This document shows positions 1 to 53,546 of a DNA stretch of 53,546 nt, one piece after another. Made by a program: the position numbers and the translations under genes. The stretch lies in contig JAKLGA010000009.1 of assembly GCA_022710975.1 (NCBI GenBank), forward strand, positions 1-53,546. The letters are read 5' to 3'. The notes below the pieces were generated by a model. The model did no database searches and was not told where the DNA came from. It saw only the letters and a list, made by a program, of their open reading frames with translations. The DNA is from Myxococcota bacterium. GTDB taxonomy: Bacteria > Myxococcota > B64-G9. Position 1 is the stretch's first letter; the number at the start of each line of letters is the position of its first letter.

Positions 1-475
<475 letters not shown>

Positions 476-571
476 TCGGATCTACCTCCTGGAAGGTTTG
501 CCTTGCGCGTTCGGTGCACAGGGGTAACCATGTTGCGTGCAGTTGTCAAGGCATCGCGGGCAGTTGGATGA

Positions 572-1408
572 TTATTTCTTGAAGGCGCTCGCGCCAGCCA
601 GCAGCAGGCCTGCCACCAGGACCATGCTGGCGCCGGCCGGCAGCTCGAAGGCGAAGCTCAGGTAGTAGCCCAGGCCCGCCGACACGAGGCCGAACGCCGT
701 GGACAGGGCCAGGGCCTGGCCCATGCCGCGGGCCACCCGCAGGGCCGCCAGGGCCGGCAGCACGCACAGCCCGAAGGCCGGCAGCGCCCCCAGCGCCCGG
801 GTGGCCACCGACAGCATGAGCGCGAAGCCAGCGTACAGCAAGACCTCCAGGCGGTATACCCGCAGGCCGGCCGCGCCGGCCGCGGCCGGGTCGTGGGCGG
901 CGAACAGCAGGCGGCGGTGGCAGAGCAAGTGGCTCCCGAGCACCAGCAGCAGCGCGGCGGCCGTGGTCACCACCTGGCTGAGCTGGGCCAGCACGGCCTG
1001 GCCGAACAGCACACCCGAGATGTCGTGCAGATCCCGGCGCACGAAGGCGCCCAGCGTCAGCACCAGCGCGCTGCAGACCAGGTAGGCGACGCCGGTGGCG
1101 CGCTCGCCCCCGGCCTCGGTTCGGGCGAAGTAGAAGGCGCTCGCCACGGCGAACAGGAGTGCGATCCAGGACGGCTCGCACAGACAGTGCCAGCCGCTGT
1201 CGCCCGTGAGCCCGGCGGCCTCCTCGATCAGGAAGGCGACCACCACGCCCACCGCGGCCACCTGCGAGAGGGCCAGCGGCACGTACACCACCCGCTTGAG
1301 CACCACCCACACCCCGAGGTAGGCCAGCCCGGCGCCCGCGAGCAGCGCCACCAGCATGGCCTCCCACCAGATGGGCCAGTTCTCCCAGAAGGGGACGCCT
1401 TCGCTCAT
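572..1408 (-). CDS. znuB: Metal (Zn/Mn) ABC transporter permease, ZnuB/MntB family
   Basis: Polytopic hydrophobic protein starting MSEGVPFWENWPIWWEAMLVALLAG...; typical ZnuB length (~278 aa); ATG (complement 1406-1408) overlaps ATPase stop by 4 nt (ATGA). Upstream part of the 328-aa track ORF is read-through. Confidence 0.8.
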   Translation of the reverse strand: MSEGVPFWENWPIWWEAMLVALLAGAGLAYLGVWVVLKRVVYVPLALSQVAAVGVVVAFLIEEAAGLTGDSGWHCLCEPSWIALLFAVASAFYFARTEAGGERATGVAYLVCSALVLTLGAFVRRDLHDISGVLFGQAVLAQLSQVVTTAAALLLVLGSHLLCHRRLLFAAHDPAAAGAAGLRVYRLEVLLYAGFALMLSVATRALGALPAFGLCVLPALAALRVARGMGQALALSTAFGLVSAGLGYYLSFAFELPAGASMVLVAGLLLAGASAFKK

Positions 1409-2166
1409 GGACCCGGCTCCCTGAGGTGGACGTTCACCCGCTCCGCACAGCGGTCTATCTCCACCGGCTGGCCGTAGACCGCGGACAGGCGCTCCTCGGT
1501 CAGCATCTCGGCCAGTGGCCCGCACTCGAACAGCCCGGTCAGGTGGTTGACCAGGCACAGGTGGTCCGCCACGTTGACCACCTCGCCCAGGCGGTGCCCG
1601 ACCATCAGGGTGGTGAGCCGCCCCTCGCGGTGGAGGGAGCGCAGAAAGGCCAGGATGTCGGCCTCTCCCTGGAGGTCCAGCCCCTCGGTCGGCTCGTCGA
1701 GCACCAGCACGTCCGGCTCGGCCGTGAGCGCCCGGGCCAGCAGCACCCGCTGTTGCTGGCCGCTGGACAGGGTGGCGAAGGGTCGCCCGATGGAGGCCTG
1801 CATGCCCAGCCGCTCGAGCTGCTCCGCGGCCACGCGGCGATCCGCGGGGCCGGGTCCACGCCCCAGGCCGAGACGGTCGGTGCGCCCGAGCAGCACCACG
1901 TCGAGCACGCGCAGGGGGAAGTCGGGCTGCACGTGGTGGCGCTGTGGCACGTAGGCGAAGCGCGGGCGGGGCTCGGCCACCCGGCGCTCACCCCGGTGCG
2001 GCGGCAGCACCCCGAGCAGCGTCTTCACCAGCGTGGTCTTGCCGGCGCCGTTCGGGCCCGCGATCCCCCAGAAGTCGCCCTGCTCCACCCGCAGGGAGAT
2101 CGGCCCGAGCAGGGGCGTCCGATACCCCAGGATCACCCGTTCGAGCTCGAGCAGCGTGCGGCTCAT
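1405..2166 (-). CDS. znuC: Metal ABC transporter ATP-binding protein, ZnuC family
   Basis: 253 aa with Walker A GPNGAGKTTL, ABC signature LSSGQQQRV, Walker B VLVLDEPTEGLD; start MSRTLLELE at complement 2164-2166 overlapping znuA stop (ATGA). Longer 721-aa track ORF is a GC read-through artefact. Confidence 0.9.
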   Translation of the reverse strand: MSRTLLELERVILGYRTPLLGPISLRVEQGDFWGIAGPNGAGKTTLVKTLLGVLPPHRGERRVAEPRPRFAYVPQRHHVQPDFPLRVLDVVLLGRTDRLGLGRGPGPADRRVAAEQLERLGMQASIGRPFATLSSGQQQRVLLARALTAEPDVLVLDEPTEGLDLQGEADILAFLRSLHREGRLTTLMVGHRLGEVVNVADHLCLVNHLTGLFECGPLAEMLTEERLSAVYGQPVEIDRCAERVNVHLREPGP

Positions 2167-3071
2167 GGCCCGTTCGGCTCCCCTGCCACCAGCTCCACCA
2201 GCCGGTCGAACTTGGTCCACAGATGGTCCGTGCCGGGCAACGCGCCGACCATGGAGGGCAGCACCAGCAGGCGCGCCCCGGCCTTCTCGGCGAAGACCTT
2301 CGAGAGGCTGGTGGGGTGGTAGACCTCCTGCCAGACCTGGCGCACCCCGCGGCCCCGGGTCTCGGCCAGCAGCCGGGTGACGTGCGCCGCGGAGGGCGGG
2401 ATGCCGGGCTTGGGCTCGAGGGCGCCGGCCGAGGTCAGGCCGGCCCAGTCCAGCAGGTAGTCCCAGGATCGGTGGTAGACCGCCACCGGCATGCCCTGGA
2501 GCGGGGCCAGCCGCGCCCGCCAGGCGGCCGAGCGCTCGCGGTAGGTGGCCTCGAAGGTCCGCCAGCGGGCCGCGTAGCCTGCGCGGTCCTCGGGATCGAG
2601 CTCCAGCAGTTTCTCCTCGAGCAGCCGGGCCACCTGGAAGAGGGCCTCGGGCGAGGTGTAGTAGTGCGGGTTGCCGCCCGCGTGCACGTCGCCCATGGAC
2701 CGGTCGACCGCCGAGGGCACGTCCCGGGCCTGGATGGCCCGCGAGGCGTCCAGGTGGCCTCGGCCGCCGGGCAGCACCTCCGGGTTGCGCGCCTGGCGGA
2801 GCAGCGCGGGCAACCAGCCGTCCTCCAGGCCGAGCCCATTGCTGACCAGGAGGTCGGCCCGGTTGAGCGCCAGCACGAAGGACGGCTTGGCGTCCACGAA
2901 GTGGGGATCCTGGCTGCCGCGCACCATCGCCTCGGCCTGCACCCGATCGCCGCCCAGCTCGCGGGCGAGCTCGGCGAAGTCCGGCAGCGTGGTGACCACC
3001 CGCAACGCGGCGCCCGCCGCGGCGGGCGCGAGCAACAGGGCGAGTGCGGCGGCGATGGGGGCGAGTGCCAT
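2163..3071 (-). CDS. znuA: Metal ABC transporter periplasmic substrate-binding protein, ZnuA/TroA family
   Basis: 302 aa, signal peptide MALAPIAAALALLLAPAAAGAA, then LRVVTTLPDFAELAREL..., His-containing segments typical of cluster A-I SBPs; immediately upstream and overlapping znuC. Confidence 0.85.
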   Translation of the reverse strand: MALAPIAAALALLLAPAAAGAALRVVTTLPDFAELARELGGDRVQAEAMVRGSQDPHFVDAKPSFVLALNRADLLVSNGLGLEDGWLPALLRQARNPEVLPGGRGHLDASRAIQARDVPSAVDRSMGDVHAGGNPHYYTSPEALFQVARLLEEKLLELDPEDRAGYAARWRTFEATYRERSAAWRARLAPLQGMPVAVYHRSWDYLLDWAGLTSAGALEPKPGIPPSAAHVTRLLAETRGRGVRQVWQEVYHPTSLSKVFAEKAGARLLVLPSMVGALPGTDHLWTKFDRLVELVAGEPNGP

Positions 3072-3088
3072 GGCGATTTCCTCCGGGC

Positions 3089-4312
3089 CTAGAAGGCGTG
3101 GGCGCCGTGGGCGCCCGCGCTGATCTCGAGCTGCAGGAACACCGCGGCGTAGGGCCCGTCCATGCCCGGGGCCCGGCCCAGGTCCGCCTGCAGCCGCAGC
3201 TTGGAGAAGTGGGTGGGCAGGAAGCTGACCGCGGCCGAGCCACGCCAGGCCCAGGTCGCCAGCGCCGTGGTCCCCCAGGCCTCCCCCGGAAGCCGGGCGG
3301 TGTTGTCGGCCCGCAGCGCCACCAGCCAGCGGCGGTCGAGCTGCACGTCGAGCTGGACGTAGCCGCCGTGATCCAGCACGTGGCCCTCGGGGGAGTCGCT
3401 GTCGCGCAGCACGTACTCCAGGGTGAGCCCCACGGCCAGGGCGTCCTCGCCCTCGGACAGGGGCCGCCAGCGCAGGTACAGGTCGAGGCCATAGAGCGCA
3501 GCGCGCGTGTCGGCCAGCTCCACGCTCGGCCCCCAGGCGCCCGAGGCGCCGAGGGCGAGCGACCAGTCATCCCCGCCAGGCACGAAGGACTCGAGGCGGG
3601 TCAGGTAGACGAGCTGCCCCGGATCGCGGAGGTCCTCCCCCTCGGCCACGGCGGCGAAGGAGCTCGAGCGGAAGTCGGTCAGCGCGTGGGTGTCCAGCAC
3701 CTCCACCAGCAGGAGCAGGTACCAGGGCAGGGGCAGGAGCCAGCTCAGCTCGCCGCCCAGGCCGCCGAAGTGCTCCTCGGCCAGGAAACGCGCGTGCATG
3801 AGCGACGGGCTGGCCAGGTGCCAGGTGTGCAGGTGGCGGGGGTTCTCCCGGCCGAAGGCGGCGTTCAGCACGCCCAGCCGGGCTTGCAGGCTCCAGGGCA
3901 GCGCCAGGGTCGTGAGGTAGGCCTCCTCGAGCTCCAGGTGGGCGAGCTGGAAGCTGAGGTCGAAGCGGAAGTAGGGATCCACGGCGGCCGAGGCCACCCA
4001 CTCGAGCCCCTGCAGGGTGAAGCCGTTGTGGTCCGGGGCGTGGCCGCCCAGCCGCAGGTGGTCGTCCTGGGTGAACCAGCCCAGCGCCACGTCCAGGATG
4101 AGGCTCATGTCCAGGCCGAGCGAGGCCAGCAGGCCCACCGGCGCCTGCGGCGCGAGCAGGCTCACGGGCGGAGGAGGTGGACGGGTCGCCCCATCCTCGG
4201 CCTCGGCCGCGGCCAGGTCGGGATCCACCCCCTCGCCGTCCGCCTGTGCCCGGGGCGGCGAGAGCAGCAGGCTCAGGCCAGCCGCCAGCGCCAGCTTTGC
4301 CAGTCGCGGCAT
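3089..4312 (-). CDS. Outer-membrane beta-barrel protein (porin-like), probably co-transcribed with znuACB
   Basis: Signal peptide MPRLAKLALAAGLSLLLSPPRAQA (ATG complement 4310-4312), alternating amphipathic pattern, C-terminal ...GAHAF (aromatic terminal residue typical of OMPs); 17 bp upstream of znuA, 11 bp downstream of regulator gene. N-terminal 66 aa of track ORF are read-through. Confidence 0.6.
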   Translation of the reverse strand: MPRLAKLALAAGLSLLLSPPRAQADGEGVDPDLAAAEAEDGATRPPPPPVSLLAPQAPVGLLASLGLDMSLILDVALGWFTQDDHLRLGGHAPDHNGFTLQGLEWVASAAVDPYFRFDLSFQLAHLELEEAYLTTLALPWSLQARLGVLNAAFGRENPRHLHTWHLASPSLMHARFLAEEHFGGLGGELSWLLPLPWYLLLLVEVLDTHALTDFRSSSFAAVAEGEDLRDPGQLVYLTRLESFVPGGDDWSLALGASGAWGPSVELADTRAALYGLDLYLRWRPLSEGEDALAVGLTLEYVLRDSDSPEGHVLDHGGYVQLDVQLDRRWLVALRADNTARLPGEAWGTTALATWAWRGSAAVSFLPTHFSKLRLQADLGRAPGMDGPYAAVFLQLEISAGAHGAHAF

Positions 4313-4323
4313 GCCGTCCCTCC

Positions 4324-4644
4324 CTAGCCAGCCTTTGCGGTTCGCGCGCGCGCCGGCGCCCGGTGGCGCGCGGCGCGCTCGTGGTGGCCGTCGCACTCGC
4401 ACACCAGGTGCACGGCGTGGCAGGACTCGCACTCCCGCACCGAGTGATCCTCGAGGAAGCCCTTCCAGTGCTCGCGCTGCTCGAGGCTCAGGATGCCGGT
4501 GCCCTTGCACAACGGGCAGGCCCCGTCCAGCGCCGCCAGGATGGCCCCGCGGATGAACTCCGAGCGGTTCTGGACCCCGCGCATGGCCTCGGCCAGCGCC
4601 GCGTCCACCTTGAAGGTGATCATCTCCTGCTTGGGCGAGGGCAT
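4324..4644 (-). CDS. Ribbon-helix-helix (CopG/NikR-like) DNA-binding protein with C-terminal Cys/His-rich metal-binding tail; candidate metal-responsive regulator
   Basis: N-terminus MITFKVDAALAEAMRGVQNRSEFIRGAILAAL is a textbook RHH (beta-strand followed by two helices); C-terminus CPLCKGTG...CESCHAVHLVCECDGHH carries 6 Cys + several His. First gene of the OMP-znuACB string; GGAGG RBS 4 nt upstream of ATG 4644. Confidence 0.6.
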   Translation of the reverse strand: MPSPKQEMITFKVDAALAEAMRGVQNRSEFIRGAILAALDGACPLCKGTGILSLEQREHWKGFLEDHSVRECESCHAVHLVCECDGHHERAARHRAPARARTAKAG

Positions 4645-4650
4645 GGCGCC

Positions 4651-4679
4651 TCCACGGTGTTACGCGGTAACACCATGGA
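4651..4679. promoter_or_regulatory. 29-bp near-perfect palindrome (core GTGTTACgcgGTAACAC) overlapping RBS of the RHH-regulator/OMP/znu operon; candidate operator
   Basis: tccacGGTGTTACGCGGTAACACCatgga reads nearly identically on both strands (2 mismatches at the outer edge); located 7-35 nt upstream of the operon's first start codon. Confidence 0.4.
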
Positions 4680-4731
4680 GGTGATACGGCCTATCACCCG
4701 GACCTGTCAAGCGCAGGGGAGAGATCCGGGC

Positions 4732-7194
4732 TTAGAGCCCGCGGAAGGCCACGTTGTCGATGCGCCAGGTGCCGGCCGCGCCCTCGGCCAGGTAGCCGTA
4801 GACGCGGACGGTCACGCTGGCCTGGTTGTCCACCAGGGCCGAGAGGTCGAAGACCCAGGAGCGCCAGTTCGCGTCGTCGGGCAGCGGGGTGATCGAGCCG
4901 GGGACCGCCGTGAAGGTCGTGCCGTCCAGGCTGTAGGCCAGGTTGAGCTCCCGGACGCCGGTGTTCGAGCGGCGCTCGTCGAAGGAGAACAGGACCTGGG
5001 TGCGCCCGGTGAGATCCACGGCGAAGGCGAAGTAGTCGGTCACGTCCTCCGGGGTGGCGGTGGTCCAGCCGTCCCGGGTCCAGGAGAATCCCACGCCGCC
5101 GAAGCCCGTGGGGAACTCGCCGCTGCCCGGGACGGTCAGGCCCGCGCCGGCCGTGGCGGTGCCGGCGCCCACCGAGGGCGCCGTGCTGCTGGCCTCGAAG
5201 TCCCAGACCGTGATGTCCACGCGCTGGACGGCGGGCACGCAGGTCGGGGTGCCGCTCGAGGCGTCGCAGGCCTCGCCGGCGTTGCAGGCGGTGGTGGTGA
5301 GCTCGGTGCAGCCGTCGGCGTCGGTGTCGGCGCAGGTCTCGATGGCCAGGAGGTCGGCGGAGCAGGCCGGGAAGTTCGCCGCCACGCAGTCGTCCGCGCA
5401 GCCCGCCAGGCACTCGGCGCTGCCCGCCGCGCCCTGGCAGCTCAGGCCCGCCTCGCACGGGGTCGAGAACAGGTCCGTGCAGCCGTCGCCCTGCATCACG
5501 CAGGTGTCCAGGTTGCCGTTCGCGTTGCAGGCCGGGAACAGCGCCGGGTTGCAGTCGTTCGTGCAGCCGCCGCCAGCGCAGGTGATGAGCTGGACCACGT
5601 CCAGCATGACGCTGCCGCCCGCGCTCACGGTGCCGTGCAGCCGCAGCGTGTGGGCCGCGCCGTCGGCGTAGGCCGACACGTCCACCTCCATCAGGTGCCA
5701 GGTCTCACCGTAGATCGGGTCCTCCACCGCGTACTGCACCACCTGGGTCCCGTCCAGCGTCACCTCGAAGAAGTCGCCGGCCGTGGCCCCGCCCGCGTAC
5801 AGGTAGAACCACAGGGTGGCGATGTTCGCCGCCGGGATGGTCACCGCCTGCTCCACGTAGGCGTCGTCCGCGTCGCCGCCGCCCATCCAGATCCAGTACA
5901 CGCCCTCCACGGCCACGTTCGACTGGCCGCAGCCGGGGTAGGTGCACAGCGGCGTGCCGTAGGCCGAGCTGTACTCCGTCCAGGTGCCCCCGGTCTCGAA
6001 CGAGCCGTCCACGATGGCGTCCGGGCCGCCCGTGCAGTCGCAGCTCGCCTGGTCCTCGGCGCAGGTCTCGTCGGCGCCGCAGCTGCCGCAGCTCCCGCCG
6101 CAGCCGTCGTCGCCGCACACCTTGCCCGCGCAGTCCGGCACGCAGCCCTCGCAGGCCGTGCCGTCCGCGTTGCAGACCTGCGGGAGCACGCAGCCCGGGC
6201 CGCACTCGCCGCCGCAGCCGTCCGGCCCGCACACCTTGCCGGCGCAGTCCGGGGTGCAGGCGATGCACACCGGCGGCACGGCCGTGGCGTCGCAGATCTG
6301 GTTCGCCTCGCAGGGCGTGTTGACCACCGCGTTGCAGGCGTCGGCCACCGCGCTGCACACGTCCAGGGAGAAGCCGTCCGCGCCGCAGGCGGTCTCACCC
6401 AGGGTGCACTGGCCGGTGCAGTCCAGCACGCACGCGGGCGGGTCCAGGGCCGGGTCGCACACGTTCCCGGCGCCGCACGGGGTGGTGATGAGGTCGGTGC
6501 AGCCGTCGATCTGCGTGCTGCAGGTCAGGCGGGCGTTGTTGGCCACGTCGCACTGCGGGTACTCGGCCGCCACGCACTCGTCCTGGCAGTTCTCCGCGCA
6601 GGTCGGCTCGTCGTCCACGACCACGCAGGAGGCGTCCTCGGCCGCGCAGTCCTGCAGATCGATCCAGCCCAGGCAGCCGCTGGCCTCCTGGCCGCAGCCC
6701 TGGATCACGCCGGTCGCGCACCGGCGCGTGCCGGCCGGGCTGCAGGCGTCCGTGCAGGTGGCCGCGCACTGGGCGGCGCCGCTGCCCTCGTCGCACACCT
6801 GGCCGCCGGCCGCGCAGTCCTCGCCGTTCACCCAGGCCAGGCAGCCGGCCGCGCTGGCCTGGCAGGTGCGGATCACGGTGCCGTTGCACTCGGTGCCGCC
6901 GACCGCGCTGCAGGTGTTGCTGCAGCGGCACTGGCCATCGGCCTGGCTGCAGGTCTGGTCCGCGGCGCAGGGCACGCCCGCGCTCCACACCAGGCAGCCG
7001 TCGGCGTTCGGGGCGCACACCTCGGGGTCGGTCGCGCCGCAGCGCTGCAGCCCCGCGCCGGCGCACACGCTCGCCTCGGGCAGGTCCTTGCACTTGTCGG
7101 TCGAGAACTTGTCGCCGCAGCCCGCCGCCGCCAGGCCCAGCGCCAGGCAGGCGGACAGGACACCCAGCACAGCTCGCTTCGAGAAAGCCTTCAT
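4732..7194 (-). CDS. Large secreted cysteine-rich repeat lipoprotein (Myxococcus cysteine-rich repeat type), paralog 1
   Basis: Leader MKAFSKRAVLGVLSACLALGLAAAGC (lipobox); many repeats of the form C...DGC..W....C; conserved ~160-aa C-terminal domain (WTRDGW...RRSNTG...TWRIDNVAFRGL) shared with paralog 2. N-terminal 14 aa of track ORF are upstream read-through. Confidence 0.8.
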   Translation of the reverse strand: MKAFSKRAVLGVLSACLALGLAAAGCGDKFSTDKCKDLPEASVCAGAGLQRCGATDPEVCAPNADGCLVWSAGVPCAADQTCSQADGQCRCSNTCSAVGGTECNGTVIRTCQASAAGCLAWVNGEDCAAGGQVCDEGSGAAQCAATCTDACSPAGTRRCATGVIQGCGQEASGCLGWIDLQDCAAEDASCVVVDDEPTCAENCQDECVAAEYPQCDVANNARLTCSTQIDGCTDLITTPCGAGNVCDPALDPPACVLDCTGQCTLGETACGADGFSLDVCSAVADACNAVVNTPCEANQICDATAVPPVCIACTPDCAGKVCGPDGCGGECGPGCVLPQVCNADGTACEGCVPDCAGKVCGDDGCGGSCGSCGADETCAEDQASCDCTGGPDAIVDGSFETGGTWTEYSSAYGTPLCTYPGCGQSNVAVEGVYWIWMGGGDADDAYVEQAVTIPAANIATLWFYLYAGGATAGDFFEVTLDGTQVVQYAVEDPIYGETWHLMEVDVSAYADGAAHTLRLHGTVSAGGSVMLDVVQLITCAGGGCTNDCNPALFPACNANGNLDTCVMQGDGCTDLFSTPCEAGLSCQGAAGSAECLAGCADDCVAANFPACSADLLAIETCADTDADGCTELTTTACNAGEACDASSGTPTCVPAVQRVDITVWDFEASSTAPSVGAGTATAGAGLTVPGSGEFPTGFGGVGFSWTRDGWTTATPEDVTDYFAFAVDLTGRTQVLFSFDERRSNTGVRELNLAYSLDGTTFTAVPGSITPLPDDANWRSWVFDLSALVDNQASVTVRVYGYLAEGAAGTWRIDNVAFRGL

Positions 7195-7243
7195 GACTCC
7201 ACCCTCCGGGATTGGTTGCGGCGCAGTATAGCCCAAGATCCGG

Positions 7244-7280
7244 AAACGAAAAAGCCCGCCCCCGGGATCCGGGGGCGGGC
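7244..7280 (-). terminator. Rho-independent terminator-like hairpin between the two paralogs
   Basis: Perfect inverted repeat gcccgccccc-gggatcc-gggggcgggc (7254-7280) followed on the minus strand by TTTTTCGTTTCC; lies 25 nt downstream of paralog-2 stop. Confidence 0.5.
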
Positions 7281-7304
7281 CATGGGGTCAGGTCAGAGCA
7301 GGGC

Positions 7305-10300
7305 TCAGAACGAGCGGAAGGTCACGTTGTCGATGCGCCAGGTGCCCGTAGGTCCACTTGCGCCGTAGCCGTGGATGCGGAGGGTCACGTTGGCCTGATT
7401 GTCCAGGAGGGCTGACAGGTCGAAGGTGCTCGAACCCCAGGCGCCGCCAGCTGCCGTGGCGGTGACCGAGCCGGGGACCTGCGCGAAGTCCGTCCCGTTG
7501 ATGCTGTAGTACAGCTCGAAGGTCGTCGGGCCCGTGTTCGACCGGCGATGGTCGAAGGTGAAGAGCACGGAGGTCGCGCCGGTCAAGTCAGTCGAGAACT
7601 GGAAGTAGCGGGTCGCATCGAACGCCACGACGTTCCAGTCCACGAGGCTCCACGACGCCACGCTACCGTTGCCGGCCGGGAAGGTGGCCGCGGTCACGTT
7701 GCCAGCGCCAGCTACGGCCGCGCCGGTACCGATGTTCGGCACGAGCTGGTCGGGGGCGGCCGCCTCGAAGTTCCACTGGGTCACAGGGGCCCGGACGGTG
7801 GCGGTGACCGTCAGGTTCCAGGTCCCGCGGCTCGTGATCGAGTAGGGTTCGGAGACCACGAAGTAGGTGCCGGCCGGCAGGCGGCGGGCGATCACGGAGT
7901 AGGCCCCGGTGCCGTCGTCGTCGTCGCATTCGAGCTCGGTGCCGCCGCAGCCGTCGAACAGCGCCAGGACCGTGTCGGTCACCGTGCCCGGGCCCGAGGT
8001 CTCGATGACCACGTCGGCGTCCTCGGTCAGGGTGAATGTCTGCCACACGTCATAGCCGGTCCGGCTGCCGGAGCAGCTGTAGGCGCTGAAGTCGTCGACG
8101 GCGTTCGTGTTGTTGACCACGGTGGTGGCCGTGCCGGTCGTGAGGTCGAGCACCTGGGCGGTGGCGCAGGTGTCCGGAGTCAGACAGCCGAAGACGCCGC
8201 CGCCGAGGTCGCCGCAGCCGACGGGGCACACGGTCTCGACCCAGGCGGTGCCGATGGCGTTGCAGGTCTCGAGGTTGTTCCCGACGTTGCACTGGGTGGT
8301 CCCGGCCGGGCAGATGACCGGCGCGGCGGTGACGGTCAGGGTCCAGTCGCCGAGATCGAGGAGGGTGTAGGGATCCATGACCAGGTAGTAGGTGCCCGCG
8401 GTCAAGCCGATGTTGATCAGGGAGTAGAAGTCGGCCCCGCTGTCGTCGTCGCAGGCGACCTCGGCTCCGCCGCAGGCGCTGAACAGCGCCATGACCGTGT
8501 CGTCGATCAGGCCGGGCGCCGAGGTCTCGATGGTCACGCCCGCGTCCGCCGCGAGGGTGAAGCTGTACCACACGTCGGCGCCGGTCTGGCCGGGGTTGCA
8601 GCTGTACTCCGAGAAGGAGTCGGAGAACAGGGTGTTGTCCACCACCACGCTGGCGCTGCCCGAGCTGACGTCGAGGAAGATCGGGTCGGCGCAGGTGTCG
8701 CCTTGGAGGACCTGGACCACGCAGGTGGGCGCGCCCGCCACCAGCTCGCAGGCCTCGTTCGCGCCGCAGGCGGTGCTGGCGAGCTCGGTGCAGCCGTCGG
8801 CGTCGGTGTCGGCGCAGGTCTCGATGGCCAGGAAGTCGGCGGAGCAGGCCGGGAAGTTGGCCGCCACGCACTCGTCCACGCAGCCGACCACGCAGGTGGG
8901 CACGCCGGCCACCAGCTCGCAGGTCTCGCCGGCGTTGCAGGCGGTGCTGGCGAGCTCGGTGCAGCCGTCGGCGTCGGTGTCGGCGCAGGTCTCGATGGCC
9001 AGGAAGTCGGCGGAGCAGGCCGGGAAGTTCGCCGCCACGCAGTCGTCCGCGCAGCCGACCACGCAGGTGGGCACGCCGGCCACCAGCTCGCAGGCCTCGC
9101 CGGCGTTGCAGGCGGTGGTGGTGAGCTCGGTGCAGCCGTCGGCGTCGGTGTCGGCGCAGGTCTCGATGGCCAGGAGGTCGGCGGCGCAGGCCGGGAAGTT
9201 CGCCGCCACGCAGTCGTCCGCGCAGCCCGCCAGGCACTCGGCGCTGCCCGCCGCGCCCTGGCAGCTCAGGCCCGCCTCGCACGGGGTCGAGAACAGGTCC
9301 GTGCAGCCGTCGCCCTGCATCACGCAGGTGTCCAGGTTGCCGTTCGCGTTGCAGGCCGGGAACAGCGCCGGGTTGCAGTCGTTCGTGCAGCCGCCGCCAG
9401 CGCAGGTGATGAGCTGGACCACGTCCAGCATGACGCTGCCGCCCGCGCTCACGGTGCCGTGCAGCCGCAGCGTGTGGGCCGCGCCGTCGGCGTAGGCCGA
9501 CACGTCCACCTCCATCAGGTGCCAGGTCTCACCGTAGATCGGGTCCTCCACCGCGTACTGCACCACCTGGGTCCCGTCCAGCGTCACCTCGAAGAAGTCG
9601 CCGGCCGTGGCCCCGCCCGCGTACAGGTAGAACCACAGGGTGGCGATGTTCGCCGCCGGGATGGTCACCGCCTGCTCCACGTAGGCGTCGTCCGCGTCGC
9701 CGCCGCCCATCCAGATCCAGTACACGCCCTCCACGGCCACGTTCGACTGGCCGCAGCCGGGGTAGGTGCACAGCGGCGTGCCGTAGGCCGAGCTGTACTC
9801 CGTCCAGGTGCCCCCGGTCTCGAACGAGCCGTCCACGATGGCGTCCGGGCCGCCCGTGCAGTCGCAGCTCGCCTGGTCCTCGGCGCAGGTCTCGTCGGCG
9901 CCGCAGCTGCCGCAGCTCCCGCCGCAGCCGTCGTCGCCGCACACCTTGCCCGCGCAGTCCGGCACGCAGCCCTCGCAGGCCGTGCCGTCCGCGTTGCAGA
10001 CCTGCGGGAGCACGCAGCCCGGGCCGCACTCGCCGCCGCAGCCGTCCGGCCCGCACACCTTGCCGGCGCAGTCCGGGGTGCAGGCGATGCACACCGGCGG
10101 CACGGCCGTGGCGTCGCAGATCTGGTTCGCCTCGCAGGGCGTGTTGACCACCGCGTTGCAGGCGTCGGCCACCGCGCTGCACACGTCCAGGGAGAAGCCG
10201 TCCGCGCCGCAGGCGGTCTCACCCAGGGTGCACTGGCCGGTGCAGTCCAGCACGCACGCGGGCGGGTCCAGGGCCGGGTCGCACACGTTCCCGGCGCCGC

Positions 10301-11018
10301 ACGGGGTGGTGATGAGGTCGGTGCAGCCGTCGATCTGCGTGCTGCAGGTCAGGCGGGCGTTGTTGGCCACGTCGCACTGCGGGTACTCGGCCGCCACGCA
10401 CTCGTCCTGGCAGTTCTCCGCGCAGGTCGGCTCGTCGTCCACGACCACGCAGGAGGCGTCCTCGGCCGCGCAGTCCTGCAGATCGATCCAGCCCAGGCAG
10501 CCGCTGGCCTCCTGGCCGCAGCCCTGGATCACGCCGGTCGCGCACCGGCGCGTGCCGGCCGGGCTGCAGGCGTCCGTGCAGGTGGCCGCGCACTGGGCGG
10601 CGCCGCTGCCCTCGTCGCACACCTGGCCGCCGGCCGCGCAGTCCTCGCCGTTCACCCAGGCCAGGCAGCCGCCCGCGTCGGCCGTGCAGGTGCGGATCAC
10701 GGTGCCGTTGCACTCGGTGCCGCCGACCGCGCTGCAGGTGTTGCTGCAGCGGCACTGGCCGTCGGCCTCGCTGCAGGTCTGGCCCGCGGCGCAGGGCACG
10801 CCCGCGCTCCACACCAGGCAGCCGTCGGCGTTCGGGGCGCACACCTCGGGGCTGGTCGCGCCACAGCGCTGCAGCCCCGCGCCGGCGCACACGCTCGCCT
10901 CGGGCAGGTCCTTGCACTTGTCGGTCGAGAACTTGTCGCCGCAGCCCGCCGCCGCCAGGCCAAGTGCCAGGCAAGCGGCCAGGACTCCGAACACGGCCCG
11001 CTTCGAATTCATGTTCAT
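7305..11018 (-). CDS. Very large secreted cysteine-rich repeat lipoprotein, paralog 2 (adds 3 x 57-aa Cys modules, two PPC-like beta-sandwich domains and the shared C-terminal domain)
   Basis: Leader MNMNSKRAVFGVLAACLALGLAAAGC; first ~640 aa are near-identical to paralog 1 (exact 3824-bp offset in ORF track); two domains with pre-peptidase-C-terminal-like pattern (..YSFTL..DA.V.IETS......DTV.ALF..CGG.E..CDDD.G.......L.AGTYY.V..PY......G.W.LTVTA). Confidence 0.8.
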   Translation of the reverse strand: MNMNSKRAVFGVLAACLALGLAAAGCGDKFSTDKCKDLPEASVCAGAGLQRCGATSPEVCAPNADGCLVWSAGVPCAAGQTCSEADGQCRCSNTCSAVGGTECNGTVIRTCTADAGGCLAWVNGEDCAAGGQVCDEGSGAAQCAATCTDACSPAGTRRCATGVIQGCGQEASGCLGWIDLQDCAAEDASCVVVDDEPTCAENCQDECVAAEYPQCDVANNARLTCSTQIDGCTDLITTPCGAGNVCDPALDPPACVLDCTGQCTLGETACGADGFSLDVCSAVADACNAVVNTPCEANQICDATAVPPVCIACTPDCAGKVCGPDGCGGECGPGCVLPQVCNADGTACEGCVPDCAGKVCGDDGCGGSCGSCGADETCAEDQASCDCTGGPDAIVDGSFETGGTWTEYSSAYGTPLCTYPGCGQSNVAVEGVYWIWMGGGDADDAYVEQAVTIPAANIATLWFYLYAGGATAGDFFEVTLDGTQVVQYAVEDPIYGETWHLMEVDVSAYADGAAHTLRLHGTVSAGGSVMLDVVQLITCAGGGCTNDCNPALFPACNANGNLDTCVMQGDGCTDLFSTPCEAGLSCQGAAGSAECLAGCADDCVAANFPACAADLLAIETCADTDADGCTELTTTACNAGEACELVAGVPTCVVGCADDCVAANFPACSADFLAIETCADTDADGCTELASTACNAGETCELVAGVPTCVVGCVDECVAANFPACSADFLAIETCADTDADGCTELASTACGANEACELVAGAPTCVVQVLQGDTCADPIFLDVSSGSASVVVDNTLFSDSFSEYSCNPGQTGADVWYSFTLAADAGVTIETSAPGLIDDTVMALFSACGGAEVACDDDSGADFYSLINIGLTAGTYYLVMDPYTLLDLGDWTLTVTAAPVICPAGTTQCNVGNNLETCNAIGTAWVETVCPVGCGDLGGGVFGCLTPDTCATAQVLDLTTGTATTVVNNTNAVDDFSAYSCSGSRTGYDVWQTFTLTEDADVVIETSGPGTVTDTVLALFDGCGGTELECDDDDGTGAYSVIARRLPAGTYFVVSEPYSITSRGTWNLTVTATVRAPVTQWNFEAAAPDQLVPNIGTGAAVAGAGNVTAATFPAGNGSVASWSLVDWNVVAFDATRYFQFSTDLTGATSVLFTFDHRRSNTGPTTFELYYSINGTDFAQVPGSVTATAAGGAWGSSTFDLSALLDNQANVTLRIHGYGASGPTGTWRIDNVTFRSF
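8719..9231. repeat. Three tandem 171-bp coding repeats (57-aa module GCADDCVAANFPACSADFLAIETCADTDADGCTELASTACNAGETCELVAGVPTCVV)
   Basis: Unit starts at 8719, 8890, 9061 (acgcaggtggg...), units near-identical at DNA level; inside paralog 2; paralog 1 has a single copy. Confidence 0.85.
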
Positions 11019-11178
11019 CTGCGCTCCTCCCTGGTTTTGCGCGAGAGACGAAAAGCTCCGGGTAGTTGTGGGCCAACCCTCTGGCCAGGCGTGACACTTG
11101 CACAGGTCCCCTCGCGGCTTCAACCAAAATCTTTTCGGGGCAGGGTGATTCCAGGTGGGGACGAAGGGGAAGCGGGCG

Positions 11179-12678
11179 TCAGTATCGTCCGTACAGGTCT
11201 CCCTGGGGGGCGCGGCGCTCCATCAGCTCGGCCACTGCCCGGCCGAGCTCCACCTCGGGCTCCAGGGCGGGATCGGCCAGCGCCTCGGCGTCCTCGGCGA
11301 TGCGCCGGGCGGCCAGCCGGGCCAGCTCGGCCGCGCCGGCCGGGTCCTGCGGGTAGAGCTCGGCCGCGCGCCGGAGCCCGGACACCAGGATGGCCAGGGC
11401 CACGGCCTTCTCCACGCCGGGTTGCTCGAAGGCCATCCCGCGCTCGTCAGGCGCCATGGCCGGGTAGCCTTGCTCGACCGTCTGGGTGATCCGCTCGCCC
11501 GCCGGGGTCAGGTAGCCGAGCTCCCCGTGCACCCGGAGGTCGGCCCAGCGCGCGCCCTCCTCCGCGCCCAGGCGCACCAGCAGCGCGCCCTTGCGGCGGC
11601 TGAGGAAGACGGTGGCGGCCTGCAGGCCGAACTCGCCGTCCGGCTCGCCGGGGAAGCCGTAGGCCTCCTTCGCCCGGAACCCCTCGCTGGCCACCAGGTT
11701 CAGGCGCAGGTCGTAGGCGATGGGGCTGGCCAGCCAGGGCCAGGAGTCGCCCAGCAGCCGATCGGGATCCTCGCGCCCGAACAGGCTGAAGGCGTTGCCG
11801 CCGCGGAGCTGCACCAGCGCCTCCAGCACCTCGGCGCCCAGACCCACCCCCAGGGCGAACACGCTCAGCCCGACCCCCTGGTCCGCGCCGTCGGCCGCCA
11901 TGGCCTGGAACTCGCTGGGGCTGGTGGCGCCCACGTTGGGCTGCACGTCGGTGAACAGCATCACCCGCACCTCCTGGGTGCCCCCCTCGGCGCGGGCCTG
12001 GCGCGCCAGCTCGAAGGCCCGTCGCAGGCCGGCCTCCATGTTGGTGCTGCCGTCGGTGCCCAGCCCCGCGATGGCCGCGTCCACCCGCTCCCGGTCCTCG
12101 GCCGGTGTCCAGCCGAGCCGGGTGCTCACGTCAGTGCCGTAGGCGACGATGGCGATGCGATCGCCCGCCCCGAGCCGTCCGGCGATGCGGGTGAGCAGCA
12201 TGCGGGCCAGACAACCCGGGGTCGGGTACTCGGCCTCCTCGCTGGAGTAATCCCAGCCCATCGAACCGGACACGTCCACCACGGCCACCACGGCGAGCGA
12301 GGGCCGCACGAAGGTGTCCGGATCGATGAGCGAGGACATGCCCACCTGGAGCCAGGCGGCCGGTTCGCCCGCCAGCGTCGGGGCGGCCCCGGAGGCCGTG
12401 CGCAGGCACAGCAGGTTCTGGCAGGGGGCGCCGGTGAGCGGCAGGTCGTGCTCGGAGAACATGCCCTCGACCAGGAAGGCATCGGGAGGCGGGACCTGGC
12501 CGTTCTCCACCAGCTCCCGGGCGAACTGCATGTCCTGCACTCCGCCCTGGGTGGCACCGAACTCGCCGCCCCCCCCGCCCATGCCCGCGTCCGCGAGGCC
12601 ACAGCCGGCCGCACCCAGCATCCACAGGGCCAGCGCCCAGACCGCCCACCCTGACATCTCGATCCGGTTTCGTCCCAT
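11179..12678 (-). CDS. von Willebrand factor type A (VWA) domain lipoprotein
   Basis: Leader ...[14 protein letters not shown] (lipobox); MIDAS motif DVSGSM, downstream GTDGSTN.....G; strong AAGGAG RBS 7 nt before ATG (complement 12676-12678). Confidence 0.8.
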
Positions 12679-12831
12679 GGAATCGCTCCTTGGCTTGGTT
12701 TGACCGGATGCGAAGCAACGTGTGTGCCATGGGCCACAGTTGTTTATTTGCGTGGAGTTGAGATTAACCCAGCCCCCGCTGGCGCGGGATGGACCGGGGG
12801 GAGACCGCGATCCGAGTGCCCTGGTTTCAGA

Positions 12832-13422
12832 TCACGGGACCTGGATGTCGAATCGGGCCAGGAGGTCGACCACCCGCGTCAGCGGCAAGCCGATGATGCC
12901 GGTGAAGTCCTCGCCCTGCATGCGCTCGAACAGCGCGATGCCCGGGCCCTCGACCCTGTAGGAGCCTGCGCAGTCGAAGGGCCGGTCCAGGGCCACGTAG
13001 GCGCGCAGGCGCTCCTCCGCGAGCGGCCGCATGCTCATGCGCTGGACGTCGAGGGCCTGCTCGAGCCGTCCGCTGCGGGCCTCCAGCAGGCACACCCCGG
13101 TCAGCAGCCGGTGCGTGCGGCCGGCGAGCAGCCGCAGCTGCTCCACGGCCCGGGCCTCGTCGCCCGGCTTGGTCAGCACCCGGCCGTCCAGCTCGGCGAC
13201 CTGGTCGGCGGCCAGCAGCAGGGCGTCCGGGAACAGCGGCGCGAGCGAGCGGGCCTTCCCGCGGGCCAGGTGCAGCACCAGCTCCTCGGGCGGCAGCGGC
13301 AGGTCGTGCTGCTCCTGGTAGGGCGGCCGGGCTGCCTCGAAGGGCAGGCCCAGGCGCTCGAGCAGCGCGCTGCGGTAACGCGAGGTGGAGGCCAGGACGA
13401 GCTTGCGGAGGGGTGCGTCCAT
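12832..13422 (-). CDS. maf: Maf-like nucleoside triphosphate pyrophosphatase (septum formation protein Maf family)
   Basis: MDAPLRKLVLASTSRYRSALLERLGLPF...; Maf signature LILAS-like start, length ~196 aa; upstream 15 codons of track ORF lack RBS. Confidence 0.75.
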   Translation of the reverse strand: MDAPLRKLVLASTSRYRSALLERLGLPFEAARPPYQEQHDLPLPPEELVLHLARGKARSLAPLFPDALLLAADQVAELDGRVLTKPGDEARAVEQLRLLAGRTHRLLTGVCLLEARSGRLEQALDVQRMSMRPLAEERLRAYVALDRPFDCAGSYRVEGPGIALFERMQGEDFTGIIGLPLTRVVDLLARFDIQVP

Positions 13423-13461
13423 ACCCGCCGAGGTTAGCTCGAAGGGCTCTCTCGTTCCAGC

Positions 13462-13490
13462 TTGCATCCGGGTGGCCGGCCCGTTAAGCT
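13462..13490 (+). promoter_or_regulatory. Candidate sigma70-type promoter (TTGCAT-N17-TAAGCT) upstream of hybrid kinase gene
   Basis: -35 TTGCAT 13462-13467, 17-nt spacer, -10 TAAGCT 13485-13490, ~45 nt before the ATG. Confidence 0.3.
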
Positions 13491-13532
13491 TGGGCCCGTT
13501 GGGTGCCTGGGTTCGCGTCCACCGGGGGTGGC

Positions 13533-15452
13533 ATGAGGCCGAACTCTGAATCCCGCTACCGCGATGTCTTCGAGGGCCTCACGCTCGGCGTGGTCATCCA
13601 GGACGCGACCGGGGCGGTGGTGGCTGTCAACGCGGCCGCGGAGGACCTGCTGAGTCTTCCACGCGCCGCGCTCCTGGGTCGCGGCGCGGCTTCCACCGAC
13701 TGGCGCCCGCTCCGCCCCGACGGCAGCCCCTTCCCGATCGAGGAGCAACCGGCCTTTCGGGCGCTCCGGGAGGGCACCGTGATCCGCGGCGTGGTCATGG
13801 GGGTCTACCTCCCGGCCGAGGACCGCCATCGCTGGATCCGCATCGACGCCGTGCCGCTCTCCCCCCCCGGCGGCGGCGCGCCGCGCGAGGTGTTCACCGT
13901 GTTCGACGACGTGAGCCACCAGCGCGCGGACGAGCTGCTGCTCGAGACGGTGCTGGACGCCATCCCCGACGTGCTCGGCGTCCAGGACACCGCGCACCGT
14001 ATCCTGCGCTACAACAAGGCCGGCTACGACCTCCTGGGTCCGCCCGAGGCGGTCGATGGACGGCGCTGCCACGAGCTCATCGGGCACGAGGCGCCCTGCG
14101 CGGACTGCGCCACCCGGGAGGCGATCGCCACGGGTCGCGTGGCGCGCATCGAGCGGGAGAGCCCCGAGCTGGATCGGATCTACCAGGTGTCCGCCTACCC
14201 GATCCTGGAAGAGGGTGGCCGGGTGACGCGGGTGGTCGAGCACCTCAGGGACGTGACCGCCGAGCGACGGGCGCTCGCGGAGCGGGACCGGATGCGCGAG
14301 CAGCTCCTCCACGCGCAGAAGCTCGAGGCCATCGGGCGCCTGGCGGGCGGGGTGGCCCACGACTTCAACAACCTGTTGACGGCGATCGGCGGTTTCGCGG
14401 ATCTGCTCCAGACGGAGCTCCCGGCCGGCTCGCCTGGCCGTCAGGACCTGTGGGAGATCCGGCGCGCGGCCGAGCGGGCGGGCGAGCTGACCCGGCAGCT
14501 CCTGGCGTTTTCCCGCCAGCAGGTGATCGCGCCGCGCTCGCTGGACCTCAACGCGATCCTCGGCGGGGTGGAGCGCATGCTCCGCCGCCTGCTGGGAGAG
14601 GACGTGCGCGTCGAGCTCTCGCTGGGCCAGGAGCTGTGGAGGGTGTGGGCCGACGCGGGGCAGGTCGAGCAGGTGATCTTCAACCTGGTCACCAATGCGA
14701 GGGACGCCATGCCCGGGGGGGGCACGCTGCGGGTGTCGACCGGGAACGTGGTCCTCGACGAGGAGGCCGCCGGCCGGCTGCAAGGCGCGGCGCCCGGGGA
14801 GTGGGTCTACCTGAGCGTGGCCGACGACGGCGTGGGCATGGAGCCCGCGGTGCGCGCGCGGCTGTTCGAGCCCTTCTTCACCACCAAGCCCAAGGGCGTG
14901 GGCACCGGGCTGGGGCTCTCGACGGTGTACGGCATCGTCTCCCAGCACGGTGGCTTCATGGACGTCGCCTCCAGCCAGGGGAGCGGCTCGGAGTTCCGCG
15001 CCTACCTGCCGCACTCGACCCGGGCGGACGAGGTGCCCGCTGGCGACCGAAGGGCGCCAGCCCCCGCCCGGGGCCAGGAGCTCGTGCTGCTGGTGGAGGA
15101 CGAGCCGCAGGTCCGCGAGCTCACCCGGCGGTTCCTGGAAGCCCTGGGCTACAGGGTGCATGCCTGCGGGGACGCGGCCGCGGCCCTCGAGGCGCTGGAC
15201 GCCGAGCCCGCGCTGCAGCCCGACCTCTTGCTGACCGACGTGGTCCTGCCCGGCCTCTCGGGCCGGGAGCTCGCCGACCTCCTGCAGGCGCAGCGGCCGG
15301 GGCTCAGGGCCCTGCTGATGAGCGGTTGGTCCGAGGCGCTGGACGCCACCTCGACCCGCGCCGCGCGTGGCCTGCCCCTGCTGCCCAAACCCTTCGACAT
15401 GGCGTCGCTGGCGCGGGCGGTGCGCTCGGCCCTGGAACGGCCCACGCTCTGA
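13533..15452 (+). CDS. PAS-domain hybrid sensor histidine kinase / response regulator
   Basis: Two PAS-like regions, H-box AHDFNNLLTAIGG, N/G boxes (NLVTNARDAM, GTGLGLS), C-terminal receiver LLVEDEP....DLLLTDVVLPGLSG; GGGGGTGG RBS before ATG 13533. Confidence 0.85.
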   Translation: MRPNSESRYRDVFEGLTLGVVIQDATGAVVAVNAAAEDLLSLPRAALLGRGAASTDWRPLRPDGSPFPIEEQPAFRALREGTVIRGVVMGVYLPAEDRHRWIRIDAVPLSPPGGGAPREVFTVFDDVSHQRADELLLETVLDAIPDVLGVQDTAHRILRYNKAGYDLLGPPEAVDGRRCHELIGHEAPCADCATREAIATGRVARIERESPELDRIYQVSAYPILEEGGRVTRVVEHLRDVTAERRALAERDRMREQLLHAQKLEAIGRLAGGVAHDFNNLLTAIGGFADLLQTELPAGSPGRQDLWEIRRAAERAGELTRQLLAFSRQQVIAPRSLDLNAILGGVERMLRRLLGEDVRVELSLGQELWRVWADAGQVEQVIFNLVTNARDAMPGGGTLRVSTGNVVLDEEAAGRLQGAAPGEWVYLSVADDGVGMEPAVRARLFEPFFTTKPKGVGTGLGLSTVYGIVSQHGGFMDVASSQGSGSEFRAYLPHSTRADEVPAGDRRAPAPARGQELVLLVEDEPQVRELTRRFLEALGYRVHACGDAAAALEALDAEPALQPDLLLTDVVLPGLSGRELADLLQAQRPGLRALLMSGWSEALDATSTRAARGLPLLPKPFDMASLARAVRSALERPTL

Positions 15453-15678
15453 AGCCGGCTCCGGACGGGAGCGCCGTGAGGTCCTGTTCCAGCGCGAGCG
15501 GCCCCGATCCAGGCGGATGGCAGGTCTGAACACGGCCCGGGGCCCGCTCCGGGAGGGTTGGGTGGAGGAGAGACCGGGGCGGGCCCCGGGATGAGGTCAG
15601 GCTACCGCACCCGCCTCACGGGCGCGTCACGCGCGGGTCATGGTTTGGTCACGGGGCGGAGTGGCCGGAGGCGGTCGC

Positions 15679-16203
15679 TCAGTCGCAGTAGCGGTAGGGC
15701 GCGCAGTAGTCGCCGGTGCCCGTGTCGTAGCAGCAGTCGGTCAGGCAGTCCTCGTCGTAGGTGCACGGGTCGGAGCAGAAGAAGATGTCGTCCAGGCCCG
15801 AGTCGTCGTACAGGCAGGTCATGCCAGCCGCGCACTCGTGGCCCATGCCGGTCGAGCAGTCGTCCGCCCAGCGCCACACGCGACCGTCATCCACGTAGAA
15901 GCTGTGCGGCATGCACACCCAGCGGGTGTCGCCGGTGCCGCTGGGATCGTACCAGGTGCCCTGGTCGGTGAGCGGCACGCAGTCGTAGAGCGGCTCGCAG
16001 TCCAGGTCGCTGTAGCAGGGGTTGGCGCAGTAGAGCTGGGAGTAGTCGCCGTACACGCAGTACTCGGTGCGGTGCCACTCGTTCGTGTCCTGGATGCAGT
16101 CGTCACAGGAGTCCACCGTGCGCGCGCCGCCTTCGCAGCCCAGCGCGCCGAGGGCCAGCGCCAGCACCACCACGCCGCCGAGCAACTTGCCTAGGGTCTT
16201 CAT
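15679..16203 (-). CDS. Small cysteine-rich lipoprotein of unknown function
   Basis: Leader MKTLGKLLGGVVVLALALGALGC; 26 Cys in ~150 mature residues with several Cys-containing D-rich motifs; no recognisable family. Confidence 0.55.
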   Translation of the reverse strand: MKTLGKLLGGVVVLALALGALGCEGGARTVDSCDDCIQDTNEWHRTEYCVYGDYSQLYCANPCYSDLDCEPLYDCVPLTDQGTWYDPSGTGDTRWVCMPHSFYVDDGRVWRWADDCSTGMGHECAAGMTCLYDDSGLDDIFFCSDPCTYDEDCLTDCCYDTGTGDYCAPYRYCD

Positions 16204-16347
16204 GCTCCCTTGCCTCCTCTTGAAATATCCAATGGTTCCATGATTCTCGCGTCGAAGCCCGGCCAGACTATCCCTCCCCGGGACGCGGGTCAAGGCTCGC
16301 CGCACGGGATCTGAGACGCCCCGGCGGGGGAGGGCATTCAAGAAATC

Positions 16348-18036
16348 TCAGGGCAGCTGCAGCGTCATCCCCGGGGGCAGCGGCGAGGCGGTGGCCGCCT
16401 CGCAGGCGGCGGCGCGCTGCGCCTCCTCCACCACCAGGCGCAGCTCCACCGCCGGGCGCAGGTTCCGGCGCAGGAGGAGCGCGGGCGCGAGGGTCTGCTC
16501 GAGGCGGGCCACCTGGCCGAGCGGGATGCCCGGCACGACCGGCAGCTCCAGCGCCTCGGCCGGCCGTCGGCCCCCCGGGCCGAGGAGCAGGCGGATGGGC
16601 TCGCCGGAGGGCTCGACCCGGCCGACCTCCACGCCGGCCAGCCCGGCCGCCAGCGCCTGGGTGGCCTGGGCCGGGGTCAGGCCCAGCGCCGCCAGGCGCT
16701 CGCGCTCGAGCCGCAGGACGAGGCCGGGCGCGCGCTCCACCCCGCGCAGGCGCGCCGCGCGGACCCCGGGGACCCCCTTCAGCCGCTCGAGGAGCGCCCG
16801 GGCTGGCGCCTCGAGGGCGTCCCGGTCCGCGCCCGAGAGCCACAGCGTCAGCTCGCGGGCTCCGTCGCCGACCCGCCAGGCCGGCCCGAGCCCGGGGCAG
16901 CTCGCCAGCACCTGGAGCGCGGCCGCGGCATCCTGCGGGGTAGGCCGTCCTTGGGCCGGGTCCGCCTGCGGCAGCAAGCTGGCCTCCAGCTGGCGTGGGA
17001 GGCCGGGCGCTTCGGGTGGAGCGAGGCGCAGGAGCCAGGGCCCGCGCCCCGTCTCCTCGAGGGCCGCCTCCACGGCCTCGAGCAGGCGCGCGCGCCTGTC
17101 CTCCTCGGTCGGCGCGACCTCGGCCCGCAAGGCCAGGGCCTCCCCCGGCGACCAGGGACGAAGCTCCAGCCCGGCGGGCAGCGACCGGGGGAGCTCGGCC
17201 AGGGCCGCGCGGACCGGATCCGGGCTCGCACCGGCCGCGAGCCGGGCCTCTCCCTGCACGACCCAGCTCCCGCGAAGTCGCGCCAGGCAGCCCGTGGGCC
17301 GCTGGTCGTGAACGATCTGCGCCAGGTCGCGCAGGCGGATGGGCACGTCCTCCTGCCGGTGCACCACGAGATCCGCGAGCAGGTCGAGCCCGGTCCGCTG
17401 CGGGCGGGAGCCGCCGGGCAGGCCCGCGTTCAGCGAGGACAGGGCCGCCTGGACCTCCTCGAAGCGGACGCCCAGGGCCTGCAGCCGGCGCGGATCGATC
17501 TCGACGCGCACCTCGGGCAGCATGCCGCCACAGGCCTCCACACGGCGCACGCCGGCCACGGCCTCCAGCCGGCGACGGACCACCCGGTCCTGGATCTCGC
17601 GCAGCTCCGCGGGCGACAGGCGCTCGGCCCGCAGGAGCCAGGCCTGCCCGGCGCCGGCCTCGCCCGGCAGCACCTCGAGGACCGGCGCCCCGGCCGCGTC
17701 GGGCAGGGAGCTGACCGCCGAGATCAGGAGCTCCCGCGCGGCCTGAGCCGCGGAGAGGGGCTCGGTGCCCTTCGCCAGCTCCACCACCAGCCGGGCCTGC
17801 CCCTCGCGGGCCTCGCCCTCGAGCGCCGCCGCCGCCGGCAGCCTGGCCATGGTCTCCTCGAGCACCCGGAGGATCTGCGTCTCCACCTCCCCGGGCCCGA
17901 AGCCCGGAGCCTGGACCGAGACCTGGAGCCTGTCGGGCGCGGGCGGGGCCGGGGGCGAGGAGCGCGTGCAGCCAGCCGCCCAGAGGAGGGACAGACCCCA
18001 GACCAACCCTCGGATTCTCTGTGAGAATGGACTCAT
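16348..18036 (-). CDS. Lipoprotein consisting of RND-permease (AcrB-like) periplasmic porter-type repeats without transmembrane domains
   Basis: Leader MSPFSQRIRGLVWGLSLLWAAGC; two segments with the AcrB porter-subdomain signature (...VEVRVEIDPRRLQALGVRFEEVQAALSSLNAGLPGG... and ...LRLERERLAALGLTPAQATQALAAGLAGVEVG...); no hydrophobic TM stretches; only the last 562 codons of the 1625-aa track ORF are real. Confidence 0.55.
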   Translation of the reverse strand: MSPFSQRIRGLVWGLSLLWAAGCTRSSPPAPPAPDRLQVSVQAPGFGPGEVETQILRVLEETMARLPAAAALEGEAREGQARLVVELAKGTEPLSAAQAARELLISAVSSLPDAAGAPVLEVLPGEAGAGQAWLLRAERLSPAELREIQDRVVRRRLEAVAGVRRVEACGGMLPEVRVEIDPRRLQALGVRFEEVQAALSSLNAGLPGGSRPQRTGLDLLADLVVHRQEDVPIRLRDLAQIVHDQRPTGCLARLRGSWVVQGEARLAAGASPDPVRAALAELPRSLPAGLELRPWSPGEALALRAEVAPTEEDRRARLLEAVEAALEETGRGPWLLRLAPPEAPGLPRQLEASLLPQADPAQGRPTPQDAAAALQVLASCPGLGPAWRVGDGARELTLWLSGADRDALEAPARALLERLKGVPGVRAARLRGVERAPGLVLRLERERLAALGLTPAQATQALAAGLAGVEVGRVEPSGEPIRLLLGPGGRRPAEALELPVVPGIPLGQVARLEQTLAPALLLRRNLRPAVELRLVVEEAQRAAACEAATASPLPPGMTLQLP

Positions 18037-18165
18037 GGATCCGGGAGGATAACGCGCTTCTCTTCTGGAGGACAGTCCCTGGGAGAAGCTTCGGCCGCGC
18101 TTGCCGTCCAAGACCTGGGCGCGTAGAATGCCCGGCGAATGTCCACCCGGACCCTGGAGGTCGAC

Positions 18166-18978
18166 ATGCGTAGGAGTCTCATGCTCCCCGTGCTGTGCGC
18201 GCTGGCCCTCCTGCCGCTCGCGTCCTGGGCCGGGCCGTTCGACGACTTCGACGAGGCCGGCAAGGACCACGGCACGGTCCGCGACAACGCCGACTTCAAC
18301 TTCGACGAGGTCGAGGGCAAGCTCAGCCTGCGCTTCTACGACGCGCTGACCGGGAAACCCATCCAGGGTGGCAGGGTCACGCTCGGCGAGGAGACCGCCA
18401 CCACCGATCCGACCGGCAAGGCCATGTTCACCTTCCCGCGCATCGGCCGGGAGGAGGGCGACGTCACGGCCGTCTTCGAGCGGCAGGGCTACATCACCAG
18501 CGAGATCCGCATCCACATCATCCTCGACAGCGTGTTCCTGCACCGCTACTCGATCTCCCCGACGTTGCCCGCGGGCCGCTACCGGGTCGTGCTCGACTGG
18601 GGCACCAGCCCGGCGGACCTGGATCTGCACCTGGTCAAGCAGGGCCGCTACCACATCTCCTACCGCGACATGCGCAAGTACGAGGACCAGGCCTGGCTCG
18701 ACCGGGACGACACGGACGGCGAGGGGCCGGAGACCGTGACCCTCGCCCGGCTCGACCTCGCTGGCGCCTACACCTGCTACGTGCACGACTACACCCACCG
18801 GGCGGACAGCGGTTTCCAGGAGTTCGGCAAGAGCCGGGCACGGGTGATGGTGTTCAACGATCACGGGCTGGTCCAGAGCTTCGAGGTCGCCCCGGGCCCG
18901 GGCCGGGTGTGGAGGGTGTTCGAGATCCGCGACGCGCAGATCCAGCCCGCCAGCCAGATGCAGGATCAGACCGAGTAG
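18166..18978 (+). CDS. Secreted hypothetical protein
   Basis: Signal peptide MRRSLMLPVLCALALLPLASWAGP; 270 aa, beta-rich; 3' end overlaps convergent beta-helix gene by 13 nt. Confidence 0.6.
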   Translation: MRRSLMLPVLCALALLPLASWAGPFDDFDEAGKDHGTVRDNADFNFDEVEGKLSLRFYDALTGKPIQGGRVTLGEETATTDPTGKAMFTFPRIGREEGDVTAVFERQGYITSEIRIHIILDSVFLHRYSISPTLPAGRYRVVLDWGTSPADLDLHLVKQGRYHISYRDMRKYEDQAWLDRDDTDGEGPETVTLARLDLAGAYTCYVHDYTHRADSGFQEFGKSRARVMVFNDHGLVQSFEVAPGPGRVWRVFEIRDAQIQPASQMQDQTE

Positions 18979-21254
18979 AGCCGCCGCAGCCAGGCCAGGC
19001 CCACGAACAGCAGCAGGGCAGGGGAGCAGCCGCCCGCGGAGGCGCAGCCCCCGCAACCGGAGCCGTGGAGCGAGGCCGTCCCGTGGTCGTCTTGGACCCC
19101 GGAGTCCGGCCCGTCGGGATCCCCGGCGCCGTCCGATCCGTCGGATCCGTCCGATCCGTCGGATCCGTCCGACCCGTCGGCGCCGTCCGTCCCACCGTCC
19201 GATCCGTCCTGCGCCACCTCCCCCAGCGGCACCTCCACCGGGACCTCCGCCCGCCAGTCGATGCCCGAGGCCGCCAGGTAGGGCGGGTCGCTCGCCACGG
19301 GCGCGGCGGACACCAGCACCACGCTGCGGAAGGGCGCGAGCGGGACGCTCCCGCCCACGGGCGTGCCATCGGGCAGCGTCCAGACGCCGGCCAGGACCGG
19401 GACCTCGGCCTGCGCCTCCGTGTCGTTGAACACCAGGAAGGCGTTGGCGCGCACGATCAGGCTCCCGTCGGCGCGGGCCCAGGGCGCGGCCTGGGTCCAG
19501 GCCGCCAGCGTGTCGAGGTCTGCCCCTCCCTCCGGGCGGATCACCCCGGCGCCCTCGGCCGAGGCGATCAGGGTGGTCGCGGTCATCAGGCCGTAGTCGA
19601 GGTCGGGCTGGTACTGCAGGGCCACGGGCGTGGGCGGGGTGTAGGGCGGCAGCCACCACTGGTTCAGGTTCTCGGGCCGCACCAGCCGGCGGCTCGGCGA
19701 GAGCGCGGCCAGGGTGTTGCCCTCGATGGTGTGGCCCTGGGAGTCGCCCGCGTCGCCCGACAGCCCCAGCCCGGCCACGCGGTCGTCCACCGCGTGGTTG
19801 CCGCGCACGCTGCAGGTGAAGTTGTTGGGCAGGAAGATGCCCTGGCCGTTGCTGCCGTAGATGCTGTTGTCCTCGATCACCGAGTCGTGGAAGTCCTCGA
19901 GGAACTCGGGCCAGATGCCGTTCCCCAGCGGCCACCAGGGGTGCGAGGTCTCGAGGTCGCCGAGCGTGTCCAGGATGATGTTCTCGCGGATGATCGAGGC
20001 GTTGCAGTTGGTGTACACGGCCGCCCCGTCGTTCAACGTGCCCATGGTGCGCACGAACACGTTGCGCTCGACCGTCTGGCCGTCGCTGCCCAGGATGATG
20101 CCCGCGTAGCCCGTGTCCACCACCCGGTTCAGGCGGAAGGTGGCCGCGTTCGTCTGGCCCAGGATGACGCCCGCCGCGTGCCAGGAGCCGCTGCCCCCGT
20201 AGCCGCGCTCGTGGCCGATGCGCAGGAAGAGGTTGCGCTCGATGAGAGAGCCGGCCGGCCCGGCGGCGTCGGCCCAGCCCTGGATGGCGACGTTGCGCAC
20301 GTCGCGGAAGATCGAGCGCCGGATGGTGAAGGGCTGGCTGCTCCAGCCGTAGCCCACGGCGTTCGTCTCGATCTCGGCGAAAGTGCAGGCCTCGACCGTG
20401 GCCGGACCGTCGAGCTGCAGGGCCGGACCGGCGTAGCGCTGGAGCTGCAGGTGGCTGAGGCTCGTGCCGCGGGTGGTGAGCCCCGGCTCGTCGCGGGTGA
20501 GCACCTCGACCCGCATGCCCGCGGGGTCGGCCCAGGCGGGCGGGTAGAGGTACAGCGTGCCCGCCTCCCAGAACCACTCGCCGGGGGCGTCCAGCTCGTC
20601 GAGGTCGCCGTCGAGGAAGTAGCCCGAGCCCGGGTCGCTGAAGGGGTCCTGGAAGCGGCCCTCCGGGCCCAGCTCGAGGGTGTCCACCGCGGAGTGGCTG
20701 GTGACGGGCCGCGTCTCCCACCACCAGCTCCAGCGGCGCCAGCGCACCTGGGCTCCGGTCCAGCGGCCGGCCGCCACGCCCGGGCGCGCGCTCAGCTCGG
20801 CGTCCACGATGCGGTCCGGATCGTCGTCGTTGTCCACCCGCAGGAAGCCCTGGTTCGGCCAGCGCGCGAGCGGCACGAAGCGGCCGTCCACGTAGCAGGC
20901 CAGCACCGGCCCGGCCACCGCGGCCGTGCGCACGCGCTCGTCCGCGGCCCAGACGCCGGTGAGCGCCACCGGCTCGCTCGCGGTCAGCAGCGGATCGGCG
21001 CCCTGCCCGTAGGCGTCCAGCGCCAGGCCGCTGCCGAGGTCCAGGCCGCTGGCCGGGTAGGTCCCGCCGCGCTGGAGCAGGATGCGATCGCCCGCGCCCG
21101 CGCGGGTGAGGGCGTGGGCCAGGGAGGCGAGCGGCGCGGCCTCGCTCCCCGCGGCCCCGTCCACGCCGCCCGGGGCCACGTGCCAGTCGGCGGCGGTCGC
21201 GGCGGCGGGCAGGCACACGAGCCACGCGGCCATGCGGGTGATCGCGGTCCTCAT
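18966..21254 (-). CDS. Right-handed parallel beta-helix repeat surface protein with MYXO-CTERM-type sorting tail
   Basis: Signal peptide MRTAITRMAAWLVCLPAAATAA; many NxxxxN/GxxxxN turns typical of pectate-lyase fold (IIRENIILD, VIEDNSIYG, SVRGNHAVD); C-terminus (DGS)n linker then GSGCGGCASAGGCSPALLLFVGLAWLRRLYSV (Cys motif + TM + basic) = MYXO-CTERM pattern. Confidence 0.8.
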   Translation of the reverse strand: MRTAITRMAAWLVCLPAAATAADWHVAPGGVDGAAGSEAAPLASLAHALTRAGAGDRILLQRGGTYPASGLDLGSGLALDAYGQGADPLLTASEPVALTGVWAADERVRTAAVAGPVLACYVDGRFVPLARWPNQGFLRVDNDDDPDRIVDAELSARPGVAAGRWTGAQVRWRRWSWWWETRPVTSHSAVDTLELGPEGRFQDPFSDPGSGYFLDGDLDELDAPGEWFWEAGTLYLYPPAWADPAGMRVEVLTRDEPGLTTRGTSLSHLQLQRYAGPALQLDGPATVEACTFAEIETNAVGYGWSSQPFTIRRSIFRDVRNVAIQGWADAAGPAGSLIERNLFLRIGHERGYGGSGSWHAAGVILGQTNAATFRLNRVVDTGYAGIILGSDGQTVERNVFVRTMGTLNDGAAVYTNCNASIIRENIILDTLGDLETSHPWWPLGNGIWPEFLEDFHDSVIEDNSIYGSNGQGIFLPNNFTCSVRGNHAVDDRVAGLGLSGDAGDSQGHTIEGNTLAALSPSRRLVRPENLNQWWLPPYTPPTPVALQYQPDLDYGLMTATTLIASAEGAGVIRPEGGADLDTLAAWTQAAPWARADGSLIVRANAFLVFNDTEAQAEVPVLAGVWTLPDGTPVGGSVPLAPFRSVVLVSAAPVASDPPYLAASGIDWRAEVPVEVPLGEVAQDGSDGGTDGADGSDGSDGSDGSDGSDGAGDPDGPDSGVQDDHGTASLHGSGCGGCASAGGCSPALLLFVGLAWLRRLYSV
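19124..19210. repeat. Short tandem GATCCGTCN/GACGGATCN microsatellite-like repeat encoding (DGS)n linker
   Basis: gtccgatccgtcggatccgtccgatccgtcggatccgtccgacccgtcgg... inside beta-helix gene C-terminal linker. Confidence 0.7.
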
Positions 21255-21658
21255 GTCCCCAGCTTCTTCTGCACCCCGCGGGCGATCTCCTCGACGGTCA
21301 GGAGCTGGGCCAGGTGGCGGCGGGTGAGGCCGGGCTTCAGGAAGTCGCGGGCGTGGGGAAAGTGCTCCCGGAGCGCGACCAGGGCCCGCTCGGTGAGCAC
21401 CTCGTCCTTGTGGATCTCCTCCTCGGGGATGCCGAGCTGGGCCGAGAGGCTCATGTCCTCGCGGGAGAGCCGCAGGCCGAACTCCTGCTCCAGGAGGTAC
21501 ATCAGCTCGACCAGATCCAGGCTCTCGGCTCCGAGATCGTCCATCAGCCGGCTCTCGGGCCTGACCTCGGCGACCTGCAGGGCCAGCACCTCGGCCACGC
21601 GCTTGCGCACGCGCTCGAGGGTGTCGGTGGGGATGGGGACGGGCGTGGGGACGGGCAT
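21251..21658 (-). CDS. Acyl-carrier-protein-like protein with C-terminal extension
   Basis: Phosphopantetheine-attachment-like motif LGAESLDLVELMYLLEQEFG; 135 aa (ACP core ~80 aa + ~50 aa tail); stop overlaps start of beta-helix gene (ATGA at 21251-21254). Confidence 0.6.
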   Translation of the reverse strand: MPVPTPVPIPTDTLERVRKRVAEVLALQVAEVRPESRLMDDLGAESLDLVELMYLLEQEFGLRLSREDMSLSAQLGIPEEEIHKDEVLTERALVALREHFPHARDFLKPGLTRRHLAQLLTVEEIARGVQKKLGT

Positions 21659-21780
21659 GGGACCTCCTGCGCTCGGCCGGCGAGACTACCCAGCCCGCGG
21701 GCGAACTGCAAGCGCGTTGCCAAGCGGCGGGGGAGGGGTTAGGGTGCTCCCGGACCCCAACCCACCGGAGGTGTGCCCGC

Positions 21781-22983
21781 ATGAACACCCTGCTGTCCCT
21801 GGCTCTCCTGGCCCTGGCCGCGGCCCCGCCTGCGGCCGCGCTCGACGCGCTCGACTTCGACAACGGCGCCATCCTGCTCTCGGAGACCGGCAGCTACGGC
21901 GACGGGGTGGGCTCCTGGAGCGCCTGGCGCCTGACCGACGGCGACGAGGCCATGGGCTGGTGCTCGCCCGCGGAGGAGATCACCGGGGGGACGTTCGTGT
22001 GGGAGCTGGACACCACCTGGCGGCTCGACACCTTCGTGCTCTCGACCGCGAACGTCCAGGAGGACGGCTACCCGGGCATCTCGGCCAGGTCGGTCGATCT
22101 GTTCGTGTCCCCGGACGGCGCGGCCTGGCAGAAGCTGGGCGGCTTCGAGATCGCCAGGCTCACCCGCAAGGCCTTCCCCCTGCCCAAGGGGACCCAGGCC
22201 AGGCAGGTGAAGCTGGTGGTCACCGGGAACCACGGCCACAAGGAGTACACCGAGATCGCCGAGCTCGATCTCCTGGGCGCGCGCGTCGGGGCGGTGGCGA
22301 CGGCCCAGCTCGGCGGCGACTTCGCCACCAACTACGGCCCGATGCGCTTCGTGCAGGACGGCGAGGCGCTGTTCGGCTGCTACGACTGGGCCGCGGTCAC
22401 CTCCGCGGTGTGGGGCTCGGTGAGCGGGCGCATCGCGCGGGTGGTGTGGTTCGAGGCGAGCGAGGGCTCGACCCGCGAGGGCACGGCCACCTTCGCGGTC
22501 AAGGGCAGCGGCGAGCTGTGGGGCATCTGGTACGAGGGAGGTGAGCTCAAGGGCATCTGGGAGGGCCCGCGCGCGCCCAAGGACGAGGGCCCGACCTGCA
22601 CCCCGAGGAGGGAGGGCCAGCTCGGGGCGATGCTCAAGAAGAAGGGGCGCGCGGTTCTCTACGGCATCCACTTCGCGGTGAACGCGGACGTGCCGCTGCC
22701 CGAGTCGGAGCCCACCCTGGTGGAGCTCGCCGGCGCGCTCAAGGCCGACCCCGCGGTCAAGGTGCTCATCGAGGGGCACACGGACTCGACCAACACCGAC
22801 GCCTACAACCTGGGGCTGTCCGCGCGCCGGGCGAAGAGCGTGATGGGCTGGCTCACCAAGCACGGGGTGGAGCCGAAGCGACTGCAGGCCAAGGGCTTCG
22901 GCAAGGCCCGCCCGGTGGCCGACAACGCCACCGCCCAGGGCCGGGCGCTCAACCGCCGCGTCGAGGTGTCGGTGGTCAAGTAG
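21781..22983 (+). CDS. OmpA-family protein with N-terminal discoidin (F5/8 type C)-like domain
   Basis: Signal peptide MNTLLSLALLALAAAPPAAA; discoidin-like pattern (W.S....TDG.......GT.VWELD.......FVLSTAN.......SARSVDLFVS.DG..W); C-terminal OmpA motif HTDSTNTDAYNLGLSARRA...NRRVEV. Confidence 0.8.
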   Translation: MNTLLSLALLALAAAPPAAALDALDFDNGAILLSETGSYGDGVGSWSAWRLTDGDEAMGWCSPAEEITGGTFVWELDTTWRLDTFVLSTANVQEDGYPGISARSVDLFVSPDGAAWQKLGGFEIARLTRKAFPLPKGTQARQVKLVVTGNHGHKEYTEIAELDLLGARVGAVATAQLGGDFATNYGPMRFVQDGEALFGCYDWAAVTSAVWGSVSGRIARVVWFEASEGSTREGTATFAVKGSGELWGIWYEGGELKGIWEGPRAPKDEGPTCTPRREGQLGAMLKKKGRAVLYGIHFAVNADVPLPESEPTLVELAGALKADPAVKVLIEGHTDSTNTDAYNLGLSARRAKSVMGWLTKHGVEPKRLQAKGFGKARPVADNATAQGRALNRRVEVSVVK

Positions 22984-23004
22984 GCCGCGCCGGGTCCCCC
23001 GCGT

Positions 23005-23595
23005 TCAGCGAGGCAGCGACCGCAGGGCCTTCCTCGCGCCAGCCAGGCCGAGCTCGAAGGCCGGGACCTGCATCGCGTGTGCCCGCGGTTGCCCCGTGTC
23101 CTCCTCCCCCGCCAGCGCGTCCGGTTCGGGCTCCACCTCGTCCGGGGCCTTGCCCTCACGCAGGAAGGCCAGGAGCAGCCGGACCGCGCGCGACCTCGAC
23201 CCCGCGAGCTCTCGGGTGCTGCGCGCCTCGAAGGCCTTGATCCAGACCATCTCGGCCGTGGCCGGGTCCACCAGGCTCAGGTTCCACTGCACGTGGGCCG
23301 GCATGCACATGATCTCCGAGGACAGCAGCCAGCGAGCCTTGGCCTGCTCGTCCTGGACCTGGCGCACGGCCTTCAGCTCGGCCAGCCCGGCGAGCGTCTC
23401 GCGGCCGAGCCGCGCGCCCAATTCGGGCTGGTGGCCGGGGCAGCTCGGCGAGCGCGTCCAGGCCGTGGGGCACGGGCCGAGGCCCACGGTGGGCGGCTCG
23501 CCCGCGGCGGCCTGGCCTCCGCCCGCGATTGACGCGAAGCACACCCCCGCCAGCGCGACCGCCCTCAGCGCCCGGGAGAGATTCGTCGGCATCAT
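23005..23595 (-). CDS. Secreted hypothetical protein
   Basis: Signal peptide MMPTNLSRALRAVALAGVCFASIAGGGQAAAG; 196 aa; no recognisable domain. Confidence 0.5.
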   Translation of the reverse strand: MMPTNLSRALRAVALAGVCFASIAGGGQAAAGEPPTVGLGPCPTAWTRSPSCPGHQPELGARLGRETLAGLAELKAVRQVQDEQAKARWLLSSEIMCMPAHVQWNLSLVDPATAEMVWIKAFEARSTRELAGSRSRAVRLLLAFLREGKAPDEVEPEPDALAGEEDTGQPRAHAMQVPAFELGLAGARKALRSLPR

Positions 23596-23637
23596 GTCTT
23601 CCTCCTGACCTACCCTGGGAGGTCCTGGCCTTCCGGG

Positions 23638-24390
23638 TCACATCCCACCGGCGAAGCCACCGTCCGCGTCCAGCACCGCGCCGTGCACGTAGGCGGCCTC
23701 GTCCGAGGCCAGCCAGCACACCAGGGCCGCGATCTCGTCGGCGCTGGCGAAGCGCCGGAGCGGCACGCGCGCGCGCAGCTCCTCGCCCGCCAGCGCCCGC
23801 AGCGGCGCGGTCATGCCCGTCTCCACGATGCCCGGGGCCACCGCGTTCACCCGGATGCCCTTACGGCCCACCTCGACCGCCAGGGCGCGGGTGAAGGCCT
23901 CGGCGAAGCCCTTCGTGCCGGCGTACACCGCCCCGCCCCGGCTGGGCTTCCTGGCGAGCGTCGAGCTCAGGTTGACGATGCAGCCCGCGCGCGCCTTGAG
24001 CATGGGCTCGAGGGCCGCCCGGGCGAGCCACACCTGGCCCAGCACGTTGGTCTCCACCACCCGGCGGATCTCCTCGTCTGGCTGGGAGAGCAGCAGGTTC
24101 TCGGCCGCCACCCCGGCGTTGTTCACCAGCGTGTCCAGCCGCCCGTAGGCCTCGAGTGCCCGCGCCACCAGGAGCCCGGCCGTGGCCGGATCGGCCACGT
24201 CGCCGCGCACCACCTCGCAGGCGGCCCCGTCCGCGCGGCAGCCCTCGGCCACCTGCCGCATGGCCCCCTCGTCCGCGCGGTGGTTGAGCACCAGGCGCGC
24301 GCCCGCCCGGGCGAAGCGGCGCGCCACGGCCGCCCCGATGCCGCGCGAGGCCCCGCTCACCAGGATCACCCGTCCGCCCGTCATCACCAT
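23638..24390 (-). CDS. SDR-family oxidoreductase (FabG-like 3-oxoacyl-ACP reductase type)
   Basis: GASRGIG Rossmann motif, NNAG, catalytic YAGTK (YxxxK), PG motif; ~250 aa. Confidence 0.85.
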   Translation of the reverse strand: MVMTGGRVILVSGASRGIGAAVARRFARAGARLVLNHRADEGAMRQVAEGCRADGAACEVVRGDVADPATAGLLVARALEAYGRLDTLVNNAGVAAENLLLSQPDEEIRRVVETNVLGQVWLARAALEPMLKARAGCIVNLSSTLARKPSRGGAVYAGTKGFAEAFTRALAVEVGRKGIRVNAVAPGIVETGMTAPLRALAGEELRARVPLRRFASADEIAALVCWLASDEAAYVHGAVLDADGGFAGGM

Positions 24391-24515
24391 GCCCTGCCGC
24401 CTCCCGGGGAGTGTGTCCTCCTTGTACCCGCACCTGCAGGCGCCAGGCAAGCGCTGGCCCCGCGACCGGGGGCGTGGCATGCTGCCGCAGGGGGGTGAGC
24501 CATGGGAGGTGGTCC

Positions 24516-24887
24516 GTGCGGAGCACGTGGAGCGCCTGCGTGGGGCTGGTGATCCTCCTGCTGGCCGGCTGCGAGCGGCCGCCAGCCGAGCCGGCGCCGG
24601 CCGATGCCCAGGCCGTGGCCGCGCAGCGCGAACGCGAGGTGCGCCAGTGGTGGAAGGCTTGCCGGGCCGGCGGGCAGACGGACTGCGCCCGGCTCGAGGC
24701 GCTGCTCGCCAGCGACTCGGGTTTCAAGGCGCGCGTGGGCACCGACGCGGGGATCCTCGCCCAGGTGTGCCGGCTCGGGGATCCGGATCGCTGCCTGGAC
24801 CTCGGGCTCAAGCTCTTCTTCGGGGTGGGCGTGCCGCGGGATCCGGCCGCGGCCGACGCGGCCATGGCCAAGGCCCGGCTGGAGTGA
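24516..24887 (+). CDS. Possible small lipoprotein with Sel1-like repeat (GTG start)
   Basis: (V)RSTWSACVGLVILLLAGC lipobox-like leader; C-terminal LGLKLFFGVGVPRDPAAADAAMAKA resembles Sel1/TPR-like motif; on opposite strand inside the minus-strand lipid gene string, so weak. Confidence 0.3.
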   Translation: MRSTWSACVGLVILLLAGCERPPAEPAPADAQAVAAQREREVRQWWKACRAGGQTDCARLEALLASDSGFKARVGTDAGILAQVCRLGDPDRCLDLGLKLFFGVGVPRDPAAADAAMAKARLE

Positions 24888-24968
24888 GGCGGCTCACGCG
24901 GGCCGCGCGCCCCGCCCGCCAGGCGCCGGTCCAGGCGCACGCGGGGCCGGGCACGCACGGCAGCCGTC

Positions 24969-26267
24969 TCAGGCCGGGCTCCGGCTCACCACCAGGGCGG
25001 CGTTCTGGCCGCCGAAGCCGAACGAGTTGGACAGGCAGGTGCGCACCCGGGCCGAGCGCGGCGCGAGCGGCACGTGGCACAGGGCGCACTCGGGATCCGG
25101 ATCGGTCAGGTTCAGGGTGGCGGGCAGGAGCTGCGCCTCCAGGGCCCACAGCACGGCCACCAGCTCGACCGCGCCGGCCGCGCCGATCAGGTGGCCGAGC
25201 TGGCTCTTGGTCGAGGACACCGGCACCCGCGGGGCGGCCTGCCCCAGCACCTGGCGGATGGCGGCCGCCTCGGACGGATCGTTCTTGCGGGTGCCCGTGC
25301 CGTGGGCGTTGATGTAGTCGAGCTCGCCGGGCGCGATCCCGGCGCGCTCCAGCGCCAGCCGCATGGCGCGGGCGGCCTGGGCCTGGTCCGGGGCCGGGTC
25401 GGACACGCGGAAGGCGTCCAGCGTCGAGGCGTAGCCCCGCAGCTCGGCCAGGATGGGCGCCCCGCGGCGCCGGGCGGCCTCGCGCTCCTCCAGCACCAGC
25501 GCGGCCGCGCCCTCGCCCAGCACGAACCCGTCCCGGGCGCGGTCGAAGGGCCGCGAGGCGGCCGGGCCGAGCTCGTTCGAGCGCGACAGCGCCTCCAGCA
25601 TGCAGAAGCCGCCCACGCCCAGCGGGTTGACCATCGAGTCGTAGCCGCCGGTCAGCGCGCAGTCCAGGAGCCCGTCCTGCACGGCCAGGAAGGCCTCGCC
25701 GATGGCCTGGCTGCCGGCGGCGCAGGCCGACAGGTTGACCGCGAACAGGCCCTGGCCGCCCAGCTCCGCGGCCAGGCAGCGGGCGCCGAGATCGGCCGGG
25801 ATCTGCACCAGCGAGCGCTCGCGCTGGGCGCGCACGGCCTCGGCCAGGAGGGCGTAGTCGAGCCGCCCGGCGCGCACCTGCTCGGCCAGGTCCCCCAGGT
25901 TGAAGATCTCCAGGCCGGCGGCCAGGACCAGGCCCACCCGCCGCGGGGCGTGGTGCGCGCTCGCCCGGCTGCCGGGGAACGCCTGCGCCAGGGCCTCGCG
26001 TCCGGCCAGCAGCCCGAAGAGCGATTTGGGATCCCGGAGCAGCGCCGCGCGCTGGTCCGCCGGCAGGTCGAGCTCCGCGCGCGGCAGCGGCGGGACCTGG
26101 CCGGCGATGCGCGTCGGGAAGGTGGCCGCGTCGAAGCTGCGGATGGGCCCGATCCCGGAGCGCCCCTCGCGCAGGCCGGCGAAGAACTCCTGCCTGCCCA
26201 CGCCGATGGGCGAGACCACCCCGCAGCCGGTGACGACCACCCGGCGGCGCGCGCTCGACGAACTCAC
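24969..26267 (-). CDS. Beta-ketoacyl-ACP synthase (KAS II / FabF-like)
   Basis: GTG start with GGAGGTG RBS; RRVVVTGCGVVSPIG, active-site Cys in NLSACAAGSQAIG, His motifs INAHGTGT and GHLIGAAG; 432 aa. Confidence 0.9.
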   Translation of the reverse strand: MSSSSARRRVVVTGCGVVSPIGVGRQEFFAGLREGRSGIGPIRSFDAATFPTRIAGQVPPLPRAELDLPADQRAALLRDPKSLFGLLAGREALAQAFPGSRASAHHAPRRVGLVLAAGLEIFNLGDLAEQVRAGRLDYALLAEAVRAQRERSLVQIPADLGARCLAAELGGQGLFAVNLSACAAGSQAIGEAFLAVQDGLLDCALTGGYDSMVNPLGVGGFCMLEALSRSNELGPAASRPFDRARDGFVLGEGAAALVLEEREAARRRGAPILAELRGYASTLDAFRVSDPAPDQAQAARAMRLALERAGIAPGELDYINAHGTGTRKNDPSEAAAIRQVLGQAAPRVPVSSTKSQLGHLIGAAGAVELVAVLWALEAQLLPATLNLTDPDPECALCHVPLAPRSARVRTCLSNSFGFGGQNAALVVSRSPA

Positions 26268-27475
26268 GCGCCCACCTCCGGGGCGGCCAGCAGGGCCGCG
26301 GACAGGCCCCCGTCCGGGCCGACGGCCGTGACCAGCACCCGGTCGGGGGTAGGCGGCGAGGGGGGGCCGGCCTGCGGACCGTCGCCGGGCAGGGGCGCAC
26401 CCGCGGCCAGGCACAGGCTGGCCACGGCCAGGGCGGCGGGGAAGGCGGCCGGCTCGGAGAAGCCCAGCAGCCCGTCCAGGCTCAGGAGTGCGGGCGGCCG
26501 GGCGGGCCACAGCCGCGCGCACAGCGACACCAGGGCCGCGTCCCCGGCCGCGTCCGGGCTGCCCGTCACCAGCAGGACCGGGGGCGGCGGTCCCCCGCTC
26601 GCGTCCCGCAGGACCTCCGCGAGCAGGTCCGTCGCGCCCGCCGCCTGCCGGGGGCCCCAGGCGACGCTGACGCGCTCGAGCGCGGCCAGGGGGCGCGCCC
26701 CGCGCGCCCGGGCGGCCGGCTCCTGCTCGAGCACCAGCGCCGCGCCCTGATCGGCCGGGGCCAGGCCGCGGTGGCCGGGCGCGAAGGGCCGGGCGGCCTC
26801 GGCCGTGGTGGGCACCTGGTCCGCCCGCAGCGCGGTGCACAGGGGCAGCAGCGACAGCGCCTGGCCGCTGCCGCCGACCAGGGCGCAGCCGGCGCGGCCA
26901 CGGCGGAGGCCGCGCAGGGCGGCCTCCAGCGCGGCGCCGGCCTGGCCGGCGCCCGGGTACAGGATGGCGTTCTCGCCCCGCAGGCCGAGGGCGATGCTGG
27001 CGAGCCCGAGCGGCATGTTGAGCAGCATCTTGAAGGGCATGAGCGGGTTGCAGCGGCGGATGCCCTCGGCGCCCATGTAGGCGTAGTCCGGCCGTCCGTC
27101 CGCCGTCAGGCCCGCGGCCATGGTCGGGTAGACCGCGGCGAGGTCGAAGGCGATCAGCCCGGTGGCCAGGTAGAGCGAGGTGTCCTCGGGCGGGGAGGAG
27201 AGCGCCGCGGCGGCCAGCGCCCGCGCGCAGACCACCACGGCCAGCTCGGCGGTGGGGCTCATGTACTTCTGCAGCTTGCGATCCGCCAGGAACCCGGACG
27301 TGGGCGGGGGCGGGCAGGGGGCCCCGGGCAGCGCGGGGAAGCCCGGCGCCCCGGCCAGCTCGAAGGCGCGGAGCGCGCGCCGGCCCGCCTGCAGCGCCGC
27401 GAGGCTCTCGGGCCCGTCGCCGAAGGCGGTGTGCAACCCGGCGCCGGTGACGAGGGTGCGCCCAGGTGCGCTCAC
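26264..27475 (-). CDS. Beta-ketoacyl synthase-like protein lacking the Cys-His-His triad (chain-length-factor / KS-beta-like)
   Basis: KS-fold length and N-terminus (RTLVTGAGLHTAFG) but active-site positions read ATGLIA / GGSGQ instead of xACxxG / HGTGT; stop overlaps KAS start (4 nt) and start overlaps dehydratase stop. Confidence 0.7.
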   Translation of the reverse strand: MSAPGRTLVTGAGLHTAFGDGPESLAALQAGRRALRAFELAGAPGFPALPGAPCPPPPTSGFLADRKLQKYMSPTAELAVVVCARALAAAALSSPPEDTSLYLATGLIAFDLAAVYPTMAAGLTADGRPDYAYMGAEGIRRCNPLMPFKMLLNMPLGLASIALGLRGENAILYPGAGQAGAALEAALRGLRRGRAGCALVGGSGQALSLLPLCTALRADQVPTTAEAARPFAPGHRGLAPADQGAALVLEQEPAARARGARPLAALERVSVAWGPRQAAGATDLLAEVLRDASGGPPPPVLLVTGSPDAAGDAALVSLCARLWPARPPALLSLDGLLGFSEPAAFPAALAVASLCLAAGAPLPGDGPQAGPPSPPTPDRVLVTAVGPDGGLSAALLAAPEVGA

Positions 27476-27984
27476 TCGATGAACCTCGCCTCGCGGGTGA
27501 GGATCTCCAGGTAGCCCTCGCGGGCCTCCTGCAGGCGCTTGTCCTCGATCTTGAGGAACACGTACAGGATCTCGGCCTGGGCCACCCGGCGCTCGCCGCG
27601 CCTGGTGAGCACCTTGACCAGGGCCGAGTCCTCGTGGGCCGAGACGATCTCCGCCCGCAGGCGTAGCAGGTCGCCTGGCTTCACGAAGTCGCGGAACTTG
27701 GCCTTGACCGAGCTCAGCACGCAGCGCGGGCTGTAGCCGAGCTCGCCCTTCAGCGACAGCTCGAGCAGCGCCCCGCCGAGCTGGGCCATGCTCTCGATGA
27801 GCAGCGCGCCGGGGTAGACCGGTTGACCGGGGAAGTGGTGCTCGAAGCAGTCCTCGCTCAGCGCCACGGCCTTGAGGCCCTCGGCGTACTCCCCCCGCTT
27901 GACCTCCTCGATGCGATCGAGCAGCACGTAGCGCACGTCGTCACCCTCCCTCGCGCGGGCCGTCTTCCCCGTCGTCCCCGGCAT
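27472..27984 (-). CDS. FabZ/FabA-like 3-hydroxyacyl-ACP dehydratase (hotdog fold)
   Basis: EHHFPGQPVYPGALLIESMAQ motif (FabZ HxxxG..P..PG.L..E); ~165 aa; start may be ATG 27984 or GTG 27933 (track start overlaps nitroreductase 3' end by 44 nt). Confidence 0.8.
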   Translation of the reverse strand: MPGTTGKTARAREGDDVRYVLLDRIEEVKRGEYAEGLKAVALSEDCFEHHFPGQPVYPGALLIESMAQLGGALLELSLKGELGYSPRCVLSSVKAKFRDFVKPGDLLRLRAEIVSAHEDSALVKVLTRRGERRVAQAEILYVFLKIEDKRLQEAREGYLEILTREARFIE

Positions 27985-28621
27985 CCAGGACGCGCAGCAG
28001 CCGCTCGGCGGCCCGGCGCGGGGGCGCCGCGGGCGCCTCGGCCGGGTAGCCCACGGGCACCAGCGCGGCCACCTCCCAGCTGTCTTGAAGACCGAGCAGA
28101 CGGCCGAGCGCCGGCGCGGCCACCAGCGGGCCGGTCATCCAGCAGGCCCCCAGCCCGAGCGCGTGGGCGGCCAGGAGCAGGTTCTCGACGGCGGCCGCCA
28201 CCGAGGCCAGCGAGTCCTCGGCCTGGCGGCCGGCCGGGCTGCCCGCGGGCCGGGCCCGGCGCTGTTGGCTGGCGGCCAGGAGATCGGGCCCCGGGCGGTG
28301 GGCGAAGGCCAGCACCAGCGGGGCCTGGTCGAAGAAGCAGAAGGCGTCCAGGTAGCGGTTGGCGTCCTCCGCGGCCTCGGGCCGGAGCCCGGCCCGGAAG
28401 GGGGCCAGCGCCTCGTCCACCGCGGCCCGCAGGGCGGCCCGCCGCCCGGGCGCGCTCACCGCGAGGAGCCGCCAGGCCTGGCGGTTTCCGGCCGAGGGCG
28501 CCCAGCGCGCCGCCTCGGCCAGCTTCGAGACCAGCTCCGCCGGCACCGGCTCGGGCCGGAAGCGCCGGATCGAGCGCCGCCCGCGCAGGAGCTCGAGCAG
28601 CCGGGCGTAGCTCTCGGACAT
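27941..28621 (-). CDS. Nitroreductase-family flavoprotein
   Basis: RRSIRRFRPEPVPAELVSKLAEAARWAPSAGNRQAWRLL is the nitroreductase N-terminal signature; 226 aa; first gene of the minus-strand arm, GGGGAGG RBS. Confidence 0.8.
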   Translation of the reverse strand: MSESYARLLELLRGRRSIRRFRPEPVPAELVSKLAEAARWAPSAGNRQAWRLLAVSAPGRRAALRAAVDEALAPFRAGLRPEAAEDANRYLDAFCFFDQAPLVLAFAHRPGPDLLAASQQRRARPAGSPAGRQAEDSLASVAAAVENLLLAAHALGLGACWMTGPLVAAPALGRLLGLQDSWEVAALVPVGYPAEAPAAPPRRAAERLLRVLDAGDDGEDGPREGG

Positions 28622-28695
28622 GGCGCCTCCCCGCGGCGTGGTTGCCGACCGCCGCGGCGTGTGGGATCATCCCCGGCCTGCGAGGAGGAGTCAAC

Positions 28696-29445
28696 GTGGC
28701 CGAAGACGGAACGCTCCGGGGCATGCGGGTGCTGGTGACCGGCGGGACGGGCTCCATCGGCCGGGCCATGTGCCGGGCCTTCGCCCGGGAGGGGGCGGAT
28801 CTCGCCTTCACCTGGAACCGGCGCGAGGCGGAGGCCGGGGCGCTGGCGGCCGAGCTCCAGGGCCGGGGCGTGCGCGCGCTGCACGGCCGGGTGGGCGCCA
28901 CCGACGGGCCGGCCATCCAGGCCTTCTGCGAGCGGGTGGAGACGGAGCTCGGCGCGCTGGACGCGCTGGTGAACAACCTCGGCGGCACCCAGGTGCTGCC
29001 CTTCGCGCTGATCGACGAGCCCGACTGGGACGAGACCCTGGCGCTCAACCTCAAGTCGATGTTCCTGTTCTCCAAGGCGGTGGTGCGGGGCATGATCCGC
29101 CGCAAGGCGGGGGTGATCCTCAACCTGGGCTCCCTGGCCGGCCGGCGCATGCTGGAGGTGCCGGTGCACTACGCCACCGCCAAGGCCGGGGTGACCGGGT
29201 TCACCATCTCGCTGGCCAAGGAGCTGGCCCGCTACGGCATCCGCGTGCTGGAGCTGACGCCGGGGCTCATCCAGGGCGGCATCGGCGACAACGTCAGCGA
29301 GCGCCAGCTCGCCGAGTACAACCGCTACTGCGCCCTCGGCCGACCGGGCACGGCCGAGGAGGTGGCCGAGCTGGCCGCCTTCCTGATCTCCCCGCGCGCC
29401 GGCTACATGAACGCGGTCAGCGTCCAGCTCGACGGGGGGCTGTGA
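28696..29445 (+). CDS. SDR-family 3-oxoacyl-ACP reductase-like (FabG-like)
   Basis: GTG start after GGAGGAG RBS; TGGTGSIGRAM, NNLG, YATAKAG (YxxxK); 249 aa; first gene of plus-strand arm, divergent from nitroreductase. Confidence 0.85.
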   Translation: MAEDGTLRGMRVLVTGGTGSIGRAMCRAFAREGADLAFTWNRREAEAGALAAELQGRGVRALHGRVGATDGPAIQAFCERVETELGALDALVNNLGGTQVLPFALIDEPDWDETLALNLKSMFLFSKAVVRGMIRRKAGVILNLGSLAGRRMLEVPVHYATAKAGVTGFTISLAKELARYGIRVLELTPGLIQGGIGDNVSERQLAEYNRYCALGRPGTAEEVAELAAFLISPRAGYMNAVSVQLDGGL

Positions 29446-29448
29446 GGA

Positions 29449-30915
29449 ATGCCCGTGGCGCCCGGTGAGCTGCCCATCTACCTGGGCCTGTCCCAGGGCC
29501 TGTGCCGCGAGTGCCGGCGCGTGGTGCCGGCCCGCTACCTGGCCGACGCGCAGGGGGTGTGGCTGGAGCGGCTGTGCCCCGAGCACGGCCCGGCCCGGGC
29601 CCGGGTGGCCGAGAGCCTGGCCTGGTTCCAGGACGCGCTGCGGGCCCCCATGGCCCCGCGCCCGCCGGCGCAGGCCCGGCCGCGCAGCGCCGGCTGCCCG
29701 GAGAGCTGCGGGCCGTGCAGCTTCCACGCCCAGGCCTGCCACCTGCCGGTCTTCTCCATCACCAACGCCTGCGATCTGCGCTGCCCGATCTGCTTCACCT
29801 ACAACCGCGCCGACCGCCTGTACTTCATGCCGCCCGAGGAGTTCCAGCGCCAGATCGAGTTCGTGGTCCGGGCCACCGGCGGGACGCACCTGGTCAACGT
29901 GACCGGCGGCGAGCCGTTCATGCATCCGCGGCTCTTCGAGCTCCTGGCGCTCGCGCGGCGGCCCGAGATCGGACGCGTCACGGTGAACACCAACGGGCTG
30001 GCCATCGCCGCCGACCCGTCTCTGGCCCGGCGCCTGGCCGGGGTGGGCGCCTACGCCATCCTGTCGCTCGACACGCTCGACCGGGAGCGCAGCCTGCGGC
30101 TGCACGGGCGGGACATCGTGGACGAGAAGCGCCGCGCGCTCGACGCGCTCGAGGCGGCGGGCGTGCCCACGACGCTGCTGATGGTGCTGGCCGGCGGGAT
30201 CAACGAGGCCGACCTGGCCCCCGTCCTCGAGCTGGCCATGCGCCGCGAGCACGTGCGCTCCTTGACCATCCAGTGCATGACCTACACCGGCCAGGGCGGC
30301 GGCGCCTTCCTGCCGCGCCGGCACCTGCCGGTGGAGAGCGTCGAGCGCATGCTGGCCGAGGCCAGCGGCGGTTGGCTGCGCCCGGGCGACTTCATGCCGC
30401 TGCCCTCGGCCCACCCGCTGTGCTACGGGGTGAGCTACCTGGTGTGCGAGCCCCGGGCCGGGCTGCACCCCTTCGCCCGGCTGCTCAGCCGCGAGGTGCT
30501 GGCGCGTAGCCTGGTGGGAGGGTACCTGCTCGAGCCGACCGCGGAGCTCGAGACCTCGCTGCGGGACGCCATCGACCGGCTGTGGTCCGAGGGGGCCGAG
30601 CCCGGCCTCTTGCGGGCGCTGAAGAGCATGCTGACCACCATCTACCCGACCGGGCAGTCGCTGGGCGTGGCCGAGCGCCAGCGCCGGGCCGAGTCCACGG
30701 TCAAGACGCTGTACGTGCACGCGCACATGGACGAGGACACCTGGGAGGTGGGCCGGGCCATGCGCTGTCCGGACCAGGTGCCGGTGGACGCCGAGCGGCT
30801 GATCGGCGCCTGCAACTACAACCTGTTCTACCGCATGCGGGATGAGCGCTTCTGGGTGGAGCCCGGCTGCGCCGGCCGCGAGGCCGGGGGTTGCGGGCAG
30901 GAGCCAGCGCCATGA
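29449..30915 (+). CDS. Radical SAM enzyme with N-terminal rubredoxin-like Cys3His module and second Cys cluster, paralog 1
   Basis: N-term CRECRR...WLERLCPEHG (CxxC / CPxHG knuckles), then GCPESCGPCSFHAQAC, then rSAM core CDLRCPICF (CxxxCxxC) and GGEPF; C-terminal RAMRC...ACNYN; 488 aa. Confidence 0.85.
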   Translation: MPVAPGELPIYLGLSQGLCRECRRVVPARYLADAQGVWLERLCPEHGPARARVAESLAWFQDALRAPMAPRPPAQARPRSAGCPESCGPCSFHAQACHLPVFSITNACDLRCPICFTYNRADRLYFMPPEEFQRQIEFVVRATGGTHLVNVTGGEPFMHPRLFELLALARRPEIGRVTVNTNGLAIAADPSLARRLAGVGAYAILSLDTLDRERSLRLHGRDIVDEKRRALDALEAAGVPTTLLMVLAGGINEADLAPVLELAMRREHVRSLTIQCMTYTGQGGGAFLPRRHLPVESVERMLAEASGGWLRPGDFMPLPSAHPLCYGVSYLVCEPRAGLHPFARLLSREVLARSLVGGYLLEPTAELETSLRDAIDRLWSEGAEPGLLRALKSMLTTIYPTGQSLGVAERQRRAESTVKTLYVHAHMDEDTWEVGRAMRCPDQVPVDAERLIGACNYNLFYRMRDERFWVEPGCAGREAGGCGQEPAP

Positions 30916-32327
30916 GCGCCCGGCCGCTCCCCCCGCCGGTGGAGACCTTCGCCGCCACCCGGGCGCTGTGCAACCTGTGCGGCCGGTTGACCGACGCGCG
31001 CATCGCCTTCCAGGGCGAGGAGGTCTGGCTGGAGAAGCACTGCCTGGAGCACGGCCCGAGCCGCACGCTCGTCTCCACCGACCGGGCTGGCTACCTGCTG
31101 TCGCTCGGCTTCGTGAAGCCCGGCCAGGATCCGCGCGCGCGAGCCGTACGGGACTACCGGGGCTGCCCGGGCTCGTGCGGGCTGTGCCCGGCCCACCAGC
31201 AGCACACCTGCGTGCCCATCCTCGAGCTCACCGGGCGCTGCGACCTCGACTGCCCCGTGTGTCTGGTGCACGGCCAGGCCCAGCCCGAGCTCGGCCTGGA
31301 GGACGTGCGCCGGGTGGTGGCGGCGCTGCTCGGCTACGAGGGGCGGCTGCACATGCTGAACCTCTCGGGCGGCGAGCCCACCGCCCACCCCCGCTTCCTG
31401 GAGATCGTCGAGGAGCTCGCGGCCCGGCCGGAGATCGGCGTGCTCAGCGTGTCCACCAACGGCCTGCGGCTGGGCGAGGACGAGCGCCTGGCCCGGCGGC
31501 TGGCGGAGCTCAAGGTGGTGGTCTCGCTGCAGGTGGACGGGCTGGCCGGGGAGGGCGACCTCGCGCTGCGCGGGCGGCCGGGGCTGGCCGCGCTGAAGCG
31601 CCGGGCGCTGGAGCGGGTGCTCGCGGCCGGAGGGCGGCTGTCCCTGGTCTACACCCTGGAGCGCGGAGTGAACGAGGCCGGGCTCGCCGAGGTGCTCGCG
31701 CTGCTCTTCTCGAACGACGCCATCCTGAGCCTGATGGTCCAGCCCCTGGCCCACGCCCGGCGCGCCCCGGCGGGCGATCTGCGCGAGGTGCGCGCTGGCC
31801 TGACCACCCCCGAGGTGGTGGGGCTGCTGGTGGCCGCCTCCGGCGGGGTGCTCGAGCCGCGGGACCTCACCCCGCTGCCCTGCTCGCACCCGGCCTGTTT
31901 CTCCCTCACCTACCTGCTGCGCGCCCGGGGCGGCAAGCTGGTGTCGCTGCCCAGGCTGGTGGACGCGGACACCTACCTGGACGCCATCAAGAACCAGGCC
32001 CTGCTGCGCACCGACCCCGAGGGGCTGCAGGCCGTCAAGGACGCGCTCTACAAGCTGTGGTCGTCGAGCGGGGTGATACCGGACCGGGAGGACGTGCTGG
32101 CGACGGTCAAGCAGCTCCTGCTCGATCTCCAGCGGGTGGATCCGCGCGGCCCGCTGCGGGACGGCCTGGAGCTCGGGCTGACGAACGTGAAGTCGATCTT
32201 CATCCACAGCTTCATGGACCGCTACACCTTCGACCTGTCGCGGGCCATGAAGTGCTGCAACCACTACCCGCAGGCTGATGGCCGGATGCTGCCGGCCTGC
32301 ATGCGCAACGTCGGGCTGGCCCGCTGA
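30912..32327 (+). CDS. Radical SAM enzyme with N-terminal rubredoxin-like Cys3His module, paralog 2
   Basis: CNLCGR...WLEKHCLEHG, GCPGSCGLCPAHQQHTC, rSAM CDLDCPVC, GGEPT, C-terminal RAMKCC...ACMRN; AGGAG RBS 8 nt before ATG 30912, which overlaps paralog-1 stop (ATGA). Confidence 0.85.
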   Translation: MSARPLPPPVETFAATRALCNLCGRLTDARIAFQGEEVWLEKHCLEHGPSRTLVSTDRAGYLLSLGFVKPGQDPRARAVRDYRGCPGSCGLCPAHQQHTCVPILELTGRCDLDCPVCLVHGQAQPELGLEDVRRVVAALLGYEGRLHMLNLSGGEPTAHPRFLEIVEELAARPEIGVLSVSTNGLRLGEDERLARRLAELKVVVSLQVDGLAGEGDLALRGRPGLAALKRRALERVLAAGGRLSLVYTLERGVNEAGLAEVLALLFSNDAILSLMVQPLAHARRAPAGDLREVRAGLTTPEVVGLLVAASGGVLEPRDLTPLPCSHPACFSLTYLLRARGGKLVSLPRLVDADTYLDAIKNQALLRTDPEGLQAVKDALYKLWSSSGVIPDREDVLATVKQLLLDLQRVDPRGPLRDGLELGLTNVKSIFIHSFMDRYTFDLSRAMKCCNHYPQADGRMLPACMRNVGLAR

Positions 32328-32361
32328 ACAATCTCGCCCAGGCGGCGGGGGGAGGCGCTCC

Positions 32362-33414
32362 ATGGACGTCGATCTGTTCGGGCTGGAGATGAGCTGGGCG
32401 GACTTCGCCCAGGCGCTGGGGCTGGGCTTCCTGGCCTGGTTCTTCGTGCGCCACGTGCTGCTCGGGTTCATCGTGGTCGACCAGAACGAGCGCGCGGTGA
32501 AGACGAGCTTCGGGCGGGCCCTGCGCCTGGGGCAGACCACCACGCTGGCGCTGCCCATCGCCGAGGTCCTGAGCCCGGACCAGCGCAAGCGCTACTCGTT
32601 TCCCCAGGTGCGGGTCATGGGCCCGGGCTGGTACTTCAAGTGGCCCTGGCAGCGGGTGCACAAGGTGAGCATCGCCACCCGCACGGTGAACATGGCCTGG
32701 GATCCGGAGACCCCGTCCGCCAACCACAACGGCACCATGCTGGAGGCGGTCACCAAGGACCAGCTCAACACCGGGCTCACGGGCGACATCCGCTGGCGGG
32801 TGAGCGAGCAGAACCTGTACGCCTACCTGTTCGGGGTCAAGCGGCCCATCGCCCACGTCATGGGCTACTTCGTGTCCGTGCTGCGCGAGCGCATCGCCAA
32901 CTTCGAGGCCCCCAAGACCGCGGCCGCCCCGGCCGCCCAGGCGGGTCCGGGCGCGCTGCCTGGCTTGCCCATGGACGCCTCCATGGTGCAGGGGGTGAGC
33001 ATCAACGATCTGCGCAAGAACCTGCGCGACATCAACGACCACATGGACCGCGAGTGCCGCTCGTCCGAGGCGCGCTACGGCATCCTGCTGGACGCCTCGC
33101 TGATCACCGGCATCGATCCGCCGCCCGAGGTGGAGTCGGCCCTGGCGGCCATCAACACCGCCCACAACCAGGTGTCCTCCGACATCAGCCTGGCCCAGGC
33201 CGGGGCCGACCAGAAGATCGTCCAGTCCCGCCGGGCGGTGGAGATCGAGACCATGCGGGCCCAGGCCGAGGTGTCGCCGCTGACCGCCCAGGCCGAGCAG
33301 CTCGCGGCGCTGAAGGCGGCCGGGGGCAAGGAGGCGCTGGCCGCGTACCGGCGCTTCGTGCGCCTGGAGCTCTTCAAGCAAGCCGGCCAGGTGGTGCAGG
33401 AGGTGCGGTCATGA
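32362..33414 (+). CDS. SPFH/band-7 (stomatin/flotillin/HflK-like) membrane protein 1
   Basis: N-terminal TM LGLGFLAWFFVRHVLLGFIVV followed by VDQNERAVKTSFGR (SPFH start motif), long C-terminal coiled-coil-like Ala/Gln-rich region; GGGGGGAGG RBS. Confidence 0.8.
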   Translation: MDVDLFGLEMSWADFAQALGLGFLAWFFVRHVLLGFIVVDQNERAVKTSFGRALRLGQTTTLALPIAEVLSPDQRKRYSFPQVRVMGPGWYFKWPWQRVHKVSIATRTVNMAWDPETPSANHNGTMLEAVTKDQLNTGLTGDIRWRVSEQNLYAYLFGVKRPIAHVMGYFVSVLRERIANFEAPKTAAAPAAQAGPGALPGLPMDASMVQGVSINDLRKNLRDINDHMDRECRSSEARYGILLDASLITGIDPPPEVESALAAINTAHNQVSSDISLAQAGADQKIVQSRRAVEIETMRAQAEVSPLTAQAEQLAALKAAGGKEALAAYRRFVRLELFKQAGQVVQEVRS

Positions 33415-34376
33415 GCGAGAACGGCTGGCTGCTCACCGGGATCGCCTTCGGCGGCTTCTTCCTGGCCGTGCCCATCTTCCTGGGGTTCCTGCGCTTCCTC
33501 GGCTTCTACGCCGTGGTCCAGGAGCGCACCTGCCAGGTGTACGTGCTGTTCGGCAAGGTGGTCACGGTGATCGAGGAGCCCGGGCTCCACTTCCTGTGGC
33601 TCAAGATGGGCCTGAAGGCCCCGGTGGTGCGCTGGATCGGCAAGCTGTACGTGGTGGACATGCGGCTCGACCAGACCTACATGCGCTCCCAGCCGGTCAA
33701 CTCCGAGGAGGGCGCCCCCATGGGCATCGGCATCTGGTACGAGATGTACATCTCGGACCCGCTGGCCTTCCTGTTCAAGAACACCGACCCGCGCGGGTCG
33801 CTCCGGGCCAACGTGTCCAACGCCACGGTGCGCTGCCTGTCGAACATGAAGCTCGGCGAGATGCTCCAGACCCGGCACCTCATGTCCGAGACGGTGCGCA
33901 ACGAGGTCTCGCCCAAGAGCCACGAGTGGGGCTACCGGCTGGGCTCGGTGTACATCCGCAAGGTGCACTTCCGCGACGCGGGCATGATCGCGCAGATCGA
34001 GGAGAAGGTGGTGAACCGCCTGCGCCAGGTCACCTCGGCCATCCGGCAGGAGGGCCAGAACCAGGTCAGCCTCATCTCCAGCGCGGCCGAGCGCGAGGCG
34101 GCCGTGGACTTCGCCAAGGCCGCGGCGCTCCGGCCGGAGATCGTGGGCGCGGCGCTCCGGCGCATCGGCCAGGATGCGGAGGTGAGCGAGGCGCTGTTCG
34201 AGGTGCTGGAGAACCAGGCGCTGGTGGCGAGCGGCGCCCGGCTCACCCTGGTGCCACCCGGCCAGGCGGTGTTGCCGGCGCTCCTGGCGGCCCGCGCCGC
34301 GCCGGCGTCCGGCCCGGCGCCCGCGGGCCGTCCCGTCCCGGCCCCGGGTAGGTTCCCCGTGCCCACCCAGCCGTGA
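33411..34376 (+). CDS. SPFH/band-7 membrane protein 2
   Basis: TM LLTGIAFGGFFLAVPIFLGFL, SPFH motif VVQERTCQVYVLFGKVVTVIEEPGLHF; start overlaps paralog-1 stop (ATGA). Confidence 0.8.
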   Translation: MSENGWLLTGIAFGGFFLAVPIFLGFLRFLGFYAVVQERTCQVYVLFGKVVTVIEEPGLHFLWLKMGLKAPVVRWIGKLYVVDMRLDQTYMRSQPVNSEEGAPMGIGIWYEMYISDPLAFLFKNTDPRGSLRANVSNATVRCLSNMKLGEMLQTRHLMSETVRNEVSPKSHEWGYRLGSVYIRKVHFRDAGMIAQIEEKVVNRLRQVTSAIRQEGQNQVSLISSAAEREAAVDFAKAAALRPEIVGAALRRIGQDAEVSEALFEVLENQALVASGARLTLVPPGQAVLPALLAARAAPASGPAPAGRPVPAPGRFPVPTQP

Positions 34377-34473
34377 CCCGCCGATCGAGCTGCGGCCCGG
34401 GCTCCACTCAGGGTTGACTACGGAGTCGAACGGGTTCAGATTTTCTTAAGAAGTGAGGAGATAGGCTTCGGGG

Positions 34474-34932
34474 TTGGCGAGGGCGCACTTGGATTCTGTC
34501 TGCCATATCGAGGGCTTCGAGCCCAGGCTCCTGGGCATCCTGTGCCACTGGTGCTCCTATACCGGCGCGGACCAGGCCGGCGCGGCGAAGCTGCCCTGCC
34601 CGCCGAACCTGCGCATCGCGCGGGTGATGTGCAGCGGGCGGGTCGAGCCCGAGCTCATCCTGCGCGCCTTCCTGCAGGGGGCGGACGGGGTGCTGGTGTG
34701 CGGGTGCCACCCGGGCGACTGCCACTACCTGGGAGGCAACTGCAAGGCCGCCCTGCGCGTCGGCCTGCTGCGACGGGTGCTCGCGCAGCTCGGCATCGCG
34801 CCGGGCCGGCTGCGGCTCGAGTGGGTCAGCGCCAGCGAGGGGGAGCGTTTCTCGCGCGTCGCCCAGGAGGCGGTGGACGCGATGCGCGCGCTCGGCCCGC
34901 TGGGGCTCGGCGGCGGGCAGGTGGCGCCATGA
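34474..34932 (+). CDS. MvhD-like iron-sulfur protein (methyl-viologen-reducing hydrogenase delta subunit family)
   Basis: ILCHWCSYTGADQAG...RVMCSGRVEPELILRAFLQGADGVLVCGCHPGDCHYLGGN is the MvhD/FlpD signature; TTG start, GAGGAG upstream. Confidence 0.75.
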   Translation: MARAHLDSVCHIEGFEPRLLGILCHWCSYTGADQAGAAKLPCPPNLRIARVMCSGRVEPELILRAFLQGADGVLVCGCHPGDCHYLGGNCKAALRVGLLRRVLAQLGIAPGRLRLEWVSASEGERFSRVAQEAVDAMRALGPLGLGGGQVAP

Positions 34933-36884
34933 GCCGGCCGGACGCCGCCCCGGTGCGGGTCTACCTGTGCGAGTGCGGGCCCATCCTCCGGGAGGCCCTG
35001 GATCTCGCCGCCCTGGGCCACGCCCTGGCCGGCGCGCCCGGGGTCGAGGCCGTCGAGCGGCAGGCCACCCTGTGCTCGCCCGAGGGCCAGGCCTGGCTCG
35101 GGCGCGAACTCGCGGCCCACCCGGGCTGCCGCCCGGTGGTGGTGGCCTGCTCGCCCCGCGAGCACGGCCGGACGTTCATGGACGTCTGCCGCAGGGCCGG
35201 GACCAACCCCTACCTGCTGGCCATCGCCAACGTCCGCGAGCAGTGCGCCTGGGTCACGCGGGAGCCGGCCCGGGCGCTGGAGAAGGCGATCGCGCTCGGC
35301 CGGGCGGCCATCGCCAGGGCCAGGCTGCAGCAGGAGCTCGAGGAGCAGGAGATCGATTGCTGCCCGGACGCCCTGGTCCTCGGCGCGGGCGTGGCCGGGC
35401 TCACCGCGGCGCTGCTGCTGGCCCGGGCCGATCGGCGGGTCGTCCTGGTGGAGCGCGCCCCGGCCATCGGCGGCCGGACCGTGCTGCTGTCCGAGCTGTT
35501 CCCGCACCTCGAGTGCGCCTCCTGCGCCCTGGTGCCCCTGATGGACGAGGTGCTGCACCACCCGAACATCGAGGTGCTGACCTCGAGCCAGGTCGAGCGT
35601 GTGCTGGGCTCGTTCGGCAACTTCCAGGTCGGCATCCGCCGGCGGGCCCGGTTCGTCGATCCGGCCGCCTGCTATGGCTGCGGGACCTGCCACGCGGCCT
35701 GCCCGGTCGAGGGGCCCAACGAGCACCAGCAGGGCCTGGGGCGGCGCAAGGCGATCTACCTGCCCTACGCCGGAGCGCTGCCCAACGTCTCCACGCTGGA
35801 CGCCGAGCGCTGCCTGCGCCGGACCGGCCAGGCCTGCGACGCCTGCCAGAAGGCCTGCCCCTTCGGCGCCATCGACCTGCAGGCCCAGGAGGCGGTGCTC
35901 GAGCGGCGGGTGGGCGGGATCGTGGTGGCCACGGGCGCCGACACCCCCCTGCGGGGCGCGGCCGCGCGGATGCCCCGGGTGATCACCGCCGCCGCCCTGG
36001 AGCGCATGCTCGACCCGGCCGGGCCCACCGGCGGGGAGCTCCGCCCGGCCGGGTTGCCGCCGCCGCGCTCGGTGGCGCTGGTGCACTGCGCCACCGCGGA
36101 TGGCCGGGCGCCCGCACCGACCTGCTCCAAGGTGTGCTGCCAGGCCCTGGCCAAGTACGCCCACGCGCTGCGCGCGCGGCTGCCGGACGCCAAGCTCACG
36201 CGCCTGGTCTGGGACGAGTGCGCGGGCGGCAAGGGGGCGCGCGAGTTCGTGCGCGACGCCTTCAGGGCGCCGGGCGTCGAGAGCGTGCGCCTGCTGCCGG
36301 GCGAGCGGCTCGAGGGGCTCGAGGAGCGTGGGGACTCGGTCTGGCTGAAGCTGCGGCGCGGCCGGCGGCTGGAGGTGGTGCAGGCCGAGCTGGTGGTGCT
36401 GGCCACGGCCATGGAGGGGGCGAGCCAGGTCGAGGCGCTGGCCGGGCGGATGCGCCTCGGGCTGGATCCGGCCGGCTTCGTGGTCGAGGAGAACGACCGG
36501 CTGGCCTCCTACCGCACGCGGGTGGAGGGGATCTTCGTGGCCGGCTGCGCCCAGGGGCCCAAGGACGTGCAGGAGTCGAGCGCCCAGGCGGCCGGGGCGA
36601 GCGGGGCCCTGCTGTCCGCGCTGGTGCCGGGGCGGAAGCTCAAGCTGGAGCCCGCGGTGGCCCGCGTGGACCCGGCCCTGTGCGGCGGGTGCCGCGCCTG
36701 CGTGGGCGCCTGCCCCTTCCAGGCGGTGCGCTACGACCAGGAGCGGCGCGCGGCCCAGGTGACGGAGGTGCTGTGCCGGGGCTGCGGGACCTGCGCCGCG
36801 GGCTGCCCGGCCGGGGCCATCCAGGCCCTGCACTTCACGGCGGAGCAACTGGGCGGAGAGATCTCCGCGTTACTGGAGGGATGA
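34929..36884 (+). CDS. HdrA-like FAD-dependent iron-sulfur flavoprotein (heterodisulfide reductase subunit A family)
   Basis: FAD motif LVLGAGVAGLTAALLLA, ferredoxin-type motifs CYGCGTCHAACP and CGGCRACVGACP, further CxxC clusters; 651 aa; start overlaps MvhD stop. Confidence 0.8.
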   Translation: MSRPDAAPVRVYLCECGPILREALDLAALGHALAGAPGVEAVERQATLCSPEGQAWLGRELAAHPGCRPVVVACSPREHGRTFMDVCRRAGTNPYLLAIANVREQCAWVTREPARALEKAIALGRAAIARARLQQELEEQEIDCCPDALVLGAGVAGLTAALLLARADRRVVLVERAPAIGGRTVLLSELFPHLECASCALVPLMDEVLHHPNIEVLTSSQVERVLGSFGNFQVGIRRRARFVDPAACYGCGTCHAACPVEGPNEHQQGLGRRKAIYLPYAGALPNVSTLDAERCLRRTGQACDACQKACPFGAIDLQAQEAVLERRVGGIVVATGADTPLRGAAARMPRVITAAALERMLDPAGPTGGELRPAGLPPPRSVALVHCATADGRAPAPTCSKVCCQALAKYAHALRARLPDAKLTRLVWDECAGGKGAREFVRDAFRAPGVESVRLLPGERLEGLEERGDSVWLKLRRGRRLEVVQAELVVLATAMEGASQVEALAGRMRLGLDPAGFVVEENDRLASYRTRVEGIFVAGCAQGPKDVQESSAQAAGASGALLSALVPGRKLKLEPAVARVDPALCGGCRACVGACPFQAVRYDQERRAAQVTEVLCRGCGTCAAGCPAGAIQALHFTAEQLGGEISALLEG

Positions 36885-36912
36885 CGGGGCCCCCACGGAA
36901 AGGAGCTGACCG

Positions 36913-37134
36913 ATGGCCGAGATCAAGATGGACACCAAGGGAATGCGTTGCCCGCAGCCCGTGCTCAAGGTCGCCGCGCGCGCGCCGGAGCTGAAGGCCG
37001 GCGACCTGCTGGAGGTGATCGGCGACTGCCACACCTTCGAGGACGACATCCGCAAGTGGTGCCAGCGCATGGGCAAGACCCTGCTGGCGGTGAACCGGGA
37101 CGGCGCGGTGGTGACCGTGCGCATCCAGTTCTGA
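36913..37134 (+). CDS. TusA-family sulfurtransferase-like protein
   Basis: 73 aa with CPxP motif DTKGMRCPQPVLK at the canonical position. Confidence 0.8.
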   Translation: MAEIKMDTKGMRCPQPVLKVAARAPELKAGDLLEVIGDCHTFEDDIRKWCQRMGKTLLAVNRDGAVVTVRIQF

Positions 37135-37153
37135 GGCGGGGAGGACCCAGGCG

Positions 37154-38002
37154 ATGAGCAAGGACAAGCAGGCAGGCGACCTCCAGACCGCGCACCGGAC
37201 CTGCGCGGCGCTGGCGAAGGCGCTGGACGGTCTGGCCCAGGGGACCCTGGACGTCCCGGTGCCGTCGGCGGCCGGCGTCGAGGGGCTGGACCCGGTGTGC
37301 CTGGCGGCCAAGCGGCTGCAGGCGGAGCTGCGGCGCGCGGCCGGGGAGCTCGAGCAGGAGCGGAGCCAGAACCACCAGTCGAGCATGGAGATGGCCCTCG
37401 GGCTGTCCGAGAGCTTCGAGGTGCTGACCAAGGTCTGCCAGGGCAACCTCGACGCGCGGGTGGGCAAGCAGGTGGAGGAGTCACCCGAGGAGCTGATCGC
37501 CCAGCTGGCCAAGCTGCTGAACGCCACCATCGAGAACATCAGCCGCCAGCAGAACGTGATCCACGAGCTGTCGACTCCGGTGCTGCAGCTCTGGGACGAC
37601 ATCCTGGTGCTGCCGGTGATCGGCCTGGTGGACTCGCGCCGCAGCCTGGACATCATGGAGCGGCTGCTGCACCAGATCGTCGAGAAGCAGGCGCGCTACG
37701 TGATCATGGACATCACCGGCGTGGACCTGGTGGACACCAAGACCGCCGACCACTTCATCAAGGTGATCAAGGCGGCCGAGCTGCTGGGGACCACCTGCGT
37801 CCTGTCAGGCATCCAGCCCGCGGTGGCGCAGACCCTGGTCGAGATCGGGGTCGACCTGACCTCGATCCTGACGCTGCGCGATCTGTCGGAGGGGCTCAAG
37901 GAGTGCCTGCGGCTGAAGGAGGTCCAGGCCATTTCGGAGATGAAGATCCAGACGCAAGCGAGCGTGCGCGATGCCGGGTCTCGGCAACCTGCAGGTCGTT
38001 AG
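37154..38002 (+). CDS. RsbR-like stressosome sensor (N-terminal sensing domain + C-terminal STAS)
   Basis: C-terminal half ...VLPVIGLVDSRRSLDIMERLLHQIVEKQARYVIMDITGVDLVDTKTADHFIKVIKAAELLGTTCVLSGIQPAVAQTLVEIG is a STAS domain in RsbR arrangement. Confidence 0.7.
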   Translation: MSKDKQAGDLQTAHRTCAALAKALDGLAQGTLDVPVPSAAGVEGLDPVCLAAKRLQAELRRAAGELEQERSQNHQSSMEMALGLSESFEVLTKVCQGNLDARVGKQVEESPEELIAQLAKLLNATIENISRQQNVIHELSTPVLQLWDDILVLPVIGLVDSRRSLDIMERLLHQIVEKQARYVIMDITGVDLVDTKTADHFIKVIKAAELLGTTCVLSGIQPAVAQTLVEIGVDLTSILTLRDLSEGLKECLRLKEVQAISEMKIQTQASVRDAGSRQPAGR

Positions 38003-38396
38003 GCTGCGCGGCAACCTGCTCCTCTCGCTGCAGGGCGAGCTGAGCGACGCCGCGGTGAACGCGCTCAAGGAGACGGTGGCCGAGAAGGTCTCGCGCTCCC
38101 AGGGCGTGACCGGCCTGATCATCGACGTGTCCGGCATCGACGTGATGGACAGCTACATCTCCAGGACCATCCGGGATCTGAGCGTGATCTGCAAGCTGAT
38201 GGGGGTGACCACGGTGCTCGCCGGCATGGATCCCCATGTGGCCATGACCCTGGTCGAGATGGGCCTGGACTTCTCCGGTGTCCACACCGCGCTGAACCTC
38301 GACGTGGCGCTGGACCGGTTGAACGAGGTGGCCGCGCGGCCACGGCGCAGGCGGGGACAGCGGAGGGCGGCGCCGCGCGCGGGCAGGGCGGGCTGA
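37971..38396 (+). CDS. RsbS-like STAS-domain protein (anti-sigma-factor antagonist family)
   Basis: VVRLRGNLLLSLQGELSDAAVNALKETV...GLIIDVSGIDVMDSYISRTI...TVLAGMDPHVAMTLVEMGLD; ~140 aa. Confidence 0.7.
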   Translation: MPGLGNLQVVRLRGNLLLSLQGELSDAAVNALKETVAEKVSRSQGVTGLIIDVSGIDVMDSYISRTIRDLSVICKLMGVTTVLAGMDPHVAMTLVEMGLDFSGVHTALNLDVALDRLNEVAARPRRRRGQRRAAPRAGRAG

Positions 38397-38426
38397 GGCT
38401 GAGGCGGGGGCGGAGGGCGGATCGCA

Positions 38427-38996
38427 GTGGGCATGGCGTTCGAGATCGGCTCCATCCAGCGGCCGGCCGCGGGCCAGCTCGTGTGCGGTGACTCGCTCAC
38501 CGTCGTGGACGGGCCGAGCCTGTTCATCGCCCTGGCGGACGGGCTGGGCCACGGCCCGGCCGCGGCCGAGGCCGCCCGGCCGTTCTGCGAGTTCGCCGCG
38601 GCCCATCGGGCCGAGCCGCTGGACCAGATCCTGGTGAAGGCCTCGGAGGCCCTGGCGCACACGCGCGGGGCGGCTGGGGCGCTGGTGCGCATCGACAGCC
38701 AGGCCAGGAGCCTCGAGTTCTCCGGGATCGGGAACATCGAGCTGAAGAGCCTGCTGAACAGCGCGATCCAGCCCTTCTGCCGACCGGGCATCCTCGGGCG
38801 CGGCAGGCCGCGGGTCAGGGTGGACGCCTTCCCCGTGGCCGCGGGCGAGCTGCTGGCCCTGTTCTCGGACGGGGTGTCCAGCCGTTTCAGCCTGGACCAG
38901 TACCGCCACCTGCGGCCCCATGACCTCGCCCGGGCCCTGCTGGCGGAGCACGGCAAGCGGCACGACGACGCCACCTGCGTGGTGGTGCGCTGCTAG
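38427..38996 (+). CDS. PP2C-type serine phosphatase (RsbX/SpoIIE family)
   Basis: CGDSLTVVDG....IALADGLGHG ... LLALFSDGV: metal-binding Asp/Gly motifs of PP2C phosphatases; 189 aa. Confidence 0.7.
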   Translation: MGMAFEIGSIQRPAAGQLVCGDSLTVVDGPSLFIALADGLGHGPAAAEAARPFCEFAAAHRAEPLDQILVKASEALAHTRGAAGALVRIDSQARSLEFSGIGNIELKSLLNSAIQPFCRPGILGRGRPRVRVDAFPVAAGELLALFSDGVSSRFSLDQYRHLRPHDLARALLAEHGKRHDDATCVVVRC

Positions 38997-39021
38997 GCCC
39001 CCGGGTGAGGGAGGAGGCGAG

Positions 39022-39489
39022 GTGCGAGAGTCCTGGCGCATCCAGTGTCCGGCCGACGCCCTGTGGCTCGGCGGGTGCGCGCGGCGCTTCGCCGAGGAGC
39101 AGGGCTTCCCGGGGGAGGACCCCTCGCGGATCGGCCTGGCGGTGAGCGAGCTGGTGAACAACGTGCTCAAGTACGCCGGCCTGGGGCGGCTCGTGCTCGA
39201 GCTCGACGAGGCGGAGCCGGACCTGCTGGTGATCGTGGTGGAGGACGAGGGCGCGGGCATCCAGGATCTGCCGACGGCGCTGCAGGACGGCGTCTCGGAA
39301 GGGCGCAGGGTGAGCGGCGCGGCCGGCCAGGTGGCAGGCCGACGCGGCCTCGGTTGCGGGCTGGGCGCGGTGCAGCGCCTGATGGATGGGGTGGAGATCT
39401 CGAACCGGCCCGAGGGCGGGGTCAGGATCCGGGCGACCAAGCGGCGCGTGCGGGGCCGGTGGCCCGGACGTTCGGCGCAGGAGGGTTGA
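39022..39489 (+). CDS. RsbT/RsbW-like anti-sigma regulatory serine kinase (GHKL ATPase)
   Basis: GTG start after GGAGGAGG; AVSELVNNVLKYAG (N-box), VEDEGAGI (G1), GCGLGAVQRLMD (G2). Confidence 0.7.
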   Translation: MRESWRIQCPADALWLGGCARRFAEEQGFPGEDPSRIGLAVSELVNNVLKYAGLGRLVLELDEAEPDLLVIVVEDEGAGIQDLPTALQDGVSEGRRVSGAAGQVAGRRGLGCGLGAVQRLMDGVEISNRPEGGVRIRATKRRVRGRWPGRSAQEG

Positions 39490-39494
39490 ACCCG

Positions 39495-40166
39495 ATGGAA
39501 GACGTCAGAACGCTGGACGAGCTGTCGAAGAAGCTCACGCTGGTCCTGTCCGATTACCTGTCGCAGGTCATCGTCCCGGCGGTGCTGCGGACGGCCGTGC
39601 GCCGCGCCGTCCCGGACCCCAAGGTGGTGACGATGGCCGATCGGAAGAACCTCCTGCAGCAGCTCCAGCGCAGCGTGAACCTCTACATGGCCAACCGCAC
39701 CGCCTTCGAGAAGTGCAGCCAGCAGCTCGAGGACGTGCTGCTCGGCGACCTGCCCGCGCCCAGGCCCGAGGACCGGCTGCGCACCGTCCAGGTCAAGATC
39801 GACGCCGACATCGTGACCGCGCGGGCCGTGGTCCGCGACATGTGCCGCACCGAGGGCGTGGCGCGGGCGCTCGAGGTGACGCTCGCCACGGTCATCTCGG
39901 AGCTCGCGCGCAACATCGTCCTGTACGCGGGCTCCGGGGTCTTGACCCTGACCGTGCTCGAGGGCAAGCCGAGCGTGCTGCAGATCCAGTCCATCGACTC
40001 GGGCCCCGGGATCCGGGACCTGGCGTCCGTCCTGGACGGCAGCTACCGCTCCAAGACCGGCATGGGCCTGGGCCTGGCCTACGTGCGCAAGGTGATGGAC
40101 GAGGTGGTGATCGACTCCAGCCCGGGCAAGGGCACCTCGATCACCGCCAGGAAACGGCTGGATTAG
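39495..40166 (+). CDS. Second GHKL-type regulatory kinase with N-terminal extension
   Basis: VISELARNIVLYAG, QSIDSGPGI, GMGLGLAYVRKVMD; 223 aa. Confidence 0.65.
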   Translation: MEDVRTLDELSKKLTLVLSDYLSQVIVPAVLRTAVRRAVPDPKVVTMADRKNLLQQLQRSVNLYMANRTAFEKCSQQLEDVLLGDLPAPRPEDRLRTVQVKIDADIVTARAVVRDMCRTEGVARALEVTLATVISELARNIVLYAGSGVLTLTVLEGKPSVLQIQSIDSGPGIRDLASVLDGSYRSKTGMGLGLAYVRKVMDEVVIDSSPGKGTSITARKRLD

Positions 40167-40203
40167 GCTCGGGAATCCTGGAAAGCTCCGCGCGCCTCCG
40201 TCG

Positions 40204-40233
40204 TTGACCTCGGTCGCGGGAAGCGGTTAGCAT
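40204..40233 (+). promoter_or_regulatory. Candidate sigma70-type promoter TTGACC-N18-TAGCAT upstream of FGE-domain gene
   Basis: -35 TTGACC 40204-40209, -10 TAGCAT 40228-40233; CCAGGAGG RBS at 40253-40260; ATG 40270. Confidence 0.35.
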
Positions 40234-40269
40234 GGGCCCCGAACCCCGCTCCCCAGGAGGCCTGCTCCG

Positions 40270-41646
40270 ATGAGATGCGCGCCCTGGATCGCCCTCCTCC
40301 CGTGTCTGGTCGCCGCGGGCGCCCAGGCGGCCGACAACCGCCCGGTGCTGGCCGTCTTCAACGTGGAGGGCAAGCGCATCAAGCTGGACAAGGATCTGGC
40401 CGACGCGCTGGCGGACCACGCCGCCGCCCTGCTGACCGAGGCCGGGAGCTTCCAGGTCGTGCCGCGCGATCAGCTCAAGGAGCGGCTCACCCAGCAGAAG
40501 AGCGCCTCTTACCAGGCCTGCTACGACCAGAGCTGCCAGCTCGAGATCGGCAAGGAGCTGGCGGCCGAGAAGAGCCTGGCCATCCAGGTGATCAAGATAG
40601 GCTCCTACTGCACGGTGAACGCCACCCTGTACGACCTGAAGAAGTCCACCACCGAGAAGGCGGCCACCTCCGAGAAGGCGAACTGCAAGGACGAGGACGC
40701 GCTGCTGACCGCCCTGGAGAGGGCCATCCACAAGCTGGCCCTGCCCTCCGGCGCGCCGCCGCCCGAGCCCGTCAAGGCGCGCGGGCCGGACGTGGCCGCG
40801 CTGCCCAGGCCCGTGCCCGAACCCCCCAGGCCCGCGCCCGCCGCGCCCGCCGCGCCCGGCGTGGAGATGATCGACGTGCCCGGGGGCTTCGCCTGGCGAG
40901 GGTGCAACAAGGGCATCGATCCCGACTGCCCCGAGGACGAGCAGCCGGGGAAGCTCCTCGAGCTCAAGGCCTTCGCCATCGACAAGACCGAGGTGACGGT
41001 CGCCCAGTACATGCAGTGCGTGTCCGCCGGGCGCTGCAGCCAGCCCGATCCCGCGGCTATGCAGGCGGCCTCGTCCTACGGCTTCGGCTACGCCTACAGC
41101 TTCGGCGGGGCGGCGGGCGGCTCGGGCGGCGTGGGCCTCAACTTCCAGCAGCCCGGCCGCGAGAACCACCCGATGAACGGGGTCACCTGGCGCCAGGCGC
41201 GCGAGTACTGCGCTTACGCAGGCAAGCGCCTGCCGACCGAGGCCGAGTGGGAGAAGGCCGCCCGCGGCCCGAAGGGCGTGCTCTACGCCTGGGGCATGGA
41301 TCCACCCACCTGTGAGCGGGCGGTCATGAGCGACGACGAGAACGGGGAGGGCTGCGGCCAGGGCGGCACCGCCGAGGTCTGCTCCCGGCCCGAGGGCAAC
41401 AGCCCCTTCGGGCTGTGCGACATGGCGGGCAACGTGTGGGAGTGGGTCGAGGACATGTACGCCGAGGACTACTACACCAAGAGCCCGGGCGCGGACCCGA
41501 CCGGCCCCAGGAGCGGCAGCCAGCGCTCGCTGCGCGGCGGCTCGTACAAGTACGGGATCAAGGAGATGCGCGCCTCCTCCCGCTCGCAGTACGGCGAGGA
41601 GCAGGTGGCGGACGACATCGGCTTCCGCTGCGCCAAGAGCCTGTAG
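40270..41646 (+). CDS. Secreted protein with N-terminal ~125-aa domain of unknown function plus C-terminal formylglycine-generating-enzyme (FGE/SUMF1)-like domain
   Basis: Signal peptide MRCAPWIALLPCLVAAGAQA; FGE-like motifs HPMNGVTWRQAREYCAYAGKRLPTEAEWEKAARG, GNVWEWVEDMY, RGGSY; N-domain shared with next gene. Confidence 0.8.
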   Translation: MRCAPWIALLPCLVAAGAQAADNRPVLAVFNVEGKRIKLDKDLADALADHAAALLTEAGSFQVVPRDQLKERLTQQKSASYQACYDQSCQLEIGKELAAEKSLAIQVIKIGSYCTVNATLYDLKKSTTEKAATSEKANCKDEDALLTALERAIHKLALPSGAPPPEPVKARGPDVAALPRPVPEPPRPAPAAPAAPGVEMIDVPGGFAWRGCNKGIDPDCPEDEQPGKLLELKAFAIDKTEVTVAQYMQCVSAGRCSQPDPAAMQAASSYGFGYAYSFGGAAGGSGGVGLNFQQPGRENHPMNGVTWRQAREYCAYAGKRLPTEAEWEKAARGPKGVLYAWGMDPPTCERAVMSDDENGEGCGQGGTAEVCSRPEGNSPFGLCDMAGNVWEWVEDMYAEDYYTKSPGADPTGPRSGSQRSLRGGSYKYGIKEMRASSRSQYGEEQVADDIGFRCAKSL

Positions 41647-41781
41647 CCTGCCTACCAGCGCCCGCTTTTGCACGTCTCCGGTTTTCGTGATTTGCTGGGC
41701 GGCGTCCCTGCGAACATGCATGTTTCAGCGCTTGGATCTGCCGCCCTTCCCGGAGAGGGCGGCGCAGCCGGGGAGGCGGGC

Positions 41782-43644
41782 ATGAGGCTGTGGTCGAATC
41801 GATGGATGTGGGTCGTCCTGGTGTGCGGCGCGGCCCTGGGGGCGTGCGCGCCGCCGCTCGAGTGGGCCGTGGTGCGCGACAGCGCCGACCGCTCGCTGTG
41901 GCAGCAGTGCGTGGAGGGTCGGGCCTGTCAGGACGTGGCCTACGCGGCGCAGGACGGCCGGTTGCCGAAGGCCCTGACGAAGCTGCTGCGCGAGACCCTC
42001 ATGGCCTCTCAGCTGAACCCCGACCTGGTGGCCTACCTGCTCCAGCAGGGCGCGGATCCGAACTCGGAGTATAGCGGTCTGCCGGTGGCCACCTACCTGC
42101 TCGGCCCGTCGGATGGCCGCAGACCATCCTCTGGCCTGGTTCTCCCCACGCCCGCGGGCAGCGGTGGCTCCTTGCGAGACGAAGCCAGCATTATCAAAGT
42201 GCTGGGGGTGCTCGTCCAGGGCGGGCTCGACCTCAAGGCCGACTTCGATGCATCCTTCAAGTCACTCCTCTTCCTGGCTGTTCAGGGAGGGATGGCTCAG
42301 GTCGTGGGCTACCTGGTCGACCACGGCGCCAGGCTGAAGTCGAGCCAGTGGGACAGCCAGCCCATCGATGAGGCCATGCGACTTCGGAATCAGGCCATCA
42401 TCGCCAAGCTCTCGGGTGTCGGTGCCGTCGGCCCTGGACAACTTGCGCAGGCAATTCAGCAGGGGCAGTGGGATCTACTCCCTGGCCTGTGTGAGAAGGT
42501 GGATGGCGGACAACGATTCAACCCGAATCCCAATGTCAACGTATCCGCGCTGTACCTCGTGGTCTCCCGCCTGGCTTCGAATCGGGAAAAGAGGGCGGTG
42601 GCGGAGGCGTGTATCGAGACCCTCATGCGGCGTGGATTCGATCCCAACGAGGTTTATGCGGGCGGGTTCACTCCCTTCACCTACTGCTGCTACTCCAAGC
42701 TGTGCATCGAGTCCCCGCGCGCCATGAAGGCCTTCCTCGGGAAGGTGGATCCGGACGTCCTGTACGGTGGCATGGGAAGAGTCGCGCTCCACAATGCGGT
42801 CGAAGCCGGACAGACCGAGGTGGTGGGCCTCCTGCTCGCCGACGGCATCAACACGAACCTGCAGGACTCCCAGGGCTCGACGCCTCTGCACCTGGCGGTG
42901 GACCGCGGGGATGCCAACATCGTGAGGATGTTGCTGGAGCACGGCGCGAATCCGGCCCTCAAGGACACCGTCGGCCGGACACCGCTGGAGCAGGCCGTGG
43001 CCGCGAAGCGGAAAGATCTGGTCGCGTTGCTGGCGAGCAAGGTCAAGGCCTCTGAGGTGAGGGATGCTCAGCTCCGGGCGGAGCAGGCGCGCAACAAGGC
43101 CGAGGCGGACAAGGTGCTGGCCGACGCGAAGATCGCGGCCGCGCGCATCGAGGCTGCTCCGGCTGTAGGTGGGACAGCCAGTGGCGGAGAGGGTGTGGAC
43201 GACTGGGTGCCGCCCGGGCCCCGGCGCGAGAAGCCGGCCAAGTTGCCCGTGGTTGCGGTGTTCGACGTGGAGCTCAAGGGCGCCAGCATGGGCAAGGCCA
43301 CCCAGGCCAACCTGAGCGAACTGCTCTCCATCCAACTCGTGGAGACCGGTTACTTCCAGGCTGTGCCGCGGGAGGATCTCAAGAAGCGCCTGACCGACGT
43401 GAAGGCCGGCTCCTACAAGCCATGCTACGATCAGTCCTGCCAGATCGAGCTGGGCCGCGAGCTGGCCGCGGAGCAGACGCTCTCAGTCAAGGTGATGAAG
43501 ATCGGCGACGAGTGCTCCTCGACGCTGACCCTCTTCGACCTCAAGAAGGGCACTGCCGTCGGCGCGGTGACGGCCATGAGCCGGTGCGCCGAGGGCGAGG
43601 TGGTCAAGACCCTACGAAGGCTCGTGGATCGCTTGACGTACTAG
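41782..43644 (+). CDS. Ankyrin-repeat lipoprotein with C-terminal copy of the same ~125-aa unknown domain
   Basis: Leader MRLWSNRWMWVVLVCGAALGAC; ankyrin repeats (GSTPLHLAVDRGDANIVRMLLEHGANP..., GRTPLEQAV...); C-terminus VVAVFDVELKG...SYKPCYDQSCQIELGRELAAEQTLSVKVMKIGDECSSTLTLFDLKKG aligns with N-terminus of preceding gene. Confidence 0.8.
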   Translation: MRLWSNRWMWVVLVCGAALGACAPPLEWAVVRDSADRSLWQQCVEGRACQDVAYAAQDGRLPKALTKLLRETLMASQLNPDLVAYLLQQGADPNSEYSGLPVATYLLGPSDGRRPSSGLVLPTPAGSGGSLRDEASIIKVLGVLVQGGLDLKADFDASFKSLLFLAVQGGMAQVVGYLVDHGARLKSSQWDSQPIDEAMRLRNQAIIAKLSGVGAVGPGQLAQAIQQGQWDLLPGLCEKVDGGQRFNPNPNVNVSALYLVVSRLASNREKRAVAEACIETLMRRGFDPNEVYAGGFTPFTYCCYSKLCIESPRAMKAFLGKVDPDVLYGGMGRVALHNAVEAGQTEVVGLLLADGINTNLQDSQGSTPLHLAVDRGDANIVRMLLEHGANPALKDTVGRTPLEQAVAAKRKDLVALLASKVKASEVRDAQLRAEQARNKAEADKVLADAKIAAARIEAAPAVGGTASGGEGVDDWVPPGPRREKPAKLPVVAVFDVELKGASMGKATQANLSELLSIQLVETGYFQAVPREDLKKRLTDVKAGSYKPCYDQSCQIELGRELAAEQTLSVKVMKIGDECSSTLTLFDLKKGTAVGAVTAMSRCAEGEVVKTLRRLVDRLTY

Positions 43645-43685
43645 ACCGCCTCGACTCGAAGGAACCAGTCCAGGGAGGACTTACC

Positions 43686-44111
43686 ATGCCGAAGATCGTC
43701 GCCCTCGTTGCCTGCGCCCTGTGTGCTGTGTGCCTGGCCGCCTGCGTGCCGGGCCCGAAGATGAACTACACCGCCGCCCAGGTGAAGGACATCGACGACA
43801 TCCACGAGCTGATGCGCTACGCCTACGCCGAGACGAAGGGCATCTGGGGGCTGGAGGGCCAGGAGGCCCTGGCCGAGCCGGACTACGCGCTCCTGGTCAA
43901 GGTGGGCGAGGAGCTGGAGGCGGTCGGCACGGTGCTCGGGGACAAGCTGGGCGCCGAGCGTGCCGAGGGCTTCCGGGTGATCTCGAGGGCCCTGGCCGCC
44001 GAGGGGGGGAAGATGCGCGACGCGGCCAAGGGCCAGGACGCCGCCGGGGCCAAGGCCGCCATCAAGGCGATCGGCGAGAGCTGCGACGCCTGCCACAAGC
44101 AGTTCAAGTAA
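43686..44111 (+). CDS. Cytochrome c-prime-like (class II c-type cytochrome) lipoprotein
   Basis: Leader MPKIVALVACALCAVCLAAC; ~125-aa helical protein ending ...IGESCDACHKQFK (C-terminal CxxCH heme site typical of cytochrome c-prime/b562 fold). Confidence 0.65.
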   Translation: MPKIVALVACALCAVCLAACVPGPKMNYTAAQVKDIDDIHELMRYAYAETKGIWGLEGQEALAEPDYALLVKVGEELEAVGTVLGDKLGAERAEGFRVISRALAAEGGKMRDAAKGQDAAGAKAAIKAIGESCDACHKQFK

Positions 44112-44133
44112 AAGGCGCGGGGGAGGAACGTCC

Positions 44134-46029
44134 ATGCAACACATCGCCTTGCTGGTGCTGGCCGGCTGCCTGTTCGGGATCGCGCTCGGCCCGTCGCCCG
44201 CCTCCGCCCAGGACGCCTGCCTGGCCGGGGTGAAGAGCTCACTCGATGGCATCGAGCGGAAGGTGCCCGCGCTGAAGAAGGGCGACGGCAAGACGGCCAA
44301 CTCGCTCATCAAGGAGATCAACGAGGCCAAGGCCAAGCTGAACACCTGCGATCGCTCCCAGCCCGGCTGGGCGGAGCAGGGCCAGCGCGCCAACTGGCTG
44401 GACGCCTGGACTCGGGCGCAGGCCCTGGGCCAGCCCAGGCCGGCCGCGGCCGGGCCGGACGAGTGGACGCCCAAGGCGGTGGCCGAGCTGGATCTGGTCG
44501 AGAAGGATCTCGCGGCGCTGAAGCCCGGCGACGCGGCCACCACCAACGCCCTGGTGCTGCGCCTCAACGGGGTGCGCGACCTGCTGCGCAAGTCGCTGGA
44601 CCGCTCGCAGCCCGCCTGGAAGGAGGCCGCGGCCCGGGCCGACGCGCTGGACAAGGCCGCGCGCGCGCGTTACGCCGAGGGCCAGCCGGCCGCGCCCGGC
44701 GCCGCGGGCGGCCTGCCCACCGTGGCCATGCTGCCAGAGGACTTGGGCAAGGGCCTGGACATCAACGACAAGTACGTCTTCACCTCGGAGCTCGAGCCGA
44801 CCTTCAAGGACACCGCGCGCATGGTCAACGCCTCGGACCCGCGCGCCTGGGCCGACGACTGGCAGGCCGGCAAGGTCACCGGCCCGCTCGAGCGCATGCA
44901 GAAGTCGCTGGCCAGGATCAAGAACCAGACCCACCCCGGCGTGCAGCAGGCGCGGGCCGCGCTGGTCGAGCTGGAGAGGGTCTTCGGCGTGCGTCAGGCC
45001 GAGGGCCGGCGCCTGGTGGCCGCGGAGAAGGCCGCGGCCACGGCCGAGGCAGGAGAGGTCGACACGCAGCTGGCCGAGATCGAGACCTTCTTCAACCCCG
45101 AGACCTTCAGCTGCAAGCTGGAGCCGCCCTTCACCGGCGAGCGCGTGGGGGAGTGGATCGCGCAGCTCAAGGAGTACGACCAGCTCAAGCAGAAGGGGCT
45201 CAACCTGCTCGACAAGGTGGTCCATGAGCACCCCGGCTACGCCCAGAACCAGCGCATCAAGAACCTGCGCTACTGGTTCACCCAGGCCATGCCCAAGCGC
45301 ATGGCCCGGGACATCGGCCTGACCACCCTGCACTACCAGGACGGCCCGAGCGGCTACCAGGGCAAGATGGCCTTCCACCTCGAGCGGGCCCAGCGGTACC
45401 TGAAACCCGGGGTGATCACCGAGGAGATGCTCTCCAGGGACCAGCTCATGGAGGACAAGCTCGCCGAGGCCGAGCTCGGGGTGCAGGCCGCCGAGGCGCT
45501 GGCGCTGTTCACCAAGGAGTACCTCGGCCAGGACGACGCGGACTACCGCAAGGCAGCGGCCGACTGCCACGCGCTGCTCGATCGCCTGCAGACCGGGGCC
45601 ACCAAGGCCATGGCCAACGTGCGCATGCCGGCGGCCAAGTCCAGCGACGCCGGCCTGCTGCAGGTGGCCAAGGGCGTGGTGGCGAAGTGCGGGGTGGGAC
45701 CCTACGAGCGCATGGTGATCAACTACGGCCCGGCCCACAAGACGGAGCGCAAGAGCGAGGCCAAGGTCGAGGGCGAGTACCTGCGCATCTGGCACTGGAC
45801 CGAGGAGTGGGACGAGTTCCAGGTGACCCTGGCCGAGAGGTTCGACGCCAGCCCCTTCGGCCCGTCGAAGGTCGCGGGTGCGAAGGCCGACGCGGGCCCC
45901 CACCACCGGCTGGTGTTCTACACCCTCAAGAAGCTGACCGTGGGCCCGAAGTGGAAGACCCTGGGCAAGTGGGTGTGCGCCGACCGCATCGTCAGCAAGA
46001 AGATCGCCAAGGAGAACATCCAGAAGTGA
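44134..46029 (+). CDS. Large secreted hypothetical protein
   Basis: Signal peptide MQHIALLVLAGCLFGIALGPSPASA; 631 aa, helical/charged; no recognisable domain. Confidence 0.6.
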   Translation: MQHIALLVLAGCLFGIALGPSPASAQDACLAGVKSSLDGIERKVPALKKGDGKTANSLIKEINEAKAKLNTCDRSQPGWAEQGQRANWLDAWTRAQALGQPRPAAAGPDEWTPKAVAELDLVEKDLAALKPGDAATTNALVLRLNGVRDLLRKSLDRSQPAWKEAAARADALDKAARARYAEGQPAAPGAAGGLPTVAMLPEDLGKGLDINDKYVFTSELEPTFKDTARMVNASDPRAWADDWQAGKVTGPLERMQKSLARIKNQTHPGVQQARAALVELERVFGVRQAEGRRLVAAEKAAATAEAGEVDTQLAEIETFFNPETFSCKLEPPFTGERVGEWIAQLKEYDQLKQKGLNLLDKVVHEHPGYAQNQRIKNLRYWFTQAMPKRMARDIGLTTLHYQDGPSGYQGKMAFHLERAQRYLKPGVITEEMLSRDQLMEDKLAEAELGVQAAEALALFTKEYLGQDDADYRKAAADCHALLDRLQTGATKAMANVRMPAAKSSDAGLLQVAKGVVAKCGVGPYERMVINYGPAHKTERKSEAKVEGEYLRIWHWTEEWDEFQVTLAERFDASPFGPSKVAGAKADAGPHHRLVFYTLKKLTVGPKWKTLGKWVCADRIVSKKIAKENIQK

Positions 46030-46035
46030 GCTGGC

Positions 46036-46236
46036 TCAGGCGCTGCATTCGCTCGGAACGTCGGAGGCCTCCCCCTCCAGCCCCTCGATCTTCAGCGCGC
46101 CCTCTGCGCTCAGGGCGCCGCTGAGCACCTTGCCGTCGAGCTTCAGCTCGATGCGGGTGTCCTCCACCTTGAAGGTGCCCCTCTTCTCGTATGGGGTCAT
46201 GGCGTCCTCGACGAACTCCTTGCCCTTCAGGACCAC
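46036..46236 (-). CDS. Small ORF, possibly 3' part of a frameshifted secreted-protein gene
   Basis: 66 aa with non-ATG start; an upstream out-of-frame signal-peptide-like segment (ISLISAALATCLALAASAWA) suggests disruption; weak. Confidence 0.2.
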   Translation of the reverse strand: MVLKGKEFVEDAMTPYEKRGTFKVEDTRIELKLDGKVLSGALSAEGALKIEGLEGEASDVPSECSA

Positions 46237-46434
46237 CTTGCCGTCCTCGCTGAAGTCCAGCTCGAACAGCGGCCCGTAGGCGCCGGGGGCCGGGTGTTCC
46301 GCGCCGCGGCTTCCTTGCGCCCCGCCGCCGGCTCGCCGGCCCAGGCCGAGGCGGCCAGGGCCAGGCAGGTGGCGAGCGCGGCCGAGATCAGGGAGATTGG
46401 CCGGGTCGAGTTCGACGTGATCGGCCTCCTCGCT

Positions 46435-47892
46435 TCAGCGGCGTCGCAGGCGGCGCAGGAGTCCGGACACCTTCTCGAGCCTCGGCAGGGCCTTGAGCGC
46501 GAGCTGGGTCAGGCGATCGCCGGGCCTGCCCGCCTCGGCCCCCAGGTCGGGCGGGGTGCCCTCGGGGCCGTACATGGCCTCCAGCATCCGCAGCACGTTC
46601 TTCTTCACCATGCCCCGCAGCGGCACGTGGGCGACGAGTCCGTACATGGCCGCCTCCCCCTGGGTGGCCAGCTCGGGCCGGCCCTTGACCTCGGCCACGG
46701 CCGTGCGCAGATCCGCCAGGTACGCGTCCACCACCCCGGCGTGGGCCTGGGTGACCATGGCGTGCAGGCAGGCCGGGTGCTGCTGGCGATCGATGTGCCA
46801 GCCGCGCGCGGTCATGCGATCCCCGACCGCGTAGATGTTCACCTGGGGATCCCGGGCGCGGTAGGCGAAGATGGTGGCGTCGGGCGCTCCGAGCACCTCC
46901 AGCTCGGGGATGGCGGCGATCCCCTCGAGCAGCCGGCGGGTGGCGTCCAGCGCCCGGCCGTGGAGCTCGAGGTAGCCGCGCTCGCCGAGCGACTGCAGGG
47001 CGGCCCAGGCCGCGGCGTAGGCCCCGCCCGGGCGGGTGCCCAGGAGGCCGGGCGAGGCGAACACCCCGCCGCACCAGTCCGTGGTGGCGAAGAACTGGTG
47101 CTTCATCAGCTCCATGTCGCGGTACAGCAGCAGCGAGGCGCCCTTGGCCGCGTAGCCGTACTTGTGCACGTCGGCCGAGATCGAGCTCACCCCCGGCACG
47201 CGGAAGTCCCAGGCCGGGATCGGCCGGCCCAGCCGCTCGACGAACGGCAGCAGGAAGCCGCCCACGCAGGCGTCCACGTGCAGCGGCAGGCCCCTGGCCT
47301 GGCACAGCCCCGAGAGCTCCTCGATCCCGTCCACCACCCCGTAGGGGTAACAGGGCGCCGAGCCCACCACCAGGATGGTGCGCGCGGAGAGCATGCGCCG
47401 GACGGCCTTCACGTCCACGCGCATGTCGGCCCGGAGCGGGGCGCGCCGGAGCCTGAGGTCGAAGTACTCGGCCGCCTTGTCGAAGGCCACGTGCACCGAC
47501 TCGGGCGCGATGACCACCGCCCGGCCCGGCAGGCGGAGCCGGCGCCTGGCCCGATCGCGGTAGGTCTTCATGGCCAGCAGGATGCTCTCGGTCCCGCCCG
47601 AGGTGAGCAGCCCGACCGTGCCCGGCCCGCCGTGGAGCAGGCCGGCGCCCATCTGCACCACCTCGGTCTCCAGGCGCTTGAGGCTCTTGAAGGCCATGGG
47701 GTTCAGCCCGTTCTCGCTGAAAAACCGCCCGTAGGCCTCGCGCAGCAGCCGGGTGTGCTCCTCGCCCGCGTGGTAGACCAGGCTCCAGGTGTGCGCCCCG
47801 CGCCAGTCGGCGTCTCCCCGGCCCATGGCGTCCAGCTCGGCCAGCACCTCGGCGCGGGGCCGGCCCTCGGTCGGCAAGCTCAGGCGGGTCAT
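46435..47892 (-). CDS. PLP-dependent group-II decarboxylase/lyase (sphingosine-1-phosphate-lyase-like)
   Basis: HVDACVGGFLLPF and SISADVHKYGYAAKG (PLP-Lys) motifs, ~485 aa, fold-type I decarboxylase family pattern. Confidence 0.75.
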   Translation of the reverse strand: MTRLSLPTEGRPRAEVLAELDAMGRGDADWRGAHTWSLVYHAGEEHTRLLREAYGRFFSENGLNPMAFKSLKRLETEVVQMGAGLLHGGPGTVGLLTSGGTESILLAMKTYRDRARRRLRLPGRAVVIAPESVHVAFDKAAEYFDLRLRRAPLRADMRVDVKAVRRMLSARTILVVGSAPCYPYGVVDGIEELSGLCQARGLPLHVDACVGGFLLPFVERLGRPIPAWDFRVPGVSSISADVHKYGYAAKGASLLLYRDMELMKHQFFATTDWCGGVFASPGLLGTRPGGAYAAAWAALQSLGERGYLELHGRALDATRRLLEGIAAIPELEVLGAPDATIFAYRARDPQVNIYAVGDRMTARGWHIDRQQHPACLHAMVTQAHAGVVDAYLADLRTAVAEVKGRPELATQGEAAMYGLVAHVPLRGMVKKNVLRMLEAMYGPEGTPPDLGAEAGRPGDRLTQLALKALPRLEKVSGLLRRLRRR

Positions 47893-47905
47893 GCGCGATC
47901 CCTCC

Positions 47906-49063
47906 TCACGGGGTCCAGCCCCGGAGCGCGTAGGCCAGGCCGATGCCCAGGTAGTTGCCCACGGCGTAGCCGATGATGCCGGTGGTGATGCCGGCCGGGA
48001 GCAGCTCGGGGTTCTTCAGCCCGGCCGTGACCACCGGCACGAAGGGCGGGGAGCAGATGGCGGACACGTGGGTCACCAGGCAGGTATCCACGTCCAGCCG
48101 GGCCAGACGGCAGAGCAGCGCCTGCACCAGTAGCGAACCGAAGATCACCAGGGCGACGAAGCCGGCCAGCTCCCACTGCACCGTGACCAGGGAGTCCAGG
48201 CGCGCCTGGGTGCCCACCGCCAGGCAGAAGACCAGCAGGATGTAGAAGCCGAGCTGGAAGGTGCGCTGGATGCGGTGCAGCGCGGGCACGAGCGAGGCGG
48301 CGATGCCCAGCGTGGTGAGCGTCAGGATGGAGACGGCGGTGCGGGCGTCCGTGGACACCTGCTGGCCGGCCAGGAAGGCGATGGCCATCATCCCGGCCGC
48401 CGCGAGCAGCGCCAAGGCCAGCCAGGCCGCCCGCCGTGGGCGCAGCATGTCCTGGAAGGCCGAGAGCGACTCCACCTCGAGGCCGGCCGCGTCGGCGCCA
48501 GCGCCGCGCGGCCGGTAGGCCCGGAGCAGGCCGAGCTTCAGGAACAGCCGCTGGGCCAGGGAGGCCATGAACAGGATGTACACCAGCGAGACCACGGTGT
48601 CGTAGGTGTGGAACACGATGAAGGTGTCGTTGGGCACCTGCAGCGCCTTGGAGATGGCCGCCAGGTTGGGGGTGCCCCCGGTGTACACCCCAAAGCTCAT
48701 GCCGGCGAGCTGCCAGGCGTCGGGCCGATCGCGCAGCAAGAGCCAGCCCGCCGCGGTGATCAGGCCCACCGCCAGCACGGCGAAGCCGAAGGCCAGCAGC
48801 GCCCGCCCCGCCGTGGGCACCCAGCGGCGCACGTTCGAGCTGAGCAGCAGCAGCGGCAACGCCAGCGCCACGGCCACGTCCTGCAGGGTGCCCAGCGCGG
48901 GTTTCAGGCCCGCCGGCGCCAGGCCGCTGTTGCCGACCGCGATGCCGATCAGGTAGCACAGGATGACCGCGCCCACCTTGCGGGCCAGGGTGAAGCGGGC
49001 GCACAGCCACAGCACCAGCGCGGGCGCCAGCAGGTAGGCCGCGAGCAGCAGGGCGATCGCCAA
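47906..49063 (-). CDS. Polytopic inner-membrane protein (DUF819-like)
   Basis: 385 aa, ~10 predicted hydrophobic helices, no soluble domains. Confidence 0.6.
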   Translation of the reverse strand: MAIALLLAAYLLAPALVLWLCARFTLARKVGAVILCYLIGIAVGNSGLAPAGLKPALGTLQDVAVALALPLLLLSSNVRRWVPTAGRALLAFGFAVLAVGLITAAGWLLLRDRPDAWQLAGMSFGVYTGGTPNLAAISKALQVPNDTFIVFHTYDTVVSLVYILFMASLAQRLFLKLGLLRAYRPRGAGADAAGLEVESLSAFQDMLRPRRAAWLALALLAAAGMMAIAFLAGQQVSTDARTAVSILTLTTLGIAASLVPALHRIQRTFQLGFYILLVFCLAVGTQARLDSLVTVQWELAGFVALVIFGSLLVQALLCRLARLDVDTCLVTHVSAICSPPFVPVVTAGLKNPELLPAGITTGIIGYAVGNYLGIGLAYALRGWTP

Positions 49064-49067
49064 GGGC

Positions 49068-51599
49068 TCACTCTCCGCCCGGCGCCAGGGTCAGCACGCC
49101 GCGGGCGCGCTTGCCGAGCTCGCGCCAGTCCGAGAGCATGGGCACGTACTCCCCCCGCAGCCAGCGGGCGTGCTGGTCGGCGTAGTGGGGCGAGCCGGGC
49201 CAGCCCGAGGCGCCGGTGTCCAGGATCCACAGGCTGCGGCCGAGGTCGTTCAGGTCCGCCAGCATGCGGTGCACCGGCCCGGCCACCACCTTGTAGGGGT
49301 CGCGGCCGTCGCCGATGTCGAAGTGGGCCTTCCACACCGTGTCCAGCGCGCCCGGCATGGGCTGGCGGGGCAGGTTGACCAGCTCGGCCAGGGCCGCCTT
49401 GCCGCCGAAGGGGTGGCGCAGCTCGAGGTAGTGCACCCGGCCCCAGGCCCAGCCCGCGGGCGCCGGGCCGAGCCGCTCGCCCAGCTCGGCCACCGTCTTC
49501 TGGAAGGCCGCCTGCACCACCTCGCGCCGGGTCTCGCGCCGCGGGGTCGACAGATCGTCCCAGACCGGGTGCTCGGGCTCGAAGAACCACACGTCCATCA
49601 TGTGGGTCGAGTAGCGCTGCTGCAGCACGAACTCGCGCTGGGCCTCGGGCAGCTCGTCGCTCAGGGCGGCCAGGCCGGCCTGGCGGTAGGTCTCGAAGAA
49701 GAGGGTCGGGGCCGCGGCCTCGGACCTGGCCTCGAGGTCCCAGGCGATCAGCAACCCCAGGGCCTCGTCCTCGGCCTCGCTGCGCGGGGTGAGGGCCAGG
49801 AGGTCCTCCAGCAGGCAGGGCAGCACGCGCTCGGCGCGCTTCACCTTCACGTCGCGCTGGATGCGGGCGAAGGTGCTGAGGTCGTGCTTCGGGGTGGCGC
49901 GCAGCAACTCGACGATGCGATCCAGGCGGTAGGAGGGTGCGCTGTCGACGTGGAAGGGCACGGTCGCCCGCGCGGGATCCCAGAGCAGGTTGTTGGCGTG
50001 GCCCACCAGGGCGTCGGCGCCGCCGGTGAGCGCGGGCAGCTCCTCCGGCGCGGCGAAGCGCTTCCACTGGTAGTCGTCCAGCCAGCCCGGGGCCGGGAAG
50101 GTGCCCAGGTGCCGCTCGCGCACGGGGATGCGCCCGCAGGCGAACAGCTCCACCCCGCCCTGCGCGTCGGCGGCGGTGTACACGCTGGAGGGCGCGGCCA
50201 CCCCGGCCAGCAGGGCGCGCAGCTCCGCGGCGCTCTTGGCCGACTGGCTGCGCCGCAGGCGCGCCAGGCTGTCCACCATGGAGCCCGGGTCCTGGTGCAG
50301 GGCCACGAGCGGGGCGCCCTGCGGCAGCTTGCCCGGGTACACGTCCTGGAGGATCGGCCCGTTGCGGCTGGCGCGCAGGACGAACTTGCGCGGCTGGAGC
50401 TCGTCGCCGTCCCGCACCAGGATCTCCACCTCGCGCCGGGCGAGCGGCTGGAAGCCCGCGGGGGTCTGCACCCGGCCCGGGTCGGCCGGATCGACGGACT
50501 CGAGGTAGAAGTCGACCACGTCCGCCACGGCCGAGGTCATGCCCCAGGCCACCTGCTGGTTGTGCCCGATCAGCACGTAGGGCAGGCCGGGCACGCTGAT
50601 GCCGATCACGTCGAACTCCGGGCAGGCGAGCTGCATCTGCATCATCATCGAGGGCAGGAGGTGCGACAGGTGCGGGTCGCTGGCGAGCAGCGGCTTGCCC
50701 GAGCGGGTGCGGGCCCCGCCCACGGCGAAGGCGTTGCTGCCCAGTCCGAAGGCGCCGGGGGAGGGGAGCCAGGCGGCGTGCTCCGCCGGGCGCGGGTCCG
50801 CCGCGGGCGGCAGGGCGCCCGGGCCCGTGGGCAGGAGCGCGCGCACCTCCGGCGCGACGGCCGGCGGCAACGCCCGGAGCTCGCCCGTGAGCGGTACGCT
50901 CACCCCGCCGTCCCAGGGGCGCGAGGGGTACAGGGCCTCGGCCCGGTCCGGGCCCTGGTGCAGCGCGATCATCAGGCGCGACAGCTCCTGGGACCAGTTG
51001 TGGGTCACGCTCCAGGCCGTCAGCCGGCCCACGGCGAACGTGTCGGACGGCCGCCAGGGCTCGGGCGTGAGGCCCAGCAGGCGGTGCTCCAGGGGCGTCT
51101 GGTGGGCCAGGGCCGCGTTCACCCCGTCGGCGTATGCCTGGAGCAGCGCGCCCGCCTCCTCGTCCACCGCGGCCGCGTCCGCCTCGGCCGCCTCGTCGAG
51201 GCCCCAGCCGCGCATGGCCAGGTCGAACTCCACCGTGGTGCTGCCGAGCAGCGGCTGCTCGCCGACCAGCGCGCTCACCCGGCCGCGGGCGATGCGCCGG
51301 ATCATGTCCATCTCGAAGAAGCGTTCGCGGGCCTGCACGTAGCCGGTGGCCCGCGCCAGGTCGCGCTCGCTCCTGGCCCGCACGTGCGGCACGCCCTGGG
51401 GATCGAGCAGCACCTCCACCGGCGCCTCCAGGCCCGGCAGGCGCAGCGTCTCGGTGTCCGGGCGCGGGTAGTCGGGGCTCATCTGGTAGCCCAGGAAGGC
51501 GGACAGGGCGCAGCTCGCGGACCCGAGCGAGGCCAGGCCCAGCAGGGCCGAGGCGGCGAGCAGGCGGAGCGAGCGCGTGGCGCGTGCGGTCGGGGACAT
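49068..51599 (-). CDS. Penicillin-acylase-family Ntn-hydrolase (penicillin amidase / acyl-homoserine-lactone acylase type)
   Basis: Signal peptide, 843 aa; internal GLGSNAFAV (Ser-Asn N-terminal nucleophile of beta subunit after autoproteolysis), family-typical length. Confidence 0.8.
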   Translation of the reverse strand: MSPTARATRSLRLLAASALLGLASLGSASCALSAFLGYQMSPDYPRPDTETLRLPGLEAPVEVLLDPQGVPHVRARSERDLARATGYVQARERFFEMDMIRRIARGRVSALVGEQPLLGSTTVEFDLAMRGWGLDEAAEADAAAVDEEAGALLQAYADGVNAALAHQTPLEHRLLGLTPEPWRPSDTFAVGRLTAWSVTHNWSQELSRLMIALHQGPDRAEALYPSRPWDGGVSVPLTGELRALPPAVAPEVRALLPTGPGALPPAADPRPAEHAAWLPSPGAFGLGSNAFAVGGARTRSGKPLLASDPHLSHLLPSMMMQMQLACPEFDVIGISVPGLPYVLIGHNQQVAWGMTSAVADVVDFYLESVDPADPGRVQTPAGFQPLARREVEILVRDGDELQPRKFVLRASRNGPILQDVYPGKLPQGAPLVALHQDPGSMVDSLARLRRSQSAKSAAELRALLAGVAAPSSVYTAADAQGGVELFACGRIPVRERHLGTFPAPGWLDDYQWKRFAAPEELPALTGGADALVGHANNLLWDPARATVPFHVDSAPSYRLDRIVELLRATPKHDLSTFARIQRDVKVKRAERVLPCLLEDLLALTPRSEAEDEALGLLIAWDLEARSEAAAPTLFFETYRQAGLAALSDELPEAQREFVLQQRYSTHMMDVWFFEPEHPVWDDLSTPRRETRREVVQAAFQKTVAELGERLGPAPAGWAWGRVHYLELRHPFGGKAALAELVNLPRQPMPGALDTVWKAHFDIGDGRDPYKVVAGPVHRMLADLNDLGRSLWILDTGASGWPGSPHYADQHARWLRGEYVPMLSDWRELGKRARGVLTLAPGGE

Positions 51600-51623
51600 G
51601 TGCGTGGCCTCCCTTCCCCCGGG

Positions 51624-52847
51624 TCAGAAGAGCTTGAACGGGCCGCGGAGGCCGACGCTCAGCGAATCCGTGGCCCGGCTGTTGCGCCCGGGGATCCAGG
51701 ACAGGTTGCTGTAGGTGAGCGAGAGCTGCAGCGGCGCCCCCACCCGGAGCAGCGACACCACCAGCTCGGCGGTCAGCCGGTTCTTGTAGCCCGGCCGCCA
51801 CAGCTTCTCCTGGGTCCAGTCCCAGAGCTCCGACTCGGACTCCCAGTCGGACTGGAACAGCCAGGTGAAGGCGTAGCCCACGCTCAGGCTGACGAGCGGA
51901 GGCAGGCTGTCCGGGTCGGCCACCTGCCCGCTCAGCCAGGTCTCGAGCACCGGCCCGCGCCAGGCCACCACGTCCAGCACGAGCTGGAAGCCGAGGAAGT
52001 CACCCGGGTCCAGCGAGTAGCGCTCCCCGGTGTAGGGCGCCAGGTCCAGGATGAGCGGGTTCTTGCGGCCCGTGGGCGCGTCGTAGGTGTGCTCGAACAG
52101 CGCCTCGTAGAAGAGATCCAGGCCCACGGTCAGGCGCTCGTCGAGCTCGCGCGGGCGGTAGTCCAGGGCCAGGTGGAGCCCGAGCTCCCCCTGGGCGTGC
52201 AGCTCCCAGCTCGTGGTGCCCGAGGCGACGATCTCCTCGGGATCCTTGGGCCGACCCGTGGGCAGCGCCCCCTGCACGGTCAGCGCCAGCCCCACGCCCT
52301 GATCGGTGAGCGCCGGCAGGTAGTCGGACAGGCGGTAGCGCAGCCCGAGGATGATGTCGGCCAGCACTCCGCGGTTGCCCACCCAGGTGCCGGGCCGGGG
52401 CTGGCCCATGCTCTGGGCCCACTCCCAGAAGTCCTCCTCGGTGTAGGTCCGCCCCAGCCACCACATGTAGTCCCCGGGCACCCAGGACAGGCGCGGCTCC
52501 ACCGTGGTCCGCAGCACCACCGGCACGCCCAGCCCGAGGGTCAGGTTGTCCAGGATGCCGTACTGCAGCTTGGCGATCAGCACCTGGTAGGTCACCGAGG
52601 CGTCCGGGATGATGATGCCCTGCAGCCCGCCCCCCGGCTCGTAGCGGTAGAGCTTGTCGAGGAGCTGGGTGCGCCCGCCCTCGTCGTCGTAGGCGTTCGT
52701 CAACCAGGAGTGCAGGTAGGCCACGTCGACCAGGAAGGTCTCGGCCGGCAGCGTCTCGGTGGGCCGCCCGGCCCGGGCCGGCGGCGCGGCGGCCAGCAGG
52801 CCCGCGGCGAGCAGCGCCGCGGCGGGCAGCGCGTGGCGCGGGCTCAT
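51624..52847 (-). CDS. Outer-membrane beta-barrel protein
   Basis: Signal peptide MSPRHALPAAALLAAGLLAAAPPARA; alternating beta pattern, terminal ...LRGPFKLF (C-terminal Phe); start overlaps upstream gene stop by 4 nt. Confidence 0.6.
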   Translation of the reverse strand: MSPRHALPAAALLAAGLLAAAPPARAGRPTETLPAETFLVDVAYLHSWLTNAYDDEGGRTQLLDKLYRYEPGGGLQGIIIPDASVTYQVLIAKLQYGILDNLTLGLGVPVVLRTTVEPRLSWVPGDYMWWLGRTYTEEDFWEWAQSMGQPRPGTWVGNRGVLADIILGLRYRLSDYLPALTDQGVGLALTVQGALPTGRPKDPEEIVASGTTSWELHAQGELGLHLALDYRPRELDERLTVGLDLFYEALFEHTYDAPTGRKNPLILDLAPYTGERYSLDPGDFLGFQLVLDVVAWRGPVLETWLSGQVADPDSLPPLVSLSVGYAFTWLFQSDWESESELWDWTQEKLWRPGYKNRLTAELVVSLLRVGAPLQLSLTYSNLSWIPGRNSRATDSLSVGLRGPFKLF

Positions 52848-53546
52848 CGGGCCGCCTCCCCGGGAGGCGCGCGCAGGTCGAGGGTGCGGAACGCTCCGTC
52901 CGTGGCGGGCACCTGGCCGAGGGCGTAGTGCAGCAGCCCCGCGGCCGGCTCCATGATCGCGGCGTTCATGCTGTCGCGCGAGTCCACCAGCTCCGGGACC
53001 GCCAGCAGCTCCTCGGCCGCGGCCGCGTCCAGGCCGCCCAGCCGCGCCCGCACGGCCTGGCCCAGCAGGTGGCCGGAGCGCACCGAACGGAAGTAGTAGT
53101 TGGTCCAGTAGCGCTGGGGGCGCAGCGTCCAGTTCAGCAGGCGCAGGTCGAGATCCTCCGGGTTCAGCCGGAAGTGGACGTTCAGCCGCAGATCGTCCGG
53201 GCCCTCGCCGCCCAGGCGCCGGCCGTGCGCGTCGAAGCCGGCGGGCTCCTGGGACTCGGGCCGCAGCACGCGGAAGCCCGTGCCGTCCCCGAGGATGTCG
53301 CTGTCGGCCTCGACCAGGGCGAGGTCGCCCCCCGCGTCCGCGAGCAGGAAGCACCAGCCGAAGGTGTAGGGCGCCCCCCGCAGGCGCTCGAGCGCCTCGG
53401 CCACGCTGGTCGCGTGGGTGAGGATGTCGCGGCCGAGCAGCCCCATGGGGACGCCGCTGGACACGAGCCTGGCCAGGATGAGGTGCTCCCGGAGCTCGGC
53501 CACCAGCGGGTTGTCCAGGCTGTCGCACGGGTTGGCCGCGAAGGCC
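52844..53546 (-). CDS. Hypothetical protein, C-terminal part (gene starts beyond window end)
   Basis: Open frame continuing past 53546; no recognisable motif; translationally coupled to OMP gene. Confidence 0.4.
   Translation of the reverse strand, partial: AFAANPCDSLDNPLVAELREHLILARLVSSGVPMGLLGRDILTHATSVAEALERLRGAPYTFGWCFLLADAGGDLALVEADSDILGDGTGFRVLRPESQEPAGFDAHGRRLGGEGPDDLRLNVHFRLNPEDLDLRLLNWTLRPQRYWTNYYFRSVRSGHLLGQAVRARLGGLDAAAAEELLAVPELVDSRDSMNAAIMEPAAGLLHYALGQVPATDGAFRTLDLRAPPGEAAR

Follow-up and report, generated by a model that had tools for sequence, protein, structure and literature searches.

A five-gene stressosome-type module of the RsbR-RsbS-RsbT-RsbX kind adjoining TusA and HdrA genes in a Myxococcota bacterium

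The window analyzed here is a stretch of 53,546 nucleotides from a Myxococcota bacterium. Inspection of open reading frames (ORFs) and Pfam domains confirmed five genes on its forward strand at positions 37154 to 40166, and the same five genes are present in the public annotations of identical contigs. They encode, in this order, (i) R, an RsbR-like protein of 282 amino acids (37154 to 38002) with a STAS domain at residues 147 to 234 (Pfam E=2e-15); (ii) S, an RsbS-like STAS protein of 141 amino acids (37971 to 38396; Pfam E=1.3e-14); (iii) X, an RsbX/MtX-like PP2C phosphatase of 189 amino acids (38427 to 38996; SpoIIE/PP2C, Pfam E=1.6e-10); (iv) K1, a divergent serine kinase of the RsbT family with 155 amino acids (39022 to 39489; HATPase_c_2, Pfam E=5.9e-13); and (v) K2, the closest RsbT orthologue, with 223 amino acids (39495 to 40166; Pfam HATPase_c_2/HATPase_c). 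The first ~95 amino acids of K2 (39495 to 39779) form a four-helix-bundle extension that matched no family. The intergenic distances from R to K2 are -32, 30, 25, and 5 nt, and 19 nt separate the stop codon of the TusA gene from the start codon of R, in agreement with the original prediction of five tightly packed genes on one strand just after TusA. Upstream and on the same strand are the genes for an MvhD/FlpD-like iron-sulfur protein (34474 to 34932; Pfam FlpD E=3.6e-47), which is the first gene of a conserved block ahead of the module; an HdrA-like flavoprotein with 4Fe-4S ferredoxin domains (34929 to 36884; Pfam Fer4 families and Pyr_redox_2/FAD_binding), which overlaps FlpD by 4 nt; and the 73-amino-acid sulfur-carrier protein TusA (36913 to 37134; Pfam TusA E=5.6e-18), whose active-site Cys13 is part of a CPQP (CPxP) motif. 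Most genes in this block are preceded by a Shine-Dalgarno-like sequence, and K1 has a GTG start codon behind GGAGG.

The next gene, 103 nt 3' of the module, encodes a protein with an FGE-sulfatase domain and lies behind a predicted promoter of its own, as had been noted originally. This promoter, a consensus match only, is located at 40204 to 40233 on the forward strand and was the sole sigma-70-like match that a scan of positions 34000 to 41000 returned; no terminator-like sites were detected in the same interval. Inside the block from FlpD to K2, the scan, which relied on weak consensus matching in a genome with 72% GC, revealed neither promoter- nor terminator-like sites. The match at 40204 to 40233 likely marks the 3' limit of the transcription unit, and, judging from the gene spacing and this weak scan, the module is most likely co-transcribed with MvhD/FlpD, HdrA, and TusA.

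R has the architecture of an RsbR protein, namely, a variable N-terminal domain followed by an RsbR-like C-terminal STAS domain. The N-terminal region of ~125 amino acids is helical and HAMP-like, with a weak match to McpB_HAMP, and the best relatives of R with solved structures are RsbR of Vibrio vulnificus (PDB 7O0I; E=4.5e-33) and of Listeria (E about 1e-25). S is a single-STAS protein whose gene overlaps that of R by 32 nt, so that an RsbS-type gene lies next to an RsbR-type gene; its best relatives are Moorella MtS (PDB 2VY9; E=5e-20) and, at similar scores, RsbS of Listeria and Bacillus subtilis. The phosphorylatable residues of both proteins, one RsbS serine and two RsbR threonines, are conserved in the alignment. 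Thr195 (VDT) and Thr227 (AQT) of R align with the threonines of the corresponding conserved motifs in Listeria RsbR, and Ser61 of S aligns with the conserved Listeria serine; all three are putative phospho-acceptors. The Asp-Ser motif of S was invariant in all 30 family members inspected. X is a short PP2C phosphatase of the RsbX feedback type that consists of the catalytic domain alone, lacks an N-terminal regulatory domain, and matches the Moorella stressosome phosphatase MtX (PDB 3ZT9; E=3e-20) and B. subtilis RsbX (PDB 3W40; E=1.7e-11). The Asp residues checked in its four PP2C motifs are invariant across 30 family members, apart from one gap in one sequence. No PP2C of the RsbU type, whose N-terminal domain binds RsbT, was found, and such a domain was also missing elsewhere in the module.

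Both kinases have an intact ATP-binding site. K1 has intact N, G1, and G2 boxes and an insertion in the ATP lid; the same motifs are present in K2, whose kinase domain covers approximately residues 98 to 223. K2 is 43.5% identical to RsbT of Cytobacillus and scored 121 bits against an RsbT hidden Markov model (HMM) versus 7.4 bits against an RsbW HMM; the corresponding values for K1 were 74.5 and 11.7 bits. The same pattern was observed across the family, with RsbT scores of 121 to 147 bits for the K2 kinase domains and 45 to 100 bits for K1, versus RsbW scores of at most 13 and 25 bits, respectively. A neighbor-joining tree of kinase domains had placed K1 near the RsbW proteins of Bacillales, which suggested an RsbW-like anti-sigma factor, but reciprocal HMM scoring spoke against this assignment. 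Because the HMM scores put K1 clearly in the RsbT family, we regard the grouping in the tree as a long-branch artifact. Its profile scores make K1 a divergent paralogue of RsbT, not an RsbW-like protein. The labels proposed initially, with the fourth gene as the RsbT-like kinase and the fifth as a second kinase, have to be exchanged, as K2 is the closer RsbT orthologue. Two cysteines of K2, Cys74 and Cys117, are often conserved; they do not form an obligate pair, since the occurrence of one does not co-vary with that of the other.

At least 25 distinct loci contain R, S, X, K1, and K2 together; most belong to Myxococcota, others to Riflebacteria and CSSED10-310. A metagenome scan for further loci returned, among the matches listed, mostly canonical RsbT proteins and contributed few useful loci, and a word-indexed search with K1 gave only 15 matches. 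The order typical of this family is R-S-K2-X-K1, with the K1 orthologue as the fifth gene, whereas the window has R-S-X-K1-K2 and departs from the canonical order rsbR-rsbS-rsbT-rsbX. The order in the relatives corresponds to the canonical R-S-T-X with one kinase added, and the order in the window is a local rearrangement of this family order. The unusual succession of R, S, phosphatase, kinase, and kinase that had attracted attention originally is present in the window but is not the usual one among its relatives. The equal numbers of kinases and STAS proteins, two of each, could also be explained by two separate antagonist pairs, R with one kinase and S with the other, that use one common phosphatase and form no large scaffold, and the N terminus of R, which is HAMP-like and not a globin- or PAS-type sensor, would be compatible with such pairs. 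We consider this arrangement improbable, given that the STAS domains of R and S are closest to proteins that build the icosahedral core and that the R-S-T-X gene core of the relatives is that of a minimal stressosome operon.

Of all neighboring genes, that of TusA shows the most consistent association with the module. In 9 other loci, an orthologue with 57 to 68% identity is immediately 5' of R, and in a further one (L176) it lies within ~2.5 kb. The 10 loci in which TusA directly precedes R, including the window, are deeply diverged: their K2 proteins are 27 to 73% identical to each other, and their GC contents range from 43 to 72%. In 9 of these 10 loci, TusA is itself preceded by MvhD/FlpD and HdrA, in some cases accompanied by a [NiFe] hydrogenase. 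HdrA orthologues (45 to 55% identity) are directly 5' of TusA in eight loci besides the window, and FlpD orthologues (54 to 62% identity) are in the same relative position in L007, L008, L028, L093, L094, L097, L098, and L180. At the other end of the module, the gene for the hydrogenase protease HycI adjoins K1 in eight loci, directly 3' in seven of them and convergent in L094; in L007, observed in one metagenomic contig only, HycI is fused in frame to K1. Locus L177 has kept TusA, the module, and HycI and has no adjacent HdrA or hydrogenase; hydrogenase and HycI genes are absent from the window. Because orthologous TusA genes directly precede R in nine other deeply diverged loci, this position does not appear to be accidental. 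In approximately 14 of the ~25 loci, genes for TusA, HdrA, and FlpD are all missing from the vicinity of the module (e.g., L012, L013, L016, L019, L092, L178, and L179), which could be taken to mean that the adjacency is fortuitous and has no functional meaning. The conservation of order and orientation from TusA to R in 10 loci with such divergent proteins, together with that of the flanking FlpD/HdrA and HycI genes, makes a chance arrangement very unlikely. Among the loci without TusA, which include L016 of the cultivable Polyangium sp. 6x1, some have other genes at their side: pyruvate:ferredoxin oxidoreductase in L179 and H-NOX in L012, L015, and L092. A neighbor-joining tree did not place the TusA-linked modules in a separate clade; the module can therefore work without TusA, HdrA, or FlpD partners.

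The conserved neighborhood does not extend to the genes farther upstream in the window. It had been proposed that the module regulates a "lipid-modification" cluster, comprising a Tes/TrsS-like radical-SAM pair and two Band7 genes, in response to membrane or redox stress, a proposal that draws on the proximity of these genes on one strand. None of the other module loci contains the Tes/TrsS-like radical-SAM or the Band7 genes, and the only upstream radical-SAM gene among the related loci, in L098, is of an unrelated SPASM type. In addition, the gap of ~100 to 112 nt between Band7b and FlpD is the largest on this strand and is found exactly where the conserved block starts. We consequently abandoned this proposal, which retains hardly any probability. 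A complete lack of orthologous modules beside the radical-SAM/HdrA cluster in other genomes would have counted against the original prediction; such neighbors were found for HdrA and TusA but not for the radical-SAM pair, which is in none of the related loci.

As predicted originally, the module represents a stressosome-type set that has no sigma partner in the window. The identities of the RsbR-, RsbS-, RsbT-, and RsbX-like proteins held, and the Pfam screen of the window ORFs, which is not exhaustive because a few ORFs have no Pfam match, detected no Sigma70 domain and no sigma or anti-sigma gene. Sigma and anti-sigma genes were likewise missing from the gene lists of 12 related loci. The module contains only two STAS genes and thus neither an RsbV-type antagonist nor an adjacent sigma gene, and no kinase of the RsbW/SpoIIAB type was identified (11.7 bits for K1 and 7.4 bits for K2 against the RsbW HMM). 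Kinases with a HATPase_c_2 domain include anti-sigma factors. A classical partner switch acting on an unlinked sigma factor therefore has to be weighed, in which one kinase, e.g., K1, would be the anti-sigma or switch protein and the position in the operon would reflect co-expression with redox genes only. Weak NCBIfam matches to SpoIIAB, RsbW, and RsbA models are in line with such a switch. Furthermore, TusA and HdrA are missing from over half of the module loci, so that the target must often be encoded elsewhere. On the other side, K1 and K2 score far better with RsbT than with RsbW profiles, the grouping of K1 with RsbW in the tree was not upheld by these scores, a third, RsbV-like STAS protein and an RsbU-type phosphatase are missing, and no sigma gene was found beside any of the loci examined. 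Taken together, these data make an unlinked sigma factor a rather unlikely target.

An output other than a sigma factor, as suggested originally, is consistent with the lack of a sigma partner near the module; however, the idea is not new, since stressosome modules (rsbRSTX) with non-sigma outputs are already known (PMC9237108, PMC4976288), the former citing Pane-Farre 2005 for such modules. The closest known systems are the minimal rsbRSTX modules, such as MtR-MtS-MtT-MtX of Moorella thermoacetica and those of Vibrio vulnificus and Vibrio brasiliensis. They share with the window module RsbR, RsbS, an RsbT-type kinase, and a short feedback PP2C; both lack sigB and the RsbU/V/W cascade, and the best structure matches (7O0I, 2VY9, and 3ZT9) are to proteins of these systems. 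The window module differs (i) in its fifth gene, the second RsbT paralogue K1; (ii) in the ~95-amino-acid N-terminal four-helix bundle of its RsbT orthologue K2; (iii) in its gene order R-S-X-K1-K2; (iv) in the HAMP-like N terminus of R, which in Vibrio RsbR is a heme globin; and (v) in its surroundings, as the known modules neighbor two-component or GGDEF genes, whereas this family is found beside TusA, HdrA, and MvhD with or without hydrogenase. Its R, S, T, and X proteins have homologues in the rsbR-S-T-U-V-W-sigB-X cluster of B. subtilis and Listeria, with which the phospho-acceptor residues are also conserved, but RsbU (its PP2C has no N-terminal domain), RsbV, an RsbW-like kinase as judged by HMM, and a sigma gene are all missing from the window module. 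Proteobacterial modules from Janthinobacterium, Bradyrhizobium, and Massilia, with the order R-S-kinase-[kinase-PP2C fusion]-long RsbT-like protein, likewise have a pair of STAS proteins, a single PP2C, and multiple kinases of the RsbT family. In these modules, however, one kinase is fused to the PP2C, a third kinase forms the N terminus of a ~600-amino-acid protein, and neither an N-terminally extended RsbT nor a linkage to TusA/HdrA is present. The flanking MvhD/FlpD and HdrA genes, to which relatives add hydrogenase subunits and HycI, resemble the electron-bifurcating clusters of Mvh-type [NiFe] hydrogenase and HdrA (mvhDGA-hdrA). The literature searched contained no paper with the extra kinase, the extended RsbT, or the TusA/HdrA/hydrogenase operon setting, and none that joined stressosomes with TusA, hydrogenase/Hdr, or myxobacteria, a weak negative given that the matches mostly covered one side only.

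We therefore favor, as the more probable interpretation though with some reserve, a variant of the minimal stressosome (rsbRSTX) from a lineage embedded in redox operons, with an input or output tied to a redox/sulfur-relay complex. By analogy with Bacillus, Listeria, Moorella, and Vibrio, R and S would form a STAS-domain scaffold holding the RsbT-type kinase K2 and perhaps also K1. A stimulus would lead to the phosphorylation of Ser61 in S and of Thr195 and Thr227 in R and thereby to kinase release, X would reset the system, and the extra domain of K2, or K1, may serve as an adaptor to the target. Since this lineage is repeatedly embedded in mvhD-(mvhG-mvhA)-hdrA-tusA-...-hycI operons, we infer that the input or output has to do with this cytoplasmic redox and sulfur-relay complex rather than with a sigma factor or the upstream radical-SAM genes. 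A far more tentative proposal has the module serve, as a stressosome, a metabolic enzyme complex and not transcription, with post-translational sensing or gating of MvhD-HdrA-TusA and, in relatives, of the [NiFe] hydrogenase and HycI. Its input might be the persulfide state of TusA or the redox state, or kinase release might control the maturation or activity of the complex; the physical link could be the K2 four-helix bundle with Cys74/Cys117, or K1, which one relative has fused to HycI.

The recurrence of the module behind the same sulfur-carrier and redox-enzyme genes in distant bacteria points to a stress sensor that is coupled to a metabolic enzyme complex and not to a sigma factor. It provides concrete candidate inputs and outputs for stressosomes outside the Firmicutes, with TusA, the HdrA flavoprotein, and MvhD as biochemically tractable partners, joined in relatives by a hydrogenase of the Mvh type and the protease that matures it, and it would exemplify phospho-signalling attached to a hydrogenase/Hdr gene cluster of the electron-bifurcating type. 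A distinct family of five-gene modules, widespread in Myxococcota, is defined by the additional RsbT paralogue and the N-terminally extended RsbT, neither of which was encountered in the literature searched.

The five genes at positions 37154 to 40166 (+), in a genome of ~72% GC, encode an RsbR-like protein (R), an RsbS-like protein (S), an RsbX/MtX-like phosphatase (X), and two kinases (K1 and K2). Pfam searches assigned STAS domains to R (282 aa, +) and S (141 aa, +), a SpoIIE/PP2C domain to X (189 aa, +), and HATPase_c_2 kinase domains to K1 (39022-39489, +; 155 aa, GTG start behind GGAGG) and K2 (39495-40166, +; 223 aa). Both kinase gene bounds agree with public gene calls on identical contigs (a Myxococcota metagenome-assembled genome; anaerobic-digester-type metagenomes). 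The module is tightly packed behind the TusA gene (36913-37134, +), which ends 19 nt before R, and its internal gaps are, in order, -32, 30, 25, and 5 nt. An FGE-domain gene starts 103 nt past the module, and this gap holds the single match to a sigma-70-like consensus between 34 and 41 kb, a region in which no terminator-like site was found. The original prediction of a five-gene module without a sigma partner is correct, because the genes and their close packing are as described and no Sigma70 domain was found in the ORFs screened across the window. This absence is not new, since rsbRSTX without sigB is widespread and known to act on varied outputs, for example two-component proteins in the case of Vibrio and, for Moorella, a diguanylate cyclase (PMC9237108 and PMC4976288, both citing Pane-Farre 2005).

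The module encodes the component set of a minimal stressosome, with functional residues intact. The nearest solved structures were (i) Vibrio vulnificus RsbR (7O0I, E=4.5e-33) and Listeria RsbR for the STAS domain of R; (ii) Moorella MtS (2VY9), Listeria RsbS, and Bacillus RsbS for S; and (iii) the Moorella stressosome phosphatase MtX (3ZT9, E=3e-20) and RsbX for X. In alignments, R has Thr195 and Thr227 at the positions of the VDT and AQT threonines conserved in RsbR, and S has Ser61 at that of the DS serine in RsbS. Among 30 aligned family members, the Asp-Ser motif of S is invariant, as is the Asp of the four PP2C motifs checked in X, apart from one gap in one sequence. The N-terminal region of R, ~125 residues long, is helical and contains two HAMP-like motifs; its Pfam match is weak. 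This domain differs among module loci, being HAMP-like in the clade of the window, PAS in locus L094 (7337-8578), and GAF in L178 (5668-6768) and L179 (1394-2494); such variation agrees with RsbR proteins, whose sensor domains typically differ.

The N, G1, and G2 boxes are intact in both kinases. The C-terminal 125 residues of K2 share 43.5% identity with a Cytobacillus RsbT; the value for K1 was 38.8%, across a shorter segment. We scored both against RsbT and RsbW HMMs built from canonical sequences in the retrieved loci. K2 reached 121 bits with the RsbT model (family, 121 to 147) versus 7 bits with the RsbW model (family, up to 13), and K1 reached 74.5 bits (family, 45 to 100) versus 11.7 bits (family, up to 25). 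K1 and K2 are therefore both RsbT-family kinases; a position of K1 near RsbW in a neighbor-joining tree was unsupported by this scoring. K2 is the RsbT orthologue and K1 a divergent RsbT paralogue, so that the kinase labels of the original prediction, which had placed RsbT fourth, are reversed.

The N-terminal extension of K2 (~95 aa) has a high-confidence structure prediction as a four-helix bundle (pLDDT, 86 when predicted alone; full-length K2, 92). It had no Pfam match, and a single-sequence phmmer search of 1.84 billion representatives detected no relatives. Among the matches listed, 68 of 120 K2 homologues measured 200 to 260 aa, long enough for the extension, which was present in all 55 long homologues aligned. 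In these 55 sequences, Cys74 (helix 4 of the bundle) is conserved in 44 and Cys117 (first helix of the kinase domain) in 46, with no covariation in their presence. Canonical Bacillus subtilis RsbT presumably has Ala at the position matching Cys117. A thiol-based input via these cysteines is possible but unsupported.

Exact-protein look-ups and scans of genomes and metagenomes recovered the complete five-gene set from at least 25 distinct loci, and the extra kinase and the extra RsbT domain are both conserved. Carriers include many Myxococcota (the isolate Polyangium sp. 6x1 and metagenome-derived genomes of Polyangia and Nannocystaceae) and, outside this phylum, one Riflebacteria genome and one CSSED10-310 genome. 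The order in nearly all loci is R-S-K2-X-K1, corresponding to canonical rsbR-S-T-X followed by K1, and the order R-S-X-K1-K2 in the window is a local rearrangement. The literature search turned up no account of a five-gene version that combines an extended RsbT with another RsbT paralogue. Proteobacteria (Janthinobacterium, Bradyrhizobium, Massilia, and Pseudoduganella; L035, L038-L043, L045, L048, L052, and others) carry a different, widespread multikinase STAS module, ordered R, S, short RsbT-like kinase, kinase-PP2C fusion, and long RsbT-like protein. With the first start codon taken, the approximate lengths are ~330 to 365 aa for the fusion and ~590 to 610 aa for the last protein, whose N terminus is the closest RsbT-like domain.

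Synteny of the module with MvhD-HdrA-TusA, with or without hydrogenase and HycI genes, is recurrent, and orientation is kept. In the window, MvhD/FlpD (34474-34932, +) and HdrA (34929-36884, +) precede TusA. In ten loci (the window, L007, L008, L028, L093, L094, L097, L098, L177, and L180), the gene directly before R encodes an orthologous TusA (57 to 68% identity to that of the window), and MvhD/FlpD and HdrA precede TusA in nine. Seven of the ten have the small and large subunits of an Mvh-type [NiFe] hydrogenase between FlpD and HdrA; L097 and the window have FlpD-HdrA without them. Eight loci (L007, L008, L028, L093, L094, L098, L177, and L180) carry the gene for HycI, a hydrogenase maturation protease, next to K1, straight after K1 in seven and convergent, beside hypCDEF, in L094. 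The K1 and HycI genes overlap by 4 nt in L008 and L093, and in L007 (9300-10226), a single metagenomic contig, they form one in-frame ORF with a Pro/Ala/Ser-rich linker. L177 (CSSED10-310, 43% GC) retains TusA-module-HycI with no adjacent HdrA or hydrogenase, and L176 (Riflebacteria) has TusA and an FlpD fragment ~2.5 kb off. Pairwise identities among TusA-linked loci span 27 to 73% for K2 and 45 to 77% for HdrA, and GC contents span 43 to 72%; given this deep divergence, the arrangement is not one recent lineage sampled repeatedly. In a neighbor-joining tree of concatenated R, S, K2, and X, the TusA-linked modules fall inside one larger clade and are not monophyletic.

The proposed link to a radical-SAM/lipid cluster was not supported. 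Two adjacent radical-SAM genes (HMPTM-type zinc ribbon) followed by two SPFH/Band7 genes (29449-34376, +) lie just upstream of FlpD-HdrA-TusA and accompany the module in no other locus examined. The widest same-strand gap (~100 nt) separates the second Band7 gene from FlpD, the exact start of the conserved block. The radical-SAM proteins scored 155 and 179 bits with the NCBIfam model of the tetraether-lipid synthase Tes (cutoff, 450) and 185 and 218 bits with that of TrsS (cutoff, 490), well under both cutoffs; the pair looks like an unassigned sister subfamily.

About 14 module loci have no TusA, FlpD, HdrA, or HycI neighbors, and some carry different recurrent genes instead. In three of these, an H-NOX gene (HNOB; Pfam E=9e-37) directly follows K1 (L012, 11730-12275; L015, about 3950-4492; L092, 4384-4926), which suggests a gas or heme-based partner in this sublineage. 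L179 has POR and PTA after K1 and a V4R/XylR_N protein before its GAF-STAS R. Eukaryotic-like Ser/Thr kinases, which are common in Myxococcota anyway, occur near some TusA-less modules.

Taken together, these data suggest that FlpD-HdrA-TusA and the module are cotranscribed and that the input or output of the module would concern the MvhD-HdrA-TusA redox/sulfur-relay complex, not a sigma factor. R and S would form a STAS scaffold holding K2 and/or K1, a stimulus would lead to phosphorylation and kinase release, and X would reset the system. The released kinase has TusA and HdrA/MvhD as candidate targets, joined in the relatives by HycI or hydrogenase maturation, with the K2 bundle or K1 as the possible adaptor. 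No paper among the matches listed combined a stressosome with hydrogenase/Hdr or myxobacteria (a weak negative, as most matches were on non-stressosome terms) or with TusA (likewise weak, the matches being stressosome/STAS papers without TusA). The main value of the module lies in the set of candidate stressosome partners that it provides, which is tractable.

Other features of the window were also recorded. The FGE-sulfatase-domain protein (40270-41646, +) and an adjoining ankyrin-repeat protein (41668-43644, +) share, at the N and C termini, respectively, a Cys-containing, LpoB/DUF3280-like domain of ~130 aa (45% identity, E=3e-31); an ankyrin-repeat gene also lies beside the TusA-module block of L177. 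A fatty-acid-synthesis-type set at 23638-28621 (-) comprises a FabG-like SDR, a ketoacyl-synthase-like protein, a FabA-like dehydratase, and a nitroreductase; within 24.5 to 26.3 kb (GC, 77 to 81%), the one ORF tried (24811-26400, -) had no Pfam match. In L097, a hybrid kinase gene precedes the FlpD block in divergent orientation. The only further signaling gene noticed in the window encodes a hybrid sensor histidine kinase (13503-15452, +; PAS-PAS-HisKA-HATPase-REC).
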